DNA of 63,930 nucleotides, filler included. It is 6 parts of 6 records of this genome, joined end to end, with 100 filler letters (N's around TTAATTAATTAA, not from the genome) between each part and the next. Parts side by side here need not be neighbours in the genome. Positions count along the whole stretch, not along the records: positions 25,674 to 46,199 come from SRR31147125_37582; 5 more parts are not named here. One strand, written 5' to 3'. Of the stretch, positions 1 through 63,930 are shown in pieces. A model generated the notes under the pieces. The model was not told where the DNA came from, searched no databases, and saw only the letters and a program-made list of their open reading frames with translations. Within the stretch, counting starts at the first letter, position 1. Every line of letters begins with the position of its first letter. The translations under genes were made by a program, and so were the position numbers.

Positions 1-369
1 CATCTCATCGTCGGACATGGGTTCTGCAAATTTCTCACTGATGGCTTCATACTCATTCATGAGATCCACGGTCTCCTGGACCCCCTCTTTGACAATCTCC
101 TTGACGGTCCGACTTTCGTCCAAGAGCGGTTCCTGCTCCAGGTATCCGATGGAGAAGCCTTTGGAGAGAATGGTTTCACCATTATACTCTTTATCCACTC
201 CGGCCATGATTTTGAGAAGTGAACTTTTACCGGATCCATTGAGACCCAGCACACCGATCTTGGCACCGTAAAAGTAGGAGAGAGAGACGTCCTTGATGAC
301 CGGTTTTTTATCGTAGTATTTACTCACTTTGATCATGGAGTAAATCACTTTTTTAGTATCTTCAGACAT
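1..369 (-). CDS. ettA: Energy-dependent translational throttle protein EttA (ABC-F), 5' part, runs off the window start
   Basis: Manual translation from ATG 369: MSEDTKKVIYSMIKVSKYYDKKPVIKDVSLSYFYGAKIGVLGLNGSGKSSLLKIMAGVDKEYNGE...GYLEQEP. Walker A GLNGSGKS and the EttA-type N-terminus are present. Not in the ORF track because it is truncated. Confidence 0.92.
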   Translation of the reverse strand, partial: MSEDTKKVIYSMIKVSKYYDKKPVIKDVSLSYFYGAKIGVLGLNGSGKSSLLKIMAGVDKEYNGETILSKGFSIGYLEQEPLLDESRTVKEIVKEGVQETVDLMNEYEAISEKFAEPMSDDEM

Positions 370-1023
370 ATATGGTTTTCCTGTTTTTCATAAATTCAGT
401 TTAATGGTGAAATACATACCCATGCATCGGTGGGCTCAACAACGCGTGAATGCGCTTGCCGGAGTACTTTCAAGGTCATTCAAATAACCGCTCATGAGTA
501 GTCGACCCACAACGAAGGTTGACTGCTCTCGACCGAGTGATGTTGAGAGCCGCCAAATAAAATTATTAAAAATAAGTCGGCTTTCATCACCTGTCAATGC
601 GCCCATCGCGCTCATCGAAGTTGTTTGCGATTTTCAATGGGGTGATACCCATGTTTGGATGCATGGGAGGGAAAGATATCGATGGCGTCATTCAAAGGGA
701 TAAAACCGGAAAAAGCTCTTATCTTCATCATTTTATAGTTTTTAAAAACTTGGGCGATACCCAAAGGCAGTGGAAGTCCGAAAAGGGATTTTTGCAGCGG
801 CTGTGCCCACAGTTGATTATTCACTCCGAAACGCCGGGTTTTAAAAAGTAGATGAAGGATCTGTTTCCAGTTTTCGAGAAAATAGTCGACTCTCTTTTTC
901 ATGGGATCAATTTCCAAAAAATTAAAGATTTAATGCGGACTCATGGTGTTAATATGCTTTGGGGGACAGACTGAAAACCTGTCCCTAATCGCCCAAATGG
1001 GGAACTTACTCAAAACCCGTTCC

Positions 1024-3116
1024 TTAAATAAAAGAAATTACCACCGGTTCCTTTAATATAAGCGTGCCGGCGTCATCGCTGGTTTTGGCGATGTCGGGAA
1101 AGGTATGATGGAGGCTTGTCAGCTGCCTTAAGTTCTCTCCGGTTCTCAGCACCAGCCTTGCCAGATCGCCCTCTGCCATTGCCGATCGTTTTACCAGGTT
1201 GTCCCAGGGTTCATCCTGAGCCCAGGAAAACATGGTGGCTGCCGGTTGAAGATAAAGCGCCGGGACATGGAATCCGTTTTGAAGCATTCTTGCGGCAAAG
1301 GGGCGCAGGGATTTTTTTAGGTTGGAGAATGATCGGGTCAGTTTTTTGGGCAGCAGCTGTTTTGGAAGCAGGGAGTCATCAAATTCCTTTTCATTGACAA
1401 AGGCCGCCATAATGGCGCAAAGCAATATGGGATCCCGCTTGGGCAGAAGTCCTTCCCGGATACAGTGGGCCACCATCAGGGGAGAGTCGATTCTCAATTT
1501 TGATGCCCAGACCCCGTCTTCAGTCAGTTTCCCGTCGTCGGTGACGAACCCCTCTGCCTGAAGGAAATGCAGATGCGCCAGAAAATCATCCCAGAGGAAT
1601 TCCAGATCCATGCCGTAGATTTTCCGGGCATATTTTCCTCTTTTCCCTTGTTGATCATGTAGGATGCAAATGATTTTTTTAAGAGTTCCCGAATCTGATC
1701 CGGCGTGTGGGATAACAGCAGATTGAGCACCATGGAAAAGTCGATGCGCAACTGACTCTGAACATCGGCAGCAGGTGCCGATACCATGCGGGAGGCATGG
1801 CGCAGATCCATGAATTTGCCGGGAAGCACCACGGCAAAACCGATTTTATCCATACCGCGACGTCCGGCACGACCGGTCATCTGCTGAAATTCACTGGCGG
1901 TGAGGGGAAGAAAATCCCGGCCGTTGAATCGATCGGAGTTGAGAATCACTACACTTCTGGCGGGGAAATTGACGCCTGCCGCCACCGTGGAGGTGGCAAA
2001 CATGGCATCCAGAAGCCCTTCGGACATCAATGTCTCCACCACGACCTTCCAGGCGGGCAGGTGACCACTGTGGTGGGAGGCGGTGGCGGTATGTTCCACC
2101 TGGTCTCTTTGAAGATGACCGGCCAGATGGCTGTTGTCTTTCACCAGCTCCGCCATGCGCTGTACCAGGGCTTCATGACGATCCGGCTCTCTTGTGATGA
2201 GCTCGGACGTGCAAAGGCGGATGGCCTGATCACAATCGGCTCGAGACTTTAAAAAGAAGATGGCCGGAAGCAGATCGAATTTTTTCAACACCCGAAGAAT
2301 TTCCGAAAAGCGGGGAAGGCGACCCGGTCGGGAAATCTGGGGCGGAGATTCCAGCTTGAGAAAATCGATGGTCTTTTTGTGCATCAATGCTTTTTTACCC
2401 GGCTGGAATCCGTTTTTCATGAGAGGTTGCAAGGTCCCTTCCGGATGCAAAAAGAGGGGAAAGAGGGGGACCGGGCGCTGATTTTCCTGGATCACCCGGC
2501 ACTCCCGCCCCCGAATGGTTTCCAGCCACCCCGACAGATGCCCGGGATTCCCCACCGTGGCCGACAGCATTAATAAAGGAACCCGAACCGGCAGGTAGAT
2601 GATGATCTCTTCCCATACCACCCCGCGTTCCAGATCCCCCAAATAATGGGCTTCATCCAGGATGACCAGATCACACTTGAGATTTTCACCGGTGAACATG
2701 GCATCATAAAGCTGATTTCGGAGGATCTCGGTGGTGCCGATGATGATGGCGGCATCCGCGTTTTCCTTGGTATCTCCGGTGAGAATCCCGACGTTGTCCT
2801 TTCCGAATTTTCGGATAAACTGGGCGTAGATGGAGTTGGTCAGGGCTTTGAGGGGAGTGGCATACCATACTTTCCCATAGCGGTCGCCGGCGTTGGTGAT
2901 ATCGGCATCATTGGGACGACCATCGACTATTTTTCGGGCAGCCTGCTCGGCAATCCAAGTTTTTCCCGCACCGGTGGGGGCGGTGACCAAGCAATCGGCC
3001 TCTCCAATGGCGGAAAGCGCTTGTAATTGAAATTTATCCGGAGAGAACGCTTTTTTTTGGGGGGTACCTATCCTGGAAAAGACGCTTCTGAGCTCGCCGT
3101 CTGCAGCGGGTTTCAT
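1024..3116 (-). CDS. Ski2/HelY-like DEAD/DEAH-box helicase, split by a frameshift near 1640 into ORFs 1524-3116 and 1024-1611
   Basis: Motifs APTGAGKT, TPLKAL, DEAH, SAT, HHSG, TSTVAAGVN and QMTGRAGRRG. The downstream ORF resembles the Ski2 C-terminal (DSHCT-like) region (EGDLARLVLRT). The frames join in an A-rich run. The true start may be ATG 3180 via another slip in an A8 run. Confidence 0.88.
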
Positions 3117-3394
3117 GCGGGGAAAATCCCCATTGTTACCGCTTCTTTTTTTTGTGGTGTTTGAAATATCTTTTTTTCATGGGCGCATAAAACCATAAAT
3201 CGCTATGACTTGCAACTCAATTGGAAACAGTGCTTTCAATGTGAAGACGCTACCGGCCATTATCCGGGTATAGACGCCTGATTTAAACTTCAGACGTTAA
3301 GGAATTCGTCCGAAATAACCGGCCCATACCTCTTTCCATTCATGGAGATGCGTCTGGGGAGTGAGGTAAATGGGTAACCTGTTCAAGACCGATT

Positions 3395-5445
3395 CTAAAA
3401 TGCGAGACGACTCAAGGATTTCAGTATCAGGGCAAATCCCATGGCGAACATTCCGGTGAGTCCCATGCCGCAGGAAAAACCCGCAAGCAGCACAGGAGCA
3501 TACTGCCGCCATTTTGCACCGTATCGTTTCAGGAAAAAGTATCTTCCCAACAGCGCTCCGATGATTTCCAGGAGGATGCCGTGGGGAGTACTCTGCCCCA
3601 ATCCTCTGACCACACCGTAAATTAAAAGAATGGGGAGGCCAAAAAAGGTGAGTATCATGTAGGTGACAATGCCGAAACCAAGACCGGATAGCACATAGTT
3701 CCCGTTCAGGGCTTGGTAGAAGAGGGAATTTCCTTCCAGGGTGGATGTTTGCATCAACAGGGTGTTCAGCGCCTGAAGATGCCACATTTCCTGGGCATAG
3801 GGATAGCTGGATGAGGGAATCGGGGCCAGCTGCCAGATAAATTGGGAAAAGAGAAGGCTGGCGATCATCACCACGGGGAAGACAAACAGCTCCGATTTGA
3901 TGATCCCCCGGATGGAGGTCCCGGTCAGTTCGATCTGTCGGAAATGGACGGTGGTTTCTCCGTAATTATGGATGGGAATGGGAGCATACCAGATCTCGAT
4001 GCCGTGGTAGCCGAAAAAACGAGCACCGGCAATGAAGCTGGCTTCCCGCACCAGCGGAAGGCTGACAAACTGACCGGCAATACCTTCCATGCGGGCGGTG
4101 ATGTATGAAATCAGGGGGGTGTAGATAAATCCATAGGCCAGAAAGAAGATCCAGGGGAAATTGGGGACCAGCCATAAACAGAGCCCGACATAGGCTAAGG
4201 TCGAGAAAACATAGATGGCAATGGATATCCAGAAATTGAAGTCTCCCCGGCCTTCAGGGGGATTGAAAAGGTCAGCCAGCCGTTCACGAAAGCTTTTGGA
4301 GGGGGGAGAAATTTTGATCCGCTACTGTTTTCATTGTCGCCATTGCTTCCATTTTCAGCTTCTCCGGAATTGTTTTCCCGGAAGGCTGCGGTTGACTTGA
4401 ATGATTTAATGACCGACCAGATACCTATGCAGCCGATGGCAAGTCCCAAGCCGATACCAAAGCTCATGTAGAAATCAAAATTGTTGGCAAAGACCGTATC
4501 CACCGTGCCCATGCCTTGGTGCCAGCGATGGAGAATGCCGGTTTTGTAGAGAATGGGATTGAGAATGATGGTGATGAGAAGGCCGATCAACCCGCCGATG
4601 ACGGCCCAAAAGGGCAAAACCATACCGATGAAGATGAGCCCCATGTCCAGCTGGATGCCGGTGGCCACTGCCGGAAGGATCGCTTCGGTATGTCGGGTGA
4701 GTTCCACCCACGGAATGGGAATTGGTCGAATGGGTTCCGTGAAGATCAGGCCGGACACCACCGGCAGGAGGACATAGATCCCTCCGAAGGCAAGACCGGT
4801 CACACCGCCCATGGAAAAGACCCGCCACTTCCATCCCGTCTTCTTATCTTCTCCGGATTCTGCAAGGGCCATGGTTCCTAAAGCCCCAACCGGTGCCATG
4901 GGAAAAGGGAGTTTCTCCACATCGGATGTGATACGGTAGAGGGCATACCCCAATCCGAAATGGTCAATACGCTGGATAATCTGGGAGCCCACCAGCAACA
5001 AAATGGGGATCATCCAGTCCCGATGGAGAAACGTTCGTTCCAGCATGGATTGGGATTCCGCCCCAGGTGCCACCCATTCGGGGATATATTCGGTCAGTCC
5101 CAGCATCACGGCAGCATCGGACTGTACCAGATACTGATTCCACAAAAGCCCTTGAAATGGAGAAGCCAGTGCCGCGCCGGCCATATAATATAATAGGAAG
5201 ATTTCCTGCTGCTTAAGGTCCTGCTGACTTCGTTTTGCAATCTCGGCAAACAGAATAATCGTGACCCATCGGGCCGCAGGTCCGATACCGGAACCAAGAA
5301 CCAGCTGAAGATACATGCTTCCCGGCATCATCAGAAATCCAATGAAAATGGCACCCACAACGGTTTTCCACCCAAACCCCTCTTCAAAGGTAGTGGGTGT
5401 TTCGATCAGATCACGATATTCAGCTAACTCTTTGTCATCATACAT
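3395..5445 (-). CDS. OPT-family-like oligopeptide transporter (polytopic membrane protein), frameshifted near 4290-4320
   Basis: Many TM helices and EKLPFPMAPVGA (OPT-like ExLPFP). The second frame continues RERLADLFNPPEGRGDFNFWISIAIY...MEGIAGQ to stop 3395. Likely start ATG 5445 (MYDDKELAEY). Confidence 0.75.
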
Positions 5446-5488
5446 AAAAATAACAATAGCAATTAAGAATGGAAAATGGTAACGGCTT

Positions 5489-5518
5489 CTCAGCACTCAG
5501 CACTCAGCACTCAGCACT
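5489..5518. repeat. Heptamer tandem repeat (CTCAGCA)x4.3 at the contig end
   Basis: ctcagca ctcagca ctcagca ctcagca ct directly before the N run. Confidence 0.9.
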
Positions 5519-5618
5519 NNNNNNNNNNNNNNNNNNNNNNNNNNNNNNNNNNNNNNNNNNNNTTAATTAATTAANNNNNNNNNNNNNNNNNNNNNNNNNN
5601 NNNNNNNNNNNNNNNNNN
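5519..5618. other. Artificial contig spacer
   Basis: N44-TTAATTAATTAA-N44 (stops in six frames). Confidence 0.99.
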
Positions 5619-5661
5619 AAAAAACAGCAACTACTGTTAAAATAGATACAATTCTTTTCAT
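5619..5661 (-). CDS. N-terminal fragment of a probably secreted protein, truncated by the contig end
   Basis: MKRIVSILTVVAVF, signal-peptide-like. Confidence 0.45.
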
Positions 5662-5877
5662 GATTTGAAATCTTTGGTTAATACAACTTTTTTATACGTA
5701 TCAATTTAATTATAGTTGAAATTTTAATAATGCAAATTGGAGGCACTGACTTGTGGTTGCCCTATTTATTCGTACAAAACATTAAAAATACATGTAACTA
5801 TTTACCATGTAAAAGAGTAAAAACAATCAACTTCCAGAATAAATCACAAGTTCTTTTAACCTAAAAAAATACATTAC

Positions 5878-7410
5878 ATGAAAACATTAGCAGAACTGTA
5901 TCCACAACGTTCGCGAGATGAAAATGTACGCTTAATAAAAAATGTAATGTATGCCCAAAGTCAGGCAGAACACGATAATGCAGTTATCGAGTTCTCAAAC
6001 AACCTGCACCCTTCACTTTTTGCTGAATTAGACTGGATGGAAATGAGCATTCCTGAACAGCACAAACAAAGAGCAGCTGAATTATCAGATTCACTCTTTT
6101 TTAATAATCTGGAAAAAATTATTCGACTACGGTATAAAGAATTTGAACTTGAAGACAACGATTTATTTCAGGAAATACTTGAGAACAACGATTTCTACAG
6201 ATATATTCTGGAGATTGAACCTGTTATTTCGAACGAGTTTGATGATAAATTACGAACAAAAATTAAAGAGACTTATCGAAAAACAATGCTTATTGCTGAG
6301 ACAGAATTCTCTTTAAAAAACACTAAACTAGACGAATATATAATCGTTAAACTAAACTCGATAAAAGATATCGATGTCCTTCCTCTATATATGCGGGAAA
6401 TTGTAACGAATCAGATTGCCTATTCTTTAGACCATATTTCTTCGCGCATCCGGGCAAAAAAGTTCATTCGTAAAATTGATAATAAATTGCCCGATTTTTT
6501 TGTTGAAGCCCAACCGACTGCCAAGCGTTTGCAAACATTGACCGAACAAGTAAAAGATTTAGCCGAACTTGCCAGAAAATACGTTTTAGGAGCTCTTTAT
6601 GGTACACTTGCTTCTATTCTTAAATATTTAGAAAATATCGATCCTCTTCATTTTAATCAGTTCGAAGGAGAACGAGCAAATGGTTATGGGCATTGCGGAA
6701 ATTGTTCAATGATGTTTTCTAGTTCTGCCATCGTATCATTCGATTCTTTTTGTCCCAATCTGTATGATGTAACAACCGATAGAATTACTTTACCACTTGA
6801 ATTTAATACCGCTAAATGTCCTTTTTGCGGAGCAGTTAAAAGAATAAATGTCCCGGCAATGTTTTATATTCCAAAACGAAACTCTGTAATTTATTGTATT
6901 CCTACTATGGGCCAAAATAGTGAGGAAGAAGCAGAACAAGTGTATGGCGAAATGATTAATCGTTTACGAGAAAATTATATTGCAAAAATTTCAGAAGAGG
7001 AAGCACAAAAATTTAACCAGGCAAACGAAGAAATAACTTATAGTACGATTAAGTTCTTAACCGCAATTCAAATGGGTACATCGAATGTAGTTTGGCATGC
7101 ATTTAGCCGTGTAAATTTAGCAGGAGGAAGAGCACTTTTAGTTGATCCAACCATGGGTGTAATAATTGAACTGATAGACCAGGGAGAAATTCACGAAATG
7201 TGGGATATTAACCCGCAAGAATTAAATGAAACAAAAGGAATAAGTAATGCTCTTACAGTTTTTGACGAGGAAGATTATGAAAGAGCTGAGGTTTTATTAA
7301 AAGAACAATTAGAATTGAATCCTGGTCATATGGCTATAAAGAAGTATTTGGCTCTTACTTACAAAAAGAATGGCAAAATTGATTTGGCACAAGATTTAAT
7401 GGAGATATGA
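5878..7410 (+). CDS. Hypothetical protein with a CpXC-like Zn-ribbon domain and a C-terminal TPR
   Basis: HCGNC...AKCPFCG...MFYIPKRNSVIYCIP resembles the CpXC pattern. The C-terminus (EDYERAEVLLKEQLELNPGHMAIKKYLALTYKKNGKIDLA) is TPR-like. Confidence 0.6.
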   Translation: MKTLAELYPQRSRDENVRLIKNVMYAQSQAEHDNAVIEFSNNLHPSLFAELDWMEMSIPEQHKQRAAELSDSLFFNNLEKIIRLRYKEFELEDNDLFQEILENNDFYRYILEIEPVISNEFDDKLRTKIKETYRKTMLIAETEFSLKNTKLDEYIIVKLNSIKDIDVLPLYMREIVTNQIAYSLDHISSRIRAKKFIRKIDNKLPDFFVEAQPTAKRLQTLTEQVKDLAELARKYVLGALYGTLASILKYLENIDPLHFNQFEGERANGYGHCGNCSMMFSSSAIVSFDSFCPNLYDVTTDRITLPLEFNTAKCPFCGAVKRINVPAMFYIPKRNSVIYCIPTMGQNSEEEAEQVYGEMINRLRENYIAKISEEEAQKFNQANEEITYSTIKFLTAIQMGTSNVVWHAFSRVNLAGGRALLVDPTMGVIIELIDQGEIHEMWDINPQELNETKGISNALTVFDEEDYERAEVLLKEQLELNPGHMAIKKYLALTYKKNGKIDLAQDLMEI

Positions 7411-7411
7411 T

Positions 7412-7963
7412 ATGCAAAGTATACTTGATTTTTTCACAAACGACAGTGGTATTATTGCAGCAATAGCAGCAATCATTGGCCTCGTTGGCGGAATACTGGC
7501 CATAACCGAAAAATGGCCATTCCGTCCCGTATTCAAAATTGCATCGCTTAAAATACAACCGCCGCCGCCCTCTTCAGAAGCTGGGAAAATTTCGTTCCAG
7601 TTATTAAATGCCGGCAAAGGGAAAGTTGTTCTTACTGACATGTTCTTAGTTGTTTCGGCACATGGAACAATGGATAAAATAAAAGAAACGGAAGCTGCTG
7701 CCGGACTCGAACAATTAACTTACAAGGTAAAACTGAATCCTTCAACCACCAGGTACGATGTACGTAAAAAAAGATTTGGGCCTCCTGCCGAACCAAGATC
7801 CTACGAAAGTAAAGAAGTAGAATCTTATATTATTGAACTAAGCTCGGTTGAACCTCAATGGTACAAATTTCATTTAGAAATAGCATGGTACAATACCTCG
7901 AAAAGTAATAAAACAAAGACACTAAAATCTAAAGAATTATATATTGAATTTTTAAAGTTTTAG
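7412..7963 (+). CDS. Hypothetical protein with an N-terminal TM anchor and a beta-rich domain
   Basis: GIIAAIAAIIGLVGGILAI hydrophobic segment; starts 1 nt after the upstream stop. Confidence 0.7.
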   Translation: MQSILDFFTNDSGIIAAIAAIIGLVGGILAITEKWPFRPVFKIASLKIQPPPPSSEAGKISFQLLNAGKGKVVLTDMFLVVSAHGTMDKIKETEAAAGLEQLTYKVKLNPSTTRYDVRKKRFGPPAEPRSYESKEVESYIIELSSVEPQWYKFHLEIAWYNTSKSNKTKTLKSKELYIEFLKF

Positions 7964-8101
7964 TGAGTAGTACCAATAAAAAAATATTCAGGGTGCCATT
8001 AATTTGCATCGGGGAAACGGCAGAACAAGCCTGCCGGTTATTACAAAAGAGCTTCATACTTATCTAAGTTTGAAGCCCTTTTTCTTTCCACACAAAGCTT
8101 C

Positions 8102-8929
8102 TTACTTTCTTTTTCTGAAAACAAATGATATTACCACTATTCCCACAATTACCAATAAGAATATAAGCAATACGTTCGGAGATTTTCCATCTGCCGGTGC
8201 AGGCTCCTCATAACTAGCAAACCACCCGGCCAATACAATCTCACTTTCGAGTTGCTCTTCTGTTTCATCAGGTAATTGGCTAAAAAAATCGGTACCGGTA
8301 ATTTCTTCAAGAAAATTTACTGTGGAAGTGAAATTTTCGAAAGGCAATTCAGATGCTTCGTTTGGAAATAAAAAAGCAATCATTTTTTCTTGTCCCGGGT
8401 CATAAAGAATCTTATAAAATGAAGACGGTACTCTTACCTGATTTTTACCAATTGCAATATTAGAATCATCAAAAACAGGCCCGGTTACCACATAAATACT
8501 GTCTTTTTCAACTGCCCAACTTCTAACCTGCGTTTCCAGTTCTTTCCAAATTCCGCGGTTAAATTCAGGCACCTGAGGCGAAACGTTCGACATATAAAAA
8601 CTTTCGTACATGGCCTTATCGTCAAATTTCATATCGGCAGCCGGACATAAATGCCCCCTATCGTAACCCGATTTTGTATAATCTTTTGTTGATGCCGATT
8701 TTGTTGAAACTAAAGGATCATTTCTGAAATTACTACTTCGTTTAGCATCTCCCGACAACATTTCCCCGGTTAACTTATAATATACCCAGTTGGCTTGTTC
8801 GTTTTCTTCGTTGTACGAAAGAGAGTAAAACTGATGGGTAATTGGCTTTTCATCAGACTCCGGTAAAAACTTTTGAGGATTATTAAATAGAGAAGAGATA
8901 AAAACAAAGGAGATAAATAAGTACTGCAT
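8102..8929 (-). CDS. DNA/RNA non-specific endonuclease (NucA/EndoG family) with a C-terminal membrane anchor
   Basis: GYDRGHLCPA, ESFYMSNVSPQ and FNRGIWKELE motifs; N-terminal signal; C-terminal TM followed by RKRK. Confidence 0.92.
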   Translation of the reverse strand: MQYLFISFVFISSLFNNPQKFLPESDEKPITHQFYSLSYNEENEQANWVYYKLTGEMLSGDAKRSSNFRNDPLVSTKSASTKDYTKSGYDRGHLCPAADMKFDDKAMYESFYMSNVSPQVPEFNRGIWKELETQVRSWAVEKDSIYVVTGPVFDDSNIAIGKNQVRVPSSFYKILYDPGQEKMIAFLFPNEASELPFENFTSTVNFLEEITGTDFFSQLPDETEEQLESEIVLAGWFASYEEPAPADGKSPNVLLIFLLVIVGIVVISFVFRKRK

Positions 8930-8933
8930 AATT

Positions 8934-10445
8934 CTATTTTAAATCGTTTAATAATTCTAAGCCAATACGATGAATAATAGGCGACGTTTCCGGCCCCAGC
9001 GAATTCTCTTCGCCGTACATTTCTTTATCGCGATAAGTCCATGGCTCTTCGTCATCCCACTGACTTTTGGGAATAAAATACCCCAATTCGTCGTTGGCCA
9101 TTCCAAAAACAAATTTGTATTTTCCCGGCATTTCATTTCGCAGAGGCGGTATTTCTACCGGAGAAATATTAAAATCCTGTCCTTCCGGTGCTTCTATTCC
9201 GCCATTTATTATTTCCGGGTAAATCTCTCCGGGAATGGTTAAAAACGATGCCGGGCCAATACTCCATGCAGCCATTTCTGTTCTCACCTGCCATTTTCCA
9301 ACCATGCCACGGTCTAATAAACCTGCAATAGCCCCTAGTCTAAAGAGTTTGTTGTTGAATGGCAACGTGAAGGTTTTGGCAAATAAAGAAATGGAGCCAT
9401 GGTCAATTGATTCTGTTGAATTTCTCAAAGCATTTTCAGCAACTTCAGCTAGTATCATTCCCTGCGCTTCAGCTTTCTCAAACGAGGCTTTCTTAATTTC
9501 TTTCCCATTTTTCGGATGAATAAGAGCAAGAGAAGGATGCGTGGTTATTAATCCTCCGACAGCACCATTTACATAAACACACGCGCCTCCAAATTTTTCT
9601 TCAATTCCTTTTCTGAAATAATGAGGAAAATCGGACGTTAACAACAAATTTTCACTCCACAAAGTCTCGGGGTGGTTTGCCCAGGACACGAGAGTACCTT
9701 TTACAGTGCCATCTGCTTTTTTTGCCTGAATGAGATACATTCCGGGGTCGTGAACAATTGGCTCGCGTTTATCTACAACAACTGAAAGTGCACTTTCTTC
9801 ATCTTTTGCAAAATGCAGACTTACTTCCTCCATATCATTTACTGCTGTTTCAACCGATTTTACCGTTTGATTAATTACAAATTCAAGGTACTTTTTGTTT
9901 ACCCCGCTTTTAACATAACTCTCACCCCAAATCCCCATTAAATCAGGAGCTTCGTGAACATGGGTCGAAGCAATCATACAATAATCAACTTTCAACTCAG
10001 CCGGGACTCGTTTCCGCACTTCAATAACCTGGTCGTGAAAAAAGCCAATGGCATCGAGCACAACAATTGCAATTCGTGTTGTTCCATCGTCAATAACCAT
10101 TGTCCGCGCCCAAAGTTTATCGTGCACACCATTGGCCGGTCTTTTGTTATGAAAACCAGCAATCCAAAATGCATCAAATTTTCCGTTATTGTTTTTATCG
10201 TTAAATGTATCTCCCTTCTTAGGTTCGTAACGAGCGTTCTTATCCACATCGTTCCAGGTATCAATAACTTCGGGAGTTATGGAAATTACAGCAAATCCGG
10301 ATTTAATTTTTCCTGCTGAATTATCCTTGATACTTAGGTTAAGTTCGTAGCCCTTATGCCTGTCCCGGGTTTGGTAACGAAATAACAGCATAACTCCTAA
10401 AACCAGGATAAGCAATACAATTACGATATTTTTGAAAACTTTCAT
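8934..10445 (-). CDS. Neutral/alkaline ceramidase-like N-terminal domain protein (metallohydrolase)
   Basis: GVHDKLWARTMVID, ASTHVHEAPD, NHPE, TIPGEIYPE and ANDELGY motifs; N-terminal TM/signal. Confidence 0.7.
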   Translation of the reverse strand: MKVFKNIVIVLLILVLGVMLLFRYQTRDRHKGYELNLSIKDNSAGKIKSGFAVISITPEVIDTWNDVDKNARYEPKKGDTFNDKNNNGKFDAFWIAGFHNKRPANGVHDKLWARTMVIDDGTTRIAIVVLDAIGFFHDQVIEVRKRVPAELKVDYCMIASTHVHEAPDLMGIWGESYVKSGVNKKYLEFVINQTVKSVETAVNDMEEVSLHFAKDEESALSVVVDKREPIVHDPGMYLIQAKKADGTVKGTLVSWANHPETLWSENLLLTSDFPHYFRKGIEEKFGGACVYVNGAVGGLITTHPSLALIHPKNGKEIKKASFEKAEAQGMILAEVAENALRNSTESIDHGSISLFAKTFTLPFNNKLFRLGAIAGLLDRGMVGKWQVRTEMAAWSIGPASFLTIPGEIYPEIINGGIEAPEGQDFNISPVEIPPLRNEMPGKYKFVFGMANDELGYFIPKSQWDDEEPWTYRDKEMYGEENSLGPETSPIIHRIGLELLNDLK

Positions 10446-10616
10446 TTCTAATAATTTAATTTTAAATGAGCAATGAAAGTAACAAATTTTAAAAGAAACT
10501 GGAACACAAAAAATCGGTCAATACTTTGTTGCACAACACCCCTTCCCCTGATTAAAAGCCTTTTATCCTGAATAAATTTTATGTAAATTTATAAGGAACC
10601 ATAAAAATTTATTGCC

Positions 10617-12898
10617 ATGCCTAAAATCCGTAGAATTGATGCTCTCAATTACCACAAAAAAGACCGCCCGGGCAAAATAGAAGTAATACCTACAAAACCA
10701 CACAACACCCAGTACGACTTATCGCTGGCCTACACTCCGGGGTGGCTCAGCCCTGCCTTGAGATTGAGAAAGAACCGGAAAACGTGTACAAATACACGTC
10801 GAAAGGAAACCTTGTGGCAGTGGTTTCGAACGGGACGGCTGTTTTAGGATTAGGCGACATTGGTCCCGAAGCCGGAAAACCGGTGATGGAAGGAAAAGGT
10901 TTACTCTTCAAAATTTTTGCAGATGTTGATGTATTCGACATTGAGGTGAATGAAAAAGACCCGAAAAAGCTGATTGAAGTGGTAAAAGCCATTGCTCCAA
11001 CTTTTGGAGGAATCAACCTGGAAGATATTAAAGCGCCCGAATGTTTCGAAATAGAAGAAACGCTAAAAAAAGAACTGGATATCCCTGTGTTTCACGACGA
11101 CCAGCATGGTACGGCAATCATTTCATCTGCCGGACTGCTGAATGCCCTGGAAATAAATAAAAAACTAATTGAAAACATTAAGGTTGTGGTTAGTGGAGCC
11201 GGTGCTGCTGCTATATCATGCACAAAACTTTACATCAATATGGGTGTAGAACCCGAAAATGTTGTAATGCTCGACAGCAAAGGAGTGCTTAACCGCGAAC
11301 GTACCAACCTGAATCCTATTAAGCAACAATTTGTTACCCATCGAAAAATTAATACCCTGGAAGAAGCCATGGAGGGCGCCGACGTGTTTCTCGGACTCTC
11401 GGTGGCAAACGTGGTTACAAAAAAGATGATTCGTTCAATGGCCAAAAATCCAATTGTTTTTGCCATGGCTAATCCGAACCCGGAAATATCGTACGAAGAT
11501 GCCACCTCTGCCCGCAAAGACATTATTATGGCAACAGGTCGCAGCGACTATCCGAACCAAATAAACAATGTACTGGGGTTCCCATTTATTTTCCGTGGCG
11601 CCCTTGATGTTAGGGCAACTACCATTAACGAAGAAATGAAAATTGCCGCTGCCAAAGCGCTTGCAAAACTTGCAAAAGAATATGTGCCAGAGATGGTTAC
11701 CAAAGCTTATAATCAAAAAAATATTTCTTTTGGTAAAGACTATATTATTCCGAAACCACTCGATCCTCGATTAATTACAATCGTTTCTACCGCAGTGGCC
11801 CATGCAGCAATGGAAACCGGAGTGGCCCGCAAACCAATAAAAAGCTGGAATGCTTACGAACGCGAATTAATCGGCCGTCTTGGTATCGACAATAAACTGA
11901 TTATGGGCATTCGGAACAAAGCCAAACACAACCCAAAACGTATTGTTTTTGCAGAAGCCAATAGTTATAGGATTCTGAAAGCGGTGCAATTTGTGATTCG
12001 TGAAGGAATTGCCAAACCAATTTTACTTGGTAACGAAGCAAAGATAAAAGCGCTTATTGAAGAAAATCAACTCGACATTCAAAATGTGCCAATTATAGAT
12101 TTAAACGAATCGGTTAGCGATGAAAAACGGCACCAGTTTGCAAAAATTCTTTACGAGAAACGCAAGCGAAAAGGGATGACCTACAACGAAGCTGTTGAGC
12201 ACATGCACAACCGCGACTATTATGGTTCGATGATGGTGGAAACCGGGGAGGCCGATGCATTTATTTCAGGATTCTCGCGCAACTATTCATCAACTATTCG
12301 GCCGGCTTTGCAGGTAGTTGGGGTGAAAGAACATTTCAATCACATTGCCGGAATGTATATTTTGCTTTCTAAGCGAGGCCCAATCTTTTTGTCAGACACA
12401 ACTGTAAATATGAATCCTTCGGCACAAACACTGGCCGACACAACTATTTTAACCGCTACCGAGATTCGGCGCTTAAATATTGAGCCCAAAATTGCAATGC
12501 TCTCCTACTCTAACTTTGGTGCTTACAAAGGCCAGGGAAGTCCGTTGCGCGTAAAAGAAGCGGTTAATATTTTGCACGAAAAATATCCCGATTTAATTGT
12601 TGACGGCGAAATGCAGGCAAACTATGCGCTTAACGGCAAACTTCGTTATTCGCGCTATCCATTCAACAAACTGGGCGACGAAGATGCCAACACTTTAATT
12701 TTCCCTAACCTGAGTTCAGGGAATATTACTTACAAAATTATGCAGACAGTAGGAACTGCAGAAGCTATTGGCCCAATTTTAATGGGGATGAAAAAGCCGA
12801 TTCATATTTTGCAGCGCGACAGTACTGTACGCGAAATTATTAATATGGCAGCCATTGCTGTTATCGATGCTCAATCGAATGGCGACGATGAAGAATAG
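10617..12898 (+). CDS. maeB: NADP-dependent malic enzyme with phosphotransacetylase-like domain; frameshift in the G run at 10739-10742
   Basis: [60 protein letters not shown]-like C-terminal half (DGEMQA). Confidence 0.95.
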
Positions 12899-12924
12899 AC
12901 AAAACAAACGTAACTAAATACCGT

Positions 12925-12967
12925 AAAGGGCTGCGACGAAACTTGTTGCAGCCCTTTTTATTTTTTT
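12925..12967 (+). terminator. Rho-independent terminator after maeB
   Basis: AAAGGGCTGCGAC-loop-GTTGCAGCCCTTT followed by a T tract. Confidence 0.8.
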
Positions 12968-13051
12968 GTTCAATCAAGGATAGCATCCAACTTCGTTCCT
13001 CAGCGATGGATGCCATCCTTAAACTTTCAACCTTCAACTTTAAATTTCAGA

Positions 13052-13119
13052 CTAAAATCCCCAACCGTCGCGGTAAGAATGTTTTACCCACTCTTCGCAC
13101 ATTTTCTGGGCATTCCAGG
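13052..13119 (-). CDS. C-terminal fragment, probably a Gfo/Idh/MocA oxidoreductase
   Basis: Manual translation WNAQKMCEEWVKHSYRDGWGF*; the YRxGW terminus is typical of Bacteroidota Gfo/Idh/MocA proteins. Confidence 0.5.
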
Positions 13120-13219
13120 NNNNNNNNNNNNNNNNNNNNNNNNNNNNNNNNNNNNNNNNNNNNTTAATTAATTAANNNNNNNNNNNNNNNNNNNNNNNNN
13201 NNNNNNNNNNNNNNNNNNN
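13120..13219. other. Artificial contig spacer
   Basis: N44-TTAATTAATTAA-N44. Confidence 0.99.
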
Positions 13220-13570
13220 GGTATAGACCTCACTGTTGCCCTGTTTAAGAACAAAAAAGCCATCACCTTCAAGAGCCATATCCAATGGATTACCGGTTAT
13301 ATCAAATGACCCTTGTTCAAAATTCTGTGAACTACTCCCAGTCTGCGCTCCGTACCCGATCTGGGTGGGATTAATAGACCCTCTTCCGGTACTGCTATCA
13401 GCTGATGTACCAGAACTAAGAGTAGAGCAGAACAGAGTTGAAAATTCATAGTCATAACCTTTATATGCTGTAGTATTAACGTTAGCAAGGTTATTACCGA
13501 TTGTATCCATAGCCAGCTGATGAGACTGTAGCCCAGTAACAGCTGTACTCATTGCTTTAGATAAAGACAT
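13220..13570 (-). CDS. flgE: Flagellar hook protein FlgE, N-terminal part (truncated)
   Basis: MSTAVTGLQSHQLAMDTIGNNLANVNTTAYK...NPTQIGYG...FEQG...TGNPLDMALEGDGFF; AGGAGG RBS before ATG 13570. Confidence 0.88.
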
Positions 13571-13605
13571 AATTTTCCTCCTGATCTTTAAGATCAAAAT
13601 TTACT

Positions 13606-13619
13606 CTCGCTCCTTCGAG
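13606..13619 (-). promoter_or_regulatory. Putative CsrA-binding GGA hairpin in the flgE leader
   Basis: Minus strand CTCG-AAGGAG-CGAG, plus a second GGA in the SD (CAGGAGG). Confidence 0.45.
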
Positions 13620-13676
13620 GAAAAACCCTGCCACCCTGCATGGTTATAATTATAAAAATAGTTTTGCTTACAAGTA

Positions 13677-16580
13677 CTAGAGGTAATCAAGCAGACTAAG
13701 AGTCATCAACTGGGAAGTAACAGATAGTGACGCCTCGTAAGCAACTTTATGCATTGCATAATCGGTAGACGCCTGAACCAGATCAACTTCAATATTATTT
13801 AAAATACCCTCTTTATAGACATCAATGTTTGAGGTGTGACGTGTAGAAAGCATCTCCAAATTGTTCTGTTTTGCCCCAATCGTTGCTCTGGCTTCCAGGA
13901 TTCTATTTAGATCATCATCAATATTATCCAGCTGATCATTGACTGCATAACAATCCTCAGCATTCAAGGCGTCAATAATACTGGTCACTGTAGAGAATAT
14001 ATTCTGTTCAAAATCTCTTCCGCTTATTGCAGTGCTCGCCTGCAATACCACTATATCCGAATCATTATTCTGATAATCAAGATAGACTGATCCTTCAATA
14101 CCCGAATAATTCTCTTCAGCCATCATCACAGTTCCATTTGCTGCAGTTGCTCCGCTGGCAACAAGATTTTCTCGAGCAGTATCAGAGTAGGCAAGTACCT
14201 GATAAGTTCCGGAATTATCAACTATTTCAAAGTACAACTCTCCTCTGTATCCGGAATTTACACCTTCCTGTATACCGACTAGATCAATCTGTGAAAGTTG
14301 ATTATTCTCATCATTTCTGGCGATTAGCGGTGAACTGCTTATTTCAATATCCATATCATCAGAACTGTAGTTTAAGTATAATTTGCCTGATAAGGCTGAA
14401 TCATCAACCCCCTGCACCAACACTTCACCAGACATACTCTCACTCTCAGCTACAGCAACCAGATCGGTTTTTTGTGCATCACTGTAAAACTCCACCAGAT
14501 AAGTACCAGCAGTAGAAGTATCAAAACTTTCTGTCACACTGGAATAAAGTTTTCCGTTTTCATCACTATTAACTCCGGCAACAACCCCATTCAGATCAAC
14601 ACAAGCCAGCTGACTAAAACTATCACCACTTACTGCAGCCCCATCATAATTCTCCGCCACACTCAGGTACGCCCCGGATAACTGACTAGCGATTTCAATA
14701 GAACTTCCATCATCACTTATCTGAGATGTCACATAAGTACCTAAAGAATCGACAGCATTGGTAAAATCTTCTACAGTGTTAAATGTTGCCTCTGCCTCAA
14801 CATTGTAGCTGCCAATAGACATAATAGAGGATGGGCAATCAAGAGTTATATTCCCGGACAATTCCTCATATCCTACAGCAGCTTCAAGCTTCACCACACC
14901 ACTACTTCCATTCTGAAGCTGACCGGTAAGCATAACATTTCCATCATTAACAATAGAAACATCATAGTCGCCAGCTGCAGAATAATCGATAATCACTTCA
15001 AAGTCGCCTTTATCGCCTGTAGTAACTCCCTGCTCTAATCCGTAGATTTTCAGGTCAGCAATAAGCTCATCAGTATCAATTCCAGAACTGCCTATCTCTA
15101 CTCCTGAAAATTCATAATCCTGCACATCAATATTAGTACTATACGAAGTAGGATAATCTATGGTAAGCACCCCAGTTGTCGGCTCAGAAATACTTGCGGG
15201 TGGAGCAAATTTAACATTACCACTCACACCTGAACTTTTAACCTCATCAAAAGAAAGTAATCCTCCATCACTGACTCCGGTTGCAATCAATGAAGATGAA
15301 TCCATACTCTCACTCTGATAAATATTTACCTCCCAGTCACCTGAGCCAGCATCAGTCATCTCATAATATAGCTTACTGTCATCGGTAATATTACCTCCGT
15401 CAGAGAGTCCACTCAGCTGCCAGTTGGAGAAATACTCAGTAGCATCTCCGGAACTGATCAATGTTGTACTCATATCGTCAGACCCGTTATAGATAGTCAG
15501 GGTATCGGTATCCCAGTTTTTGATATCACTTATAAGTGTACTTGCAGTAATTGCAGGGTATAAGTCCTCTCCAGCAAGCACACTGCTTCCAGTCATACTT
15601 CCAATACCATCAATTCCAAGGTCTTTAGCAACAGCGGTATTCTTAACCGTTATCGGTTCAGCCCCAATAACTACATCCAAATCTAGCGGCAACCCGGTAC
15701 TCCTATCAATCTGAGTAAGCATCAATCCAGATTTTTCATCATTCAGACTTACCTCTAGAATATAATTATATTCAGGATCGGTTACTTCATAGGAATCAGC
15801 ATTATCTACACTTGCTTTCTCAATATACGCAACCACATCACTCAGGTCATCAGCCTTAGATAGATCAACACTGAGTCCTCCGGCAGCAGCAGGGGCAGAA
15901 GAGTAATACAGAGTGATATTTCCAGAAGCTACGCCAGACCCATTATTGAGATCATCAAGAGAGGTTGAACCTTTTTCAGATATATTCAATACTCTTTCAA
16001 GTTCCTCAGAAGACATCTTAGTCTCCAGATTCCCAAAGGCATCTTCAGCCGTAGTATTCTTTGCTGTATAGGTATTGTTATCTACAGCAATCTTAATATC
16101 ATCATTGTTACCCTTAAAATATACATACTTATTATCAACTATTTCAAATGGCTCAACTGAGTAGTCAGTTCCGGCAAATAGATACTGCCCAGCATAGTCA
16201 GAATTTGCTGTCGTTACCATAGAACTTAGAGCTTCTGTCACTTCTGCAAGAGCACCAGCATACATCTCTGATGTATTAGCACCTGAAGACATACTAACAG
16301 CCTGTTCTTTTACATCAATTAGTATCGAATTCATATCACTCAGACAATTATCGCTAAGCCCCATAAATGCATCACTCAGCTTAATATTAGAAACATAAGA
16401 GTCACACTCTGAAATAATAGATGAAAACATAATATAACTAACTGCGGCACTTGGATTATCACTCAGTTTTGTAACATCATATCCTGAACTCACCTCTTCA
16501 GACAATTTAGACACATTCGAAGCATTCGTGTTGATGTTATGTATTGAATTCATACTGTTCATCTGCATTGTCACACGCAT
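13677..16580 (-). CDS. flgL: Hook-associated protein 3 FlgL, greatly enlarged (967 aa)
   Basis: N-terminus MRVT...SSGYDVTKLSDNPS, ANSDYAGQYLFAGT; C-terminus RATIGAKQNNLE...AYEASL...LSLLDYL; directly downstream of flgK. Confidence 0.9.
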   Translation of the reverse strand: MRVTMQMNSMNSIHNINTNASNVSKLSEEVSSGYDVTKLSDNPSAAVSYIMFSSIISECDSYVSNIKLSDAFMGLSDNCLSDMNSILIDVKEQAVSMSSGANTSEMYAGALAEVTEALSSMVTTANSDYAGQYLFAGTDYSVEPFEIVDNKYVYFKGNNDDIKIAVDNNTYTAKNTTAEDAFGNLETKMSSEELERVLNISEKGSTSLDDLNNGSGVASGNITLYYSSAPAAAGGLSVDLSKADDLSDVVAYIEKASVDNADSYEVTDPEYNYILEVSLNDEKSGLMLTQIDRSTGLPLDLDVVIGAEPITVKNTAVAKDLGIDGIGSMTGSSVLAGEDLYPAITASTLISDIKNWDTDTLTIYNGSDDMSTTLISSGDATEYFSNWQLSGLSDGGNITDDSKLYYEMTDAGSGDWEVNIYQSESMDSSSLIATGVSDGGLLSFDEVKSSGVSGNVKFAPPASISEPTTGVLTIDYPTSYSTNIDVQDYEFSGVEIGSSGIDTDELIADLKIYGLEQGVTTGDKGDFEVIIDYSAAGDYDVSIVNDGNVMLTGQLQNGSSGVVKLEAAVGYEELSGNITLDCPSSIMSIGSYNVEAEATFNTVEDFTNAVDSLGTYVTSQISDDGSSIEIASQLSGAYLSVAENYDGAAVSGDSFSQLACVDLNGVVAGVNSDENGKLYSSVTESFDTSTAGTYLVEFYSDAQKTDLVAVAESESMSGEVLVQGVDDSALSGKLYLNYSSDDMDIEISSSPLIARNDENNQLSQIDLVGIQEGVNSGYRGELYFEIVDNSGTYQVLAYSDTARENLVASGATAANGTVMMAEENYSGIEGSVYLDYQNNDSDIVVLQASTAISGRDFEQNIFSTVTSIIDALNAEDCYAVNDQLDNIDDDLNRILEARATIGAKQNNLEMLSTRHTSNIDVYKEGILNNIEVDLVQASTDYAMHKVAYEASLSVTSQLMTLSLLDYL

Positions 16581-16590
16581 AATATCTCTC

Positions 16591-18357
16591 TTACATATCT
16601 AAAATTGTCTGCATACATTCATCAATAACAGTAATAAACTCTGCTGCAGCCTGATAAGCCCGCTGATAATTGAGCAAGTTAACCAGTTCTTCATCAGTAC
16701 TTACGCCAGAAACGCTCTCATTATTATTTTTACTCAACAAAAGTAGATCAGCCCGTAACTCCTGTTCAGCCGCAGCATTCTCAGCTTCAACACCCAAAGT
16801 CCCAGCCATTGAGCAGTAATACCCTTCAATAGTCTGTGTTTTCCCAGACAAGACATTCTCACTTCGTAAGGCAATAAGGTTATTGACTGTATCATTATTA
16901 CTTTCGGTAAAACTACTTCCTGTTGAAAAATGCTCAGGTTCATCTTCTAATAACTCATTTACACTTATATCACCTGCATTAAATCCAGTAAACAAATTAT
17001 TCAACCCGAGAGCACTTACAGCACCACTGGTGTCACTCCCGAAACCGAGCTTATAAATTTCTGAGTTTGACTCGACTATCAGCTGATTATTATTGTTAAT
17101 TGATACGGAGTACGCCCCGGGAATTTCTTCATCAAGTTGCTTCTGCATAATATTTACCAGAGAATTTTCCGCCTCCGGATCACTCATATCATAAAGAATA
17201 GTATCAATAGAACCTAAACTATTATCTATATCAATACTAATAACAACAGTTGACTCAGTTTCCGTCTCTGTATTATAGATGAGCATTTCAAAACTTCCGT
17301 TTGTTACTTCATATGTCCCATCTATTGCATCTACGCCGTAATCTAACTGATCCAGAGCAACCGCTGTGTCTTCAACAGCAGTACAACCGACAATCTCTGA
17401 ATAACCAATATTCCCGACTCCTTGCGAATATACACTGTTAAACTCCCAGATTATATTTGCAGCAAGTTCATCCAAATCGTCCTGATAAGTAGTCACAACT
17501 CCGTCACGAAGATATAATGCAGCGCCAAGGCTCCCCGATTCACTTTCAATAGCAACATTACCATCAGAGAATACCGGCTGACTATAGCGAACACCATCCA
17601 AATTTTCATACTTAATGCCTACCTCTTCACTACTATCACGATAGACCATAATATTGTTATTATTATAGATAGTATAACTGCCATTACTCTCTTCATATAT
17701 TTTCACATCACAGACGGCACTCAACTCCTTGACTAATCTATCTCTTTCATCTCGAAGGTCATTGGCATTGAGCCCATTAGAGCCACATGCTTCAGCCGAC
17801 ATAATAGATTTATTCATCTCTGCAATCTGCTGGGTTAACGAATTAATTGAATCAACGTCAGTTTCAATCTTACTGTTAAGTTCATCTTGAATTTCAACAA
17901 GCCCCTCATCAATACTATTGATTGTTCCTGCCAGACTATCAGCCTTCTGCACAGCAATTATTGCCAACTCAGTATTATCAGGATCGAGTGATAAGTCATT
18001 AAGAGCAGACCAGACATTGTTCAGTTCAGTTGAGATATCAGTTTCAGTCAATTCATTGAAATTATTCTCAAGAGCCGAATAAATGTTATTCAATTCATCA
18101 GCATAAGCCGAAGCCCCCGTACATGTCCTGACTTCCTCTTTATAAAAGCTATCAATAATTCTGCTGACACTATCCACCTCTACCCCTGTTCCAGAATAAT
18201 AGCTGCTGTTCTTCTTTGCAGTTGTAGCTGAGGTGGAGATACTTTGTCTGCTATAACCTTCTGTTGCCGAATTACTCAGATTCTGCCCGGCAACATCCAG
18301 AGCCGCAGTCTGAGCCAGCAATGCGTTCTTCCCAATCTGAAGTGAAGTAGCACTCAT
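16591..18357 (-). CDS. flgK: Hook-associated protein 1 FlgK
   Basis: LQIGKNALLAQ...NLSNSATEGYSRQ, NDLRDERDRL, SVSGVSTDEELVNLLNYQRAYQAAA; likely start ATG 18357. Confidence 0.93.
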   Translation of the reverse strand: MSATSLQIGKNALLAQTAALDVAGQNLSNSATEGYSRQSISTSATTAKKNSSYYSGTGVEVDSVSRIIDSFYKEEVRTCTGASAYADELNNIYSALENNFNELTETDISTELNNVWSALNDLSLDPDNTELAIIAVQKADSLAGTINSIDEGLVEIQDELNSKIETDVDSINSLTQQIAEMNKSIMSAEACGSNGLNANDLRDERDRLVKELSAVCDVKIYEESNGSYTIYNNNNIMVYRDSSEEVGIKYENLDGVRYSQPVFSDGNVAIESESGSLGAALYLRDGVVTTYQDDLDELAANIIWEFNSVYSQGVGNIGYSEIVGCTAVEDTAVALDQLDYGVDAIDGTYEVTNGSFEMLIYNTETETESTVVISIDIDNSLGSIDTILYDMSDPEAENSLVNIMQKQLDEEIPGAYSVSINNNNQLIVESNSEIYKLGFGSDTSGAVSALGLNNLFTGFNAGDISVNELLEDEPEHFSTGSSFTESNNDTVNNLIALRSENVLSGKTQTIEGYYCSMAGTLGVEAENAAAEQELRADLLLLSKNNNESVSGVSTDEELVNLLNYQRAYQAAAEFITVIDECMQTILDM

Positions 18358-18444
18358 CACTATTCTCCATCTAAAATTTGACAATATACCCCCACTCAGA
18401 GTATCAGCTCTGATAAAATATTTTTATATTATTAGGGGAACAAT

Positions 18445-18906
18445 TTATATGTTTATAACTTTATTCACATAACATGGTACCGGCTTAAAAATTGGTCTAT
18501 TATAGGCTGCTGCTTTAGTTTTATTATGCTTTATAATGGTTAATTCTTTCCTTATTCTGGCCAACTCTTTTATTGAGGTCGCCTTTAACTGCTTATCGTA
18601 AATCTGAAGTTCATGCAAAACGCTTTGTAGCTTCTCAAGGGTCAAAGATATTTTTTCATTCAACTCATTATCTACCGAATCAACAACCTTCACCCAGAAG
18701 TTTCCATAGGCAGTAATTACATATTGAAGAATATCCAATCTTTCAAGTAACTTATCTCTTCTTCTGACAGCTCCAGCCAGATCTGCATAAGCCCCATCAG
18801 CAACGAGTTCATACTGTTCTTTCGATATCAAAATTATCTCTTCATAACAGGCAATCTGGTCACCAAGCTTTTTATAATATGCTCTTGCTCCAATATCAGG
18901 GGTCAT
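18445..18906 (-). CDS. FlgN-like flagellar export chaperone
   Basis: 153-aa helical protein directly upstream of flgK, with a C-terminal AAAY motif. Confidence 0.55.
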   Translation of the reverse strand: MTPDIGARAYYKKLGDQIACYEEIILISKEQYELVADGAYADLAGAVRRRDKLLERLDILQYVITAYGNFWVKVVDSVDNELNEKISLTLEKLQSVLHELQIYDKQLKATSIKELARIRKELTIIKHNKTKAAAYNRPIFKPVPCYVNKVINI

Positions 18907-18962
18907 AATCCATCTCCTCTATATACAATACTATTTGTTATTATTTATAATATTCATGACAC

Positions 18963-21900
18963 CTAGCTGTCACTACTGGTTCCCGATATTGTAGCATTGA
19001 CATAGGAACTCTCACTTTCCAATGAAGCAAGTGTCTGTTCCATAGCGTTATACTGCGCCCATAGCACTGCTTCCTTGGCTTCCATCAACTCAGTCATACT
19101 CTCAATGCTCCCATCAAGCTCTTCAGTTATAGCATCAACATAGTCCGTTCTTGATGCCAGATAACCATATTCATAATCGAAAATACTCTGCATATTAGCA
19201 TTAAGACTACTTGCAGCCCCACTTTCAGCAATACAGTCAATCTCAACCAGTCTCATAATATCATCATCAGCATTTGTTGCCTCAGCATTAATCCTTATGG
19301 CCGAAGCACTAACTGGTTCACTTGTACCAATAACTGTATAGCTGGAAGTATTACCATCAACCTCTCTGAGAGTCACCCATTCATTTGTACTGCTGTCAAG
19401 ATATTCAACAGTAAAATCTGAAAGAGCATACTCATCAGCTGGCATTTCTTCACTGTCGATATGATATATAGTAAGATAATCAAGAAGTACCGGCTCATCA
19501 TAACTGACAGTAATCCTGTTATCACCACTTGAGATTGTATCTCCTGCCTGATACCCGTTGTTTTCTCCAAAATCCTCTGAAGAAGTCTTTCCATTTATCA
19601 GATTAGAACTAGAAAAACCATCAGCCGGACTTCCGGCAATACTTATGGATGCTCCTTTGCTTGCAAGCGCAACATCTGATTTGTCGTAAAAAAATTCTGC
19701 CACTTCATCAAAATCACTATCAAGCAACTCTTCAAAATCTTCAGCATCAAAAGCCAGAAGTGTTGAATAACTCACATTCCCGTCATCATCTTCTACTTCT
19801 TCCAAATCAAAAGAAATACCAAGATCTGTAAATGTTCTTAGTGATGAATTGTCTTCTGCGACATACGAAAAATATGACTGAAGTTCAAGTTCAATGTTCT
19901 TTGTCGAACTATCTCCATAAAGCAGACCGGTAGAGGTTGTTATACTATTCTCTTCGTTATATGCAATTTCCTCAGGAGTCAGATATGTGGTAAGAGTCTG
20001 AATAGTACTGACTACCTCATTATACGAATCAACCATCGCCTGTATCGTATCACTGATACCTTCACTATCTCTAGAAACAGTAATTGAAACAGGATCATCT
20101 GTAACTGCAGCCATATCAAGGGTAATACCAATAATAGCAGAATTATTTGTATTTGTATCACTGCGCAGCAATACTGGTTCAGATCCCGTATTACTGTCAC
20201 CATATAGCAACAACGAATCCTGACCCATAGTTGTCTGACTGAAACTTAATGAATCAATACTGCTATCCATAATAAAATTACTTGCCTGCCCTGAATCTTC
20301 ACTTGCTATAGCAAGTCGATATGGAGAATATGTTGTACCATCATTTATTATTGATGCAGTATAAGAAGTCTGTTCATTTATCTTATCCATAACATCAGTT
20401 AGTGAATCACTATCACTCACACTTACAGTAACTTCAAAACTACCATTGAGAATAGCATTTCCAGAACTGTCAACTGTTGAGTCTCTAGCCAACCCCAAAT
20501 CGGCGGCAGAGCTCCCTCCACTAACCTCTTGAGCGCTGATGGTTCCGGTTGCAGATAAGTCTGTCGATTCAATAATAATCCCGTCACCAGTATCATTTAC
20601 CCTTGCCTCAACGTCTAGAGTAGCTGCATTGATTCTTTCCACAACTTCCCCTATAGTATCCGCGCCTTCAATATCAATCTCATCACTAAATCCATTTGCA
20701 TCAGTAAGAATAAATGATCCTGCTTCTACTCCACTTCCATTATTGAGTGAATCAAGTGAAGTAGCACTACTTATATATTTTAAATCCAGATCAGCACAAT
20801 CCATGCTCTCTCCGCCAGCAACCTCAAATCCTGTAAAACCAAGATCTGTTGCCAGAGTTGAAGACTGATCAATAAACTCAACACTAGAACCAGCAGCGTT
20901 TTTCACCTCAAGCCCATTAGAAGCAGCATTTAGTGAAAAAGTCAGAGTGCCACCAGCCTGTGTGTTGAGCTCGGTAATAAGGCTATTTAAAGTGTCGTCC
21001 TCAGCCAATCCGCTGAGATTAAAATCAATACTGCTAGCATCATCAAATTCAGCAGTAAAACTCACTTCTCCTGAATTATAACTACCTGCCAGCCCATCAA
21101 GTCCGCTACCATCTGCTCCTGATATTGATGACAACTGAAAAGTATTGATCCCAGCAAATATCTTACTTCCTTTATATGAACCGCCTCCAGCGGAAGTCAC
21201 AAGCCCGAGATCGCTCGCTGTAGTATCAGAACCGGAGTAATCCGAAATACTCAGACTCCCACTCCCTGAAATCAATCCGGCAACCAGAGATAAACCATCA
21301 TCAGAATAATCTATGGTTACAGCTCCTTCAGTCTCTTCACCAATAAACATTGCAACCTGTCCAAGATTATTGCATTTAGCAAGGTCAACTTCCCAGGTAT
21401 CTGTACCGTCTGAAATAACAATCGTGCCAGCAACTCCGTCATTAACACCCAAACCATCATTAAGCTGATCCAGCACAGTATTATCTCCAAGACCATAAAT
21501 ACAATCTCCGTCTATGATACCGCTGTCTGACACTCCAAGAATCCCAAGATCTTCAGCAGTGGTGGAGTCAACATCTTTGATAATAAGAGCCCCGCTACCA
21601 CCTGCACAGTCTTCTATAAGCAACCCATCCCCATCATCCGACACAGAAACTGTTACAGAAATATCAGTACAATTATTTATTCCTTCCAGAATATCATCTA
21701 CAGTAATTGCAGAACTCAAATCAATTTTAGCAACACTTCCTTTAGAATCAGTTATCTCAATTACACCAGCAGAAACACCGACACCATTATTCAAAACAGA
21801 AGTATCTGTGCTCTGAGCTAAAGATGCTTTTGCAGAATCAAGGGTGATAATCCCTTCCTCAAGAGGCGATACCGCAGTATCATTCTCACTAAAACCGACA

Positions 21901-22229
21901 GAGGTAAACTGAGCAGTCTGCGCAAGCTGTTTAACTTCAAACTGATATGTCCCTTCCTGTGCATATTTATTTATTGTGGCATTGAGTGAATTTTCATTGC
22001 TGGAAGCTGAGACATAGCTATTCCATAAATCTTCATCCGCAAGAGTCTCAACCTGATTGCTGAACTCCAGAAGAAGAGTATTAACTGTATTATAAGCTTC
22101 CTGATCAACCTGATACTCAACCTTCTCAACTTCCATATCATCGATCTGCCCCTGATAAATGCTCAGTGTTGCATCAATAATTGATTGAGTATCAAATCCT
22201 GAAATAATTCCACCTATACCATCAGCCAT
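18963..22229 (-). CDS. fliD: Flagellar filament cap protein FliD, enlarged (~1090 aa), with a discoidin-like insert
   Basis: GIISGFDTQSII, YQFEVKQLAQ, IINDGTTYSPYRL, MVDSYNEV, GLLYGDS and AQYNAME motifs; likely start ATG 22229. Confidence 0.92.
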   Translation of the reverse strand: MADGIGGIISGFDTQSIIDATLSIYQGQIDDMEVEKVEYQVDQEAYNTVNTLLLEFSNQVETLADEDLWNSYVSASSNENSLNATINKYAQEGTYQFEVKQLAQTAQFTSVGFSENDTAVSPLEEGIITLDSAKASLAQSTDTSVLNNGVGVSAGVIEITDSKGSVAKIDLSSAITVDDILEGINNCTDISVTVSVSDDGDGLLIEDCAGGSGALIIKDVDSTTAEDLGILGVSDSGIIDGDCIYGLGDNTVLDQLNDGLGVNDGVAGTIVISDGTDTWEVDLAKCNNLGQVAMFIGEETEGAVTIDYSDDGLSLVAGLISGSGSLSISDYSGSDTTASDLGLVTSAGGGSYKGSKIFAGINTFQLSSISGADGSGLDGLAGSYNSGEVSFTAEFDDASSIDFNLSGLAEDDTLNSLITELNTQAGGTLTFSLNAASNGLEVKNAAGSSVEFIDQSSTLATDLGFTGFEVAGGESMDCADLDLKYISSATSLDSLNNGSGVEAGSFILTDANGFSDEIDIEGADTIGEVVERINAATLDVEARVNDTGDGIIIESTDLSATGTISAQEVSGGSSAADLGLARDSTVDSSGNAILNGSFEVTVSVSDSDSLTDVMDKINEQTSYTASIINDGTTYSPYRLAIASEDSGQASNFIMDSSIDSLSFSQTTMGQDSLLLYGDSNTGSEPVLLRSDTNTNNSAIIGITLDMAAVTDDPVSITVSRDSEGISDTIQAMVDSYNEVVSTIQTLTTYLTPEEIAYNEENSITTSTGLLYGDSSTKNIELELQSYFSYVAEDNSSLRTFTDLGISFDLEEVEDDDGNVSYSTLLAFDAEDFEELLDSDFDEVAEFFYDKSDVALASKGASISIAGSPADGFSSSNLINGKTSSEDFGENNGYQAGDTISSGDNRITVSYDEPVLLDYLTIYHIDSEEMPADEYALSDFTVEYLDSSTNEWVTLREVDGNTSSYTVIGTSEPVSASAIRINAEATNADDDIMRLVEIDCIAESGAASSLNANMQSIFDYEYGYLASRTDYVDAITEELDGSIESMTELMEAKEAVLWAQYNAMEQTLASLESESSYVNATISGTSSDS

Positions 22230-22309
22230 TCTATTCTCGCATATTCTTTTAATAACTCCCGCCAACACATTAATAGTGTCAAAAAATAATAATCGGTAAC
22301 ATAAAAAAT

Positions 22310-22338
22310 AAAAAAAGGTTACCCTTTAGGGTAACCTT
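22310..22338 (-). terminator. Terminator-like hairpin between the ECF sigma gene and fliD
   Basis: Perfect 10-bp stem AAGGTTACCC-TTTA-GGGTAACCTT with A/T tracts on both sides. Confidence 0.7.
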
Positions 22339-22367
22339 AAAAAATAATCCTTTTTTTTACTTAAGCT

Positions 22368-22940
22368 TTATAAACAATAATTAATCACTGCTTCATAATC
22401 TTCACGCTTATCACTGCAACAAACATATTTTTTTATTTTATTTTTTGCTCTAAAGACTCTCATCTTGACCATCCCCTTATTCCAAAGCATTCTCTCAGCT
22501 ATTTCTTTTACAGTAAGTTCTTCGACATAAAGCAGAGTAAGAGCCATTCTATCTTCAGGATTCAATAAATTCAACAGCTCTTTGAGCAATACAGAAGCAC
22601 CATGCCTATCGCAATAATTTACATCATCTACAGGAAAGTCCCAGCCTTCGATAGAAAAGTGCTGTTTTTTCTTTTTCATTTCCCTGATGTAGTTACACCC
22701 CATATTACTGGCAATACGTCTGAGCCAATGTATAAACGGTGCTTTGGCCTGATAATTTTTTAAACTAAGAAACGCTTGAACAAAAACCTCATGAGCTAAT
22801 TCTTCTGCCTCATGAGCATTATCAACATACCAATAAACTTGTTTAAAAATTATCTGCTGATATTTATCTACGATTTTGCTATAAGCATCAACATCCCCAT
22901 CCAGACATGACTGGATTATAGTATAATCGATATCTTTCAC
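22368..22940 (-). CDS. ECF-family RNA polymerase sigma-70 factor
   Basis: Region 2 AEELAHEVFVQAF...FIHWLRRIASN; region 4 LNPEDRMALTLLYVEELTVKEIAERM...VKMRVFRAK. Confidence 0.9.
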   Translation of the reverse strand: MKDIDYTIIQSCLDGDVDAYSKIVDKYQQIIFKQVYWYVDNAHEAEELAHEVFVQAFLSLKNYQAKAPFIHWLRRIASNMGCNYIREMKKKKQHFSIEGWDFPVDDVNYCDRHGASVLLKELLNLLNPEDRMALTLLYVEELTVKEIAERMLWNKGMVKMRVFRAKNKIKKYVCCSDKREDYEAVINYCL

Positions 22941-23334
22941 CCGAGAATCTTTCTGAAATATGATTGGTAGTAAAACAAGCTCTGTGATCCATCACATACC
23001 TATTTTGAGATTTTCGTCAAAAGTCATCCATTAACTTTAATAAATCCATCTATTATTTCTTACAGATTATTTTCGGGTTTTCTTGCAACTATTTCAAATT
23101 ACAAAAAGTTTTTTTCTCATTTAGTTAAATTTTAACGAATCATTATTTTTATTATATTTTTTTGTTACCAGACCATCATCTTAAACACTAGGAAAGTAGG
23201 AAAACTTTATAACGAGATCGGTTTGATTGAATATTTTTGATCACTGCAAACAAATTTTTTTTGTTTTGTCAGATTTTAAATATTTTAACCATCTGCAATT
23301 AAGAAAGGAGAAAAACGTTACTGAATTAATTCCT

Positions 23335-23439
23335 GCTGCCGGGACAAATAAACAGGCAGCCCTTTTTATTGTCAGGTAAGACAATACTTATAGCAAGGAA
23401 GCTATATTGGATTTTTTATTTTTTATGTTCATGGAGGAC
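23335..23439 (+). promoter_or_regulatory. Structured fliC leader with putative CsrA sites
   Basis: Hairpins GCTGCC/GGCAGC, ATTGTC/GACAAT and TATAGC-AAGGAA-GCTATA (23389-23406); ATGGAGGA at the SD. Confidence 0.6.
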
Positions 23440-23444
23440 AAATT

Positions 23445-25573
23445 ATGAGTTTATCAGTACAGACAAATGTAAGTGCAATGAATACTACCCGCTGGTTGGA
23501 TGTAAACCAGAGCAACATGGAGGGTAGCCTAGCCAAGTTATCAAGTGGTTATCAGATCAATACCGCTTCAGATGATCCTGCAGGTCTGGTTATTTCTGAA
23601 CAATTACGTTCCCAGATTGCCGGTTTAAAACAGGCGGTTGACAACACTCAGGAAGCTATGAATGTTGTCGGTATTGCCGAGGGTGCTCTCAATGAAATGA
23701 ATTCAATTCTCATTGATATGAATGAACTTGCATTGCACGCAGCAAACAGCGGTGTTACCAGCTCAGACCAGGTCATAGCCGACCAGGCTGAAATGGATTC
23801 AGCAGTTCAGACAATTGACCGTATCGCTAAAACCACAAAATACAGTGATACAAGCCTACTCAATGGTTCACAGGAAGTAAGTTATGATGCCAACACTCTT
23901 GTAGATTCCACCGAAGATAATGCTCTTATCAATGAAGATATGACTCAGATCTATCAGATATCAAATCTCGACCAATCAATTAATATCTCATATAGCGGAG
24001 CAGCTCTGGCTGCAGACGGTTCTACTATTGCTGATTCAACTTCTTCTTCACAGAAAGCGGTTGTCGAAGCAACCAGCACAACTTCAGGTGTTGACATTGC
24101 GACTACAGGAACATCAATAAGTGCAGACCTTGTTTTTTCGGTCACTGGCAACTCAGGTTCTGAGGAGTACAGTTTTGGTGAAGGGCAGGAGCTCGGTACA
24201 ATTGCTCAGACTATCAATTCTGATTCAGAATCTACAGGCGTTGCTGCACAGCTGATCTTTGACAGCACAGTCACTGGTGTAGAGCAGAATCAGTCTTTTG
24301 ATTACAGCGCCACCTCAGGAACGTTCAGTCATTCTACTGGAGAAATAAGTGCTTATGAGATGGACAAGGACTTTGAACAGACAACTGATTTTTCAGTTAC
24401 CGAAGGCAGTGTCACAGGTAACGTAACTGTAGGAGAAAATACAGATGCGGATGGCTGCGTATACCTGAAATTTAACAGTGCTACTGATTACACAATTTAT
24501 AAAGATGCTGAAATGACTATGGACGTCGGTACAGGTTCTACCGGTTCAGCCAGTACAGAACTCAACAACTCCGGGCTTTCCATCAATATTTCAACAAACG
24601 GTACTGTTGAAGCAAGTGACGTTGTAAAGCTTCAAATAGGAACAACGACAGAAATCAACACCACCGCTCACGACGCTGGAACAAATACCGCCGGACTTGC
24701 AATAACCAGCGAATCAACCACTGGCACAGCGATGGACGGTTCCTCATTAACCGGCATCAGACTAGGCGAGAATACTGATGATAACGGTAATATATATATG
24801 CAGACTGTAGAAAATGGCGATGGCACGATAACAGTCAATTTATATAATGACAGCAGTTGCGAAGACAATTCATTAATGGCTTCTGGCAGCACGACAGACA
24901 ATGACGCAGCAACTGGTGAAATTGTTGAAGTCTATGCTGTCACAGGTGATGGAGACGCTAAGACCACTGGACTATACGGGGCAATCAATGTCAATACAGA
25001 TGCGGTTGACGGCAATAATACATCCACCTATTCCAGCACTATTTCTGCAGATGATCTGGGACTACGCCTTTACTCTACCGATTATGGTGATGATGCATTT
25101 GTTTCTGTTGAAGCCAGTCAGGGTGCACTCTTCACTGATGACAACAACAAACTTGTCGATAACAGTAATGATTATACCGACCACGGGCAGGATGGCTCTG
25201 TAACTGTAAACGGTACTTCATATGAACTTAATTCCGACCTTACCGCTTCTGTTTCAACTACTGATCTCAATACGGATCTGATTATGAATGAAGGTAAACT
25301 CGGTGCGACGACTGTAGCAGTAGCTGGTTATGATCAGGGAGCTATAAGCTCCAAGGGTGGTGCGACAACCGATACCAGCAACCATGCGACTCAGGCTATG
25401 AGTAACACTTCCGAGACATTGGAAGATCTTACAGGCGGTATGAACCTCCAGATCGGAGAAGGCACATCAAATGACGAATCAACAGTAATAAGTATCCAGT
25501 CAATGACTGCCTCAGATCTTGGTAAAGTAAGTATAGTTGATGATTACGACGGAGATGGCATCGAGGAAGCAAA
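23445..25573 (+). CDS. fliC: Large flagellin (>700 aa, truncated by the contig end)
   Basis: MSLSVQTNVSAMN...KLSSGYQINTASDDPAGLVISEQLRSQI...IAEGALNE...IDRIAKTTKY. Confidence 0.95.
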
Positions 25574-25673
25574 NNNNNNNNNNNNNNNNNNNNNNNNNNN
25601 NNNNNNNNNNNNNNNNNTTAATTAATTAANNNNNNNNNNNNNNNNNNNNNNNNNNNNNNNNNNNNNNNNNNNN
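25574..25673. other. Artificial contig spacer
   Basis: N44-TTAATTAATTAA-N44. Confidence 0.99.
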
Positions 25674-26573
25674 CCCCGTGGAGAAACCCGATTCGATGTT
25701 GTTTCTCGTCATCAGACTGAAGGTGTGTTTTTTATACTTGTAGGCCATCCATAGATCCCCGTGGCCGTAATAATCCGTTATATCCGGATTATCATCGTTA
25801 TCTATTTCCTCTTCGATGCGGACCCACGGGCGCAGCATGAACGCGAAATTTCCCCGTTCAAACCCGAAGGCGGCGTAGACTCTGTTCCAGCTGCGGGACA
25901 GCGTCCCGGACTGGCCGTTCGACATATGGTTGATCCCGATGCTGCTCACCGTGTTCTTGAAACCGAGAGCCTCCCACTCCGGCCTTACCTGCAGCCAGAT
26001 CTCCGGTTCGTAGTTGGTTTCCCTGAACGGAGATGATACCTCGGAATTGTACAGCTGCCAGAACGATTTGACAGTATAGGCGGCAAAGATATCGAGGTTC
26101 TTGTCAAACAGGTCAACGGCCAGTGGCAACTTGACGCTGAGCTGAAACTGGACCTCGGTATCATCCACGTCGACATCATCCCGATCATATGCCTCCTGAT
26201 ACCGGCTCGAATCCCATCCCTGGAAGTTGTGAGCGCCGAGGAGGATATAATTGTTATGGTGGGACATCAGCGTGAACGGTTTGAGAATATTCGACTTATC
26301 TACATTCAGCCGCTCTTCCACCAGGCCTACCGTCTCACTCCCTTCTCTGTCGTCCTGTCCGTCTGCGCGCTCTGCCGCAATCGTTGCTTCACACCGGTCG
26401 CGGGCCTCCCCCATCGTCAACTGGTCGGGGGCGGTTCGCATGAGCTCAAGCAGGCAGTCCGTCTGGTCCGCTTCTCCACTCTCCGTGGCACAAGATGCAC
26501 GAACGGGCAGAATCAGAGCAGCCAGCAGGAAAAAAACTTTCAGGCTATTACTCTTAATCATGAAACATCGCAT
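25674..26573 (-). CDS. pldA: Outer-membrane phospholipase A (3' end truncated)
   Basis: EVQFQLSVK, SSPFRETNYEPE, catalytic HMSNG, SRSWNR and DNPDI motifs; AGGAG before ATG 26573. Confidence 0.92.
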
Positions 26574-26650
26574 GAAACATCTCCTGTGCAACAGACTTGG
26601 TAAAAGATGGATCCTTACCCGGATACCGGGGAAGAATAGAATGAAGAACT

Positions 26651-27676
26651 TTATTTCACAGCCTCAAGGAAAGAGTTGAGCAATTGTTCGCCATCGGCAC
26701 CGAACTTCTCGACAATCAACTTCTTGACCTGCGGTACAGCCGCTTCTTTAAATACCTGCCTTTCTTCGACAGTCAGGGTGTTTACTTCCATGGTCTTGGA
26801 AAGCTCCACGAGACCGCGAGCGGAGGCCTCGATTATCCGGCCCATACCGCGCCCGGCAACGATCGCTGATTTAGCGGCATTAGAGACCACCTCTTTTTCA
26901 CTGTCAGACAGAGAGTTCCAGAAGTCAGCGTTGACAGTCCACACGTACGGCGCGAAGATATGCCCGGTAAGGGTCAGGTATTTCTGGACTTCCTGGAACT
27001 TCGCGAAAGCGATGATCGGGATCGGGTTCATCTGGCCGTCCGCAACGCCGACCTGCAGGGCGGTGTAAACCTCAGACCAGGAAATTGCCGCCGGCTGACC
27101 GCCCATGGCCGTGATGATGGCCTTGTGGGTGTCGAGTCCCATCGTCCTGATCTTCAGGCCTTCCATATCGGCCGGGGTGTGGATCGGTCGCTTGGAGTTG
27201 GTGATATGAAAGAACCCGCCCGAGTCGCCGAATCCCAGCACGTGCAGGCCGGTCTTCTCTTCGATGTCCGCGGCCAGCTCGGCCCCGAACGGTCCGTCGA
27301 ACACTTCATAGGTCTTGCTGATATCCGGGAACGCAAACGGGATGTCGAGGATACCGATCAGCGGATAGACGGATGCAAACCCGCCGACGGCATGAATACC
27401 GGACTGGATAACACCACCTTTGACCTGCTGTACCGCATCCTTGTCCTTGCCCAGCTGTCCACTCGGAAAGCTCTGGACGGCGACACTGCCGTTCGTTCCC
27501 GCTTCAACAAGGCTCTTGAAGACCGTCGCCATCGCGCCGGTCGGGTTGTCAAATGGATCATCCTTGTTCAGATGATGAAGCTTGATGGTTTTCTCGGCAA
27601 CTGCCGTCCCCGAGAAAGCGACAGCCGCCATCAGCGCAAGAACAAGTAAAGCTGAAAATCGTTTTACACCTTTCAT
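26651..27676 (-). CDS. TRAP transporter substrate-binding protein (DctP family)
   Basis: FPSGQLG, GLKIRTM, WSEVYTALQVGVADGQMNP and EVQKY motifs; signal peptide; GGAGGG before ATG 27676. Confidence 0.92.
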   Translation of the reverse strand: MKGVKRFSALLVLALMAAVAFSGTAVAEKTIKLHHLNKDDPFDNPTGAMATVFKSLVEAGTNGSVAVQSFPSGQLGKDKDAVQQVKGGVIQSGIHAVGGFASVYPLIGILDIPFAFPDISKTYEVFDGPFGAELAADIEEKTGLHVLGFGDSGGFFHITNSKRPIHTPADMEGLKIRTMGLDTHKAIITAMGGQPAAISWSEVYTALQVGVADGQMNPIPIIAFAKFQEVQKYLTLTGHIFAPYVWTVNADFWNSLSDSEKEVVSNAAKSAIVAGRGMGRIIEASARGLVELSKTMEVNTLTVEERQVFKEAAVPQVKKLIVEKFGADGEQLLNSFLEAVK

Positions 27677-28115
27677 GTTTCCCTCCTGTTCTTTGACACC
27701 CGTGGTGCCGTTGTTGTTCATTTCCATGGATTCGAACCGAACTGGCCAACAACCTGCCGAAGATACCGGGACCGCGGCAAACGAGAGCCCCCACTGGTCC
27801 ATAAATTCAGCTTTAATACCAGTATCTTGTGACAAGGTTTAGAGAATCAGTCAAACTAATACCGTTGCTAGACGAATGCATTTCAACAAAGATGTCAACC
27901 ACCCACTGACTGGAACATAACGTCTAAACAACTTTGTTAGACACTCTCCCGCCCCAGTCAATCTCAATTTGCATCGTAATCAAATGTAATCCAACTGTCT
28001 CCTCCTCAGGGAGCACGCACCTTGAATATTTCAACGTACCCCCGGTATTGAAATATTGTTTTCCTGTGCTTCTTTCAGTACGTTTGCAACTTTGTTTCAA
28101 TTCAAGGAGGAATGC

Positions 28116-29738
28116 ATGGCTACAGTCGCACAGATGATGATCCAGACTTTGAGGGATCTGGGCATTAAATATATTTTCGGCGTACCCAGCGGAAACTGGG
28201 TCGATTACCTCACCGCGATCCAGGATGCGGACGACATCGAGTTCATTCTGGTCTCCAATGAAGGGAGTGCCGGTTTCATGGCGGATGTGTGCTGGCGCCT
28301 GACCGGTCAGCCGGCTGCCTGTTTCGGAACGTTTGGTCCGGGGGCCTGCAACCTCACGACAGGGGTGAGTGGCGGATACCTGGACCGATCGCCGATGATC
28401 GCGTTCACTGACGAAATGAACGATGCGATGCGCGGACGTATCACACAGATGAACATCGACCACCAGACACTCTTTACGCCTGTTACCAAATGGACCACCC
28501 GCCTCGAACCTGGAACCATCAGGAAAACCCTGTTTCAGGCGTTCGAGATTGCAACTGCCGAGGTTCCGGGACCGGTTCATGTTGGCCTGCCGGTCGGGAT
28601 AGGGATAATGGATAATCCCGTGGAGCCGGAACTCAGCCTCTCCAACCCGAAAACATCCGCAGCAGATACAGGCTCCCTGGAAAAAGCGGCTGCGGTTGTG
28701 TCCGCGGCGAAAAAGCCGGTGATAGCGATGGGTATTACCGCGGTAAGATCAGGTATCCGGGATCTGGTCATCAGATTCGCAGAGACCCAGGGCATTCCGG
28801 TGGTCCTCACGCCGATGGCCAAGGGGATGCTGCCCGAAGACCATGCGTGCTACGCCGGCATTCTAAATCACGCACTCGGCCCCCTGGTTGGAGAGACGCA
28901 CCAGCAGGCTGACCTCGTTATCGGGATCGGCTTTGACCCGGTGGAACTCAATTACGAAGACTGGATCCCCGATGTACCGGTGGTGCACGTTGACAGCACT
29001 CCCGCAGATCTGGACCGGAAGCATTATACCCTCGCCTGCGACGTCGTCGGAGAGCTCAAGTCTTCTGTCGAGCACCTGATTTCCGCTGTATCATGTCAGA
29101 CGCAATGGGACCTCGACGCACTTGCGCAACGCAAACAGCATATGTTTTCCGAACTCAGCGCCGAACACGGACATTTCGGCGCGGTGACGGTTCTCAACGA
29201 ACTGCGGGAGATTCTCCCCGAAGACGGAATCATGACCTGTGATGTGGGCGCGCACCTGCACCTGATCGGTCAGCACTGGAAAACCGGAACGCCGGATTGC
29301 CAGCTGATGACCAACGGCTGTTCGTCCATGGGGTTCGCTATTCCGGCCGCAATCGCTGCCAAACTGAGCGTTCCGGAACGGCAGGTATGCTGCGTTGTCG
29401 GCGACGGCGGGTACTACATGATGGCCGGTGAAATGGCAACGGCGCTCCGCAATAACCTGCATGTGGTCTTCGTGGTGGTGGTTGACGCCAGCCTCTCACT
29501 TATCCGTATCAAACAGGAAAAGAAAAATCACGGGGAATACGGCGTTGCACTGAGTAAATCCGTACACACACACGGCGAACCGAACAATCTTTTCGGGGTC
29601 CCGGTCTATACGGTGGATGACAAAGAACAATACTGCCGGGTTCTGGAGACAGCGTTCTCAGCAGAGGGGCCGGTGATTATTGAAGCGTTAATCGATACCA
29701 GAGATTATGACAATCTCGTTTTAAAAGGAAATAAGTGA
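28116..29738 (+). CDS. Thiamine-diphosphate enzyme, acetolactate synthase large-subunit-like
   Basis: IFGVPS, NEGSAGFMA, TFGPGACN, SMGFAIPAAIAA and the GDGG ThDP motif; AAGGAGG before ATG 28116. Confidence 0.88.
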   Translation: MATVAQMMIQTLRDLGIKYIFGVPSGNWVDYLTAIQDADDIEFILVSNEGSAGFMADVCWRLTGQPAACFGTFGPGACNLTTGVSGGYLDRSPMIAFTDEMNDAMRGRITQMNIDHQTLFTPVTKWTTRLEPGTIRKTLFQAFEIATAEVPGPVHVGLPVGIGIMDNPVEPELSLSNPKTSAADTGSLEKAAAVVSAAKKPVIAMGITAVRSGIRDLVIRFAETQGIPVVLTPMAKGMLPEDHACYAGILNHALGPLVGETHQQADLVIGIGFDPVELNYEDWIPDVPVVHVDSTPADLDRKHYTLACDVVGELKSSVEHLISAVSCQTQWDLDALAQRKQHMFSELSAEHGHFGAVTVLNELREILPEDGIMTCDVGAHLHLIGQHWKTGTPDCQLMTNGCSSMGFAIPAAIAAKLSVPERQVCCVVGDGGYYMMAGEMATALRNNLHVVFVVVVDASLSLIRIKQEKKNHGEYGVALSKSVHTHGEPNNLFGVPVYTVDDKEQYCRVLETAFSAEGPVIIEALIDTRDYDNLVLKGNK

Positions 29739-30778
29739 TGCGAACAATACGAATAATTCTCTGTGGATGCGGCGGTGTCGGAAAAGAGTTTCTGCAACTC
29801 CTCGCAGACCGCAACGTTGCTATTAGTGCAAAGTATGGATTCAAGCCGATACTGACCGCTGCCACCGACCTCAAAGGAGCCGCGCTGGCAGAATCGGATC
29901 AGGGTCTGCCCGTCGCGGACCTGGTCGAATACCTGAAAGCCGGCAACCAAGTGCAGAATTTCCCCCGGTTCGGCAAACCTGGACTCTCCGGTGCAGAGAT
30001 CATTGCCCTAGGAAGCGCAGAGGTCATCATCGAAGCGACCCCCACGGATCTCTCGGGTGGCGGCGTCGGCAAGGACCACGTATTCGGGGCCATCGACCAG
30101 GGAATGGAGATCGTCAGCGCCAACAAAGGCCCTTTCGTTCTGTTCTATGAGGAATTGGCGGAAAAGGCGGCAGCACAGGGCGTCGGCCTTCACATCAGCG
30201 CTGCTACAGCCGCAGCACTCCCGACGCTTGACGTCGGTCTGACCTGTCTTGCTGGAACCCGGGTTCTTTCAGCCGAAGGCATTTTGAACGGAACGACCAA
30301 CTACATCCTGACCCAGATGTACCTGAACGGCACGAGCTATGATGCGGCCTTGCAGGAGGCGCAGCGACTGGGTATTGCGGAAACGGACCCGAGCTACGAC
30401 GTGGAGGGCAAGGACAGCGCCAACAAGATCGTCCTGATCGCCAACCGCGTGTTCGGGCTGAAAGCCAGCCTCAGCGATGTATCCGTGCAGGGAATAACAG
30501 CGGTTACGCCGACTGACATCGACAGTGCGAAAACTCAGAGTAAGGTAATCAAGCTGATCGCGCAGGTGCAACGTGACGAAAGTGAGTATCGCCTCAGCGT
30601 CGAGCCGAAGGCTCTCGACCAGAACCACCCGCTGGCAGCGGTAAACGGCTCGGAAAAAGCGATCACCTATGACACCGACACGATGGGCGGCATCACGGTC
30701 ATGGGGGGTAAAAGCTCACCGGTAGGAGCCGCCGCGGCAATGCTGAAAGACCTGATCAACGCGTTTAAAGCCGGATAA
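29735..30778 (+). CDS. Homoserine dehydrogenase (short form without ACT domain)
   Basis: GCGGVG, VSANKGP, GILNGTTNYIL, AQRLGIAETDPSYDVEGKD. Confidence 0.85.
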   Translation: MMRTIRIILCGCGGVGKEFLQLLADRNVAISAKYGFKPILTAATDLKGAALAESDQGLPVADLVEYLKAGNQVQNFPRFGKPGLSGAEIIALGSAEVIIEATPTDLSGGGVGKDHVFGAIDQGMEIVSANKGPFVLFYEELAEKAAAQGVGLHISAATAAALPTLDVGLTCLAGTRVLSAEGILNGTTNYILTQMYLNGTSYDAALQEAQRLGIAETDPSYDVEGKDSANKIVLIANRVFGLKASLSDVSVQGITAVTPTDIDSAKTQSKVIKLIAQVQRDESEYRLSVEPKALDQNHPLAAVNGSEKAITYDTDTMGGITVMGGKSSPVGAAAAMLKDLINAFKAG

Positions 30779-30791
30779 GGCGGCTGCATTT

Positions 30792-31529
30792 CTACAGGGG
30801 CTGGAGGGTGACGATACACTTCAGCCCCGCCGGCATTTTCCTGCCCGGATTGGGCAGCTCCAATCGAACGCCGAAGGTGCCGCTGGCTGCATCGATCACC
30901 TTGTCGACCATCGTCACCTGAGCAGCAAACGTGCCGCCCACCGGCTCCTCAAGCTTAACCTGCCCCATCTGGCCTTCCTCGATCGCACCGTAATACGCCA
31001 CGGGAACCACCAGCTCCACCGTCAGCGGATCGATGCGCGCCACCGTCAGAAACGGCTCCTCCCCCACATATTCTCCCGGCGAACCCATCCGTTCTACCAC
31101 GATGCCGTCAATTGTCGAACGGATCGTTCTCAGTTTCAACCGCTCCTCGGCCTCAGCGAGTTCCAGCTTCGCCAGCTGGATCTCGGTCTGGGTTTCATCC
31201 TTGTGATGAACCGACATCAACTGCTTCTGGTAGAGTCGCTGGTTGCGCTCCAGTTTTCGCTCGTTGAATTCGACCCGCGCCCGGGCCAGATCCACCGCGG
31301 CCAGCTCAACCCCTGATTTGAGCTGCGCCAGAACCTGGCCTTTTTTCACCTGGTATCCGCGATCAACCATCACCTTTTCCAGTATTCCCGGGACATGACT
31401 GCTGAAGTCCACGAGGTCCCGGGGTTCCACCAGGCCCTCAAACGGCGGCAATTCATCCGCCAACACCCCGGTCGGAGCCAGAATCAGAATACAGAAAACC
31501 GCACACAGGGCACTGAGCCAATAGTTCAT
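30792..31529 (-). CDS. Periplasmic adaptor / membrane fusion protein (RND-MFP type)
   Basis: Signal peptide; lipoyl halves (VPGILEKVMVDRGYQVKKGQVLA / IRSTIDGIVVER); coiled coil; IDAASGTFGVRLELPN. Confidence 0.88.
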   Translation of the reverse strand: MNYWLSALCAVFCILILAPTGVLADELPPFEGLVEPRDLVDFSSHVPGILEKVMVDRGYQVKKGQVLAQLKSGVELAAVDLARARVEFNERKLERNQRLYQKQLMSVHHKDETQTEIQLAKLELAEAEERLKLRTIRSTIDGIVVERMGSPGEYVGEEPFLTVARIDPLTVELVVPVAYYGAIEEGQMGQVKLEEPVGGTFAAQVTMVDKVIDAASGTFGVRLELPNPGRKMPAGLKCIVTLQPL

Positions 31530-31547
31530 AGAAATCTCCTCTCTCTC

Positions 31548-33548
31548 TTATTCGAGTCTGCCGGAAAACGAAAGGAGGCTGCTCTGCGACTGATCCTGGC
31601 GGAACAACTCCCTTCTAACCCGTGCATGGTAACGCTCAACTCGTTTCTGGATGGTGTTCATCAGCAGCCGGGTCAGCACCGGACCGATCAGTGGAATTTT
31701 GATCCCCGCAGCCCTGATCATTCGGGCCACCCATTGGTCTGACCTGCCTTCAAACAGGTAATCTTCCAGCGACAGAATTGCCTCGTGGCTTCCGGGATCT
31801 CCCTGCCGACCGCAGCGGCCGGCAAGCTGACGGTCGATCCTGGCCGCTTCATGACGCTCCGTTGCGATTACATGCAGTCCCCCGAGTTTCCTGACTTCAT
31901 CGGATAACACGATATCGGTTCCCCGGCCGGCCATATTGGTCGCAATGGTTATCGCACCACGTGCTCCCGCCCGGGCGACTATTTCCGCCTCCTCCCTGTC
32001 CTGCCGCGCATTGAGGATATTACATGATAACCCCTCCGCAGACGCCAGAGCGGCGAGTTCCTCCGAGGCTGCTACGGTTCGGGTGCCGACCAGAACAGGA
32101 CGGCCTGACCGGTTCATCGTGTGCAAACGGGCAATAACCGCCTGCCACTTCGCCTGCCGGTTACCGTATATCCGGTCTGTCAGCCTGCGCCGCTTGAGCG
32201 GTCGATGTGTCGGTACACGGATAGTCGCCATATTGTAGACCACCGAGATCTCTGAGGCAACCTCCCGAGCGGTTCCGGTCATGCCCGAAAGGTGAAGGTA
32301 GCGGCGAAAGAAGCGCTGGTAGCTGATCTTCGCCAGGGTCTCACGTTTCTGCGTCAGTTCGCACCCCTCCTTGACCTCAATAAGCTGATGCAGACCCTGC
32401 TCCCACGATCGATCCGCCATGACCCTGCCGGTAAACTCATCGATAATCACCACCTTTCCGTCACACACCAGGTACTGTTCGTCGGCGCGGTAGAAGTTAA
32501 GGGCAACCAGCGCTTTCGCAACCGTCGACTCCCTCCGCACCAGACCATTCCATAACGGTCCCATCTCCTCGGAACGAGTCTCCAGACTTTTTTTACCGAC
32601 CTCCGTCAGCCGCATACTCCTCCTGGACCTGTCGAGCTGATAATCCGTTCCCTCGGTAAGCTCCTCTGCAAGTTCGAGCGCCTCGACAAAGAACTGCCGC
32701 TCCTCATCACCGCCCAGCGCCCCGGAGATAATCAACGGTGTTCGTGCTTCGTCGATCAGGATGGAATCTGCCTCGTCAACGATTGCAAAATGAAGCCCCC
32801 GAAGCATCATCTGCCTGCTGGTCCGCCTTCCGGAGTGCAGGTATTCAGCCTGCATCAGCAGTTGATTGTCGCGCTCACCCTGGGTCAGCCGGTCCCGTAG
32901 ATAGTCAAACGCGATTTCTTTGTTGGTTACATACGTGATATCACACAGGTATTGCTGTCTTTTTTCCAGGGGCACCAGTCCGTGGACATTGCACCCCACA
33001 GTCAAACCAAGCTTTTCGTAGAGCGGCCGCATGTTTTCGGCATCACGGGAAGTCAGGTAATCGTTGACGCTGATCACATGGACCGGAATTCCTGCCAACG
33101 CGGCTGCCGCTGCGGCAAGTGTCGCTGTCAGCGTCTTCCCCTCGCCGGTCTCCATCTCGGCGACCCCTCCCCTGAGCAGTATCAGCCCACCGAGAAGCTG
33201 GGAGGGATGGTGCCTCAGCCCCAGAACCCGGCCGCTGAGCTCTCTGACCAGCGCAAAACAGTCAATAACCGATGCACGCCTCACTCCCTGCAAGCGAAGG
33301 GTCTTCCGCAGACGAGAGGCCTCCTCCGTTAACTGGCCATCATCGAATGCACGGTAACGGCTTTCGAGCCGCTCAATCGCTTTCACCGTCCGCTGCAGAC
33401 CGAGGCCCCCAGCGCATGCGGCTTTGAATCTGGTACCGGCCCCTGCTAGCCAATTCTCGACGCGACCGCCGACACGATCAGCCCGTTCAGGTCTGAGATC
33501 GTGGCTGGCCGGAGCCATACGTCCGTTTATAAACGTGTTCGCACCCAT
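31548..33548 (-). CDS. Secondary SecA-like (SecA_DEAD) ATPase, C-terminally shortened (666 aa)
   Basis: AEMETGEGKT, VNDYLTSRD, FDYLRD, DEADSILIDEARTPLIIS, IIDEFTGR, GMTGTA, ATNMAGRGTDI, RIDRQLAGRCGRQGDPG. Confidence 0.93.
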   Translation of the reverse strand: MGANTFINGRMAPASHDLRPERADRVGGRVENWLAGAGTRFKAACAGGLGLQRTVKAIERLESRYRAFDDGQLTEEASRLRKTLRLQGVRRASVIDCFALVRELSGRVLGLRHHPSQLLGGLILLRGGVAEMETGEGKTLTATLAAAAAALAGIPVHVISVNDYLTSRDAENMRPLYEKLGLTVGCNVHGLVPLEKRQQYLCDITYVTNKEIAFDYLRDRLTQGERDNQLLMQAEYLHSGRRTSRQMMLRGLHFAIVDEADSILIDEARTPLIISGALGGDEERQFFVEALELAEELTEGTDYQLDRSRRSMRLTEVGKKSLETRSEEMGPLWNGLVRRESTVAKALVALNFYRADEQYLVCDGKVVIIDEFTGRVMADRSWEQGLHQLIEVKEGCELTQKRETLAKISYQRFFRRYLHLSGMTGTAREVASEISVVYNMATIRVPTHRPLKRRRLTDRIYGNRQAKWQAVIARLHTMNRSGRPVLVGTRTVAASEELAALASAEGLSCNILNARQDREEAEIVARAGARGAITIATNMAGRGTDIVLSDEVRKLGGLHVIATERHEAARIDRQLAGRCGRQGDPGSHEAILSLEDYLFEGRSDQWVARMIRAAGIKIPLIGPVLTRLLMNTIQKRVERYHARVRRELFRQDQSQSSLLSFSGRLE

Positions 33549-33552
33549 TTTT

Positions 33553-35695
33553 CTATACTGAAAATCGACTCAGCAACAACCTTCTCAACGTACGGTACCA
33601 GCGCAGCGGCAGTGGTTCCCGGCTGTGTTCAAAGCGCACATACACCCGTTCCCCCACCCTGGCTGGAATCGGTTCATCCGGTCGTACCTCGAACTGAAAA
33701 ACCCGCTCGAGCACACGTGGATACCCTGGTTCCCGCGGATCAAGCACATACCTGCCGCCCCCTTCCATGCTTAACGCGAGGCTCGGCAACTCGTTGCTGG
33801 CCGCCGGTATCTCCCGCAGGATTGCAGCCGGTACAACCCGGTCAATCTCACCGCTCAGTCGTATCGAAACCGCTCTGGTATCGCCCCGTACTCTGTCAAC
33901 TCGCGTCTGTGGAACCACAACCCTGACCTGCATGGTTTCCTGCTTCAGTACATACCCGATCGTATCCCCGCGGTGGAAATACCTGCCTGTCAGATCATCC
34001 TGATCTGGCAGAACAAACACCCCGTCTTCAGGGCTCATCACCAGTAGTTCCTGTTCGCGCTGCTGTGCATCGGCAATCTCCGCCTCCACCCGACTCAACT
34101 CTTCTTTCAGCAGGAGCGAGTCGGTCCGGTCGGTAGTCAGGCTCACATTATAGCGGGCCAGATACTCCTGTTTCTGCGACTTCAGAAACCGGACCCGAGT
34201 CATCAACTCCGGTGCTTCCAGTCGTATGAGGCCGTCACCGACACGTACCTGCCGGTTATCTCCCGTGATTATTTCAGAAACAAACCCATCGGTACCCGGA
34301 TGAATCCGTGCTTCCTCCGGAGCCCAGACAACGCCCTCGCAAACGGTCTGGTAGCGGATGGGAACCATAAAGAGGGCCGCCAGGATCAGACCGATTGGTA
34401 CGAGAACGGTGAGAATGATGCGACCTCTCTTTTTTTCATTTCTCTATCGTTGATGAGGAACCTCATAGTCTTGTTGAGTGGCATGATCAGAAGCGTCCCC
34501 CCGACCCACAGAGCAAAGATGATGCCGATGAAAAAAAACTTGGTGGCGACAAACAGGATTATCCTGAAGGAAATAAAGATCCGATAGCAGAAAGAGGCAA
34601 CCCCGTAAAAGCACAGCCAGCATGCTTCCCGTATCGTGCCGGCAGGGAGCTGAGCCCCTCGACTCCCAGGTAGTAGCGCTGCATGAGATAACCAAGATAT
34701 CGATTCGCTCGCTGACCGAGATTGGGTATTTCAAGAAAATCTGCAAGGATATAATACGCATCGAATCGCAACAACGGATTACCGTTGAAGAGAAGCGTCG
34801 ATATGCCGGCAATCAGCATCGTGTTGAATGCAGCCGCCCGCACCACTCCGGCTTCGACATTGAGCCAGACGATCAGAGCCAGGGCTGCAATGAATACCTC
34901 GACCAGAATGCCCGATGCGGCAACGGCCATTCTCTTTGTTTTCTGCTGAAATGCAAGAGACGATGACGCATCGAGATAGGGGATGGGCATGAAGACCAGC
35001 AGCATGATGCCCATCTCATGTACCTCACCGCCCCATTTTTTCACCGTGTAGGCATGGGCGAACTCATGAAACGTCTTGAGAACCGGATAAATCAGGCTCA
35101 TCAGCAGGAGGTTTTCCGTTCTCAATATCTGGTCACTCACCGAGTTTGTCAGATCCGTCCAGTGCACGATAGCCAGTCCCAACGCGGTCGCAACAACCGC
35201 GAGCCATACCGCAAAAGCGGTTCTGCCGATAAACGGAGCGATATAGCGTATGGTAGCCGCCAGAAAACGGTCAGGATCGAGCAATGGTATGCGCAGAAAC
35301 ACCGGTGATCGCACCGATGTAAGCAGTCGCTGACGACGCCCTTTTTCCTGACGGTGCTGAAGTTCTGAAAAGTTGGGCAGAACGGAACTCTGCAGCAAAT
35401 CCGATACGGAAAGCTTGGCGAGTAGCCCTATCACTTCGTCCTGGGTCGGCATATGAACATCAAGTCGTCCGCACACCGTCTTCCATATCTGATCGAGGCT
35501 TCGCTTCCCGTCCATCAGACCAATGATCTGAAACGCCTCGGGAGAAAAACGGTGGTGCCGTCCGGTGAACCGGTCCTGGATCACGAACCAGTCTTCACCC
35601 CGATAGGTATGACGGGAAATCTTCACATGGCTGCGAAGCCGCGGTTTCAGCGAAGCAACCCTGTACCAGGACTGAGAGAAGAGAGACTCGCTCAT
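33553..35695 (-). CDS. Site-2 (M50) zinc metalloprotease fused to a HlyD-like adaptor domain, with a PqqD-like N-terminus; two homopolymer frameshifts (~34645, ~34433)
   Basis: HEFAH and NGNPLLRFDAY motifs, several TMs. Manual joining gives ...IREACWLCFYGVASF...MKKKRGRIILTV...MVPIRYQ followed by the lipoyl/coiled-coil module. Confidence 0.82.
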
Positions 35696-35713
35696 CGCCC
35701 ACCCGACATCACG

Positions 35714-37549
35714 TTACGGCATCCATTTCCACATCATAATCCTGCCCCATTCCACCAGTTCCCGGCTCCAGATGGAGATCAGGCGACGCCGGTCCACATA
35801 TATTTTTCCTATCCCCTCCATACCGGGTCGAAGGCTGTCATCCATCTGCAACAGGGCTGCCTCGACCCTGAAATAGTTTCGCCCCTCTTCAGCGATCGTC
35901 AACGGTGTAATGCTCTCGACAACAAACGGATAAGCCTGGCCCGGAAGAGACGAGAGAACCAGCATTCCTTCCTGATCCCGTTTCACATCGGCGATACGTC
36001 GCTCATCAACCTCCAGGATGACTCGATACCTGTCGAGCGGAGTTATCTCGAAAAGAACTTCACCCTGCTTCACTGCACTGCCAAGCCGCTGGCTGAGATC
36101 GCCGCTCACCAGAAGCCCGGCGAAAGGTGCCGTCATCAGTGTTCGTGCCAACCTCGTTTCGACCAGGTCGATCTCCGCCTGCAACTGATCGAGCCTGGCC
36201 TTGACGATACCGGCCTGTGCACGGTCGTGCGTGGCAACCGCCTCCTGATACTGACGCTCCATCTGCCGTTTCCTGCTTGTCTTGGCAAGCAGTTCCAACC
36301 GCAGGTTTCGACCGTCAAGTGCGCAGAGGACATCACCTTCTTCCACCACGTCCCCGGCCCGCACCACTGCCTCATCGATATAGCCGTCAAAGGGAACCAC
36401 GATCGCTCTTCTGACAGCCCCTTCCAGGCTGGTTTCAGCAGTCAGGCGGTACTCCCCTTCTGCAAGGATGAAAAAACAGATGAGTGCAACGGCAGACACT
36501 GCAAAGAGTTTGAGTCCAAGATGGGACGCACCGAACAGTTTCTGCAGGAGCTCTTTACAGGACAACAGGACTTTGACAGCAATTGGACGATCGTTCTGGT
36601 ATTTGCTCTCCAGCGCGGGTCCGGCGAGTCCTGCAACCACCTTGATAAACTCGACGTCGTCCTCCGAAAATGGTTTGTCAGCGGACCGCTCGCAGGTCAC
36701 CGCCCCATAGACCCCGTCAGCGTTGTACAGCGGTACCGTGGCAACTGAGGCCATGGACTGCAACCTTGAGAGTTCTTCGTGCTCCCGGCAGATCAGCATC
36801 GTATCCCCGGTCTCGGGGTAAACGATTTCGGTGCGCTGAACCAGCGCTTCATCCATGACCTGCTCTATCGCCCGGGTCAGGTTCATTTTCTTCCCGACCT
36901 CGGCACTGTGTGACACCGCTTTCAGTTTGACATACCGGCTACGCACAAACCCCAGACTTACCCGCTCGCAATTGAGTGCCCCGGCAGTTTTGGTGGTAAA
37001 CAGCATCGCCGCACCCGCGAACTGCTGCTCGCCGAGAGTAGCGGCAAGCAGGTCAACGCCGCTCTTGAGCCGGCTCAGCTGGATGCCGTCAGCTTCATTA
37101 CGCTTTCGACGAACAAGCAACTCCAGCCAGGCGGTACCCCACTGCAGTCGTTCCATGGCCGCCCGTAATTCCGCCTCCGACCCCGCAGCGATCTCCAGTG
37201 CGACAATACCGGTTAATTCATCATCAATGAGCAGAGGATATGCAATACCGTAATTGCCGGCATCCTCAAGTTCCACGAGCAGCCCGCAGCGCTCTTCAAC
37301 CGCACGCTCAACCAGGGCGGTTAGACGGGCTGGGTCAATCGACCCTTCAGGCCAGCCGGCAAGCGGCCGGTATTCTCCGGAACCGGCGTTTACGATCACC
37401 AGCCCCTGGACGACGCCATCGATCAACCCACTCTGCAGCCCCAGCCACCCCCGGTAATACTCTTCATCGTTTCGGGAAGAGGCAAAAGTGGTCCACAGTC
37501 CGGGTTCGTGATCCCGCACATCTTCAGGAGGCTGTGCTTCGATACTCAT
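35714..37549 (-). CDS. GAF-domain + TM + HlyD-like periplasmic adaptor fusion
   Basis: GAF-like segments (LNCERVSLG...SVATVPL...GAVTCER...FSEDD), one TM, then VVPFDGYIDEAVVRAGDVVEEGD and MTAPFAGLLVSGD lipoyl halves. Confidence 0.82.
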   Translation of the reverse strand: MSIEAQPPEDVRDHEPGLWTTFASSRNDEEYYRGWLGLQSGLIDGVVQGLVIVNAGSGEYRPLAGWPEGSIDPARLTALVERAVEERCGLLVELEDAGNYGIAYPLLIDDELTGIVALEIAAGSEAELRAAMERLQWGTAWLELLVRRKRNEADGIQLSRLKSGVDLLAATLGEQQFAGAAMLFTTKTAGALNCERVSLGFVRSRYVKLKAVSHSAEVGKKMNLTRAIEQVMDEALVQRTEIVYPETGDTMLICREHEELSRLQSMASVATVPLYNADGVYGAVTCERSADKPFSEDDVEFIKVVAGLAGPALESKYQNDRPIAVKVLLSCKELLQKLFGASHLGLKLFAVSAVALICFFILAEGEYRLTAETSLEGAVRRAIVVPFDGYIDEAVVRAGDVVEEGDVLCALDGRNLRLELLAKTSRKRQMERQYQEAVATHDRAQAGIVKARLDQLQAEIDLVETRLARTLMTAPFAGLLVSGDLSQRLGSAVKQGEVLFEITPLDRYRVILEVDERRIADVKRDQEGMLVLSSLPGQAYPFVVESITPLTIAEEGRNYFRVEAALLQMDDSLRPGMEGIGKIYVDRRRLISIWSRELVEWGRIMMWKWMP

Positions 37550-37583
37550 GTTCCGATCCCGATCAATCGTTCGTCATCAACTG

Positions 37584-37624
37584 AAAAAAAAGCCGGCATG
37601 ATTTCGGAAAATCACACCGGCTTT
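37584..37624 (-). terminator. Rho-independent terminator after DUF3467
   Basis: Minus strand AAGCCGGTGTGATTT-TCCG-AAATCATGCCGGCTT followed by a T tract. Confidence 0.8.
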
Positions 37625-37644
37625 CATACGACCTGCAATAACGG

Positions 37645-37980
37645 TTATTCCGTCTTCTGTTCTGGCAGATTCAGCTCCAGAACCCCAAAAAGTTTCTCAT
37701 ATTCCGCGATCGTGTTGCTCAACAGGACCGACAAACGTTTGGCAGCATAAGGATTCAAAGTCATCCGATCAGACAGATCAACCACCAAGTCCTTCTGCCC
37801 GGCATGCCAGTTCTGATTGGTACCGAAGAGCAGGGTCACTTCCTCACGAGAACTCGTCACGTTACAGACATTTGCATAGGTATTACGCATGTTGCTACCC
37901 TCCCAGCGAATTGTCGTCTGCTGCTGTTCCTGGGTATCCTGGTTGTTCTGTTCTGCCGTTGCCGTTTCCTTCTTGGTCAT
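37645..37980 (-). CDS. DUF3467-family small protein
   Basis: YANVCNVTSSREEVTLLFG...RMTLNPYAAKRL...YEKLFG pattern; CAGGAGAG RBS. Confidence 0.8.
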   Translation of the reverse strand: MTKKETATAEQNNQDTQEQQQTTIRWEGSNMRNTYANVCNVTSSREEVTLLFGTNQNWHAGQKDLVVDLSDRMTLNPYAAKRLSVLLSNTIAEYEKLFGVLELNLPEQKTE

Positions 37981-37995
37981 CTCGTCTCTCCTGAG

Positions 37996-40900
37996 TTAGT
38001 GGGCCTTAGTGATCCTTTCCGTATCCTCTATCCTACCAGTTTCCTTACGATTTACATACCCCTTTTGCACATTGAAATCAACGGTTGTCACCATCGTCTT
38101 CTCGAAGGTATCGACGGCAGTGGCCTGTTTTTTCAGGTCCGATCCATCCCAGCGATACCGGCGTGGTTTGCGTTTCAGGAATTCGCGCAGATCTTCGGGG
38201 TTCAAGTGCTTTTTCCTGCTTCCCGCAACACCTGAAGCAACAGTCCAGCCGGCAAGTCCAGCCGCCATACTGCTCAAATCCGGGGCCTGATACCCATCGT
38301 GTGATCCTGAATCGAGAGAAGATTCGCCATTGGCTGAGCTCCCACCAGGGCGGCCAGAGAGCACTCTGCCAGCAGGTTCACGCTCATCCTGCTGGAGAGA
38401 TGCGTTCGAATCGGGAGCACGTGAGCCTAGCTCATCTTCGGGCACCATCCCTGGCTCTGCATGATATTCTTCATTCGCGACAGTGCCGCCATGGTGTGTC
38501 TGTCTCCCACTGAAAAAGCCGAGATTCAGGCCGAACGGATCATCTGAGCCTGCCAGGATTCCCAGCCTCCAGCCGTACGCGTCATAAGAAGAAGATGATC
38601 CGTCAAATACAACGTGTTTTACCATTTTTAAATCGTTGTACTCCCAGTCATTCCAGAAAGATCCCTCTGCTCGCAGGTAGAACAGACCGGATGCGGGAAC
38701 AACCGCCTTCACTACCGGCGTGGAGGAAACCGGACGGTCGAGAGAGCTGGCTATTATCACCCCGTTTCTCAGTCTGACCCAACCGTTATTTGTAATGATG
38801 AAATCACCCCAGGGATTGACGAAAGTGTCATTGCCGTACCCACCCAGCAGTATATCGAAACCAGGGCCACCATCGAGAATATCGTCTCCCCCGATAAAAT
38901 AGCCGGTGGTTTCCAGGAAGACCGGGTAACCGTCTTCATACCATGCACGGCCATTGTCGCCGAAGATGATATCGTTGCCTTCGTTACCGGAAAGATCGTC
39001 GCTTCCCGCACCACCAAATATCAGATCACCGCCGCTTCCGCCCCTGACCTGATCGTCACCGCCGACTACCAGAGGTGTCGTTTCAACCAGACGCACCATG
39101 CCGTTCTGGTAAAGAATTCGACCGTTGTCAGCAACGATCATGTCAGCGCCGGCGTCGCCGTCCAGTGTGTCGCTCCCGAAACCGCCAAAGATCGTATCAT
39201 CTCCCTCTCCTCCGGAAGCCACGTCGTTACCGCCAACTGTCGGAGCAATCGTATTAACCAGGCCCAATCTTCCGTTGACAAAGGAAACCCGGCCATTGTC
39301 GCCGAACACGAAATCGTTTCCGCCATCACCTTGAAGTTTGTCATCACCGGTACCACCAAAGATCAGGTCGTCGCCGTCCCCGCCATAGACCTTGTCCACT
39401 CCACCCATTGTCGGAAACATCGATTCTGCCGTTGTCACAATGCCGTCCAGGTAGGATACCTGGCCATAGTCCCCAAAAATGATATCAGGGCCGCCATTGC
39501 CGGTAATCCGGTCCGAACCGTTCCCGCCGAATATCACATCCCCCGGCCGGTACCGGTTATCCGGTCGTTGCCGTCTGATCCGGTATCGAAGCTGCTCAGT
39601 GCTATCGGCTGGATAAGGCCGGCGGATACATTGTATGCGGCAGTTCCTCCGTCACCGAACATCGTGACCCCCTGCCCCACCGGGATGCATCGATAACATC
39701 CGACCCGCCCTCACCGAGCAGAACTGCCTCGCCGTCCGAACCTGTGCCGGTGCTGTCGAGGGTCAACGTGTCATTACCATCCCCCATCTTGATCAACGTG
39801 AGTGCTGCAGGCGATGTTCCCGTTACCGAAACGGTATCGTCGCCGCTGCCGAAGAACGCTTTGAACCTGCCGCTGAACGGATCATCCACGCTGTACGTGA
39901 TAACTCCCGAACCATTCAGGTTGTCAAGCCCTGAAACAGACGTCTCGTCTATCACCACGGAACTCCGCCCCGCCGGGTTGCCGCGGTCGCTCACGATCAA
40001 TGTGTTCATCCCCGCGCCGGCATCGAGAAAGATGTCTCCGTGTATGTTGTCCAACGTTCCCCCGATCGATGGCGCCTCTGAGGAAATGATGATCATATCA
40101 TCCGCGCCGCCTGCTGTGATACGGTAGTCCACCGTTTCAGAAGTTCCCTGGATATTGAAGGTGTTTGCTCCTGAAGCAAGATCGATGATAATGTTTTCGA
40201 GGGTGTTGTACTCGATCCCTTCAGCCATACCGAGGCCGGTTATCATGCTCTCGGTAAGCGTACCTTCGTTGTTGTCGTCGTCACCACTGTCATCGACGCT
40301 CAGCGTATCGTACCCGTCGCCGCCGCTGATGTTCAACAAACTCGAAATGGTGTCGACGACGCCTCCCGCGTTGTCCAGCGGGGTCGCCATGCTGCCCAGA
40401 TTGAACCAGTCGTCACCGCCGTTAAGCAGGACATCGGTCTCCATCGCCGGTGACAGGTGACGGAGTGCAACGGTGTCCTCATCATCGCCGGCCGTAACCG
40501 CGAGGCTGCCGGCCCGAATGACGCCCTGCAGGTTGATCACCGTGCCGAATCCCATATCCGCATCGAGATGCTCGGTCGTGATCACAACGGGGCCCGCTGC
40601 CTCAACGAGTGTCTGCTCTTCCAGCGTAAGATTGTCACCGGCCAGCAGTGTTACTCTGTTGCCTGAGGTGCCAATCGTGCCACCTTCAATCAGCGTAAGA
40701 TTGTCACCCACGGCAGAAGTATCCGGGACAAGCAGCAGGATATCGCCGCCTGCCGAGACCGCATCGCTGACAACGAGCTCACCCGCTGTTTCGTGGATGT
40801 GAATCCCGCTCTCCGCGTCGGCCCGGAACCAACCGCTTCCAGACACCGACGTGTCGATGTCCATCAGGTTTGCGGCCGATCCGATCGACCCGTCTCGCGA

Positions 40901-43900
40901 TTGCAGTGACACAGCCGTCGCCGAGATAGTGGTCTGATCGTCGTCATTCGCATCCACGATCGATCCCTGGGCCAGCAGTGACACATCGCCGGCTCCTGAA
41001 ACGACGGTGTTGATATTGAGATCGCCATTGGTCTCATCGATAAATATATCGTCTGTCGCAGCAGCGGTCAGCAGGTTCGAGTCGATCTCCAGGGAATCAT
41101 CGCTGCTGCCGATCCCCGCCGCCAGCAGGTTCAGGGAATCACCCACAACATCCGCTCCCGCATCCCCTTCACCGTCGAGCATGGAGCCCGGTGCGACCAG
41201 GTGCACGTCACCTGTTTGTGAGTAAATGGTGCCGATCGCCAGATCTCCTGCTGTCTCGGTCAGCCACACATCACCTGAAGCATAGGCAGATACCGGTCCG
41301 TCTCCGGAATCCACCAGGATCGGGTCACCGCTCAGGCCGACGATACCGAGGCCGGATCCGAGCGTGATGGTGTCCCCGACAATCATATGATCATGACCAT
41401 CGACATGAGCCGCCACGAGATCCCCGCCTACCTGGATGTCAACGTCCCCATCACCAAAATCGATAGCTCCGAGCTCGAGATCGACCTGAGCGCCGGTGAT
41501 TCTCAAATCACCGATATCCGCGCCGCTTTGTTCGATGACATAGCTGCCCCGTACAGCCGTGGACCCGGAACTCGTGTCGTAGAACGGCAACGTGAAGACA
41601 TCACGTGACGATGAGAGCTCAATCGTATTCCAGAACCCCGATGTCGCCAGCACATGCCCGTTCTCCGCCACCGACGCGGCAATAAGATCCGCAGCTTCCC
41701 GTGCTCCCGGCAGACCGTCATCAGAATCGTCATCATCGCTGTTCAGTGCATCGGCAAGCTGCTGCACCGTCGTTTCGCTTCCGGCCGTCGTGTTGAGCGT
41801 TATGGTTATGGTACTGATCCCGTCCGCATCCGGGTCAGAAACTAAGACCTGTGGTCCGGTTCCATTTCCAAGCGCTTCTTTGTGTATCTCTACATGGACT
41901 TCTCCGGCAGAATTCAAGGCCGCGTTGCTGGTCTCGGCAAGCTGGATGGCAGTACCGCTGAGCTTTATTACGTAATAGGATTCTCCATCGGTGAGGTTGG
42001 TAATCTCCCCTCCACCGGTGAGGTGATGATAGATGACCTCATCACCCGTCTCAAAGGTATGGCCTTTCTGGAACCGAAGTACATCGGCCTCGTTGTCGGT
42101 GGCCTCGATACTTATAACCGGGCTGAACGAATGGGCACTGCCGGTAGCCGCTGCCTGATCGAGTGAAACCGTGACCGGAATGGCCGCCATAGCATTATCG
42201 TAACTGTCCGCCAGCATGAAGGTGTCGTCATCCTGAGCGACCACGAAATAGACGCTTCCGCTCGTGATACCGCCGATATCGCTACCGCCGCTTCCGCTGT
42301 TGTACACAACTTTCTGGCCGTGTCCGAATCCATGGTCTGTATAGTGGATCACATCGCCCCAGCCGATCGAATGATCGTCACCGCTCGATTCACCGACATC
42401 GGTGATAATCCCCTGACCACTCGCTGCATTGGCAGAAGAAGATGCCAGGCGAATAATCGTGTCGTCTACGTCGATGACGTAGTACGTCTGCCCGCTTCTG
42501 AGTCCACCGATATCATCTCCTCCACCACTGCTGTAGGTATAGATATCACCGGTAGACAGATTGTGGTTCACACCGAAATCGATGCTCTCACGCGATACCA
42601 AAGTGTGGCTGGAGCCGGAAAGGGCAGACAGGCTGATTGCAGTATCAGATTGTGATTCCTGATAGCTCGAAGCGAGTTGAATCGAATTTCCATCAACACG
42701 AATGACATAGTAGGTATCACCGGCGTTGAGTTCTCCGCCGCTGTTGGACCCCGCGCCGTTGAGATACGTAACCGCTTCCCCATCGCTGAACGTATGGGAG
42801 CTTACCGTGATGGTTGCACCAGAGACGGCGGAATCGCCAAACGACTGGGCCACCTGAGATGGTCCGATTACGGATTGAAGCTCATGTGCTGTTCCACTCG
42901 CATCCTTCGGATCCAGCTTGATCACCGTCGGAGTGACGGCCACGGCCTGCGCGTAGCCTGCCGCAAGACTCAGGTACGTACCATGAATTCCGGCCACGTA
43001 GTAGGTTGTGCCGTCAATGAGACCGCCGACACTGGCGCCGCTTCCGTTTGAATATACAAGCGAATCGCCTCTCTGATACGACGATGCCCCATCAATACGG
43101 ATCCGCTCGAGCGTTTCAAACACGTGATCGCCAGACGCCGGGTTCGGGTTGATATTGATTGCATCTCCGTCTGGATCGTTACCGAGCTTGATATCGTTCC
43201 CGTCTATCTGGACAACATAATAGAACGAGCCGTCCGTCAGACCGGAGATGCTGGAACCACCGCTCTGGTTCTCATAGCGTACCACATCGTTTACCGAAAG
43301 ACCGGATGTATCGTCGATCTCCAGCCGTTCTCCAGAGATCAGGTAACTCTGATCCGATGCATCTGTATCCTCCGTCACATCGATGATCTGGCCGGAGGAG
43401 TTTTCGAGTTGGATGGTGTTCGCATCGATGTAATTCACCCAGTAGGTACCACTTGCGACCCCACCGTAATCCGAACCGGCAGTGAAAATGACCCGCTCAC
43501 CATCACTGAAGCCATGTGAGCTGATTGATAATCGGTTGGTATCCTTATTGAACTCAGAGGGTGCCAGTGATTGTTCGGTGCCGGATAATCCGATATCTTT
43601 CTCCACACCGCCCAACTCAGTCTGTGGGTCGAAACTGTCTGCCTCGGGTGACGGATCGAATTCGAGATTCAACGCACCGCTCGGATCAAAAACAGTTTGC
43701 CCCTGGAGATAGTAATAATTGCCGCTCAGGCCGGTCGCGTCGATATCGATCGCCCCACCCAGGTCCAGGGCGGACAGTTCCAAATCAGCGCGATTTCCGG
43801 TGGAATCGAGCAATTCACTGTCGAGGAAGTTCACCTGGACCTGCCCGTTTCCGCTGATATCGTGAATAATACCGTAGAACGGTTCCGATTCGATCTCATC

Positions 43901-46199
43901 CCGATCTATTCCCTTGATCTGGGAGTAAATATTTCCTGCAGCCTGCAAGGTCAGCTCCGGATTGAGCGTCCCGAGGATTTCTGCAAACTCGGGCGGAAGC
44001 GGGAAATCCTGGATCTGGGCCAGTTCGATGCCGAGCTGCTCGTCCGCAGTTCCGATATTGCCCTGCTGAGCCTCTACACTCAGGACTCTCGAGCGCACAC
44101 CGTCACCCGCCGCATGTATAGAACCAAGCCCCTCGTTGACAATCGATGTAATCCCGAAGGTCGCATCAATATACCCATCGAGATAGATTGACGAATCACC
44201 GTAATTATCGATACTCACGCTGTTTTCGGCAGGCCCGCTATGCATGGTATAGTCGAAGGTCTCCATATTGGGCTTGGAGACGTTGAATTCGAGCGGTGGT
44301 GCTGACGAGGCGCTGATTATCGTGTCGATATCCGAGACATGCAGATCGAGATCGGAGTAATTGCTGATATCCACCGTCATGGTCGTATCGAATTTGAAAC
44401 TCGCATCCCCTACCAGGGTCCCGAAAATCGAATCGAACAGCACCCTGCCCTGATCCGTGTTCTCGACATCATCGACAACCACCGTGTTGTCCGCTTCATT
44501 GACGGTTGCGGTGATCCCGTTCTGGGTCAGCGTGTTGTCTTCATGGACGATGAGCTCGGCGGGTCCACCGAGAATGGTCACATCCGAGTTGAAATCGATA
44601 TAGCTATCGCGGGATTCAGCCCCGTAGGTCTTCCCCTGGCTGTCGCTGTTAAGGACCTTTTTCACCAATCCCATGATCGGTTCGCACACTTCTTTTCCAT
44701 CCCACAGACCGAAGGTAATGATCTTCCAGACCGTTTTGCAGGCATAGTCAACTACTTCGGTCACCCACTCGACCACTGTCTCGGCATCGGTGTCGGCGAT
44801 GGTTTCCCACCCGCCGGCAACCGAAGTCGCGTTCCGCGAACTGGCCATGACCAGCAGGTCTCTGGTGGTCATCGTGGTATCTGTCTTGGTGGTTATGTCT
44901 GAGTCCAGATCGAGATCGTTATGCGCATTGGAATAGAGACTCCCCGTGAACCCGAATTCGATAGCGGTGTCGGCAATTGAAATGGACTTGACGTTTTTCT
45001 GGAGTGATTCAAGAACGATCTTGTCGGGTGCTTCGATATGGGATCCCTCGCCGAGCTCCACATAGGTCCGTGCGCCCACATCCACATCCGACGTCGCGCG
45101 GGTGATCCCGTTTGCCTGGAAGGTTTTCGAATAGGTCTCAGCCTTTGCAAGAAGGGCCTTATCCTGTGCCCGCAGGATGACCTGTTGACCTTCCACCGTG
45201 GAGTTGTCACCTATCATGACCTGGGTGTCGCTGTCGCTTATTTCTGCAGCGGCTTTGACCCTGACATTTGCGTCTGCCGCCGCAGCGTTCTGGGTCGAAT
45301 CGGCCCATATGTACATGGAGTTCAAGGCCTCGATCGAAAGGTCCGACCCGGCGTTGAGAACGTTTGTGTCGCCAATCAACACCTCGGTATCAAAATCATC
45401 TACCGTAACCGTTACGTCCACGCCGTTAGAGGTCACAAAGCCTCCGGAACCGCCAGTCCCCTTCACAGATACAGGGCTGCTTTCTGATGTACCGATAGTG
45501 TTTTCAGCGGTAATCAGGACGTCGCCCTCCGGAGCCTCCAGTGTTACATAATCCCCTGTCTTGATCAGTGCTCCACCATCAATGGTCACCGAACCGGTAA
45601 CCTTGGCGCCAACCGCAATACCTCCGGCATATGCACTGCTATTAGCCGATACGGTCGTATGAGAAGTGGCGTCTACGCTCAGATCTCCGGTCAGCGCAGT
45701 CAACGTTGCATTCGAACCGATCTCAGTGGTTACGGAAGAATCGATTTCGACATCCACATCGACTCCGCTGCCCGTGAGGACGCCAATGCCGAGAGTCTTC
45801 GCATTCGCCGTCGCCGATTTATCCGCATCTGCCAAAATAGCAATACTTCCCGCGGTAATGACGGCTCCGTCACCCACCCACGCATCGGTTTTTCCGGTGT
45901 TCGTGGCCTCACTGGTCATATCCGAGATTTCAACAACTCCACCTGAGGTGCCGGATGCATGAGCAGTTACCGTAGAGTCGGAGTCGGCATCGACCGTCAC
46001 CGCTCCGGTTCCTTCCTGTATCACGACACCGTCGCCGATAAAGGCCTCGTTGTTGCGCGTAATCGAGGCAGACGCCTTTGCACCGCTGCCCGTCAGCAGA
46101 CCTGCGGAACCGGTCAGAACGTCCGCATCTGCGTAGCTTGTATCGCTCGAACCGATGGCCAATGAGCCCGCCTTTACCACGGTCTCATCGCCGATGTAG
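37996..46199 (-). CDS. Giant repetitive Ca-binding (RTX-like) surface/secreted protein, >2700 aa, 5' end off the contig; two G-run frameshifts (~39675, ~39542)
   Basis: ORFs 39602-46180 and 37996-39537 are joined by an intermediate frame (GQGVTMFGDGGTAAY...GNDRITG). Many GGxGxDxL and DxIFGDNG repeats; beta-helix-like G/S/D/T-rich segments. Confidence 0.88.
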
Positions 46200-46299
46200 N
46201 NNNNNNNNNNNNNNNNNNNNNNNNNNNNNNNNNNNNNNNNNNNTTAATTAATTAANNNNNNNNNNNNNNNNNNNNNNNNNNNNNNNNNNNNNNNNNNNN
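46200..46299. other. Artificial contig spacer
   Basis: N44-TTAATTAATTAA-N44. Confidence 0.99.
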
Positions 46300-46372
46300 A
46301 TGTCCAGAATTATGAAAGAAGGCCGGAAACATTTGAAAAAATGGTCATTGTCTGTATAATTGTTATTACAGA

Positions 46373-46439
46373 TTGATACATTTTGGCATTATGTTGCTAC
46401 GTATGAGCAAGCGGTTTTTATGGGTTGCCTTTATTTTTG
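46373..46439 (+). promoter_or_regulatory. Direct-repeat operator plus Bacteroidota -7 promoter box upstream of the sulfatase operon
   Basis: TTGATACA (46373) and TTGCTACG (46394), 21 bp apart; TATTTTTG (TAnnTTTG) at 46432. Confidence 0.55.
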
Positions 46440-46472
46440 TTCAATTATTCGATAACTGAAAATGATGAACCA

Positions 46473-47804
46473 ATGAAAACCACAAGTATTATTTTTTTGA
46501 TGCTCCTTGTTTGTTTCAGTGTAATGGGGCAAAATTCTGAGAAACCTAATATCGTACTTTTAATGGCCGACGACCTTGGCTATGGGGACTTAAGTTATAA
46601 CAGTTGTCCCGATATTAAAACTCCAAATATTGATAAACTCACTAAACAAGGCGTTAGGTTTACCAATTACTACTCTTCCGGGCCGGTTTGTACACCAACC
46701 CGAACAGCTTTAATGACCGGCCGTTACCAGGCGCGTTTTAAAGATTTGGAGGGGGCACTTTACATGGACGTAACCAAAGTTGGGCTGCCCAAAGGTGAAG
46801 AAACCATTGCCCACGCTCTTCAACGAAATGGATATGCAACCGGAATGGTGGGAAAATGGCACATTGGCGAAGAAGAACCTTTGCAACCTCAGCACTTTGG
46901 TTTCGACGACTTTTTTGGTTTCTTGGGCGGAAATATAGATTATTTCAGGCATTGCCGGAAAAATCAGATTCCCGACTTGTGGCACAATGGAGAGCCGATT
47001 ACCGATGGTATGTACATGACCGATTTAATTACGAAAAAATCCAACGAATTTATTCAGAAACAGGCAAAAACGAAAATTCCATTCTTTTTATATGTAGCCT
47101 ACAACGCTCCACACTGGCCGTACCAGGGCCCCGACGACGAACCTTGCAAAGCCGATGGCTCGAATTGGATGATTGGAACCCGCGACCACATGGTTAAAAT
47201 GATTGAACGGCTTGATTATAGTGTTGGGCAAATTCAGAAAGAACTGAAAAAACAGGGGCTTGATAAAAACACCTTAATCATTTTCACCAGCGACAACGGT
47301 GGTGATAAACTGGCACGAAACTATCCGTTTTCGGGGAGAAAAGGCATGTTACGCGATGGTGGAATTCATGTGCCGTTAATTATGGTTTGGCCCAGAAAAA
47401 TTGAGCCGAATTCAGTTAATAGCACCCTGGCAATTACAATGGATATAAGTAAAACGGTTTTGGAAGAAACTCACTCCGAGTTTAAAACTGTTTCTGATGG
47501 TGTGTCATTACTAAATGAAGCTGCACTAAACAACGAGCGTTTTTTAGTTTGGCGAAACGAAGGAAAAAAAGGACGTGCTGTTCGAGCTGGTAATTGGAAA
47601 TACCTGCAAGAAAAGAAAGGTAGAGAAGTGGTGGAATATCTTTTTAATGTTGGAGAAGATGTTTCGGAATCAAATGATATTAAGGACGAGAATCCTAAAA
47701 TCTTTAAAAAACTAAAAAAGGAATTTGAGAAGTGGGAAAAAGAAATGCCTTATAAACAGACACTTTTTGGCTTCGCCCTAAAGAATTTTTACGCCGATAA
47801 ATAA
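46473..47804 (+). CDS. Sulfatase (S1, Cys-type)
   Basis: KPNIVLLMADDLGYGD, CTPTR, GKWHIG, APHWP, SDNGG; signal peptide. Confidence 0.95.
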   Translation: MKTTSIIFLMLLVCFSVMGQNSEKPNIVLLMADDLGYGDLSYNSCPDIKTPNIDKLTKQGVRFTNYYSSGPVCTPTRTALMTGRYQARFKDLEGALYMDVTKVGLPKGEETIAHALQRNGYATGMVGKWHIGEEEPLQPQHFGFDDFFGFLGGNIDYFRHCRKNQIPDLWHNGEPITDGMYMTDLITKKSNEFIQKQAKTKIPFFLYVAYNAPHWPYQGPDDEPCKADGSNWMIGTRDHMVKMIERLDYSVGQIQKELKKQGLDKNTLIIFTSDNGGDKLARNYPFSGRKGMLRDGGIHVPLIMVWPRKIEPNSVNSTLAITMDISKTVLEETHSEFKTVSDGVSLLNEAALNNERFLVWRNEGKKGRAVRAGNWKYLQEKKGREVVEYLFNVGEDVSESNDIKDENPKIFKKLKKEFEKWEKEMPYKQTLFGFALKNFYADK

Positions 47805-47897
47805 TACCAATTAAAAATATTTTATAACGATTTCAGCTTTCTGTTTACAAAACATTCAGAAAATGCTGAAGTACAGGGAATCTATACATCAAATTTT

Positions 47898-49904
47898 ATG
47901 GAATTAATATTAAAAAAGTCTATTGTGTTTCTCGTAGCGTTGGTTTTAATGGTCTCAAAATTAGCAATCGGAGAGAACCAATTCAAAATGAAAAGTCCTT
48001 CGAGAAATATTAAAGTAGTGTTGGTTGAAAAGAATGGAAAGTTGAACTATTCTGTGTTATTCAACAAAAAAGAGTTGATAAAATCATCCTTACTTGGGAT
48101 GAAATTTAAAGACGGCACCGACTTTTCTGAAGGATTAGAGCTTCGAATGATTGGAAAATCGAAAGCAAACAATACCTGGGAACAGCCTTGGGGAGAGTTA
48201 AAAACGATTACCGATAATCATGTTGAATATAACTATGAAATTTCAAAGGCCGACAAACGAATGTTACTTTGTTTCCGGCTTTTCGACGATGGTTTGGGAT
48301 TTCGTTACGAAGTGAAAAATAATTCCGGCTTTGATAAAGTAGAAATTACCGATGAAGTAACCGCTTTCAGTTTAAATGCATACGACAAAGCTTGGTGGAT
48401 TTCGGCCTACGATGCAAACAGCTACGAACATCTTTATACAAAAACAGCATTAAAAAATTTGAATGATACCGTTCATACTCCTTTTACAGTCGAAACTGTT
48501 TCGGGGAATTTTGTGAGTATACATGAAGCGGCGTTAACCAATTATGCTTCTATGACTTTGGTTTCAACAGCCGAAGGAAAAATGGAGTGCGACCTTGCTC
48601 CCTGGCCCGATGGAATTAAAGTTAAAACGGAGGCACCGTTTAAAACACCGTGGAGAACCATTCAGATTGCAAAAGATGCTGCCGGTTTAATGACATCTAC
48701 CATGATTTTAAACCTGAATGAACCCAATAAAATGGGAGATTGCAGCTGGATAAAACCCGGTAAATATGTTGGAATTTGGTGGGAAATGCACCTGAAAAAT
48801 TCAACTTGGAAACAAGGCGAAAAGCACGGAGCAAACACCGCAAATGTAAAACGTTACATCGATTTTGCTGCCAAATATGGTTTCGAGGGAGTATTGATAG
48901 AAGGCTGGAATTACGGCTGGGATGGCCAGTGGTTTAAGGACGGTTCAAACTTCCGTTTTTTCGAGCCTGTTCCCGATTTCGATTTGGATGAACTTTCAGC
49001 CTACGGAAAAGAAAAGGGCGTAAGTATAATAGGACACCACGAAACCGGTGGCGATGTGGCCAATTATTTGGAGCAGGTTGACGAAGCTTTTGAATATTGC
49101 AAAAAACACAATATTAAAGTCATAAAAACTGGTCATGTTGGGCGCTATTTAAACGGAGAACATACACACTACGGACAGTTTGCAGTTGAATTTTACCGAG
49201 GCATTGTTGAAAAAGCAGCTGAGGCGAAAATTATGCTCGATGTGCACGAGCCCATTAAACCAACCGGAATTCGCAGGACATGGCCAAATATGATGACTCG
49301 CGAAGGAGCACGCGGAATGGAATTCGATGCCTGGAGTAAAGACGGGGGAAATCCGCCAAACCACGTAACTATTCTGCCTTTTACGCGCTTGCTGGGCGGG
49401 CCAATGGATTACACTCCCGGTATTTTTGAAATGACTTTGCCAACGCGCCCAAATAACAGCTCGAACATGACTTTGGCAAAACAATTGGCGGTTTACGTTT
49501 TGTTGTATAGTCCCTTGCACATGGCTGCCGATTTACCCGAAAATTACGAAGGGAATCCTGCTTTTCAATTCATACTTGATGTGCCAACCGATTGGGAGAC
49601 AACACTTATACCTGAGGCAAAAATTGGAGAATTTGTAACCGTGGCTAGAAAAGACAGAAACAGCGAAGATTGGTATGTTGGATGTGCCACAAACGAAAGT
49701 GCACGTGCAATGCAAATTGATTGTTCTTTCCTCGGAAAAGGGAATAAATACAAAGCACAAATTTATCGCGATGCTGAGAACTCGCACTGGAAAAACAATC
49801 CGAAAGAAATTGTAATTGAAGTGATTGAAGTAACGTCGAAATCAAAATTAAAACTGAATCTGGCTTCGGGCGGCGGTGCGGCAGTTCGCTTTGTAAAGAA
49901 TTAG
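47898..49904 (+). CDS. Glycoside hydrolase family 97 (SusB-like)
   Basis: TPWRTIQI, WIKPGKYVGIWWEMH, IEGWN, GHHETGG, TREGARGME, GPMDYTPG, MAADLPENY. Confidence 0.95.
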   Translation: MELILKKSIVFLVALVLMVSKLAIGENQFKMKSPSRNIKVVLVEKNGKLNYSVLFNKKELIKSSLLGMKFKDGTDFSEGLELRMIGKSKANNTWEQPWGELKTITDNHVEYNYEISKADKRMLLCFRLFDDGLGFRYEVKNNSGFDKVEITDEVTAFSLNAYDKAWWISAYDANSYEHLYTKTALKNLNDTVHTPFTVETVSGNFVSIHEAALTNYASMTLVSTAEGKMECDLAPWPDGIKVKTEAPFKTPWRTIQIAKDAAGLMTSTMILNLNEPNKMGDCSWIKPGKYVGIWWEMHLKNSTWKQGEKHGANTANVKRYIDFAAKYGFEGVLIEGWNYGWDGQWFKDGSNFRFFEPVPDFDLDELSAYGKEKGVSIIGHHETGGDVANYLEQVDEAFEYCKKHNIKVIKTGHVGRYLNGEHTHYGQFAVEFYRGIVEKAAEAKIMLDVHEPIKPTGIRRTWPNMMTREGARGMEFDAWSKDGGNPPNHVTILPFTRLLGGPMDYTPGIFEMTLPTRPNNSSNMTLAKQLAVYVLLYSPLHMAADLPENYEGNPAFQFILDVPTDWETTLIPEAKIGEFVTVARKDRNSEDWYVGCATNESARAMQIDCSFLGKGNKYKAQIYRDAENSHWKNNPKEIVIEVIEVTSKSKLKLNLASGGGAAVRFVKN

Positions 49905-49966
49905 CTTTCCAGTCTACTCATCTTGTATCTAAACATCTTGTGTCTAATAGTCTAAAAAAATAAAAA

Positions 49967-51694
49967 ATGAAACTAAAAATATTAATTATCGCCTGCGTGG
50001 TGCTTTCCAACGTTGTGAGCATGAGTTTGCAGGCAAAAAACACCAAAAAGAAACCCAACATTGTTTTTATTTTAACCGACGACCAGGGTTACGGCGACTT
50101 TAGCTGTATGGGAAATCCGTATGTTAAAACTCCGGCCATGGACAAATTAAAAGAAGATGGTGTGTTTTTCAATAATTTCCATGTGAGTGCGGTGTGCGCC
50201 CCAACCCGTTCGTCGTTAATGACCGGGCGTTTTAATTACCGTACCGGCGTTTCGGGGGTAAATAAAAGCAAGGTAAACATGTATGCCGACGAGAATACCA
50301 TTGCCGAATACCTGAAAGAAGCGGGCTACAACACCGGGCTTTTCGGAAAGTGGCATTTGGGCTACAATTACCCCATGCGCGCCATCGACCAGGGATTTGA
50401 TGTTGGCTACATGTGGGACGAAATGCAGTATTTTCGCACCGACCCGGTAATGGAAGAGAACGGTACAAATAAAACCTACGAGGGCCGTTTTCTTACCGAT
50501 GTGGTTTTCGAAAAAGCCATTGATTATGTGGAAGAACAGTCGCAGAAAGAGGAACCGTTTTTTGCTTACATCGCCACATTTTTACCGCATACGCACCACG
50601 ATGGTTCGCAGGTGCCTGAAGAGTACATGCGCCGTTTCGATAAATACGACGAATTGAGCTGGCACACTCGCCAATGTTACGCCATGATTGAAAAGGTTGA
50701 TGAACAAATGGCATTGCTAATGAAACGCATTGAAGAACTTGGTGAAGAAGAAAATACCATCTTTATTTTTGCCACCGATAATGGCCCTGCCGAATGTTAC
50801 CCGGGGCAAAACCGCGATTGCCAGTTGCGTTATCGTTGCGGACTGCGCGGAATGAAAGGTTCGCCGTACGAAGGCGGAATTAAGGTGCCATTATTTATTA
50901 AGTGGAAAAACCATTTTAATGCCAATCTTGAAATCGACAAATACACAGCTCATGTCGATATTTTACCTACTGTGTTGGATATTCTGGACATTCCGATGAA
51001 AAAGGATAAAGTGATTGACGGCCGTAGTTTGTACCCGTTCATTCAGGAAAAAGAAAATGTAGCCTGGGAGAATTCGTATTTCTATCACCTGTACATTCCG
51101 AATATGGAGATTAAAGAACACAAATGGCTGAAGGGAACAATGGTAAACGGTGATTATAAACTGGTTGAAGGGAAAGAACTTTTCAACATCACCAACGATC
51201 CTTATGAGAAAAATAATCTGGCCACCGAAATGCATGACAAGTTTCAGCAAATGCGCGACGAATACGAAGCTCGTTTAGATGAATACTGGGCAGAACGAAA
51301 TGGTGTACGACAGCCAAATATTTTAGGTTCCGAAAAACAACCTTTGGTAAACATGTTCTATTTCGAAATTGTACCGGAAGAAAAAGGCTGGCCCGTAAAA
51401 GTTGAAAAGAACGGCCCGTATAAACTTTCAATCTACGATATTCAGCATAACGACATTAAACCGGGAGCAAAGTTTGTGTTGGAAGCAAAAAACAAGGTTT
51501 GGAAAATTGATATTGACAAAGCAAAAAAAGACCAGTTTTTATTGGGAATTGAATTGCCTAAAGGAGAATATTACCTGCGCTTTTATATTGAAGGCGACAA
51601 TTTTCCAAAGAAATTCTCGACCTGGACACCTGAGCAGGGACGCTACCACCGCGAAGAATACGGGCACCGCCGTGTAACGCTTGAATTGCTATAA
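49967..51694 (+). CDS. Arylsulfatase-type sulfatase (S1)
   Basis: KPNIVFILTDDQGYGD, CAPTR, GKWHLG, TDNGP. Confidence 0.93.
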   Translation: MKLKILIIACVVLSNVVSMSLQAKNTKKKPNIVFILTDDQGYGDFSCMGNPYVKTPAMDKLKEDGVFFNNFHVSAVCAPTRSSLMTGRFNYRTGVSGVNKSKVNMYADENTIAEYLKEAGYNTGLFGKWHLGYNYPMRAIDQGFDVGYMWDEMQYFRTDPVMEENGTNKTYEGRFLTDVVFEKAIDYVEEQSQKEEPFFAYIATFLPHTHHDGSQVPEEYMRRFDKYDELSWHTRQCYAMIEKVDEQMALLMKRIEELGEEENTIFIFATDNGPAECYPGQNRDCQLRYRCGLRGMKGSPYEGGIKVPLFIKWKNHFNANLEIDKYTAHVDILPTVLDILDIPMKKDKVIDGRSLYPFIQEKENVAWENSYFYHLYIPNMEIKEHKWLKGTMVNGDYKLVEGKELFNITNDPYEKNNLATEMHDKFQQMRDEYEARLDEYWAERNGVRQPNILGSEKQPLVNMFYFEIVPEEKGWPVKVEKNGPYKLSIYDIQHNDIKPGAKFVLEAKNKVWKIDIDKAKKDQFLLGIELPKGEYYLRFYIEGDNFPKKFSTWTPEQGRYHREEYGHRRVTLELL

Positions 51695-51696
51695 AT

Positions 51697-53430
51697 ATGA
51701 GTCATTCTTTAAAATACAGTATAATTCTGTCTGTCTTGCTTTGGTCAACTTCTTTGTTTGCTTTTTCACAAGAAGTTAGGAAACAGCCCTTGCGAAGTTC
51801 AAATGTTAAATCAATATCACGTACCATTCAGGTTAAGTCAATTTCAGAATTAAAAGATGTTCTGGAAAACTTAAATCCGAAAAAAGAAAAGGGATGGACA
51901 CTAATTTCTCTTGAAAACGGAGAGCACAGAATTTTAGACGTGCAGGGAAAATACCTTACCTTAGAAAATTGGTCAAATTTAATTCTTGATTTTAATAACT
52001 CGGAAATAATTTTTGAAAAGCCGGGTGGATTGCTAAATATTACAAATTGCAAAAATGTAATCATTCGAAATGCCACAATTGATTTCGACCCCATTCCTTA
52101 TACTCAAGGTACTGTTTTGGGCATAGATAAAGAAACAAAGCAAGTAACCGTAAAAGTAAAACACGGTTGGAAACTACCGGGTGACAATTACCGAAAAATG
52201 GGTAAAAACTGGATGCTTATTAAAGATACAGAGATTACCGGAAAACAAAAACGGGGTTGTAGAAATGTGTATACCATTCAAAAAGATTGGGAACAAATTG
52301 ATGAGGAAACTTACCGCGTTACTTTTGTAGATGTACTAACCAATATTGAAAAGGGAGACCGTTTTGTACATCTTGGTCCGGGAGGTGGAAACTGTTTTAG
52401 CCTTTCCGCTACCTATCAGATTACGGTAGAAAATATTTCACAATATGCTGGTGGAGTTTTTATGGGAGCTCGTCGTGCCGATGCAACAAATATCCTGAAT
52501 TGTTCGGTAAAAATAAAACCGGGAACCGACAGGTGGCACAGTTTAACCCGTGATATTTTAATTGAACTGGATTCAAGAATCGGTCCTTGGATTGAGGATT
52601 GTTTCTTTGAGGCCAATGGCGACGATGGTATTAATCTACACACTAAAGGTTTTAAAATTATTGAACGAGTTTCAGACTTTAAAATAGTTGTTGGGCCGGA
52701 AGTAAATCAGTTTAATAAATTAAATCCAGTTTATTTGTTTGAAAATGATTCGATTACCGTTTTTGATAATTTTCTCGGGAAACTTCATTTTAAAGGTTTG
52801 GTAACCAAAGTTAAAAATGCAGGTGAAGGACAGTATTTAGTTCGTTTAAATAAAAAACTCCCTGACTTTCCGGAGATTAATATGAAACTGGAAAATATTG
52901 ATTCGCGTTATGAGGCCTGGAATACATCTTTAATTTGCCCCGGATTTGTTATTCGCAGCAACACCTTTAAAAATCAACGTCGTTTTGCTTTATTAACTTT
53001 GAGCAAAAATGGGATTATCGAAGAAAATAAATTTATTGGCAGCAGTGCCAATGCTATTTATATGGGCTACCTCGAAGAACACTCTGACATTGGCCAAATG
53101 AGTGGAAACATTACAATAAGAAACAACATTTTTGACGATTGTTTTGTACAGGATAAAACACCATCTATCAAATTTCAGGCTTCAGCCATTAATGTAACTC
53201 TGCCGCTTAGGCCGGACAAGAGCTTATCACCTAATCTGTTTTTCAAAAATGTTACTATTACCAAAAATCAATTCATCAATTTCAATGATGATTTCCCGAT
53301 AGTAAGACTACATAATACAGCAAACTGTGCCCTCAAATATAACCAATTCATAAATTGTATTTCGGAAGATAATATGATAGAAATGAGGGCTGGCGAGGTG
53401 AAGAATGAAGGCAACGTATTTTCAAACTAA
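51697..53430 (+). CDS. Parallel beta-helix glycan enzyme, GH110-like
   Basis: IDFDPIPYTQG and IEDCFFEANGDDGINLH (GH110-like DDxxNxH); repeated IxxNxF beta-helix turns; signal peptide. Confidence 0.65.
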   Translation: MSHSLKYSIILSVLLWSTSLFAFSQEVRKQPLRSSNVKSISRTIQVKSISELKDVLENLNPKKEKGWTLISLENGEHRILDVQGKYLTLENWSNLILDFNNSEIIFEKPGGLLNITNCKNVIIRNATIDFDPIPYTQGTVLGIDKETKQVTVKVKHGWKLPGDNYRKMGKNWMLIKDTEITGKQKRGCRNVYTIQKDWEQIDEETYRVTFVDVLTNIEKGDRFVHLGPGGGNCFSLSATYQITVENISQYAGGVFMGARRADATNILNCSVKIKPGTDRWHSLTRDILIELDSRIGPWIEDCFFEANGDDGINLHTKGFKIIERVSDFKIVVGPEVNQFNKLNPVYLFENDSITVFDNFLGKLHFKGLVTKVKNAGEGQYLVRLNKKLPDFPEINMKLENIDSRYEAWNTSLICPGFVIRSNTFKNQRRFALLTLSKNGIIEENKFIGSSANAIYMGYLEEHSDIGQMSGNITIRNNIFDDCFVQDKTPSIKFQASAINVTLPLRPDKSLSPNLFFKNVTITKNQFINFNDDFPIVRLHNTANCALKYNQFINCISEDNMIEMRAGEVKNEGNVFSN

Positions 53431-53442
53431 AACCAATTAATT

Positions 53443-54884
53443 ATGAAATTTATTAACCAACTAAAGCTTGTATTTTCATTACTTATCGTTACTGCTTTTT
53501 TTCAGCGTGTAATACTCAACCTGAAAATACAAGCACCAAACAGCCCAATTTCATCATAATTTTTGCCGACGATATGGGCTATGGTGATGTGGGAACATTT
53601 GGGCATCCAACCATTAAAACACCTAACCTAGATAAAATGGCAGACGAAGGTCAGAAATGGACGAACTTTTACGCAGCTTCGTCTGTGTGTACGCCAAGTC
53701 GTGCCGGGTTGTTAACGGGTAAATTACCTGTTCGTACCGGAATGTGCAGCGATAAGCGGCGGGTTTTATTTCCTGATTCGGATGGAGGCTTACCACAAAG
53801 CGAAACGACCATTGCTGCGGCACTTAAAACCAAAGGCTATGCAACTGCCTGTGTTGGGAAGTGGCATTTGGGACATTTACCACAATATCTTCCCACCAGC
53901 CATGGCTTCGATTATTACTTTGGCATTCCGTACAGTAACGATATGGACAGGCCCGAAGGAGTTGACCATCGCCAATCGTGTGTAAAACCGAAGATCGAAT
54001 ATTTCGAGGTGCCGTTAATGCGAAATACAGAGATAATTGAACGCCCGGCAAATCAGGCTAATATTACTAAACGTTATACAGAAGAGGCTGTACAGTTTAT
54101 TGAGCAGAATAAAGAAAATCCGTTTTTTATTTACCTAGCACATTCAATGCCGCATGTTCCTTTATTTGCTTCAGAAGACTTTGAGGGGAAAAGCCGCCGA
54201 GGAGCCTATGGCGACGTAATTGAAGAAATCGACTGGAGCGTTGGGCAGGTTTTGGATAAGCTTCGTGAAACCGGATTGGATGAAAATACTTTAGTAGTTT
54301 TCACATCAGATAACGGCCCGTGGTTGATATTTAAGGAACATGGTGGATCGGCAGGATTACTGCGTGGTGGAAAAGGCGGAACCTTCGAAGGCGGTATGCG
54401 CGAACCTACTGTTTTCTGGATGCCTGGTAAACTGGAACAAAATGTTGTAATGAACATGGGCTCAACGCTCGATTTATTTCCAACCATAACAAAAATGGCA
54501 GGTGTTAATAAGAAGCAAGAAAATATAACTAATGGATACGACCTGTCGCCACTTTTATTTGGAACCGGAAAAAGCGAACGCAATGCTATTTTCTATTATC
54601 GGGGAACTCAAATTTTCGCGATTCGCAAAGGCGAGTTTAAGGCGCATTTTATAACTCAATCGGAATATGGTGGCCAGAAACCTGAAATCCACGAAATTCC
54701 TTTGCTTTTCAATTTGGAAACAGACCCATCGGAGAAATACAATATCGCCGAAAAACACCCTGAAATAATCCGGGAAATTATACAGTTAAAAACAGCGCAT
54801 GAAGCGAATATGAAAGCCGCGCCAACTCAGCTGGAGAAGCTAATTGATGAAAGTAAAGAAGGCTACGAGAAAAAGAGTTTGTAA
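53443..54884 (+). CDS. Sulfatase (S1), probable lipoprotein; frameshift in the T run at ~53496-53502
   Basis: Corrected N-terminus ...TAFFSACNTQ...QPNFIIIFADDMGYGD; CTPSRAGLLTG, GKWHLG, GIPYSNDM, SDNGPW. Confidence 0.92.
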
Positions 54885-54902
54885 CACCTAAATTATAATA
54901 GG

Positions 54903-56323
54903 ATGAAACATTTTTTGATAATACTATTTTTGTTTGTTAACCTTAGTTATTCAGCATTGTGTTCTGAGAAAGAGAATCCAAGGGCAGAAAAAATGAAAAA
55001 TACACAGTGGTTTACCGATGCCCGTTTCGGTATGTTTATTCATTTTGGTTTATATACCATGCCCGGCGGAATTTGGAAAGGCGAAGAGCAATCGAGAAGT
55101 ATGTATGCCGAGTGGATTCAAAAACAAGGTAACTGGCCTTATGGAATTTCCGATGATGAATACCGCGCTTTGGCTAAAGAGTTTAATCCGGTAGATTTTG
55201 ATGCTGACGAATGGATTCGTTTAGCAAAACAAGCGGGGATGAAATATTTTCTGCTTACTGCTAAGCATCACGATGGTTTTGCATTGTGGCCAAGTAAAGT
55301 TTCCGATTTTAATGTGGTAGGAGCCACACCTTTTAAACGCGATATTTTAGGAGAACTGGCAAAAGCCTGCGAAAAATACGGAATTGTACTGGGTTTCTAT
55401 TATTCCCACTGGCAGGATTGGGAGCATCCGGGAGGAGGACAACCCCCATAGAAATGATGCTTACCGTACATTCGAAACCTTATCCAACAGAAGAAGCCTT
55501 TAATGCTTATTGGAATAATAAATGTATTCCACAAGTAAAGGAGTTAATGAAGAATTATAAACCTAAATTTTGGTGGTTCGATACCTGGCGCCCTGCAAAA
55601 TATATCGACGAGGCAAAGCTCGATGAGTTAATAAAAACGGTAAAAGATATCGATTCGGAATGTTTGATTAACAGCCGTATTTTAGCCCGGTTCCCCGGAA
55701 TAGAAAAGAAAGTAGATTATATTTCGATGGGTGATAACCGGTTTCCTGATGCTTTGAATACTCAACCCTGGGAAACCTCGGGAACAATGAATGATTCGTG
55801 GGGGTATAGCAAAATTGATTTTGCCTGGAAACCTACTTCGGAATTACTAACCGGACTAATTAAAAATGCAGCGCATAACGGTAATTACCAAATGAATGTG
55901 GGGCCATTGGCAAACGGGAAGTTTCCGGTTCCTGCCATAAAAAGGTTAAAAGAAATTGGTGCCTGGATGGATGTTAACGGCGAAGCTATTTATGGTGCAA
56001 AATATACTTCAATTCCAGATCCGGATTGGGGATATATAACATCAAAAACGTTGGGAAATGGCAAAACACGCTTGTATTTGCATGTAATCGAACCTCAACC
56101 GCACCAGGAAATTAAACTCAAACTGGATTATTTCCCTTCGCGCAACTTGAACGTTTATATGCTGGAAAGCGGACAGAAAATAGATTGGCACCCAGTAGTA
56201 TATAAAGGTATTGGTTTTGATTTGCCGAAGCATATTGTCGATAAAAATGTGTCGGTTGTAGTTGTCGATTTAGATGTAAATTATCAGAAAAAGTTAGAAG
56301 AAGTTGCAGTGTATTCAAAGTAG
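54903..56323 (+). CDS. Alpha-L-fucosidase GH29; frameshift near the C run at 55443-55447
   Basis: WFTDARFGMFIHFG, AEWI, AKHHDGFALW, YYSHWQDW | WWFD, INSR, WETSGTMNDSWGY, MNVGP. Confidence 0.92.
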
Positions 56324-56376
56324 TCACTTAATACTTATAAATTAAAAAGGTAAGAAGCGAAATCTTTGATAAAATT

Positions 56377-56414
56377 AAGTCCCTTTTTCAATTATTGAAG
56401 AAGGGACTTTTTTT
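56377..56414 (+). terminator. Rho-independent terminator after GH29
   Basis: AAGTCCCTT...AAGGGACTT followed by a T tract. Confidence 0.8.
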
Positions 56415-56482
56415 ATGCCCGGAGATTAACCGCCCGAATTGGTTTTCATGTTTTTTGAATTCTTCGAAGCTCACAATAGGCA

Positions 56483-56549
56483 TTGTTACAAAAGAGCAAT
56501 CCTTTGTTACAACCCGACAGTTATTTGGTAATATACCTTACTACCATTG
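56483..56549 (+). promoter_or_regulatory. Direct-repeat operator plus -7-like box upstream of susC
   Basis: TTGTTACAA at 56483 and 56504 (21-bp period); TACCATTG at 56542. Confidence 0.6.
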
Positions 56550-56602
56550 TATGGCGATAATCAAATTATATCGAACTGAAAAAGTGAATTAATACAAATT
56601 AA

Positions 56603-57080
56603 ATGCTTATGAATTTTAAAAACTATCTATTCAAATCGGTATTATCCTGCCTTGGATTAATACTATTTATGACTGTTAGTGCCCAGCAAAAAGTGACTGT
56701 TAAAGGTCAGGTTGTTGATGGTACAAACGAAGCAATTATTGGTGCCAATGTAGTTATTAAAGGAACTACAAACGGAACCGTTACCAATTTAGATGGTAAC
56801 TTTCAATTGGAAGTTCCCGGCGATGCTGTTTTGGTTGTTTCATTTATTGGATTTATCCATCAGGAAATTCCTGTTGCCGGCCAAACAACAATTAATGTAA
56901 CACTAAAAGAAGAAACCATTGGTGTTGATGAAGTTGTAGTTATTGGTTATGGTACACAAAAACGCTCGAATTTAACCGGTGCAATTTCATCGGTAAAAGC
57001 TGAAGACCTCGAAAAGTTAAATGTAAACCGTGTTGACCAGGCGTTACGTGGTAAAGCTGCCGGTGTAATGGTTAACCAGG
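56603..57080 (+). CDS. SusC/RagA TonB-dependent transporter, N-terminal part (truncated)
   Basis: IIGANVVIKGTTNGTVTNLDGNF, LVVSFIG, DEVVVIGYGTQKRSNLTGAISSV, QALRGKAAGV. Confidence 0.93.
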
Positions 57081-57180
57081 NNNNNNNNNNNNNNNNNNNN
57101 NNNNNNNNNNNNNNNNNNNNNNNNTTAATTAATTAANNNNNNNNNNNNNNNNNNNNNNNNNNNNNNNNNNNNNNNNNNNN
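57081..57180. other. Artificial contig spacer
   Basis: N44-TTAATTAATTAA-N44. Confidence 0.99.
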
Positions 57181-57793
57181 GCCATATGCACATAAATATG
57201 CAAATGCAGTTACCGAATTAGGTATCATGGGGACAATTAAGCAATATGTTCCGGGTAATTTATTTGGGACTTTTGCTAAAGGTGGAATGGCATTTCTCAG
57301 CAAAGATTTTATTAAGCTCATGCAATTGCTCATAGATGCTGAAATGAAAATGTTTAAAGGAATAAACACACCAGTTATATTCATACAGAACGTATTGGTG
57401 GATATGATCCTGGGTTTAAAAATGTATGACGTATTTGCAGAGTACGATTCTTATATCAGGAAAAAATACAACGCAGAACCCGGTTACATAACAATGAACA
57501 TGCCCGCTTTATACGATGCATTGGAATCTATCGGTATAGAAAATCCTATTATTTGTTCGTCGATAAATAAAATTGGGTTTCGAATGTCTGGCGGAAAAGA
57601 AAGGTACGAAAAGTATTTAGTAGAGAAGGATTTTAGGCCGATAGCCATGCAAGTGCTTGCAGCAGGGGCATTAAGACCGAAAGAGGCAATTGAATATTTA
57701 GGTCAATTCCCTAAAATTGAATCGGTACTTTTTGGTGCTTCTTCAAAAGCTCATATTGCAGAAACACGGGAATTAATTGAAGAGAATTTGTAA
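57181..57793 (+). CDS. Hypothetical protein, TIM-barrel/aldo-keto-reductase-like C-terminus (5' end truncated)
   Basis: Frame is open from the contig start (PYAHKYANAV...); INKIGFRM, IAMQVLAAGALRPKEA, VLFGASSKAHI. Confidence 0.6.
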
Positions 57794-57861
57794 AACTCTA
57801 TAGTATTTTAATGCAAGTTCATTAAATATCTAATTATTAATCACAAGTAAATTGAAAACAT

Positions 57862-58713
57862 ATGAGATTAATTGAAACCCCTTGTTATAATTGTAGCTCT
57901 ACTGAATTTGTAGACTACGATAGCGAAAATGGATACAAACTGGTGAAGTGCAAGTCATGCGGATTATTGCTTGTGAATCCTCGCCCGGCTGAAGAAGATA
58001 TATCAAAGGCAAAGCTTACCGGAGTACATGAAGGTGAAAAAACGATTGCAACTACAGGTAGATATATGTACAGAAAAGTTAGTCGGTATAAAAGAATTCT
58101 AAGAGATTTCTTTCCAAACAATGAATTAAAGAACAAGAAAATTGAATGGTTTGACATTGGGTGTGGTTATGGTGAACTAATGCAGACATTAATTAAGATA
58201 TCTGATGGAAACGTAAAAGTTAAGGGAAGCGAACTTAATGAAATTAAGGTTAAAGGAGCTCAGGATCGCAAACTGGATGTTGATTTCTATGATATTGACA
58301 ATATGGGTCAACAATTCGATACTGTTTCATTATTAAATGTTTGGTCGCACCTACCAGATCCGGTTAAATTTCTTGATAACCTGAAAAAACTAATTAAGCC
58401 CGGGGGTGAGTTATTTCTGGAAACCGGGCATACCAGCCATTTGATCCCAGAACATCAACAATATCCATACTATCTTCCAGATCATTTGAGTTTTGCAAAT
58501 CAGGAAATAGTAGAAAACGTACTTAAAAACATAGGCTTTGAGATAGTAGAAACACGTATTTATAGAAGCACAATATACCCCAAATGGTATAACGTTAGGG
58601 AGGTAGTTATTGAGTTTGCAAAAATATTCCTTCGCAAATACGGAAGCATAAAAAACTTTTTCCCAAAACATCCCAATAGAGATATGTTTGTTAGGGCAAG
58701 ATTAGTTGCTTGA
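57862..58713 (+). CDS. Class I SAM-dependent methyltransferase with an N-terminal Zn-binding motif
   Basis: CxxC...CxxC, FDIGCGYG, SHLPDP, LIKPGGELFL, PDHLSF. Confidence 0.88.
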   Translation: MRLIETPCYNCSSTEFVDYDSENGYKLVKCKSCGLLLVNPRPAEEDISKAKLTGVHEGEKTIATTGRYMYRKVSRYKRILRDFFPNNELKNKKIEWFDIGCGYGELMQTLIKISDGNVKVKGSELNEIKVKGAQDRKLDVDFYDIDNMGQQFDTVSLLNVWSHLPDPVKFLDNLKKLIKPGGELFLETGHTSHLIPEHQQYPYYLPDHLSFANQEIVENVLKNIGFEIVETRIYRSTIYPKWYNVREVVIEFAKIFLRKYGSIKNFFPKHPNRDMFVRARLVA

Positions 58714-59032
58714 TCAAACTTAATTCGATTTATAATTTCAAAAAACGACTTTTACAATCAAAAAATATGTTTTGTTTCAGATTTCAAGTTGCCGGTTTTG
58801 TACAATTATAATAGGTGCAAAACTTGCAACTTGTAGCTGGGCAATGTAGTCCTGATTAGAATTTCCTTCATCCGTTCAAGCTATTTATCGGACCTTAACA
58901 ACAGTGTGTGATACACGATTAATTTTCCAAGAATTTCACAACAAAAAAAGGATTGTATATACTAACAACCCCTCTCCTACTTCAATACATGTTAAAAGAT
59001 GGCACACCTCTTAACAAACAGTAATTAATAGT

Positions 59033-60073
59033 TTATTTTATAATTTCTTGAAATTCCACTCCAGCATTATCCAGAAATTTATCCCAGGTATTTTGATTAT
59101 AAAATTTCTCTAATTCATTATTAGTGGATGATTTTATACCCTTATCCTTTGATGAATCAATAATTTCTAATAATTCCTTAAAGTTTTTATACGTGTTAAC
59201 GAAGTTGTATTGACTTAAATCTCTAAACGCTCCTTTGTCTGGGCCAAGTACAGAAGCCCCCATGCTTATAGAATCCATTAATGAACCGGAACTAAGCACA
59301 CTATCAGAATTATACGTAAATAAAACAAACCTTGACTTATTAGCATAATCGGCTATCTCTTCAAAATCGCTGAACCTGTTGTAATGCACAATATTCTCCG
59401 ACAAATAATCCTCTAACTTACTTTTTAACTCTTCATCAGGACAAATTCCCAGAATAACTATTTTTAAATCCTTAAACAAAGGTGAATTGGAGGCAAATTC
59501 AAGGAAATCAACAACTCCTTTATAAGGATGGATGGTTCCCCATATCAATAAATCGTATTTAAATTCAGATTTAACCTTTTGTGGGTATAGCTTATCTAAA
59601 GGATGTATAACATATTTTACCTTATGTGCATGTTTAGGAAATTTTTCTTTCACAAATTCACTTCCACTGTTTGAATGAGTAAAAATAAAATCAGAACGCT
59701 TTATCATTAATTCAAACATATAGCGTTTCCAAAAGCTTACCCCATCAGCATGGGCTAATTTAGTATGTGAATATTTATTATGGAGAACCCAAACTATCTT
59801 TTTACCTAATAGTTTTGCCATCCTTAAGAATATAACAAAGAAAATAACTTGAATTTTCCCTAGCTTTTGATTTGGCAGATACTCAATCCAATTAAAAAAA
59901 TAAACATTGGTTTTAAAAATGTACCTATAAAAATCCACTACACCTTTAGTATTTGGCTCAGAGTTTATTAACTTATGTTTCAGTGCTAAAACCGCTTCTA
60001 AATTATTAACATAAGGATTGGGAGAAATTAATGTAGAATTATCAAGTTTGGGATAAATATAAATACTACTCAT
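59033..60073 (-). CDS. Glycosyltransferase (GT-B, GT4-like)
   Basis: NPY, KKIVWVLHN, WGTIHPYKGV, VLSSGSLMDSISMG. Confidence 0.75.
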   Translation of the reverse strand: MSSIYIYPKLDNSTLISPNPYVNNLEAVLALKHKLINSEPNTKGVVDFYRYIFKTNVYFFNWIEYLPNQKLGKIQVIFFVIFLRMAKLLGKKIVWVLHNKYSHTKLAHADGVSFWKRYMFELMIKRSDFIFTHSNSGSEFVKEKFPKHAHKVKYVIHPLDKLYPQKVKSEFKYDLLIWGTIHPYKGVVDFLEFASNSPLFKDLKIVILGICPDEELKSKLEDYLSENIVHYNRFSDFEEIADYANKSRFVLFTYNSDSVLSSGSLMDSISMGASVLGPDKGAFRDLSQYNFVNTYKNFKELLEIIDSSKDKGIKSSTNNELEKFYNQNTWDKFLDNAGVEFQEIIK

Positions 60074-60124
60074 ATAGACTTAATTAGAAGTATTATCGAA
60101 TTTTGTACGTTGGATAGAGTATTT

Positions 60125-61165
60125 CTATTTTATTATCAAATTATTTTTTATTCTATCCAGAACATCCTTTAATGAATCCTCATCTCCTTCGTAAAAGGAC
60201 CGATAATTTTCAAGAAATGAATTAAAAACTTTCTTGGGTGTTTCTTCGACATGATAATCCTTTTTTATCCTTTCTAAGCGTAATTTCAAATCTTCAGAAT
60301 CATCATAAACAATAAAACAATCAGCTAATTCTCCTTGTCCATGGACTTTGGGATTATCATTTAGCCTCCAGGACATAGCCCAACAAGAATCTGGTGTAGC
60401 AATATATGAACCACACGCCAAACACTCAGCAATGGGCATTCCATAGGCTTCTGGAAACTGAATGAAAAATATAGATGCACTTTTATAAATTTCACGAATT
60501 TCATCCATTGAATATTTTTTTTCAAGGGATAAATACGAAATATTTAATTCTTCAAGCACTTTTATCTGCTCCTCTCTATAGCTCTCGTACCCTTCCCGAA
60601 CAAAATCAACAACTGCATAAAACTCCTTTTTAATTGTTGGTTTCAGACTTGCACCTTTTAAATACATACCTATTTGATTCCATGGAGGAGCGGGTTTATT
60701 TCGAATTTCTGTTACAGGTGAAATTGATAAGTGCCAATCATACCTGTCGAGTAAATCATGTCCACCAGCTTTAAGCTTTTCTATTTGCGTTGGAGAATTC
60801 TCTAAATACTGCACCGCATAATATAAAATTGGCTTTTTATTTATTATGTCTCTAAACCTTCTAATATTGAAACTATCGTTATAAAATGCATGTGGAGTTG
60901 TATCGCATAGAATTATAGCATCTTTATCTTTTAGATTTTTAAATAACCTCTTATCTTTTGTGTAATTTTTTAATTTATAAAGAATCCATACCAGACTATT
61001 ATACCCCGCTTTTTTTGCAGACAATAATCTTTTCAATGCCTTACTTTCATAAAATATTTCAGGTTCATTTTTGGTATTTCTTATAAATTCAAACAATGTT
61101 TCTGCAAGCACTTTTGGACTGCCATTCTCACTATTGCATAATATCCCGATTTTGAGCGATTCCAT
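60125..61165 (-). CDS. Hypothetical protein, divergent GT-B-like
   Basis: IREIYKSASIFF...EAYGMPIAECLACG resembles the GT4 ExFG...E motif; likely start ATG 61165. Confidence 0.55.
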   Translation of the reverse strand: MESLKIGILCNSENGSPKVLAETLFEFIRNTKNEPEIFYESKALKRLLSAKKAGYNSLVWILYKLKNYTKDKRLFKNLKDKDAIILCDTTPHAFYNDSFNIRRFRDIINKKPILYYAVQYLENSPTQIEKLKAGGHDLLDRYDWHLSISPVTEIRNKPAPPWNQIGMYLKGASLKPTIKKEFYAVVDFVREGYESYREEQIKVLEELNISYLSLEKKYSMDEIREIYKSASIFFIQFPEAYGMPIAECLACGSYIATPDSCWAMSWRLNDNPKVHGQGELADCFIVYDDSEDLKLRLERIKKDYHVEETPKKVFNSFLENYRSFYEGDEDSLKDVLDRIKNNLIIK

Positions 61166-61184
61166 AATGTTTTGCTTTTTATTG

Positions 61185-62255
61185 TTATATAAGTTCTTTA
61201 AACTTTTCAAGAGTTGCATCGAACGAAAAATAATTATCGTAATAACTTCTACTCTCCTTGTTAAATTTATCTCGTTCTTCTGAACACAACCGGTTTATTG
61301 CCTCAATAAACTCATCTTTTGTATTGCACAAGGCTCCAACTTTTTTATGCTCAATATTATAACCTTCGAAAGATTCGGTTGTGCCAATAATGTTTTTACC
61401 ATACATAAGCGCCTCGCATGTTTTTACTTTCATACCACTACCCATGAAAATTGGTAATAATACATAATCAGCGGCTTTTAGTACAGCTGGTAAATCATCA
61501 ACAAATCCTAAAAATTCAATTTTAGAATGCTCGAATTTATCCTTCAGTTCGTCCATTCGCCTACCAGTAATTTGCAGTTTAATATCTACATGTTCCAGCA
61601 CATTATCAATAAACCATGTTATTCCATGTATATTGGCGTACCAATTGTTTCCAGTAAATATGAAGGTTGGAGGAATTTTTGTTTTCTCCTCTGTAACGCT
61701 TGAGTAAGAATCTATCAAGCTAATCGGTATGATATTAATACTATTTGCTTTATAAATTCTGCTTAACTCGTCAGCATCTCTTTTGTTTAAAGCAATAATA
61801 CTATTTGAATATTTACATGCCATTGCTTCATTATGCTTAACCACCAATACTTCCAGCAGACGAAACGGTTCTTGCTTAATTCGCTCTTGCTTTATCTTAA
61901 CCTCAACATTATGAAAAAAACTTATTATTTTTCCTTTATAGCCAGACTTACGTAAATGTTTCGCCAATGCTCCGTAAGTAGAAGTATTTATGAATACAAT
62001 ATCATAGTCCTTGGCTTTTTCAATTAGTCCTGCTACTTTTTGTTTGGTTAACCCTTCATGCAATCCACGGAAAAAATTAATTCTTTTTTGAATTGCATTT
62101 GACAAACCGAACTGTAGGTTTTCTAATAATTTTACTACTGTAACATTATCTTCTCCTACAATTTTACAGAACGATAAATAATTTCGGTTTGTACATAATT
62201 CTCCACCATTATTTTTCAAATTAACATCAAACGTGGTTATAAATAATACTTTCAT
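61185..62255 (-). CDS. Glycosyltransferase family 4
   Basis: FHNVE, ANIHGITWF, GFVDDL, PIFMGSGMKVKTCEALMYGK. Confidence 0.88.
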   Translation of the reverse strand: MKVLFITTFDVNLKNNGGELCTNRNYLSFCKIVGEDNVTVVKLLENLQFGLSNAIQKRINFFRGLHEGLTKQKVAGLIEKAKDYDIVFINTSTYGALAKHLRKSGYKGKIISFFHNVEVKIKQERIKQEPFRLLEVLVVKHNEAMACKYSNSIIALNKRDADELSRIYKANSINIIPISLIDSYSSVTEEKTKIPPTFIFTGNNWYANIHGITWFIDNVLEHVDIKLQITGRRMDELKDKFEHSKIEFLGFVDDLPAVLKAADYVLLPIFMGSGMKVKTCEALMYGKNIIGTTESFEGYNIEHKKVGALCNTKDEFIEAINRLCSEERDKFNKESRSYYDNYFSFDATLEKFKELI

Positions 62256-62298
62256 AGGTAATATTAAGTATTAAAAATTTGCTAAATCAATTCAAATT

Positions 62299-63530
62299 CT
62301 ATGTTTCAATTTGCTCCATTGTATCTTCTGTTTCAGCGCTTATAGCCTCAACTTCTTTTTCACTTTCATGGCCAATTCCTAGCCATTTATCTCTTCCCAA
62401 ATCAATTAAGTATAAAGCAACAGCTTGTACAGGAAACATTCCTGCCCTATATATTTCCATTGTTGTTATTGATACAAGTAACAAATAAGCCAAAAACATA
62501 TGCAGGTAGAAGTATTCCGGAGGGATTTTTATAAAATCCTCAGCACATAAAATAGAATTCCTAATAATGCGATTAATCCGATAACAAAGTAAAAGCCAAT
62601 TAAACCAAGGTCGACCCAGTAAAATCCATAAAGTTTAATTAATTGAGACATTTGATTTGCATATGGACCATATGCTCCGGGTAGTCCCCCGCCAAAAATG
62701 TAATAAGAGAAATTTTGGGGATATACCTGGGTAAAATATTCATATTGCAATCGTCGTATATAATTCTCTCCCTGATCTTGCTGTTCTTCGGTGGTTTTAA
62801 TCATATTATCTACAATAACGGCAGTGCTTCCATATTGAAGAAGCCCAAGAAACAGAACCACAGCTAAAACAATCATTAAATAGTTCGCCAGTGAGTATTT
62901 TACAAATACCAGAAATGTAATCCCTGACAATAAAATAGCCCCTGCGGTTAAAGTCCTAAAACCACTTTTTAGCAAGACAATAAAAAAGAGTAATGCAAAT
63001 AAAATTTGCCATATCTTTCGTTGCAGAAGATATCGATTGAGAAGCATAAAATATGCAAGCATCATAAATCCATTACCTTCAATTCGAATGCGGATTGTTC
63101 CTCTATCCTCAAACATATTCCCAGCAAATAACCGTTTTGGAAATACGGCTACCTGCCTTAGATAAAACAACGCATACAACACAGCCAATACTATTACGAT
63201 TGTCTCAATATCCTTTTTATCAATTTTTTCATCATGCAAAAAGAAATATAAAATAATGAAGTAGAAACTAAACCCAGACAGAATCGTATCTTTCATTCCC
63301 TGGCCATTATTTACATTAGCAGATATAAAGTTTGCTATTAATCCTATCAGATAAAGAAAAATAGCCCATCTGAATCGTAGGTTATTAGTATTTATAGTCC
63401 TAAACAAACTAAATCCCATAACTCCCAGAGAAGCAACATTGGTAAGTTTAAAAATGCTAGGATTTATACCAACATAACCCCAAAAATGGATTGAGCATAA
63501 TAGAATAAGTACAACTTTGGTTTGCTTCAT
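62299..63530 (-). CDS. Wzy-like polysaccharide polymerase; frameshift near 62530-62545
   Basis: About 11 TM helices, ENYIR periplasmic loop, DLGLIG; continues in another frame as IKIPPEYFYLHMFLAYLLL to stop 62299. Confidence 0.65.
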
Positions 63531-63663
63531 TAATTATATATCCGGTTAATTATAATTGCTTGATAGACAATTAAAAATCAATATTTTCACCTTGTCTAAA
63601 ATTTTATTAAGTATAGAAAACACATGAATAAAGTTGATGTTTATACTGAAATGATGTTTTCAT

Positions 63664-63930
63664 CTATAAAACAAGGTTATTGGTCAAACTTTTCATCATT
63701 CTGTTGTAATCTATAAGTTGATTTTCTGAGAACTTCATACATTTTGCTCTATCAAATTTTTCAACTGATTTTAGAATCATTGATACATCGGGGAATGAGT
63801 ATTTCTTTCCAAGTGTTGTTGTACGATTGTTCTCAAATCCTGCTTTTTTTAGTATATGATATATTTTACTTGATTTTTCATTTACCTGGTATTTATATTT
63901 AACTATTCCATAAGAGTCGAAACAGAAAAA
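63664..63930 (-). CDS. C-terminal fragment, probably polysaccharide pyruvyl transferase family
   Basis: Manual translation FFCFDSYGIVKYKYQVNEKSSKIYHILKKAG...LVL*; context in the polysaccharide locus. Confidence 0.5.
   Translation of the reverse strand, partial: FFCFDSYGIVKYKYQVNEKSSKIYHILKKAGFENNRTTTLGKKYSFPDVSMILKSVEKFDRAKCMKFSENQLIDYNRMMKSLTNNLVL

Follow-up and report, generated by a model that had tools for sequence, protein, structure and literature searches.

The locus was found in a window of 63,930 nucleotides, the whole stretch of DNA that was analysed, in which linkers of 100 nt (N44-TTAATTAATTAA-N44) connected six contigs. The contig bearing the locus was 20.5 kb long (25674-46199). 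It was closed by one artificial linker at 46200-46299, and the matching linker at 25574-25673 marked its other end. The GC content of this contig was 0.556 (55.6%), compared with 0.32-0.50 in the other contigs of the window, and a TPP enzyme encoded on it showed 74-78% identity to Deltaproteobacteria/Desulfobacula MAGs. Judged by its sequence, the host of the contig is an uncultured, deltaproteobacterium-like organism. The genes outside 25674-46199 are assigned to other organisms; a GH97 gene located there showed 72% identity to a Prolixibacteraceae gene.

Most of the contig was taken up by six co-oriented genes on the minus strand. They encoded a small periplasmic adaptor (MFP), a SecA-like ATPase, an M50 protease fused to a HlyD adaptor, a GAF-TM-HlyD adaptor, a DUF3467 protein and a giant RTX-repeat protein. 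The gaps were 4-95 nt, being 18, 4, 18, 95 and 15 nt from the MFP gene to the giant gene. Gene calls and Pfam thus agreed with the initial annotation, which had described six closely spaced minus-strand genes at this place and a locus end convergent with hom; hom was convergent with the MFP gene at a distance of 13 nt. Three HlyD-type modules were identified with Pfam, all of which scored under the type_I_hlyD cut-off. The profile search found no ABC, RND or OEP genes on the 20.5-kb contig, so the annotated picture of three HlyD/MFP modules without ABC or RND was confirmed for this contig, and no TolC-family gene was found on it.

In the frames as printed in the window, the M50-HlyD gene was split in three and the giant gene was divided into two ORFs. 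The stretch 33500-39700 was also covered by a Logan contig from run X1, which is probably the source sample. Relative to the window, this contig showed 0 substitutions and four insertions of a single base each, located behind 34429, 34644, 39539 and 39667. These positions were exactly the frame breaks of the window. This meant that the frameshifts were single-base consensus gaps: the window was short of one base at 34644/34645 and one at 34429/34430 in the M50-HlyD gene, and of one at 39667/39668 and one at 39539/39540 in the giant gene. Both genes were intact in this independent assembly of the likely source run. The pieces of the M50-HlyD gene were colinear in three frames with an intact homolog (L001) by tblastn, at 77%, 55% and 55% identity, and the middle piece held no stops. 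With the two Logan bases inserted, the giant frame ran without interruption from 46198 to its stop codon at 37996, and every piece was stop-free. Frame arithmetic and the stop-free middle pieces therefore gave one ORF of ~714 aa for M50-HlyD and one open fragment of ~2,734 aa for the giant protein.

The SecA-like ATPase (666 aa; 31548-33548, minus strand) consisted of the motor domains and the preprotein cross-linking domain. Pfam matched SecA_DEAD (1.1e-102), SecA_PP_bind (2.5e-24) and P-loop_SecA (2.1e-53), and the scaffold/wing domain SecA_SW was not found in the protein. It was aligned to residues 24-601 of the solved B. subtilis SecA chains (802-841 aa) with about 437 bits and stopped inside the first scaffold helix, at ~residue 601 of B. 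subtilis SecA. Because it ended there, the protein was without the helical wing, the two-helix finger and the C-terminal tail. In SecA these are the parts that engage SecYEG and SecB. SecA normally partners SecYEG and is not known to act without it. The protein was under every NCBIfam SecA and SecA2 equivalog cut-off, with best scores of 620 for SecA (cut-off 814) and 554 for SecA2 (cut-off 1085). The Walker A (GEGKT), DEAD box and arginine motifs were invariant across 31 sequences. In each of five related carriers (5/5), one copy of a canonical SecA with SecA_SW was encoded elsewhere, so that the SecA-like protein was an extra paralog. Housekeeping SecA, SecA2 and the SecA-like protein had both nucleotide-binding domains and the preprotein cross-linking domain in common. 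SecA2 of Gram-positive bacteria and mycobacteria is likewise an extra copy beside canonical SecA, as was the SecA-like paralog of the related carriers. However, SecY2 and accessory Sec genes were absent beside the SecA-like gene, and HlyD-type adaptors adjoined it instead.

The gene upstream of it (33553-35695, minus strand; ~714 aa) encoded an RRE-like head, an intramembrane M50 metalloprotease and a HlyD adaptor in one protein, with Pfam matches to Peptidase_M50 and HlyD_D23. The head, a cytoplasmic N-terminal domain of ~aa 1-100 (35396-35695, minus strand), was identified as RRE/PqqD-like using AF2 and Foldseek. The AF2 model from a 40-sequence alignment had a pLDDT of 77.9, with three strands and three helices over aa 24-97. 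The top Foldseek match was GdmN (7vzq, E 3.2e-4), and further matches were the leader-bound lasso B1 proteins 5v1u/5v1v (TMt 0.72) and 6jx3 (0.75), PqqD 5sxy (0.69), the PbtF RRE 8t19 and cyanobactin heterocyclases. In the model, the M50-HlyD protein starts with an RRE/PqqD-like, predicted leader-binding fold. The HExxH zinc-binding motif of the M50 domain was read in translation as HEFAH (35054-35068, minus strand). In the ungapped L001 homolog, the HExxH (residue 210) and NxxPxxxxD (residue 304) motifs were both intact. This homolog matched the daptide intramembrane metalloprotease family NF041824 with 8.9e-45 and 153 bits, against a cut-off of 300. The RiPP leader peptidases of daptides (NF041824) and of the YydH/LiaK type have the same arrangement as M50-HlyD, with a polytopic HExxH membrane protease behind an RRE/PqqD-like head. 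However, M50-HlyD was fused to a periplasmic HlyD adaptor and its L001 homolog stayed under the daptide family cut-off. The small precursor and modifying enzymes of those peptidases were not near M50-HlyD, and its likely substrate is thousands of residues long. The initial annotation had treated the M50 fusion as an inner-membrane part. The RRE-like head and the intact HExxH and NxxPxxxxD motifs pointed to more than a membrane part.

The other adaptors flanked these two genes. The GAF-TM-HlyD protein (611 aa; 35714-37549, minus strand) matched GAF_3 (5.4e-10), HlyD_3 (1.1e-17) and HlyD_D23 (3.4e-12) in Pfam. It had a single hydrophobic segment at aa 344-362, giving a cytoplasmic GAF domain, one TM and a periplasmic adaptor. 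The small MFP (245 aa; 30792-31529, minus strand) matched HlyD_D23 (5.5e-21) and HlyD_3 (1.1e-11) and exceeded the NCBIfam RND_mfp cut-off (120 bits, cut-off 94.9). A hydrophobic segment at aa 5-23 made up a signal-like N-terminus. The DUF3467 protein (111 aa; 37645-37980, minus strand; Pfam 1.5e-20) had 14 invariant columns in an alignment of 31 sequences. Its AF2 model, with a pLDDT of 69, showed four strands and a long helix, and no structural match for it was found in the fold search.

The giant gene (37996-46199, minus strand) was open up to the contig end, which meant that the N-terminus was missing beyond 46199 and that the ~2,734 aa were a C-terminal fragment. Pfam matched HemolysinCabind (4.1e-27) in four stretches within the last 513 aa. 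The RTX nonapeptide block, with 9 of the 10 GGxGxD motifs, covered fragment residues 2225-2453 of ~2734, corresponding by approximate conversion to 38840-39530 on the minus strand, and was followed by ~280 non-repeat C-terminal residues. After the two-base correction, these data supported the annotated giant RTX-like protein of >2700 aa. The fragment showed 36-41% identity to giants adjoining the module in relatives, whose open frames were 5045 (cut), 7822, 8563 and 19211 aa.

The six genes had been expected to occur together in homologous loci, and this was seen for most of them. The order GAF-HlyD, M50-HlyD, SecA-like was identical in 69/69 loci holding all pieces, with GAF-HlyD as the first gene each time. 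An MFP homolog followed downstream of the SecA-like gene in 72/80 related loci. Thirty-five loci had at least 4.5 kb of sequence on either side; 31 of them carried an ORF of at least 1000 aa on the same strand within 4 kb, and an adjacent same-strand giant was absent in 4. An upstream same-strand ORF of at least 1000 aa was present in 31/47 loci, 24 of those 31 having at least three GGxGxD motifs. In the case of DUF3467, the co-occurrence did not hold to the same degree: a homolog was found in just 25 of the 58 loci with at least 700 nt upstream of GAF-HlyD.

The relatives also provided the N-terminal ends of the giants. LEPR-XLL (NF012209) was above its cut-off in 26/32 carrier genomes and in 0/14 control genomes. 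By coordinates, it was at the start of the module-flanking giant in 20/32 carriers, with contig identity checked by length for 16 of the 20. It was not found in 6/32 carriers; these included G003, where LEPR-XLL was absent from the start of the giant, and loci of Methylococcales type, whose giants carry DUF4347. A similar trend was observed in a sample of 81 genomes from a single class: 7 had the RRE-M50 head, 5 had LEPR-XLL, 5 had both and 0 had LEPR alone, so 2/7 module carriers gave no LEPR-XLL match. When two already known carriers were left out, LEPR-XLL was present in 3/5 module carriers and in 0/74 others. Second module copies in two genomes (G002:C8 and G007:C31) each had their own LEPR protein ~5 kb away. 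By eye, 18 leaders of relatives showed a basic stretch and then LEPRxLLSAD, with no hydrophobic Sec-type core. Taken together, the RRE-like head, the intact protease motifs and the LEPR-XLL tag of relatives suggested that recognition of the cargo is probably N-terminal and leader-based rather than by a C-terminal type I signal. Since the N-terminus, any tolC and the remaining genome are off the contig, the leader and the channel of this locus are taken from relatives.

A module of this kind had been described by Kamneva, Poudel and Ward in 2015 (PMC4452313), as a T1SS-related locus with a secondary SecA_DEAD protein and three HlyD-domain proteins. Its main text shares with our locus the GAF+HlyD and Peptidase_M50-like+HlyD proteins, SecA_DEAD without SecA_SW, a HlyD/Biotin_lipoyl adaptor and the lack of an ABC gene. 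By gene content, the locus belongs to this 2015 SecA_DEAD/T1SS-related module. The initial annotation was therefore correct in stating that such neighbourhoods had been noted in comparative genomics. In contrast, the mechanistic novelty that it had claimed was not borne out, as PMC4452313 had already proposed SecA_DEAD for the ATPase role and M50 for the membrane part. For the SecA paralog as ATP motor, the invariant motifs supported a predicted motor, but the idea was that of the 2015 paper. The same paper noted an OEP sometimes near the SecA_DEAD locus, without ABC, and inferred spread by lateral transfer. It named Methylobacterium extorquens AM1 as a carrier, in which the GAF gene alone was clearly expressed in exponential phase. 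Ensifer, Kistimonas and Syntrophorhabdus were also among the cultured carriers of the module. Compared with the main text of PMC4452313, in which the words RTX, hemolysin and DUF3467 are absent, the additions made here are the adjacency to a giant gene, DUF3467, the LEPR-XLL leader and the RRE-like head of the M50 fusion, and the present copy was on a deltaproteobacterium-like metagenome contig, a group absent from the title of the paper. No experimental work on any module component was found in the literature; the matches were PMC4452313, one paper from its first author that cites it, and mentions without relation to the module.

Based on the above results, we consider, with a probability of roughly 0.6, that the locus encodes a machine that spans the envelope and is dedicated to exporting and processing the giant repeat protein of the adjacent upstream gene. 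The giant would be synthesised with a basic leader at its N-terminus, and LEPRxLLSAD would form the end of this leader; in the window, this part would lie off the contig. The cytoplasmic RRE-like head of M50-HlyD would bind this leader, and the intramembrane HExxH protease would remove it. The SecA-like ATPase, in which the DEAD motor and preprotein clamp are kept and the SecY-engaging wing and finger are gone, would feed the unfolded chain into an inner-membrane assembly of M50-HlyD and GAF-HlyD. The periplasmic parts of these two proteins and the small MFP may form the duct to a TolC-family channel, and the C-terminal RTX repeats would fold with calcium outside the cell. The GAF domain may gate or regulate the machine, and DUF3467 may be an accessory protein. 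Against this reading stand the carriers that gave no LEPR-XLL match, the loci lacking an adjacent giant, the daptide match under its cut-off, the RTX C-terminus of the cargo, the ABC exporters encoded elsewhere in carriers and the fact that SecA is not known to act without SecYEG. The further reading, that this is a distinct, unnamed one-step secretion system of diderms, is held tentatively, at somewhat less than even odds. In such a system, a LEPRxLLSAD leader read by an RRE in the manner of RiPP biosynthesis, M50 cleavage and drive by a SecA paralog without SecYEG or ABC would be combined with a duct of three HlyD proteins and TolC, for cargo of 2,000-19,000 residues.

ABC-driven type I secretion by HlyB, HlyD and TolC is the usual assignment for RTX proteins and giant surface proteins, and RTX repeats at the C-terminus classically mark a type I substrate as ABC-dependent. 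The type I systems HlyB-HlyD-TolC and LapB-LapC-LapE share with the locus HlyD-type adaptors and a TolC-family channel, here in relatives, as well as cargo of very large size, which is encoded beside the machine and has calcium-binding RTX repeats at its C-terminus. One-step export, as in type I systems, is the likely outcome for the locus too. However, the locus had no ABC on its contig, its ATPase was SecA-like and it had a built-in membrane protease. It had three different adaptors where type I systems have one, and two of them were fused to cytoplasmic or membrane domains. The tag of the cargo was N-terminal in relatives of the locus, compared with a C-terminal signal in type I.

Alternatively, the module could be an accessory to classical type I secretion. 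The giant would then be exported C-terminus first by a HlyB/LapB-type ABC encoded elsewhere, and the RRE-M50, GAF and SecA-like proteins would only process, hold or release its N-terminus, in the way LapG and LapD control the LapA adhesin. We regard this as unlikely, though it is the strongest of the alternatives. The RTX repeats at the end of the cargo fit it, and the GAF domain suggests ligand control. A consistent HlyB-type ABC in homologous loci had been set beforehand as the refuting observation; the neighbourhood search found a full-length one within 10 kb in only 3/80 related loci. All three were Burkholderiales (L047, L051 and L073), and in them a separate, full OEP-ABC(-HlyD) set lay 5-7 kb downstream, which is in favour of an accessory role. 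The other 77/80 loci were without such an ABC, while tolC and the cargo gene often adjoined. As to linkage to TolC, a TolC-family gene lay within 10 kb in 14/80 related loci and directly upstream of the giant in 5/18 N-terminal regions; TIGR01844 was above its cut-off in L081 and L083. One of the five regions was that of G002, one of the closest relatives (SecA-like protein at 60% identity); the contigs of closer ones were too short to show the giant. All five related carriers that were searched held ABC exporters elsewhere (5/5), scoring under the HlyB cut-off. The HlyB family was above cut-off in 1/5 carriers (G002, on another contig) and the PrtD family in 0/5, in a search of two families in incomplete genomes. 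In addition, three adaptor-type periplasmic domains and an ATPase exceed the needs of processing.

M50 proteases are best known for regulated intramembrane proteolysis, and GAF domains are sensors. The module could accordingly be one of signalling or quality control without transport, in which GAF controls proteolysis by M50 in the style of a site-2 protease and the SecA-like protein is a cytoplasmic chaperone or unfoldase, or targets the giant to ordinary SecYEG. The preprotein cross-linking domain kept in the SecA-like protein is compatible with such a role, as is the sole clear expression of the GAF gene in M. extorquens (PMC4452313). Nevertheless, we consider it improbable. The three HlyD-type adaptors and frequent tolC adjacency indicated an envelope duct, and no sigma/anti-sigma pair was found on the locus contig. 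Targeting to SecYEG agreed poorly with the missing wing, finger and tail and with leaders that by eye had no Sec-type core. A RiPP-type maturation and export of a small precursor cut by the RRE-M50 protein, with the giant gene a mere frequent neighbour, is very improbable: the RRE fold, the resemblance of the homolog to daptide and YydH/LiaK leader peptidases and a small conserved gene (DUF3467) in the operon recall it, but neither modifying enzymes (such as radical SAM, YcaO or lanthionine synthetase proteins) nor a small precursor were found on the locus contig, DUF3467 is conserved, folded-looking and 100-130 aa long without a variable core, and LEPR-XLL giants track the module by position and phyletic pattern.

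The reading of the locus as an export and processing machine for the giant has consequences beyond this copy. A SecA-type motor and a predicted leader-binding protease take the place of the ABC, beside giant cargo, in many genomes. If the mechanism is as proposed, it would be a new route across the Gram-negative envelope. Under the further reading of a distinct secretion system, a SecA-type motor would for the first time be linked to a tripartite TolC duct, and leader-peptide (RRE) logic would be seen for the first time in protein secretion. The copy in the window itself adds no unique piece. Its value is in the comparative tests, which turn the gene-neighbourhood note of 2015 into a concrete hypothesis for cultured carriers.

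Two reports on giant proteins are related to this reading. In Omnitrophota/Actinobacteria giants (bioRxiv 10.1101/2023.11.21.568195), a SecA motor and preprotein-binding domain without scaffold/wing is linked to giant export, as at the locus. However, according to the available text of that preprint, the SecA-like domain is inside the giant and type II-like systems are near, whereas here it formed a protein of its own, 666 aa long, whose gene shared an operon with those of the adaptors. The proposed mechanism would also account for the export of LEPR-XLL giants, including proteins of the Chlorochromatium symbiosis. In Chlorobium chlorochromatii (bioRxiv 10.64898/2026.03.19.712371), the giants Cag_663 and Cag_665 have an N-terminal LEPRxLL and are flanked by tolC and sapC. 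The available text of this preprint credits type I/sap components for their export and draws no link to the SecA-like module. Both giants, described as having no known transport signals, were detected in the partner cell, which is experimental evidence that they leave the cell. A separately acquired 'secA' (Cag_1676) and hlyD were reported in the same genome.

The six co-oriented minus-strand genes described in the initial annotation at 30792-46199 were confirmed by gene calls, domain assignments and gaps. A HlyD-type adaptor (MFP) of 245 aa was encoded at 30792-31529. It was followed by the gene for a SecA-like protein of 666 aa (31548-33548), in which SecA_DEAD, SecA_PP_bind and P-loop_SecA were found without SecA_SW, and by an M50-HlyD gene (33553-35695), a GAF-TM-HlyD gene (35714-37549) and a DUF3467 gene (37645-37980). 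From 37996 onward, a very long gene carried RTX repeats in its last 513 residues. The intergenic gaps were 18, 4, 18, 95 and 15 nt, and the convergent hom gene lay 13 nt from the MFP gene. Loci of this kind have been in print since Kamneva, Poudel and Ward (PLoS One 2015; PMC4452313). That paper reported a conserved locus in which a secondary SecA_DEAD protein lacking SecA_SW is encoded together with Peptidase_M50-like/HlyD and GAF/HlyD proteins and a further HlyD/Biotin_lipoyl protein. The locus was without an ABC transporter, and an outer-membrane channel (OEP) was nearby in some cases. SecA_DEAD was proposed as the ATPase and the M50 protein as the membrane part, and the authors themselves stated that the workings of the module were experimentally uncharacterised (PMC4452313). 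The initial annotation had pointed to similar, experimentally uncharacterised SecA_DEAD/T1SS-like neighbourhoods, and these are indeed in print. Its idea of SecA-driven export without an ABC transporter was partly supported by the comparative tests described below, but it was not new. The words RTX, hemolysin and DUF3467 were absent from the main text of PMC4452313 in a word search. A literature search outside subscription journals returned neither experiments on the module nor a paper tying it to DUF3467 or LEPR-XLL. The locus belongs to a known, uncharacterised kind of module and is incomplete in the window.

The window was put together from contigs of different organisms. Five identical artificial linkers of 100 nt each, N44-TTAATTAATTAA-N44, were located at 5519-5618, 13120-13219, 25574-25673, 46200-46299 and 57081-57180. 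The contig of the module (25674-46199) had a GC of 0.556, and the other five ranged from 0.32 to 0.50. A thiamine-diphosphate enzyme on the module's contig shared 74-78% identity with genes of Deltaproteobacteria and Desulfobacula MAGs, and the closest GH97 to that of the next contig was a Prolixibacteraceae gene (72% identity). Gene neighbourhood across any linker is thus meaningless, and the flagellar and sulfatase genes on either side of the locus, which belong to other organisms, have no bearing on the module. Horizontal acquisition of the locus by a genome of 39% GC was rejected, because the GC steps fell at the artificial linkers. On the module's own contig, a gene for outer-membrane phospholipase A1 (PLA1, 1.4e-73; 25674-26591), cut by the contig start, adjoined the DctP, TPP-enzyme and hom genes. 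On the contig of 39.5% GC, the flagellar filament genes (13677-25573) were unusually long. Their products were flagellin (967 aa), FlgK (597 aa), FliD (1101 aa) and another flagellin whose gene was truncated at the contig end (at least 700 aa), and a gene for an ECF-type sigma factor was located between them. A polysaccharide-utilisation-like run at 46425-56323 comprised three sulfatases, GH97 and an alpha-L-fucosidase.

Two genes were broken in the window consensus: M50-HlyD was spread over three frames and the giant gene over two ORFs. Pseudogene decay was rejected as the explanation, since all four missing bases were supplied by a Logan contig of X1, the sequencing run that was probably the source sample. 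Over 33500-39700, this contig (an independent assembly of depth ~10, not an independent sample) was free of substitutions and differed by four inserted single bases, behind 34429, 34644, 39539 and 39667. These fell exactly at the frame breaks of the two genes. By frame arithmetic over stop-free middle pieces, the insertions restored a single M50-HlyD ORF (~714 aa) and a continuous open frame for the giant fragment (~2,734 aa). The frame breaks are consensus errors, not decay. A single-base consensus gap of the same type possibly accounts for the alpha-L-fucosidase, which was split into overlapping ORFs at 54903-55451 and 55418-56323. The giant gene was open to the very end of its contig (46199), so its N-terminal part is missing in the window. 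In four delta-type relatives, the giant beside the module had an open frame of 5045 (cut), 7822, 8563 or 19211 aa, with 30-41% identity to the window fragment. The ~2,734 residues are therefore probably the C-terminal end of a far larger protein. Behind the final RTX repeat lay ~280 non-repeat residues (37996-38840), which included a serine/glycine-rich segment and a short run of hydrophobic residues with a basic cluster after it. This end aligned at 28% identity to the tail of the giant in the related locus L007. It had no family match, and its hydrophobic run was under the transmembrane threshold used.

The SecA-like protein was scanned against one genome per species, which gave 192 relatives, and 80 loci were kept. 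The closest relatives were found in a Thermodesulfobacteriota MAG (67% identity) and in Desulfuromonas/Desulfuromonadales MAGs (60-61%). GAF-HlyD, M50, HlyD and the SecA-like protein were all present in 69/80 loci, with identical order and strand in 69/69; the remaining 11 were short or cut contigs. The small adaptor was found in 72/80 loci, and DUF3467 in 25 of the 58 with enough upstream sequence. Tandem duplicates of DUF3467 were seen in three loci (L033 4920-5830, L038 4439-5717, L071 4699-5629). An ORF of 1000 aa or more on the same strand ended within 4 kb upstream in 31 of the 47 loci having at least 4.5 kb of upstream sequence, and 24 of these 31 giants contained three or more GGxGxD motifs. 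Where both flanks were available, a giant was present on either side in 31/35 loci, and two of the other four (L009, L041) had a divergent DUF4347 giant instead. A distinct arrangement was observed in the Methylococcales-type loci (L015, L031, L035, L041, L043, L044, L065). Their giant (~2800 aa or more, cut) carried DUF4347 and lay downstream of the small adaptor. Two tandem HDOD-domain genes stood directly upstream of GAF-HlyD in the Pfam-scanned L015 and L031. Judged by size only, two similar ORFs occupied this position in L035, L041 and L065 and one in L043 and L044 (L044 and L065 being partly cut). None of the seven loci had a DUF3467 gene, and the four genomes searched (L031, L035, L041, L043) gave no LEPR-XLL match.

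LEPR-XLL, an N-terminal tag (NCBIfam NF012209), was found above cut-off at residues ~31-52 in two of the three giants with fetched starts. Directly upstream of both was a TolC-family gene (TIGR01844, above cut-off). The tag was matched in 26/32 carrier genomes versus 0/14 control genomes. By coordinates, it was the start of the module-flanking giant in 20 of the 32 carriers; for 16 of these the contig was also confirmed by its length, the other four being placed by coordinates. In three more carriers it lay within ~30 kb, among tandem giants, in two on another contig, and in one the match was marginal only. Methylococcales-type carriers, whose giants have DUF4347, were among the six without a match. 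All 18 fetched N-termini, from regions chosen for having a match, showed a basic stretch followed by (L/I)E(P/x)R(x)LLSAD at residues 29-88, and TolC was directly upstream of the giant in 5 of the 18 regions. In the carrier genome G002, the order was tolC, a 4437-aa giant with N-terminal LEPR-XLL and a C-terminal RTX block, and then the module. G002 was among the closest relatives (SecA-like protein 60% identical), the contigs of closer ones being too short to show a giant. Co-occurrence was measured in 81 genomes evenly drawn from the class of G002, a single class. The M50 head described below was present in 7/81 and LEPR-XLL in 5/81; all five LEPR-XLL genomes carried the module, and LEPR-XLL alone occurred in none. 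When two already-known carriers were removed, LEPR-XLL was found in 3/5 versus 0/74 genomes with and without the head. By position and phyletic pattern, the module was linked to LEPR-XLL giants and TolC. Second copies of the M50-HlyD gene were seen in two carriers (G002:C8 45158-50560, G007:C31 11210-16332), each ~5 kb from its own LEPR-XLL protein, and these proteins were smaller (open frames of 1590 and 2808 aa). At locus L082 of carrier G003, no LEPR-XLL was found at the apparent start of the 8563-aa open frame (G003:C6 286000-290500). A 720-aa ORF with RTX-like repeats ended 20 nt upstream on the same strand. The true start of this giant may be further upstream, or the locus may encode tandem repeat proteins.

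When the SecA-like protein was aligned with solved SecA chains of B. subtilis, the match ran over their residues 24-601, and its Walker A, DEAD box and arginine motifs were invariant in 31 sequences. On the standard SecA domain map, its end falls within the first long scaffold helix, so it is without the helical wing, the SecY-entering two-helix finger and the C-terminal tail. One canonical SecA with SecA_SW was also present in 5/5 carriers. The intact M50-HlyD homolog of L001 had about six hydrophobic segments (residues 152-445), HExxH at residue 210 and NxxPxxxxD at residue 304, and matched the daptide intramembrane metalloprotease family at 8.9e-45, under the family cut-off. Its first 150 residues were modelled as three strands and three helices (AF2, 40-sequence alignment, pLDDT 77.9). 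In Foldseek, this head matched leader-bound lasso-peptide B1 proteins (5v1u, 5v1v, 6jx3; target TM 0.72-0.75), and further matches were PqqD (5sxy), the PbtF RRE and cyanobactin heterocyclases. The modelled head is a RiPP recognition element (RRE) fold, which holds the leader peptide in solved complexes. GAF-HlyD had one membrane segment, placing GAF in the cytoplasm, and the N-terminus of the small adaptor was signal-like. DUF3467 was well conserved. Its middling model (pLDDT 69) gave no Foldseek PDB match at E <= 0.001, and a wide VIA search gave a best Z of 2.7 (TIP60) with weak COMMD-like matches. A SecB-like fold, suspected from the four-strand-plus-helix topology, was dropped as unsupported by these searches.

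These comparisons suggested that the module most likely exports the giant. The RRE-like head would bind the N-terminal leader of the giant, and the attached M50 protease would clip it. The unfolded chain would be driven by the SecA-like motor, the three adaptors would link to TolC, and the RTX block would fold with calcium outside the cell. The leader and channel of the window's own system are inferred from relatives. The comparative results sharpen the 2015 hypothesis by a leader, an RRE, a protease and a giant cargo, and this is testable in cultured carriers. These include Methylobacterium extorquens AM1 (META1p2399-2402; PMC4452313) and strains of Ensifer, Kistimonas and Syntrophorhabdus.

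An ABC transporter was searched for around the loci. Pfam found none among 95 neighbouring ORFs, a set in which L017 and L019 also stood for their near-copies L018 and L020. Among 89 further neighbour ORFs of at least 380 aa it found two, one in L051 and one in L073. Some high-GC loci are mislabelled by the greedy ORF caller of this survey. With ABC, OEP, SapC and DUF4347 queries, phmmer was run over every stop-to-stop ORF of 80 aa or more; for 92 ORFs (200-379 aa, L032-L080) and for all those >1000 aa, the survey covered these four families only. Among all ORFs of the 80 loci and the window contig, full-length HlyB-type genes occurred only in L047, L051 and L073. All three were Burkholderiales loci, and the gene lay 5-7 kb downstream within its own OEP-ABC(-HlyD) set. 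Weak matches in six other loci were taken as importer-type ATPases, based on solute-binding and permease genes beside some of them, and phmmer gave no ABC match, not even a weak one, on the window contig. With a HlyB-type ABC transporter in 3/80, homologous loci do not consistently include one, which did not refute the ABC-less system proposed in the initial annotation. TolC-family genes were within 10 kb in 14/80 loci. The module may instead be an accessory to a classical type I system with an ABC transporter encoded at another site: its cargo carries RTX repeats in the tail, and sub-threshold ABC exporters (~320-380 bits) were present elsewhere in 5/5 carriers searched. One true HlyB-family gene was among the carriers' exporters: TIGR01846 was above cut-off in 1/5 and TIGR01842 in 0/5, the carriers being MAGs and the search covering these two T1SS ABC models. 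Export of the giant accounts better than a small-peptide (RiPP) role, or than regulation or chaperoning alone, for the three adaptor domains, the TolC adjacency and the phyletic tracking of the giants.

SapC, elsewhere a component of S-layer type I export loci, was found within 10 kb in 8/80 loci, sometimes within the operon. In some lineages a SapC-family gene lay between the adaptor genes and the SecA-like gene (L028 6944-7813; L061, L063 and L080 ~9100-9930; L072 8857-9732; L076 9001-9783), and in Kistimonas (L194) it was directly upstream of the giant. In its accessible text, a 2026 preprint on Chlorochromatium (bioRxiv 10.64898/2026.03.19.712371) described giants with N-terminal LEPRxLL that were flanked by tolC and sapC and transferred to the partner cell. 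These giants were said to lack known transport signals, and the SecA-like module was not named in that text. Their transfer fits an unrecognised exporter.
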